Shown: in pieces, positions 1-20,000 of the stretch
Layout: each line of letters begins with the position of its first letter
How positions within the stretch are numbered: position 1 is the stretch's first letter
Source of the DNA: Atractiella rhizophila
Lineage: Eukaryota
Assembly: GCA_021432655.1 (NCBI GenBank)
Contig: MU271410.1
Coordinates: 50,500 to 70,499, forward strand
Reading direction: 5' to 3'
Length of the DNA stretch: 20,000 bases
Notes under the pieces: generated by a model
The model's input: the letters and a program-made list of their open reading frames with translations, nothing else
Database searches by the model: none
What the model was told of the DNA's origin: nothing
Position numbers and translations under genes: made by a program

Positions 1-1275
1 CAGGGCGTGCTTGAGTGACGCTACGTTGTTGACGCGATGGAGCTGGTGTCGTAGCCGCTGGCGCGGAGGATTTTGCGACTCGAGCAAGGTTTTTTGTGCC
101 TTGGCTACGCTTCAGAGATGATTTGCGGTGGATTATGACGTCGGGAAGAGGGAAAGGAAAGAAATTTGCGAATGGGGATTCTAAACTCGCGTCAATTTCT
201 CAACCTTGACCAAGGTAGACAGGATAGATATGACATACTTCGATTCGTGAAAGCTTCCTCGTAAGCTTCTTTGACATCTTCATCTTCAAACTTATCCCTC
301 TCTTCTTCTTTCTCGCTCGCATGAGAGAACGGTAACCAAGCCATACCCCTCCTGAAGATACCTTCTGGCAACCTGGGCACCTCTACATCTTGTAAGATCT
401 CCTCATACGCGATGCGCTCTTCTCTAGCATCTGTCTCCTCCTCCGTTTCCCTCCCAGGCATATGTTCTACATCCTCCTCGCCTCTCAACGCACGCTCCAT
501 AAATTCTCTCCTCGACTTCTGCTCTTCCGTCTCCTGAACACTTTCTTCCCCATTGAGATTGAGCAGACCTGGATCAAGAGGTGTGGAAAATCGGATCTTC
601 TTTCTCTTCCCTGGGGACGGAGTCTTAAGGCTGCCTGGAGAGAAGGCGGACTGTCGAGGAAGAAGAGCGGGAGGTGGCGGTGGTGCGAGAGGAGTAGTTG
701 ACTTCAACGACGATCTTTGCTTCTTCGCAGTGGTGTTGAGCGGCTTTGGGCGAAGAGCAGTACTAGGATTAGGCTTCCTACCAGTCTGAGGAGCAGGACC
801 GGGAGTCTTGGGGGGAGGCGATAACGCTGAGGGAAGAAAAGCAGTCAGATTCATCTCGCTTTCGCCGAAAGTAGGACAACACCAGAGACGTTTCCTTTTT
901 ATCGCGCCGAACACCGATATCAATCATCGGATAACGAAATAAGTCGGCTTTCATGCCCCCAAAATTTTCTGACAAGTCATGCAAGATCATGCAGCCCTTT
1001 CAAACATTACAAACCGCTACAAACCCCTCCAACACGTCTGAAAAACAAGAAAACGTACCTCTCTCTTTGCCTTTTACCCCTTTCACATTGACCGTGAGCA
1101 AAATCTTTTCCTTGCCCTCTTTCCCTTCATTCTGTTTCCCTGAATGCCCTGGGACGTCATTCAGGATGGCGCTTTTACCCGCGAGTTTTGGAAGGTGGGC
1201 AGACGATGGATTTTCCTTGTCTACGTGGATCCGACGGCGGGATTGAGCGTGTTCGATAGGTCGAGAGTGCAGCAT
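1..1275 (-). CDS. KEN-box, Pro/Ser/Thr-rich protein; candidate securin (Cut2/Pds1-like anaphase inhibitor). 3'-partial, continues past position 1
   Basis: Hand-spliced exons 1275-1059, 826-239 and 180-<1. Introns are 1058-827 (GTACGT...CTGAC...TCAG) and 238-181 (GTATGT...TTGAC...TTAG). Both keep the frame, which stays open to the window edge. The protein has VDKENP (KEN at 1218-1210), RSSL (RxxL), many SP/TP sites and EEDVEHMPG (473-456), which resembles the S. pombe Cut2 DIEYMP motif. The gene model is solid; the securin identity is inferred. Confidence 0.6.
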
Positions 1276-1713
1276 CCTGAGCAGGGCATCTATCGCCTCG
1301 GTGGTTGAAACCGAAAAGAAAACAAGCCCAAATTGATCACCTGACCACGAAGGGACAAATCCAAAACAACACAGAATTTCTGCAGCCACTTGTCGTCGAG
1401 AGGTATCTGGGCGGTACAGTACGTTGGAGGAGTGAGCAATACCTACCGATGAGAAGTTTGGGAGTAGCGTGTGTGCTCAATTTATATTTTCTGATTCAGG
1501 ATGTCGTGGATGTTCGTTGTCCGTTCCGACGCCTTCTGGGCTTCGTCAACTTCGTCCGTCTCTGCTCCGGCTCGTTCATTAGCCAACATTAGCCTTCTAA
1601 TTATGTGCTCTGGACTGGCATAATGGCGTTTTGACCTTCTGGAAGATGCGAAGAAGAAGCGATATGATTCTTTCCCTGAAAGGCATCAACAACGTCAAAC
1701 TGACTCTTGGTTT

Positions 1714-1753
1714 CCTAGCCAGACCACCCCCCTTTTTCGGAATCGTCGTGCAA
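1714..1753 (+). repeat. Left terminal inverted repeat
   Basis: CCTAGCCAGACCACCCCCCTTTTTCGGAATCGTCGTGCAA compared with the reverse complement of 7019-7058, CCTAGCTAGACCACCCCCTTTTTTCAGCATCATCCCGCAA: 7 mismatches, no gaps. Confidence 0.85.
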
Positions 1754-1833
1754 GTATCGGGGACGTACAAACCGTCCACAATTCCAACAATGTTCGCACC
1801 ACGAAAATATGTCCCTGCGATAATGGTTTCGTG

Positions 1834-2031
1834 GCGTTGGAGGGATATTCGGCGCTCGTTGTTGGAGCGTTTGAGGACGATTGCTGGAGGCTTGTGGACG
1901 CGTCGCGGAGACGTTGGACGGCCGTGGGAGGAGCGTTTGGGCGGTATTGGAGAACTATTTTGGATTGATTTGTGGACGGTTTGGTGGTCGTTTTCGAAGC
2001 GTTGCGGAGGCGTTGTTTCATGATTGTGTAA
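1834..2031 (+). repeat. Subterminal array of 18 degenerate units in strict 11-bp register (consensus about nCGTTGnGGAn)
   Basis: gcgttggaggg/atattcggcgc/tcgttgttgga/gcgtttgagga/cgattgctgga/ggcttgtggac/gcgtcgcggag/acgttggacgg/ccgtgggagga/gcgtttgggcg/gtattggagaa/ctattttggat/tgatttgtgga/cggtttggtgg/tcgttttcgaa/gcgttgcggag/gcgttgtttca/tgattgtgtaa. A 14-bp perfect inverted pair also links 1768-1781 to 1970-1983. Confidence 0.8.
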
Positions 2032-3266
2032 CGAGCGGTCTGCTGTCTGTTAAGCATTACAGTGTAATTGCAGCATCATCTTCAAAGTAGATCCCATGGT
2101 TCTTCACATGCAACTCATTGTGCAACCTCATACTATTGCATACATGATAAGGTACCACAGCCTTCGAGCCCCATCTCTTCCCCTCCTTCGCCGTCCAGCT
2201 TCATTCTTCCCATCCCCTTCCCCTGATCCTGATCGCTGATCGCTCGCTCCTACTCCTCTCCCCACTTGTTCGCCTTCGCCTTCACTCCTCACCTTCCCCC
2301 GTCCTCGTTCTTCCTCTCCCGTTCAAGTTGCACCATACGAAGTTCCCGTCTTTTGTCGCTTGATCTCGTACTCCTCATTGCTCATTGCGCTGCCTAAATA
2401 CAAACATGGTTAGTCGTTCTACAGATCAAGTCTCAGAATCTTCTCTCAAGGAGTTAGAGTCGGTTCTCTTCTTGGAAAACCAGGTAACCCCATTGAACGA
2501 GAAAGAGGCGAGCGAAATTGGTTGAGAAATTGATCTAGGTCCTCGTGTGGACTGAACCTAAGTCATTGATAAACAAGATTTTCAAACGGGTAACAAGTGG
2601 AAAGACTTAGCAGATCCATGAGAGAAAGTTCGTCGGGTGAGCGTGTCGTCCAGACGATCCGTCAAGATTAAATGAGCATTGAGAAGGACAGATGACGCGT
2701 GCCACTAACCATACAGAATGCAAAGTCAGAAGCTTGAGGAGGTCAGAGAGCGGGAAATAGTTCCAAAAATTGTAAGTCCTCAGTTCCAAGCTCTTAACTG
2801 GAAAGTGGCGCGTTTTCGGCAGCAGAACAGTTCTCCTGGATTCAATGTTGCTCAACGCAGTGAATTGACGCGACACTTGGACCCAAATCAATGCTCTGTC
2901 GAAGTCTGCACGCCACGCTAACGTAGGACCGAAAGACGCACTTTTTTTGCCCAATTCCACCTCCAATAACCAAAACAAAACATTCCCACATAACATAAGG
3001 ATTATCCCTCTCCCCATGGAAGTCGGACCGGAGTCGAAATACTCAAAATTGTCGGAAAAAAACGCGTCGAAAAATCAGGGGTCCAAAAGTGAAAAGCGCG
3101 TTCAAAGTGAAAAAAATCGTCTGTAAACCTACTCACCATATCCCTCAAGCAACAGAAGAAGTTTGACACGCGTAGGAAAGGCGATAGCTGAGGAATTGTT
3201 GAGTTTGTCGTTCGGTTCGTCGTCGTTTGAATGTGACATCATATCTCCGACCGCCTCCTTTCGCAG

Positions 3267-3707
3267 GCTTGTCAACTAGCGAGGGAGTCGACGAGGGAAT
3301 GCAGGCATCAGGTAAGTTTTTGCTATCTGCTTGCATGGGGTGGTTGAAGGAGAGTCCTAAACTTACTGTGGACCTGGATCTGTATGGTGACAGTCGTTCA
3401 TAAGTATGAAGGGACTCTCTGGATTTCACTTCGTCCATGCAAGCTTGTCCTAGTTTTGTTGAGATGTACTTCCTAGATTGATGGCAGAAGCGTTCGTGCT
3501 ATGCTTACACCGACACAGAAAGCTCAGTGGTCCTCGCTACACCGACAGCTCTCCATTTGGAGTTAAAAGCTTGCTGGAAGGGTACACGCTTCGGTGCTGC
3601 ACCTCTCCAGCTCTTTTTGCGACGGCTTCGACCACAACTTCGGAATTTCAAACGGCTTGAATACCTTGGAGAGGTTTCCGAGGGTGCAGTATACTTTGTA
3701 GTTCAAG
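3267..3707 (+). pseudogene. Spliced gene fragment, possibly from a protein-kinase-like N-lobe
   Basis: Splice signals are TTTCGCAG (ends 3266), GTAAGT (3312), ACACAG (ends 3518) and GTATGT (3708). The joined frame ends ...RNFKRLEYLGEVSEGAVYFVVQ, which loosely resembles a kinase Gly-rich loop. No continuation was found. Confidence 0.25.
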
Positions 3708-4187
3708 GTATGTATGCCATCGTGATTGAGGGATAATGGGCAATATTAGTTGCACGTCAATGGGTCGTTGCCATTGCAGCGTTCTTATGGGCCAATGGTT
3801 TGCAATGGACCGGTGATCCACGGTCAACTCCTCTGGTGCTAGCTCAAGTGCAATCCTAGGAGCAGCGGCACTGCACTGGGTGGAATACTGCTCTCAATTT
3901 CTTTGTATCCTTTTATTGTAACCTTGACTAATTTTTATGTTTACTTTGAAACAGCCTCCGCCTCTTTCTTCACATCGCTCTCTTCTCGGCTTGTTACGTT
4001 CGACACCATTCCTCTTCCTATCGGTCTGCGTACTCCATCCCTTGCCTTGCTGCTTATTCTCGCACATCATTACATAGTGGCAGCTGCCATGTCCTTGTCC
4101 TTGTCTTCCGCCCTTGCCGCCTACCGTTACCATCGAAAGCCAGCCACGGTAACACCTGTAATCACCTCCATCCTCGCAACCAAATCG

Positions 4188-4418
4188 CATGTTGCTGAGT
4201 TCTGGATCCGGGTGGTCAAGATTGCGGAAACTGTACAGAAGGAAACGGGAAAGAGCAAGTTGTTAAAGGACTTCTTGAAGACCACTGAAGGGAACGGAGA
4301 TGGCGCAAGGGTGATTAGGGAATTGAAGGAGGAAGTCGAGGCTTTCGCAACCTCTTTCCCGCTTCCTGGAATTCGTGTGAGTATGGTCTGGCTTCCTCGA
4401 GGGACTATTGTTGAACAT
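4188..4418 (+). pseudogene. C-terminal fragment of serine hydroxymethyltransferase (SHMT)
   Basis: HVAEFWIRVVKIAETVQKETGKSKLLKDFLKTTEGNGDGARVIRELKEEVEAFATSFPLPGI matches the eukaryotic SHMT C-terminal helices (VAxF...V.IA...QK..G.KLLKDF...L..EV..FA..FPLPG). The PLP-binding core is absent upstream. Confidence 0.75.
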
Positions 4419-4869
4419 AAGAATAGAATTCGTCCACTTTCACCAGACATGAGTAGAAGTAGTAGATGTCACCGTGGATTTCGTTCAAATGTAGAAAATT
4501 GTGGTTGCAAGGGTTTCAGTCGGTGTAGGAGTTGGATGAACAATGAAATGTCACCTGTTTGTATAGTAAGAACTTCAACGTTCTGCAAAAAAATGGCATT
4601 TGTGTTCTTGCCTATTTATTTACTGTGCGACATTCGTGAGCAGAAGTTTCGTTGAAGGGAGAGGATTGATTATTATGTTTGCAACCATTTGCAGCATGAG
4701 TAAGGTGTATGATACAGCTCCCGGAAGATGGGCGAACTATTAACGAATAAATATCCATCGAACGACGAAGAGCATGCTGCATTAAAGACATCTATGAAAC
4801 GTGCGTGAGAGTGGGGTTTAATCTATACCGTCAAAGTCAATTCAACGTACGCAGAGAGATAGTCGTGAC

Positions 4870-6250
4870 TTACATCTGACCCATTTTGTTTACTCGAACA
4901 GAGACTGACCATGCCCTCTCGTCTCCCATATCCACCCTGCTGCCCAAACCCTGCTCTACCACCGAATCCACCCTGTGCGTATCCTCTTTTCGCTCAATTT
5001 CCGTAACCCCGCGCTGCTGCCCGTCCCTGCTACCGTATCCACTGCCCTGTCCTCCAAAATCGCCTCCACGTCCAAATCCACTATTAGATCGAGACGAGCA
5101 TCCATTCGACGATCTTCCACCACCAGAACCACTCATGCCAAGCTTCTGCAAGAATGCGTGAGATAGCCCAGGTGCTTGCGCAGGTAATCCACGCCTCTAG
5201 CTGAAACATCTGAAGTGACGAAGACCTTGTACATTCCCTCCACGCTCTCTCTAAACATTCTCGCGACGCCAATCCGATTCTCCTGACTCTTCCTCGTAGA
5301 CGTGAGTTGACCTCGAAAACGGAAGATCTCTTCGCAGAGCCGCTGCGATCTGAGCAAATGTCTCTGTATACTTGGTGGTGGGCAAGAAGATGATTGCTTT
5401 TCTGCCTTTTGGGTTCTCGAGTTGATCCTGCGCAATGAGCCTCATGATGTGGGGGATGACATCGGTGGGAGAGTCTACGACGGTGGCGTATTGAGGAACA
5501 TGAGTGTGGGTTTTGTTCTCGTTTGACATAACAGTATTGATGAAGAGTGGTTTCGGGTTGAGAGCGGCGCGTGCGACCTCCTTGACCTCGTTCTCAAGGG
5601 TGGCGGAGAACATGAAAGTCTGTCTTTTCTGTTTCGGTGGCATCTTGAGCATGATTCGCTTGATCTCGTCCTTGAAACCCATACCCAACAACGTATCCGC
5701 CTCATCGAGAATCAATCGCTCAGACACCGCAACCGACGATTCCACCATGGGCTCGGTAATGAGGGGATCGTTCATTCGCCCAGGAGTAGCAACGACGATA
5801 TCCCTCCTTCCTGAAGTCTTTTGTTTGTACCTCCGACCAAAAGCTGTACCAGGAATCTAGGAAGATGAGAGCACAACTTGATAGCCTCGTTCGCAATTTG
5901 AGTCGCCAATTCCGTCGTGGGTGACAAATTGAGAGCTTCCGCGCTCGAGGAGAGAAATGACGGCCTCCTGAACGGGAGACATATGCTTGAAGGAGAAAAG
6001 AGCGGAGGTGAGAGCTTTGTACAACCCGGGATGGAGGGCAGACTCGACTGTCGAGCATTTTCGACCCTGTGGTGCGGCCTCAGTCTCTGGAGCAGAAGAC
6101 TCTTGTGCTTCCGACTCGGCTTCGGGAGCAATGGCGAAGGTGCGGTTGAAGGAAGTGAAGGAGAAAGCGAGAGGTTGGTGACGGGTAAGAGAGAAGGCGC
6201 TGGGAACTACATCGGTAGGGTGACGGTTGAGCGAAAGAGGGAGTGAAGGG
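4870..6250 (-). pseudogene. Mss116/CYT-19-like mitochondrial DEAD-box RNA helicase pseudogene
   Basis: Present: Q motif LHPGLYKALT...FKHMSPVQEAVISLL (~6035-5950), motif Ia SPTTELATQIANEA (~5924), Ib DIVVATPGR, DEAD (5706-5695), FSAT, IIFLPT, VTSDVSARGVDY (~5220-5185) and a Gly/Ser/Arg-rich tail. Motif I (Walker A) and motif VI are missing. There are several frameshifts, a stop at 5251, no start codon and no recognisable intron. Confidence 0.85.
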
Positions 6251-6783
6251 TTGGTGTCGTCGCGGATTCGAGGTGGAGGTCGGAAAGCGCCACGAAGCTA
6301 AGCTATGCTGTGCCCAATGCAGATTTAATAAAGAACAAACTGCTAGAACAGAAAAGGGCTTACAGCTACACATGGTGCTATTCTGCTTCATCCGAGGGGT
6401 GCTCATTTGGCTGCGAAAGTCCATTCATCGTCGCCGTTTCAAGTAATTTCGATTAGAATTCAAACTTTTACACCAAATTCAGCGTTTTCAATGAGGCGAG
6501 AGGAGGATGGAGGGTCTGGGTCTGGCCTACCAGGCAACCGTGGGAGAGGGAGGAGGAACAGTGCAGTTCCGCCCTGGGCTGCCAAAGAATTAGCAAACTG
6601 CAATAAATGAAAGGAACGGGAAGGGAACGCACACAAAATGGGTCTTAATAATAAAAAATTGATGAACCATGCTGCTTCATGCTGTCCTAGACCCAAACAC
6701 ACCTCAAGCATGGCCTTCCAACCACCATTCAACCGTTGCAGCAATGTTGACAGACAGTTGTCCATTATTGGAATGGTTCCGCA

Positions 6784-6930
6784 TTTCCCAATGATCCAGC
6801 GACGGTTGAGAAATGCAGTCCCAATGCTGTCAAAACCATTGGCAACGCCTCAAAATGCGGGGGCATTCGCAACGATTATGCAATGCGTCACCTACGATTT
6901 CAAAATGCGATGCCAATTGCTTCCCAACCA
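6784..6930 (-). repeat. Right subterminal array (reverse-complement units, mostly 11-bp register, CpG-decayed)
   Basis: AACG/AATG/AACC-type cores start at 6790, 6801, 6812, 6823, 6834, then 6844, 6854, then 6871, 6882, 6893, 6904, 6915, 6926. Many read AATG where the left array predicts AACG. Similar motifs extend over about 6660-7030. Confidence 0.7.
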
Positions 6931-7018
6931 CCAGCACTCAGGTCGGGATTTTTCAAGGTTGCAGGACCATTCTCAAGGTTGGCCTTGGAGACAATCATTA
7001 TGTGAGGGATGGCTATGA

Positions 7019-7058
7019 TTGCGGGATGATGCTGAAAAAAGGGGGTGGTCTAGCTAGG
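7019..7058 (-). repeat. Right terminal inverted repeat
   Basis: The reverse complement matches 1714-1753 at 33/40. It ends ...GGTGGTCTAGCTAGG followed by TT. Confidence 0.85.
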
Positions 7059-7529
7059 TTGTTTTCTTCGCGCCCTTGCATAGTTCTAGTAAGAGATCTC
7101 AAGTGATTCCCTTTTGCAAAGGTTGGGCATATTATTGACCTTTCGGTCCTAGCATGTTTCGTAACGTGACGGGCTGCTACAATCCTAAGGACCAATTCGA
7201 CTCCAACCTTTTCAGCCTGATGTTTGGTAGATCAGTGATAAACACTGTTGGAAGAAGCAGGGAAGAAACGAGAACCCAATGTTAGCATACGTATAAGTCT
7301 TTTGTGACAGTGTCAGGTTGGACGTCTGCAGCAGACTGAAAATCGTAGATATTCCGTGGTGGAGCGGCAACTCTTCCAGGCTTCAACCTTGAGCCCTCGA
7401 GTGCCACCGTGACGGAATATCAAGGAGAACGGTCACCGCTGTCAGCGGTTTGCACGTCAGCATGTAAATCTTTAAATCCCGTGGCCGCGAAGATAAAAGC
7501 CTGCTGATGGAGGCTGGTCCCTCAGAGAT

Positions 7530-8688
7530 ATGGCGCCGTTGAACAAAGCTCTTGTGTCCTCCTTTTGGAAAACTCTAGACAACACAACAGCAGTCTACAG
7601 GCAGACGATAGATCCCGATTGGGCGTTCGATTTTGGGAACGTTCCTCAAGGCGGCAAGTTACTTTGTGCTCTTCTGATCACCCATTAATGTTGTGTGGAA
7701 AAAGGTTACTTACTCGGCATTATTTTGAGCGCTACGATATCATTTATCAGTTCTCCTCCAGATGGCCTGGATTTCCTGCCTTCGAAAGACAAACACCCAG
7801 TTCACATAGTGGGTCATTATTTACGTCGCTCGGAGGTAGGGCAGGAAGTAGATATCGTCATCCGCATTGTTCAGACCTCGAAGACAATGCTATGGCTGAG
7901 CGGAGAGCTGTTTTGCAACGTGTGTATCCTCCCTGGAGCAATCGCCGAGCAAATGACAGGCCAAAGCGGTATAGGGAGCCCTTCAGATTGCATCCACTAG
8001 CATCTTTGGCCCTGCTCCATCCCTGTCCTCCTTGTCCATATCCGATCCAAGACCGCCGTATCCAACCATCTCACCCCCTTTCCCGTTCGGTGTCCATCCT
8101 CAGTCACATGTGGCGGAACAATTTGGAAAGCTGCCTTGGTATGGAAACTCAGGGACATTCAAGATTAAGGAGGTTCCAACTAAATATCTGTTGAAGAGCC
8201 TGACTGATGGGTCGGAATGGGGAGCCTTCGTAGAGTTGAGTGGAGACCAAGCCACGGTACAGTCCTTGCCGTAAGTTGTACCGTTCGCCTCTCGACAGAA
8301 TGTTCAAGGAAGGTATCAGGTTCTATGTGGATATATTTAAAAATGTCGGTCCCTTTCAGAATAACAAGCTGCTGGACGCTGAAAACTTATTTAGATGGTT
8401 GCTTTAATGACGCCAGGTCAACCACCATCATGGTATCCCACAATTACGCTCAGCATAGAGTTCAAGTTTCCCATTCCTGCTGATCCACTTCGACAACTAG
8501 CCATCTTTTCGAACGGGCGAGTAGCGGTAGAAGGCAGAGCTGATCATTCCGTAGAACTCTGGGCTGTTCCCGCTGAAGTTGATGTGGATGGAGAGGAGTG
8601 GAAGAAGAAGTGCTTTTGTCTTGCGATCGGGAGGCAGATTAGTTTGACACGGGTTCCAGAAAGGAATTGGGGAGGATCAAAGATTTGA
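7530..8688 (+). CDS. Thioesterase-like superfamily (double hotdog fold) protein
   Basis: Exons 7530-7653, 7705-7919, 7975-8270, 8320-8344 and 8395-8688 join in frame: MAPLNKALV...IDPDWAFDFGNVPQGGYLLGIIL...HPVHIVGHYL...LPFYVDIFKNM...SWYPTITLSIEFK...GRADHSVELW...LAIGRQISL. The W...P.GGY, P...D and W.PT.TL..EF motifs are typical of fungal thioesterase-family proteins. Confidence 0.85.
7654..7704 (+). other. GC-AG intron (intron 1 of the thioesterase gene)
   Basis: Donor GCAAGT, acceptor AAAG, 51 nt. Removal restores PQGGYLLG. Retention hits an in-frame TAA. Confidence 0.8.
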
Positions 8689-8863
8689 TGACATATTCCA
8701 TATTGGTACATGATTTATTCGGGTTCCTTTGTGCTCTGAAATTCGATAATGACCTTTCTCCGAGAGATGCCCTTCATCAGCATTGAAGAGAGTTACCCTC
8801 CCAACCTCCTAGCCTCCTGAAACCGTCATTCTGAATGGAACTGTCCAATTCAGGACTGCTGCC

Positions 8864-10377
8864 TTATTGATCGTCAGTCAACGTCACCGCAACTGAACCA
8901 CGCATGATTTCCCTTGCAGTTCTTTCCACCACGCTATGAGGAATTCCCCCTTCGTCTCTCAACGTTCCCTCAACAATTCCAGCTGGATGCGCCACGACGA
9001 CACTGCTTGCAGAGCTACCCGTCGTGGCTGAACCAGAGATGAGAGAAGGCAAAGATCCTTTATACTTTTGGGAGAGGACCAAATTGGCGAGCGTTGTACC
9101 AGGGATGGTGCGGTGGAAGTTGCCAACGCTTATGGCTCTGACAATGAGAGAAGGAGCGGGCTTATCCGCACCGAGCGTCGATCCATCTGTGAACTTGATG
9201 GGATGCTTAGGGTTGACGCGGTCGAGCAAGACAATTTTTGGTCCTGCAGATGTCATCGGGATATGATACTACAGCGATAAGAGCCTGTTAGCGGATTGTG
9301 ACTAGGGTAGGAGCCACCCACAGTTTGGCAGATTTCTTTGCGGATACCTTCAAGTATTTGATGTAGCTCTGGTGTGGAATCCAGTTCAGCTGGCTGAAGG
9401 ATTTGCAGAGGGGGAACCGAATTCTTTGTCTGGTATATGTCAATCAAGTGGCCTATTTCTTGCCAGTCAAGGAAGATGTTCGCAAGTCCGGCATCGATGA
9501 CTGAGAACTTAAACTGTTTGACAATATCAAAACATCTCTGCAACAAGAAACTGAAAGACCTTATCATTCAGAGTATCCAACTCTCTGGATGTGACCAGCC
9601 CCATCGTCTTCTCAGCTGCTGCCTTTGCGCTCTTCAAAGGGGTCCAACACTGGATCCTAGTCCCTTTTCCAGGAACTCCGGCAATGTGAGTAGTCCAAAA
9701 ATGGTCTTCACCTGAAGAACCAGGGAGATAGACATTCCCAGATGCATGATCAATGGGAACCTGGCAAGTAAATATGGTACCGATGCCAGCTGCAAGGATG
9801 CGAATACTTTGAGTGGAAATGGCTGCATCTTCAGATTCAGTTGGTTGGACAATCCCATGGTTGACTGCGGCATGTGCAACTGCTGAGAGCATGTTTCCAC
9901 AGGTTCCAGACCTTGGAATGAATCAGTTCTGTTGCAGCCAAGCAATGAACAAGATCAAACCAATCCAAATTGTCATTCCTTACTCCAACCTGACAGAAGC
10001 TAGGTACAAAAGATGAGGTTGCATCTTTGTCACGGGCTAGAGTGTGCTCACCGATATACGACGTCCCATCCGTTCTCCCCTTTTGCCCGTTGCACGTCAT
10101 CGGCCCATTCCACACCTTCTAACCTTCCATACTTCCTCATACTGTCCAAACCTTCTCCCGGGGCGCTGATAACGCACGCCTTACTAAGAGAGCTTACTCC
10201 ACCTCCAAGGCCATCAATCTGGCGACCATTCGGGTCTGGAGATCCAAGACTTTGAAGCAGAACTTGGGCACGAGCGGACGGCCGCAAGGATGCGAGATGG
10301 GAGGCACGGAAAATGAGACCGCGGCTTGTTCCACCGCGGTAGAAGAAAGCTGGGATATGGTGGAGTGAAGCGACCAT
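8864..10377 (-). CDS. PrpF-family protein (2-methylaconitate/aconitate isomerase-like, DAP-epimerase fold)
   Basis: Exons 10377-10052, 9999-9961, 9911-9560, 9513-9322 and 9268-8864. Motifs are YRGGTSRGLIF, GSPDPNGRQIDGLGGGVSSLSK, LDWSGTCGNMLSAV (family CGN Cys), IAGVPGKG, IDAG, RAISVGNFHRTIPGT, HPAG and RTAREIMRG. Confidence 0.92.
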
Positions 10378-11566
10378 TTCAATATTCGCTCAATCGTGTG
10401 AAGATGCAGCCTCCTCCTTCCCCACCTTTCAATCTGGGTCTTCTTTCATTAATGCACTTTGACCAGGCTTATTAGTCACCCTCGTCACTAAAGTTTAAAG
10501 TCATGTGATTCCACCCAGCTCTTTGTGATAACGCTTTCCGATATAGAATATTGGATTATGTGTGCATGGCAACAGAAGGGATATAGGCCACCGTATAGAG
10601 TCAGACACTTCGAGGAAGTCAGAATGCGGCAAGCCCAGTATTGATCGCAATTGAAAAATGAAAATCGAAATACAAATCTGCCATGTGGATTCGCTTAGAG
10701 CTCAGAGAGCAAAAAAGAAAAACTCTTTTGAAGCAAGCAATGTCAAGTGATGAACGAATATCTATCAACAAAATCGAGGAAATGGAAATGCAGAGAGTAG
10801 ATACAGGATGGTGGATTGACACTAAAAATGGCCCGTCTCTGAATACCATCAACGGGAGAATTGCATTGTATCCATGTAGGAATCAGAGTCACCATTAGCT
10901 TCCGCACTGATCAGAACTACTTGATCATATACGGCAGATAGCATTCGTCTTGCAGATACCTTTTGTCGCGGAGGAGGCCCCGAGGAGGTATCACTCATCA
11001 CTGGAGAAGCCATTTGCACAATTTGGCGGACCTCCCTCCCGTATTTTCCCTCTTCAGCTCCGAAAAAGACATGCGCACCAATACTCGGCCGCAAAAATGC
11101 ACATCCAGCATTAACACTCCCTCGTTATTCTAAGACGCCTTCCAGCCAAATTAGGCTTATTCTCCCCATTAATCGCAATCTCATCAGTTTCACTGGAACA
11201 GATCAGCAACTCCTTCACGTTTCCCTCAGTAAAGAGCCTAGAGGTTTAACGTCGGTATTTCTTGCTAAGGCATACTGAAACCGTCGATCTTGCAGTCGGA
11301 GAGGCAGGAGAGCAATAGCTTGCCCATGACATGGTTATTTAAAGGACGTAGAATACCGACTTCACGCATGGCTGGAAGAAACTGCGATTATGAGAGGGAG
11401 CAGAACATGGAGGCTTACGAAAGTGAGACCCTGACCCTAAGTCACGCAGACATTGACTAGTTAAGCGAGCAATCTGAAGCATTGGTGCACAGGTGTGTTA
11501 CGGATTAGGTATATCAACTAGGCGTCCCTAGTATAGAAGTATGCTTTTGATGATTGTTCAAATAAA

Positions 11567-13808
11567 TTAGTAAGCTGCTCCCCTTCCAGCTGCTTTCCTT
11601 GGATCAGCGACAGCAGTGAACGTGCCATCCTGTTCAGATGACAATCAGGTCCCCCAAGTAACTGCGATGGAGGAAGAGTGCCCTTACCCAATCTCTCGTG
11701 ATGACATGGCTCGTGCTACCCTGATCGTCAGTGTACGAGATATTATGTCCTCTCCCCTTCAAGAATTCAACAGTAGCATTGTTGAATCCCGCAATACGGG
11801 GTGTTTTCCATTCCACCTGTGCCCCTGCTCTTCAATATCCTCGAAGACAGACAGAAGGAGGAAAGACAACATACATAAGTGACGTTCCCGAGCTGATCGT
11901 GCCACCTTGGCTCGTGAGCGCTTTCCCAAGCATCCTTACCCCAATCCACGAACTGGCTGATATGCTCCAGGTTCGCAGTAATGATCCTGCTTCCTCCAGC
12001 TGCGCCAGTAATATATTGCAAGGTCCCAGTTTGAAGATCCTCCACCATGCTCGCACTGATGGAACTTTGGGGTCTCTTTCCTGGACGGATGTAGTTCGCT
12101 GGAGAAGCAGCGTAGCCGAATGCGTTCGTTTGTCCCGGACTCTGTAACGGCATTCAGCGTGTTGCAAGCGAGAGAAGCGGGGAGCTGGGCAGAAGAGAGA
12201 CATACGGAGAAATCGTCCATTTCATCGTTCAAGATAATACCATCGTCAGTCATGACTTGACTACCCCAATAAAGGTTCACAGTGGTAGTGAGAGTGACGG
12301 CGAGGCCGCTGTCGTCCACGGTTGCAATGTGGGAGGTCCCATGATCGTCAAGTACGACGTTGTTGTCTGGGTTCTGCCTCACATCTTCATAAATATGGAT
12401 CAATAACAGGATTGAACCGCGCACATAGTAAACAGCAGGATGGCTCGTATTGTCAATCCTGACCCTGGCAGCTTCATAAACAGCCGGGGTAAGACTTTGC
12501 CTGCCCATCATCAGCATTAGCCCTTCGCTCCAATGTTGAGAAAAGAAGCAGACAACACACTTTTCTAACCACGACACATTCTTCGTGAACGCGGGATCTC
12601 CATACTCCGTCCTCTGGGCATATCCCCATCTATCAGCCTCAATAATCCGATGAGTGCTCTCATTCCATCCCAGCTTTTTAGGTTCAAATCCCTCGAATAT
12701 TTTGAGGGCACTCAGCACCACCGTACCACTGCTGGGTGCGATGGTGGAAGTGACCTTATGACCGCGATAGCTGATTTGGGCGGGAGAACGCTCGATAGCT
12801 GTGTAGGATTGGAGGTCGGAGAGTTGGATTATCCCGGAACGGTTTCCAGCAGCTTTGCGAGGGAGTCAGGAATGACCGATTCAGGGGAAGAAAGACAAAC
12901 CATAGACGATGTTTTCCGCAATGCTAGAGTGGTAGAAGTATGACGGGCCGTTGTTTGCTATTCTGTTGCCTCCCACGATTAAGCTGAGAAGGAACATATG
13001 AGAAGAGACACACCTCTCTAACGTGTCCGCCAAACGGTGTCGATAACAGGTGTCCCCTTCCTTCAGTAGTGTCCCATTAGGAGCGAAAGATTCAGCCCAT
13101 AGTGTATCGTTGAGCAAGAACGGGTAAGTATCTATTCTCTCATCAATGCGGCGGAGAGGTAGGTCGTGATTAAAGACATACTGGCATTCAAAGCATTTGC
13201 CAAATCCACATGGACCTTAAACCCTCCCCTTGCCAATTCGACGACAGGAGTAACGATTTCCTTCCACGACAGCTTGCCAAAGCGTCCATGCAACTTCTCC
13301 CATCCCCTCATCTCTCCTGGCACTCCTACAGCCAATCCTCCGACCGTCGAAGGCTTCGGAATGGTTGAGTTGAGATACATAGTCTCATTTCCTAGAGCAG
13401 GCATGGTCTCTCGGAAGTCGAAGGATGTATACTCGTGGCTCCAAGACGTGATTTGGCCCGTGGATGAGTAGTGTGCCTTCGGATAGCGGACCAGCATGAA
13501 TCCACCACCGCCGATGCCGGAGTGGTAGGAAGCGGTCACTCCCACGCAAAGAGAAGTGGTTATGGCCTACAATCCGTTTGAAATCTGCACAGGAGGGGAA
13601 AAAGACAGCATACGGCGTCAGCTGCGTTTCCACCCTTTTTGAGAATGCCTACTCCGAGCTCGCTGCACACTGACACTTCCGAGACTGCTGCTCCCCGACT
13701 TCCTTTCGCCTCGCCATCACGGAGAGGATGGGAAGAGTTGCGAGGTAGGAGGGGAGAGGCAGCCGTCAGTTGGACGAGGGGAAGGAGGGAGATGAGTGGG
13801 AGGAACAT
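11567..13808 (-). CDS. Gamma-glutamyltranspeptidase (secreted or membrane-targeted, 10 exons)
   Basis: Signal-peptide-like MFLPLISLLPLVQLTAA, then GGNAADA, SGIGGGGFML, DFRETMP, VGVPGEMRG, catalytic Thr in DHGTSHIATVD, LTTTVNLYWGS, GIILNDEMDDFS, PGKRPQSS, GAAGGSRI, PRWHDQL and ADPRK...AAY*. Nine GT-AG introns join in frame. Confidence 0.95.
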
Positions 13809-14679
13809 CTCTCGAAGCAATCCGTGAATGGATAACGACTCGGAAAGGCGAGCGCAGGAAGAACGTCCTCCCTTTTGAGCAGAGGAATTTCGATTTCTTG
13901 AGAGATAGATAAGACGCAGCTATATATGTCTATATATACTCCGAGCCTAGAGCCCTCGCATCACGATGCTAGTGCGAGATCTGAGTAACTTCATCCGAGC
14001 GAGCACGAGTGCAGCGCTGATGATGAAGAGAAGATCAAGAATTGTGTGAGATTACACCACCCGTTTCATTTCAAGTTCAGTCCCACGCGAAGAAGAGCTT
14101 TTCATAGCGCCTCTGCGACCCTCCGAGTCCGCCCTTCCTTTCACAGACATGGCGAGTTTGGATTTACTGTTCCGCCGACACCTTTGCATGCCGCTTTCGT
14201 AACTCAACAGCGCAGTCATAAAGGAAACAATGAAGAAGAAAGAGAATACTGGCTAGTGAGGAAACTTGTGTGGCAGCAGATTCGCAATTACATCACGTGG
14301 CCAAATCTCTCTGGTTCGGACAAGTTGATGTGCGCCAGTCGGAACTCTCAAATCGACCTCTTCTGGCATCACAAAACACAGCAACCATAACAGAACGAAG
14401 GGTAGAACTAGATTCCTAGCATTTGCTGATAGAGCAGTAGAGACCTGACTTGAAGGTAGGAAAGATGGTACGAAGTGACAGGGAAACGAGAGAGACGAGT
14501 GGTGCGTATCTTCCCTCTGTGCTGGGCTTTGTCCAGGTCGCGTCTTTGGATTTTGGTTGGAATGGATGTGCTTGAATTTTTATCCCGAAATGGAGTGTAG
14601 GGAGCCTTACTTTTGTACCTCATGCAGTAGAGCTACCCTGACGCTTTCACGATGGACGAGTTGATGGTGTTGACGACGC

Positions 14680-17600
14680 ATGCAGTCTTGCAATGCGGTT
14701 GGCGCACCCATGTACTTGCATCATTTTACGAACATATGTAATCAATCCCAGTCCATCATCGATATCAAAGTGACAACCCTGATTGACGCCCCACCTTTAT
14801 CCATAGGCCTAATAACATCAATCAACGCCCGATCCGCCGCTACCTTCCCCTCCAGTTCTGCTTCCACCTCTCTCTCAGCCGCGGAAAGTCCCTATCCTTC
14901 TTCTGCCTCCACTCTCCAGGACGGTTCGCCACGAAGGAAGATTTTGCTCAAGCTCCCTGAGAAGCATGGCAATGGGAATGGAAAGCGAGGACGGCGAGAG
15001 GAGTCTCTTGGGGTGGGAGAGGACTATGTGGATCCCATGCTGGAGGTCGCGACGAAGGTGGGATGGGGAAAGGGGGGTGTTGCTACTACTTCTCAACGTG
15101 ATGAGGGCAGCGGAAAGAGGGAGGAGCGGCCGAAGAAGAAACTTCGGAGGGCTGTGGAGGAAGAGGAGGAAGTGCCGTCTAGCGAGGAGGTGGTGGAGGT
15201 TGCCAGGAATGGGAAGGGAAAGAAGAAGGAGGTCAGTTCGCCTATCATCCTCACATCCCCTCCAAACACCTCCGCGTCTCGCCGCTCCTCCCTCGACAGC
15301 GATATGATCGATCTCGATCCGCAGTCGGCCGCTCAATCGATTGCACGGAGTGCTGCACGAGTGAAGATCAAGCACGGAGTCATCCACTCAGATGAGGAAG
15401 GGCATGGAGAAAAGAGTAGCCCCGTCCAGCAGAGGAAGTCTGCCAAGATCAAATTGAAGCGGACTGCAAAGACTGTCGTCAATTCGTCAGATGTTGAGAT
15501 GGACGATGGAGAGCAAGTCTCCTCCTCATCTGGAAAGCAAACGAACGGACGCAACGTGATGAACCTCGATACCCCTTCTGCATCTTCCAAGAACAAGCGT
15601 AAAGCTTCCCCAGTCAATCTCGACTCTTCCCCGGCCGTCACATTGACGCGGCGTCCCTATCTCCGCACCAACGAGAGTGCAGCATCGTCTACGAGTTCCT
15701 TAGGACTAACGAAGGAGGTGGCATCGATACAACTGAGCGAGAAGGACAGAGAGAAGAAGTTCCTCGACGATCTTATGGATCTCCGGCTCTCAGGTTCGGA
15801 ACTGAAACAGCTGAGGGCAGAGTTTGGAACCGATGCTGGGAGAGCGAGGGAGGCTGTGATGGAGAAGAGGGGGAGAGACAGGGTGATTTCTGCTGCTCCA
15901 CCTCCATCACAACCCCCAGCCAAAAATCATATTGTCAAGACATCGAAGCCTCCGCCACTACAAAAGAAGTTGGAACCTAAGAGAACGGAACATACGAATA
16001 AAGGGAAGAAGAGGAAGATCGAGGACAACAATGATGAGGACGAGGAGGAAGCGGTATTCTCTGGTGGAGATAGCGATAGTGAATTTGAAGGCGGGAAAGA
16101 GCAAGAAGGGTTGAGCTCGGGCGAAATCCTCAAGTTTTTCAACGAGTGTACACCAGAGCAGTTACCGGAAGTTACAGGTCAGTTATTTCTACCTGCTCTG
16201 TTGAACCCTTCCTGAGATGTTGCTACACGTAGCTTGTACACTGGAGCAAGCAGAAGTCGTTGTTTCGATGCGGCCGTTTGAGTCTGTATCGGAACTCGAA
16301 ACTAGGCTAAGAAAGACAAAAGGGATCCCCAACAGCCTTGTCGACAACTTTCGTCTCATCAACTCCTCCTATCGAGAAACAGATCGGCTGCTTGAAACAT
16401 GCGAAAAGGAGGGAGAGGAGCTGTCAAGGATCATGGCGGTCTGGACGCGGAACTCAAGACACTCTGAAGCTGGCCACAAAGAAGATGGTCTGGATCTCAC
16501 GGAGATCTCGAATGTTTGTCAGGGAGAAGGGGAGTTCAAAGGGTTCCTCGAATCACAGCCCAAGGATCTAGCTGAAGGCTTTGTCCTGAAGAACTATCAA
16601 ATGTTGGGGCTCAACTGGCTCAACCTGCTGTATAGTCGCAGGACATCTTGCATTCTGGCTGACGAAATGGGCAAGTTTGCTTTCTACCAAAATGACCACT
16701 CTAATAGCACATCTTTAGGTCTCGGCAAGACAGCACAAGTCATAGCACTTCTAACACACCTAAAAGCGATCAAAGAACCCGGCCCACACCTCATCATCGT
16801 ACCTTCCAGCACACTCGACAACTGGCTACGAGAATTTTCACGATTCTCGCCCAGTCTTAACGTCCACTCGTACTACGGCACTCAAGCTGAAAGGGCCAGT
16901 CAACGGAGCGAACTCAAGCGTGCTACCGATCTTGATGTTGTTGTAACCGTGCGTTTGTCACTATTATTCATTTTTTATCCCTCATGGCCGAATCATAGAC
17001 GTACAACATTGCCACTGGCCACACGGACGACCGCAAGTTCTTGGGTAAGAAGATGGGTTTCCAGGTGAGTTTATGCATTCGATTCCTCCAATTTGGAAAG
17101 GTAATGGCGTGGGCTGCATAGGTCTGCATCTACGATGAAGGCCACATGCTAAAGAATAACGAATCAAAGAAGTACAAGGAGCTAATGCAAATACGGGTTT
17201 CATGGCGCCTGCTCCTGACAGGCACTCCGTTGCAGAACAATCTGCAGGAACTCGTGGTCCGTGTCAAATAAGTCGCCTTGTGTGTATCAACTGATGGAGA
17301 TGCATTCGAATGCAGTCCCTTCTCAGTTTCATCATGCCTCACATTTTCGATAAGGATGCCGCAGAGAGTCTCCGCGCCATCTTTAAGGTACCTCCGGAAG
17401 CTCAAGTAAACTTTTCACGAGAGCGCATCACTCGAGCTAAGAAGATGATGACTCCTTGTACGGTGCCCTTTCGGTTTTGGCACCCGCGCTGATGGTCAAT
17501 TTCCAGTTGTCTTGCGGCGAAAAAAGTTTCAGGTTCTCAAAGATCTCCCTCAAAAGTTGGAACGCATCGAATACTGCGAGCTCACAGACATGCAGCGCCA

Positions 17601-18772
17601 AGTCTATCGAGAAACTATGGTATGTGTTGTGCTCATTTCATAGTTCGAAAACTCACGACGAGCAAAGCTTCGATCGAAAAAGACTCTATTGGGTGCCGCC
17701 GACATTAACAAACTCGCAGGGGAAGAATCGAGTGAAGAGGTCAAGAAGAACACAAAGACTACGAAGACTGGCAGGAAGACGACAAATAACTCCTCCGCCA
17801 ATGTGCTGATGGAACTTCGCAAGGCAGCGAATCACCCGATGCTCTTTCGAAAGCTTTACTCTGATGCAAAGGTTCGAGAAATCAGCAAATCATGTCTAAT
17901 GGAGCCAGATTTCATGGACTCTGAGCTCGAACACATTGTCGAAGAGCTCGAGCTGTACACGGACTACGAGCTCCATCGAATATGTGCCACTCGACACTCA
18001 TTGCAGAAGTACAAGCTCCCGAACGAGCCATGGATGCAGGGAGGAAAGATCGATGTTCTCCGGCAACTGATACCTGAGCTGAAAGAAAAAGGAGACCGTA
18101 TTCTCCTTTTCTCACAGTTTACGAGCGTCCTTGATATCCTCGAGGCTGTCCTCGATACGATGCAAATTCGATACCTCAAACTCACTGGTCAAACGACAGT
18201 TTCAGATAGGCAGGGTCTCGTCGATACCTTCACAGAGGACAAGGACATCACAGTCTTCCTTCTCTCAACTCGAGCAGGAGGCTTGGGACTGAATTTGATG
18301 GCAGCTAACACAGGTATACCCCTTCCTCTTCCTTTCTCTCACATCGTCTAATCAGAGTTGCGCTCCAGTCATCATTCACGACCAAGACTTCAACCCTCAT
18401 AACGATCGACAAGCGGAAGATCGAGCATTCCGTCTGGGTCAAACAAGGGATGTGACTGTGATCCGTTTAATCAGTCGGGGTACGATCGAAGAGGATATCT
18501 ACAAAATAGCTCAATCAAAGCTCAAGTTGGATGAGTCGGTTTCTTCAGCTTCTAAGGACAACCAGAGCTTGATCTCCGGCGCTGGAATGACACAAACGAC
18601 CGGCCAAGTCGAAAAGGTCGAGAATACGGTTACTCTTGGTGAGGGAGATCAGGCGCTGTTCGAGAAGAGGATGAAGACTAGCCTGCTGAGGAATTTACAA
18701 GCTAGGTTTCAAGAGGAGGCCGGCGCGGAAACAGGAACAAAAGATGACGTCGTCAAATCAAAATATTTCTAG
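14680..18772 (+). CDS. Fun30/Fft3/SMARCAD1-subfamily Snf2 chromatin remodeller; true start unresolved and may lie as far up as ~14149
   Basis: A long charged, disordered N-terminus precedes [100 protein letters not shown] and [19 protein letters not shown]. Eight introns between 16178 and 18368 join in frame. Confidence 0.9.
16671..16718 (+). other. GC-AG intron splitting helicase motif I (Walker A) of the Fun30-like gene
   Basis: ATG G|GCAAGT...CTAAT...TTTAG|GT CTC GGC AAG ACA, 48 nt. Removal restores DEMGLGKT. Confidence 0.88.
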
Positions 18773-18931
18773 ACCTACCACCCTGCAATTGTGTATAGTC
18801 CTTCACTTTGACGTGCTAAATAACTACCGTTATATTGGAATAATATCTAGAGCATTCCGTCTTTTCTCAAGTTGCAAGGTAAAGCAGGCCAGCAGGTGCA
18901 GAGAACGATAAATTAAGCTATGCTCATCTAT

Positions 18932-20000
18932 CTAAGGCTTCGGCGCCACCTTTTCCTCGACCTTTTCATCCAATTTATCTTTGGCCTCTGCTCCCTTGCC
19001 TTTCACCCCTTCCACAATAGCAAGTGCTGTCTTCTCCGCCTCATTTTCCAGCTTCTTCACTTCTCCCAGCGCTTTCTGCGCCATCTCGCTGTCCTTCACT
19101 TTCTCAATTTTCTCCCTTGCTTCATCAACCAAGGAACCCAGTTTCAAACCTGTCCTCTTCTCTCCCTCCTGCACCGCAGAACGTGTCAATTCTTTCGCCT
19201 TGCCTTGCAATCCCTGAACCCATTGCAGATTATTCCGCCCCCATTCGGTAGTCGAATGAATGTACTGTTGCCGTGTTTTATGGAAATCAGGAAAGCGTGA
19301 AGACTCGTGGTGGTTGTAGTAGGAACGGATGGATTGAGAGGTTTTGGGCAAGAAGTAGACGGAGGAACCGACGAGGAAGGTAGGAGGGAGAAGTAGGCGG
19401 ATGGGAAATGAACGACCTCGCGCAACTAGAGAACCGGCGAGAAAGGAGACGCCAACACTGGTAGCAATTAGGATGTTCCTGCTATTCAGACAATAAAAGC
19501 TCACTAGAGTATCCCAGGCGTTAACTTCTCGTCTTTAGGGAGAACACGGTGGACCTCGTCTACGAACAGTGACGGTCAGTTCAGTTCAAACTACGTTTTG
19601 GACTGGAAGGAACGCTGCCTGCTTTCCACCAACTTAAAAACTACAACTTGCATCATCAGCGGATTCCGCTGAGAGCAGTTGATGCCGTATTGAATCTACA
19701 ACCAAAACAGAGCACAATACTTGTGTCAAGCTCACAGCGAGGAAGACAAAACAAGCTAAGCAGGCCGAAGCATTGCTCGAGGCTTTTGCCCAATCTTCTC
19801 AGAGAGACAAACATACCCTCAACACCCCTCTCCCACCTAATCCACCTGTCAGTCAACCCTCTTGCCTGCTCAGTCGCCTGCTTATAATAATCCTGCACTA
19901 GAAGTCGTGTATCTCTTATCTGGTTTTGCAATGGCAGTTGCTCCTGCACCAACAGCTTTGGAGGTTCCGGTTTGGAGTAAAGAGTGGAATTGTGGTCGCT
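18932..20000 (-). CDS. MICOS subunit Mic26/Mic27 (apolipoprotein O family); 5'-partial
   Basis: Exons >20000-19817, 19559-19505 and 19457-18932 give ...LQNQIRDTR...RWIRWERGVEDEVHRVLPKDEKLTPGILYVGVSFLAGSLVARGRSFPIRLLLPPTFLVGSSVYFLPKTSQSI..., the fungal ApoO/Mic26 pattern (PG.LY..V..LAGS..AR.R...R...P...Y.LPKT), followed by a coiled-coil tail. Confidence 0.85.

Follow-up and report, generated by a model that had tools for sequence, protein, structure and literature searches.

Positions 1714-7058 of the window (the whole 20,000-nt stretch of Atractiella rhizophila DNA that was analysed) are a genuine mobile element, one composite unit of 5.3 kb (5345 nt) without a transposase of its own. Taking all evidence into account, we hold it very likely that the locus is a non-autonomous terminal-inverted-repeat (TIR) element that moved as a unit with duplication of a TT target, belongs to a multi-copy family, carries intron-bearing host DNA as cargo and is mobilised in trans. 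An earlier note, made from the letters alone, had proposed a single composite element that captured host gene pieces and moved, and this proposal is strongly supported by an exact empty site in a related strain. The features of the locus are collected in Table 1.

Table 1. Coordinates of the features of the element within the window
Feature	Position	Strand	Evidence
Left target-site duplication copy, TT	1712..1713	.	Sequence, empty-site contig
Left terminal inverted repeat, starts CCTAGCCAGACC	1714..1753	+	Inverted-pair search, 18-mer count
Left subterminal region, CpG-rich, 5 GCRTT (1834-2014)	1754..2040	+	Motif and CpG counts
CT-rich leader-like stretch, ends ATG then GTTAGT, origin unnamed	2150..2410	+	Sequence, RNA-like contigs
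Segment common to another family copy, first two exons of P0122	3264..3423	+	Protein comparison
Replacement segment, third unnamed source	3424..4190	+	RNA-like contigs, P0122 comparison
Chimeric open frame, 188 codons	4089..4655	+	ORF listing, protein comparison
SHMT fragment	4191..4616	+	Protein comparison, RNA-like contigs
Dead DEAD-box (Mss116/Has1-like) helicase copy	4649..6297	-	Pfam, protein comparison, RNA-like contigs
Helicase upstream region, common to P0001 copy	6298..6699	-	P0001 residues 1-51 match 6670-6463
Right subterminal region, CpG-poor, 6 GCRTT (6812-6908)	6700..7018	-	Motif and CpG counts
Right terminal inverted repeat	7019..7058	-	Inverted-pair search, 18-mer count
Right target-site duplication copy, TT	7059..7060	.	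Sequence, empty-site contig

Termini and empty site

The two 40-nt arms form an imperfect inverted repeat, complementary at 33 of 40 positions (83%), and are the longest arm pair among 120 inverted pairs in the window. Their outer 18-mer (one Y allowed) has two exact occurrences in the window, one per end and in inverted orientation, where 0.02 were expected by chance and none of 200 shuffles gave two or more matches. The terminal letters read CCTAGC..GCTAGG, and TT flanks the element on both sides. At position 7023 of the right arm, which is covered by 7-8 contigs, most other copies (X1/X2 contigs) have an A, agreeing with the left arm. Both ends further contain arrays of the motif GCRTT, with five on the + strand and none in the opposite orientation at the left end (1714-2040), and six on the - strand and two in the opposite orientation at the right end (6700-7058). 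The 11 oriented motifs compare with 1.19 expected from the remaining window (P ~5e-8, a value that is over-optimistic because the motif was picked after inspection), and their spacings of 33, 66, 66, and 11 nt on the left and 11, 21, 10, 28, and 22 nt on the right are mostly multiples of ~11 nt. The arrays are presumed to be transposase-binding sites. CpG observed/expected is 1.48 at the left end and 0.60 at the right, and GCGTTG of the left motif is GCATTG at the right end. The inverted termini, the flanking TT, the phased subterminal arrays (here in opposite orientations), and the unequal CpG decay of the two ends had all been reported in the earlier note, and each was upheld.

The predicted empty site with a single TT was found in another strain, represented by the contigs of runs X1 and X2. 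One X2 contig of 360 nt covers 1456-1711 and continues directly with 7059-7162, with three and zero differing letters on the respective sides and a depth of 202.7, the level of flank sequence covered by one contig (198-203). An X1 contig has the identical 1711/7059 joint at a depth of 178.4, its shorter side being just 28 nt; as both runs come from one sample, the empty site is known from one strain. The skipped 5347 nt are the 5345 nt of the element and 2 nt more, the two letters fit either side, and a single TT is left, which fixes the target-site duplication at 2 bp (TT). Relatives carrying the interior without the termini had been named beforehand as evidence against a single element, and the relative found here lacks both together. 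Since the insertion is missing at this exact spot in a related strain, its movement was recent. The element entered as a unit into the short stretch of DNA that separates two divergent genes, a single insertion from which target preference and superfamily have to be judged. Pfam matches in the flanks comprise thioesterase-like, PrpF, GGT, SNF2, and ApoO pieces, and RNA-like contigs there show splicing across the genes.

Captured host genes and the left interior

The cargo consists of genomic DNA that has kept its introns: the 3' end of an SHMT gene, a helicase gene, and one or more additional transcribed segments of unnamed origin. The SHMT piece, already recognised from the letters, matches PDB SHMT (E 1.8e-7) and its parent P0121, a full-length SHMT (478 aa) from a different contig. 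Of the penultimate exon it has the final 61 codons (4191-4373; 58 of 61 identical to P0121), and these are followed by a weakly matching last exon (7 of 9 identical) with a TAG stop at 4454-4456 and by 3'UTR that extends as far as the point where the parental RNA is polyadenylated. An intron-like stretch at 4375-4429 is kept in the cargo and skipped by contigs of the RNA-like run X4 (joint 4374>4430). These contigs have loose ends at 4197 and 4591, and upstream of 4197 they read, by hand, MKEKDMEKVA, the P0121 residues immediately before the breakpoint. In the predicted 188-codon frame, 34 unrelated codons would lead into the SHMT tail (parent residues 408-468), and the frame would then read through the retained intron.

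The helicase, listed in the earlier note as a gene piece, is a nearly complete dead copy and no small fragment. It keeps an intron (4823-4873) that RNA-like contigs skip. Its frame changes at least three times, 11 nt are deleted at 5292, and a gap at 5929/5957 removes 59 codons, motif I among them; motif VI, too, seems to be absent. P0001 matches 6670-5254 (- strand) at 88.6-93.5% and has the same premature stop. A less damaged, expressed version of the helicase is seen in contigs: by depth, the 11 nt absent after 5292 are present in X4 (958.6/958.6), in one X2 contig (231.5/784.1), and in none of X1 (0/1074), and by our reading of the sequence the frame would with those 11 nt continue through the helicase motifs. 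Variant contigs split off at 6353, 6389, and 6491, and the right cargo edge therefore probably lies within 6298-6699. The search for parental loci that the earlier note had advised succeeded for SHMT (P0121) but gave no intact helicase parent (at least 353 aa) among the annotated proteins, where the best match after P0001 is 54% identical, so it is the contigs alone that point to this parent. That note had also listed SHMT and helicase as two unrelated pieces; both are there, but they lie tail to tail with mRNA 3' ends ~30 nt apart, so that most likely a convergent gene pair was taken up here in a single block.

To the left of this block, the CT-rich stretch has no protein or Pfam match, and X4 contigs, 12 of them at place 2299, reach a summed depth of 18848 between 2101 and 2400, which may in part be low-complexity cross-matching. 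P0122 residues 2-17 correspond to 3264-3311 (14 of 16) and residues 17-27 to 3391-3423 (9 of 11). The adjoining segment 3424-4190 occupies the place that SHMT residues 188-407 hold in the P0122 copy, and RNA-like contigs show GT..AG splices at 3309>3475 and 3705>3953. For the third gene piece that had been suspected, RNA-like contigs support a source, but protein and Pfam searches of 3424-4190 gave no match, and a 97-aa query had no hits for its non-SHMT part. No transposase domain was detected in 198 ORFs (118 of at least 70 aa over the window and another 80 within the element, screened with E values as high as 1). For the 118 window ORFs, DEAD was the sole Pfam family matched inside the element, and the 80 inner ORFs gave just sub-threshold noise and a weak Helicase_C match, in line with the original observation of an interior holding neither an intact gene nor a transposase.

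Other copies, mobilisation, and rival explanations

The family is multi-copy, and the cargo is carried along between copies. X1 summed contig depth is 2000-3400 within the element vs ~270-400 in the flanks (summed contig depth does not equal copy number), and contig variants per place number up to 11 (X1) or 12 (X4) inside the element vs 1-2 in the flanks, with variant joints at 1942>2229 and 6538>6949, among others. Two annotated A. rhizophila proteins, P0001 (467 aa, 54-kb contig) and P0122 (223 aa, 198-kb contig), are gene models inside other copies, and the latter starts in element-specific sequence matching 3264-3423 before continuing with SHMT residues 188-236 and 315-478. Counting P0129, the window's own gene model on a 70.5-kb contig, pseudogene pieces within elements of this kind account for three gene models or more, and two of the three are named after the captured gene ("DEAD-domain-containing protein" and "PLP-dependent transferase"), which is a problem for annotation. 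A scan of metagenomes for the terminus gave no matches.

As for mechanism, an autonomous relative elsewhere would make a transposase that binds the termini and the phased GCRTT motifs, excises the element, and pastes it via a 2-nt staggered cut. Capture of host DNA probably proceeded through template switching in repair of the excision gap, and subsequent internal deletions and replacements would have led to the present copy.

Other histories have to be weighed against this one. Two short elements, or ends acquired at different times, might bracket a duplicated segment that was moved by "macro-transposition" via the outer ends, so that the unit would not be a single element of long standing. 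The strong CpG difference between the ends would fit, as would contigs in which one arm or the other adjoins a different interior (with loose ends at 2092, 6353, and 6491, besides the two joints given above). Yet terminus and oriented motif are common to both ends, the whole unit has a single duplication and a single clean empty site, the P0001 and P0122 copies have the same cargo beside the same element-specific sequence, and inner termini were not found, the 18-mer being present only twice in the window; we consider this history improbable. A divergent, intron-split transposase hidden in the unnamed left half (2040-4190), which would make the element autonomous, is a very improbable reading of that region: although ~2.1 kb of the interior is without a named source and has spliced + strand transcripts in RNA-like contigs, its ORFs are all at most 155 aa with none above Pfam noise, the 97-aa query speaks against it, and part of the region replaces the SHMT of another copy and is therefore cargo rather than core.

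Origins outside cut-and-paste transposition deserve hardly any credence. Pseudogene filler at a double-strand break with coincidental ends, or a TT-microhomology deletion in the other strain, gains something from a duplication of just 2 bp in a T run, which is weak evidence alone; but the presence/absence breakpoints match to the base a 40-nt inverted repeat that does not arise by chance, oriented motif arrays occupy both ends, and the sequence is multi-copy across different contigs. Some Helitron/Helentron-like elements insert at TT. A rolling-circle element of this kind might be further suggested by published gene capture in Pleurotus (PMC4289320, as far as its available text goes), but we find it scarcely credible here given the long symmetrical inverted termini, the symmetrical subterminal arrays, and an occupied site with two extra T relative to the empty site, i.e., a duplication rather than an insertion between T and T.

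Beyond the preferred reading of a non-autonomous TIR element mobilised in trans, the locus might represent a currently active, undescribed Atractiellomycetes lineage with 2-bp duplications, CCTAG..CTAGG termini, and phased GCRTT putative binding sites that repeatedly captures and reshuffles intron-bearing host DNA, has mobilised a convergent pair of SHMT and mitochondrial-type DEAD-box helicase genes, and has copies transcribed and spliced into chimeric frames (the 188-codon fusion). We put this forward tentatively and regard it, in its full extent, as rather doubtful; if true, it would offer a fungal system for following Pack-type gene shuffling and its effects on parent genes between strains.

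Relation to known transposons and gene-capturing systems

Cut-and-paste transposons that capture genes have been studied thoroughly in plants and are also on record for animals. The CACTA/EnSpm-like assignment first given to the element was not shown. Strict plant-type CACTA/EnSpm is rejected on termini that read CCTAGC..GCTAGG rather than CACTA/CACTG, and on a duplication that the empty site shows to be 2 bp, the trinucleotides needed for 3 bp being TTT and TTG and hence unequal; the oriented GCRTT arrays in both ends do agree with the subterminal repeats of that group. hAT7/Kyakuja elements (7-bp duplications, basidiomycetes) were likewise considered and rejected: the flanks TTGGTTT/TTGTTTT are identical at 6 of 7 positions, both are still there in the empty site, and the sequence skipped is 5347 nt long instead of 5352. 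As superfamily, the CACTA-Mirage-Chapaev clade comes into question as a candidate only. The 2-bp duplication falls within the 2-5 bp given for the CMC/CMCT clade (with Transib, and including Plavaka and TRC) in the accessible parts of PMC12730594 and PMC1636069, and CMC elements are described as expanded in Pucciniomycotina (PMC5751038, in excerpt). From the same partial sources, PlavakaA has a 2-bp duplication and PlavakaB 2-3 bp, EnSpm, Plavaka, and ESTA being fungal lineages (PMC12730594), and the TRC elements of Schistosoma, Tribolium, and Aedes, which are non-plant members of the CACTA superfamily, have 2-bp duplications and termini that start CC(C), with CCCTAG in Tribolium (PMC1636069). 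The likeness to the Tribolium terminus extends over a handful of bases only and is a lead, not a test. Unlike those of the CMC(T) clade, the termini here are not CACTA/CACTG, CA..TG, TGT..ACA, or CATCA..TGATG, and Puccinia EnSpm families have 3-bp duplications vs 2 bp here.

Our literature search for gene capture in fungi returned hAT elements with histone H3 in ascomycetes and the Pleurotus Helitrons; it returned no description of a Pack-type inverted-repeat element in a basidiomycete and nothing on Atractiella transposons. The available text on the former (PMC6710886, PMC3538342) describes "transduplication" of histone H3 copies by hAT elements in Pyrenophora tritici-repentis and Pseudocercospora fijiensis. 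Like the cargo here, these copies are mostly dead, but their elements have an 8-bp duplication, 18-20-nt termini, retained transposase domains, and ascomycete hosts, and their cargo is a captured transcript (retrocopy), in contrast to the retained introns, 2-bp duplication, and missing transposase of the present element (PMC6710886, same portions). Helitrons of Pleurotus ostreatus and other fungi are a further case of gene capture in a basidiomycete, with expression of what was captured (PMC4289320, same portions), but Helitrons move by rolling circle and have neither inverted termini nor target duplication.

With TIRs and a target duplication, no transposase, host-gene fragments, and mobility, the element has the defining features of a Pack-type non-autonomous TIR transposon. 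With its exact empty site, at least two further annotated copies whose cargo differs in extent, and a known parent gene, the locus could serve for dating capture, following cargo decay, and finding the responsible transposase. As described in the parts at hand of PMC6379663 and PMC8903248 (Pack-MULE, Pack-CACTA) and PMC8277862 (metazoan Pack-TIRs), plant and animal Pack-type elements likewise lack a transposase and have inverted termini and a target duplication, draw their interiors from several host loci with introns retained and chimeric frames or transcripts, and exist in several copies with differing cargo. Unlike them, the present element has a basidiomycete (Pucciniomycotina) host, CCTAG..CTAGG termini, and a 2-bp duplication, carries an almost complete gene as one of its cargo items instead of a small exon fragment, and sits at an insertion that is still polymorphic between strains.

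Empty site, termini and place of insertion

The unit that the earlier note had taken for one composite element, which captured and moved host-gene pieces, is a genuine DNA transposon, non-autonomous and recently mobile, with dead copies of host genes inside it; the underlying observation is confirmed, and the note's main inference is supported by an empty site and by other copies of the element. Four public sequencing runs (X1 to X4) contained parts of window positions 1-10000, and all were placed on 1-9000 at 80% likeness. Two of them, X1 and X2, come from one sample (S1), and scattered differences between their flanks and the window (e.g., 8 letters in 711) indicate that this sample is another strain. 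The other two, X3 (labelled "DNA?") and X4 (labelled "?"), behave like RNA assemblies, as both have intron-sized GT..AG or CT..AC skips in flank genes and cargo; X3, with a small share (0.14) and a depth of 2-6, was used solely as additional RNA-like evidence for splicing and for a longer helicase version.

The exact empty site that the earlier note had proposed to look for was found in X2, and also in X1, with a single TT at the joint. In X2, a 360-nt contig joins 1456-1711 straight to 7059-7162, with 3 and 0 differing letters on the respective sides, at a depth of 202.7 that equals the depth of flank places covered by one contig (198-203). The X1 contig has the identical joint at a depth of 178.4 and a shorter side of just 28 nt; since both runs derive from one sample, the empty site counts as one independent witness. 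The skip measures 5347 nt and two letters can be assigned to either side, so the empty site reads GGTTTG versus GGTTT-element-TTG in the window, and the target duplication is 2 bp (TT). The flanks alone allowed a 3-bp duplication (TTT/TTG) or a 7-bp one (TTGGTTT/TTGTTTT, 6/7), the latter prompted by the 7-bp duplications known from hAT7 and Kyakuja elements in basidiomycetes, and the empty site rules out both. A Helitron or Helentron reading was rejected, given termini that are symmetrical and an occupied site with two additional T. At 837-889 and 1201-1257, S1 has two alleles, each at ~40-60% of depth, one window-like and the other not, so this sample seems to hold two haplotypes (a dikaryon, a diploid or a mixture); despite these two alleles, the empty-site contig of X2 stands at full flank depth.

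The element is 5345 nt long, with TT immediately outside both ends. Its two ends pair as an imperfect inverted repeat of 40 nt (33/40), and none of the 120 inverted pairs of the window is longer. Its outer 18 nt (one Y allowed) occur at two sites only in the window, namely the element ends in inverted orientation, against a chance expectation of 0.02 and with two matches in none of 200 shuffles; a 25-nt degenerate version of the terminus had 0 matches in a metagenome scan. Inward-pointing GCRTT motifs number five on the plus strand in 1714-2040 and six on the minus strand in 6700-7058, where 1.19 are expected at the rate of the rest of the window (P ~5e-8, too flattering a value given that the motif was picked post hoc), and the reverse orientation occurs 0 times on the left and twice on the right. 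The spacings (33, 66, 66 and 11 on the left; 11, 21, 10, 28 and 22 on the right) are mostly multiples of ~11, which makes "phased" a fair description of the arrays. The unequal CpG decay of the two ends is borne out, with an observed/expected ratio of 1.48 (rich) on the left and 0.60 (poor) on the right; together with the left motif GCGTTG appearing as GCATTG at the right end, this contrast argues that the ends are the same kind of sequence, unequally decayed.

The insertion lies between two genes. The left neighbour is represented by RNA-like contigs spliced from 180 to 239 and from 826 to 1059 (CT..AC), and the right neighbour by weak Pfam matches and by a contig spliced as 7975-8270/8395-8744. 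These genes would be just a few hundred bases apart without the element, and the insertion thus interrupts what is probably a promoter region common to both. The further right-hand neighbours (8867-19534) are ordinary-looking intron-split genes, among which no further transposon-like features were seen.

Features of the element and its neighbourhood (window positions)
Feature	Positions	Strand	Basis
Left neighbour gene	extends to at least 1327	-	RNA-like contigs
Left neighbour introns	181-238; 827-1058	-	RNA-like contigs
Element	1714-7058		inverted termini, empty site
Third segment	3424-4190		spliced RNA-like contigs
SHMT piece, end of penultimate exon	4191-4373		protein matches
Helicase copy	~4649 to at least 6297	-	nearest solved structures Has1 and Mss116, E ~2e-18
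Helicase intron (51 nt, GTAAGT..AG)	4823-4873	-	skipped in X3 and X4
DEAD match	5254-5856	-	Pfam, E 1.2e-15
DEAD match	5775-6206	-	Pfam, E 0.0011
Acyl-CoA-thioesterase-like gene (right neighbour)	7689-8685	+	weak Pfam matches
PrpF-family isomerase	8867-10389	-	Pfam
Gamma-glutamyltranspeptidase	11770-13566	-	Pfam
SNF2-family helicase	14674-18348	+	Pfam
ApoO/MIC26-like protein	18935-19534	-	Pfam

Other copies of the element

Summed contig depth in X1 increased from ~270-400 in the flanks to 1200-3400 in bins wholly within the element (1801-6900), a quantity that, by the tool's own warning, is not copy number. Contigs per place in this run rose from 1-2 in the flanks to up to 11 in the element (at 2817); the right arm (7023) was covered by 7-8 contigs, and the left arm (1783) by 4. 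Variant joints (1942 to 2229 with 294 other letters between; 6538 to 6949) and loose contig ends at 2092, 6353, 6389 and 6491 point to family members with different interiors. A contig in which 12 other letters connect 1729 with 2301 was discounted as a further member, one of its sides being just 16 nt.

Independent support for a family comes from two annotated proteins, P0001 and P0122, named as Atractiella rhizophila proteins in their sources, whose gene models lie inside other element copies. P0001, a 467-aa protein from a 54-kb contig, shares 91% identity with a 201-aa helicase query and matches window 6670-5254 on the minus strand, including non-helicase upstream sequence and the same premature stop. 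P0122, a 223-aa protein from a 198-kb contig, has two small initial exons matching 3264-3311 (14/16) and 3391-3423 (9/11), followed by SHMT residues 188-236 and 315-478. Their public names are "DEAD-domain-containing protein" and "PLP-dependent transferase", respectively. Together with P0129, the window's own model (143 aa, 100% identical, on a 70.5-kb contig), they look like annotation artefacts arising from captured gene fragments.

Captured host-gene pieces

The SHMT exon piece encodes the final 61 residues of the penultimate exon and shares 58 of them with the full-length protein P0121 (478 aa), which lies on a 125-kb contig and is named "glycine hydroxymethyltransferase [Atractiella rhizophila]"; the piece also matches the C-terminus of solved SHMTs (E 1.8e-7). 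Upstream of 4197, contigs of X4 continue with MKEKDMEKVA (read by hand), the parent residues just before the breakpoint. Because X4 skips 4375-4429, which the cargo retains, and its contigs terminate in A-runs near 4616, the SHMT piece is genomic DNA with its intron, starting at codon 408 and extending as far as the poly(A) site.

The helicase copy, on the strand opposite to the SHMT piece and with its intron kept, has at least three frame changes, is missing 59 codons, among them motif I (all retained in P0001 and in loose ends at 5933-5936), lacks 11 nt after 5292, and by its sequence seems to lack motif VI as well. Those 11 nt are present in X4 (958.6/958.6) and in one X2 contig (231.5/784.1), and absent from X1 (0/1074); once they are restored, the frame ..THVYEIHSRKSQENR.. 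continues directly into the helicase domain at the C-terminus. It follows that there is an expressed version of the helicase with less damage, presumably the parent. Protein searches at 353-2000 aa and 110-352 aa returned only the dead copy P0001, P0129 and relatives at ≤54% identity, with no intact annotated parental helicase above 54%. The window copy and P0001 have frameshifts in common, a sign that the helicase was already dead by the time the family spread. A metagenome scan for P0001 relatives confirmed 11 of 600 candidate stretches, all at 29-42% identity; these are ordinary distant helicases, and none of the 11 had an SHMT neighbour or an element terminus.

The SHMT mRNA end (~4616) and the helicase mRNA end (~4649) stand tail to tail, ~30 nt apart. 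Such spacing resembles a compact convergent pair, and one capture is simpler than two, each stopping at a transcript end; we thus infer that both pieces were taken as a single block from a convergent gene pair. In the P0122 copy, SHMT from residue 188 directly follows sequence ending at window 3423, where the window copy has the third segment instead. This segment matches spliced contigs of two RNA-like runs (X4 joining 3309 to 3475 and 3705 to 3953; X3 covering 3475-3699 and 3724-4018) but no protein, and it is a third, unnamed cargo source; neither it nor 2040-3260 had a Pfam match among window and element ORFs. A predicted open frame of 188 codons, from an ATG at 4089 to 4655, fuses 34 third-source codons, which had no protein match, to the SHMT tail. 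Separately, X4 summed depth is extreme at 2101-2400 (18848 over the whole bin, and 27129 at place 2299, where 12 contigs contribute), a CT-rich leader-like stretch ending in an ATG and an intron start. This stretch may have been captured from the 5' end of a gene with very high expression, or the depth may reflect cross-matching of CT-rich leaders.

Mobilization and relation to known systems

No transposase was found in the 118 ORFs of at least 70 aa in the window, and DEAD is the sole Pfam family matched inside the element. A second Pfam pass, with E values up to 1 admitted, covered 71 of 72 element-touching ORFs of 30-69 aa and nine larger ORFs; these 80 ORFs gave only sub-threshold noise, plus Helicase_C (E 0.017) at 5136-5441 on the minus strand. 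The transposase would be supplied by an autonomous relative elsewhere; it would bind the phased subterminal motifs as well as the termini, excise the element and insert it with a 2-nt stagger. Capture may have taken the route suggested for Pack elements, template switching during gap repair, probably with the single block taken first and the cargo reshuffled later.

The earlier label of CACTA/EnSpm-like did not survive strict tests, the termini not being CACTA and the duplication not 3 bp. Non-plant members of the CACTA superfamily are described as having direct repeats of 2 bp and termini that start with CCC, that quoted for Tribolium starting with CCCTAG (PMC1636069), and Puccinia EnSpm with a 3-bp duplication and CAC..GTG termini (PMC12730594). 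The same source gives 2-5-bp duplications for the CMCT clade, 2 bp and TGT..ACA for PlavakaA, and 2-3 bp and CATCA..TGATG for PlavakaB (PMC12730594); an expansion of CMC elements has been reported in Pucciniomycotina (PMC5751038). The CMCT clade is a reasonable superfamily candidate, if a rather doubtful one: the 2-bp duplication falls within its range, but the element's ends match no terminus listed for it.

Within open-access literature, no paper was found with both "Atractiella rhizophila" and "transposable elements", nor any description of a Pack-type inverted-repeat element in a basidiomycete. Fungal gene capture is described for a hAT-borne histone H3 in ascomycetes (PMC6710886) and for Helitrons in Pleurotus (PMC4289320), and Pack elements for plants and animals (PMC6379663, PMC8903248, PMC8277862). 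Functionally, the element is Pack-type, or "transduplicating", showing all four of the listed defining features.
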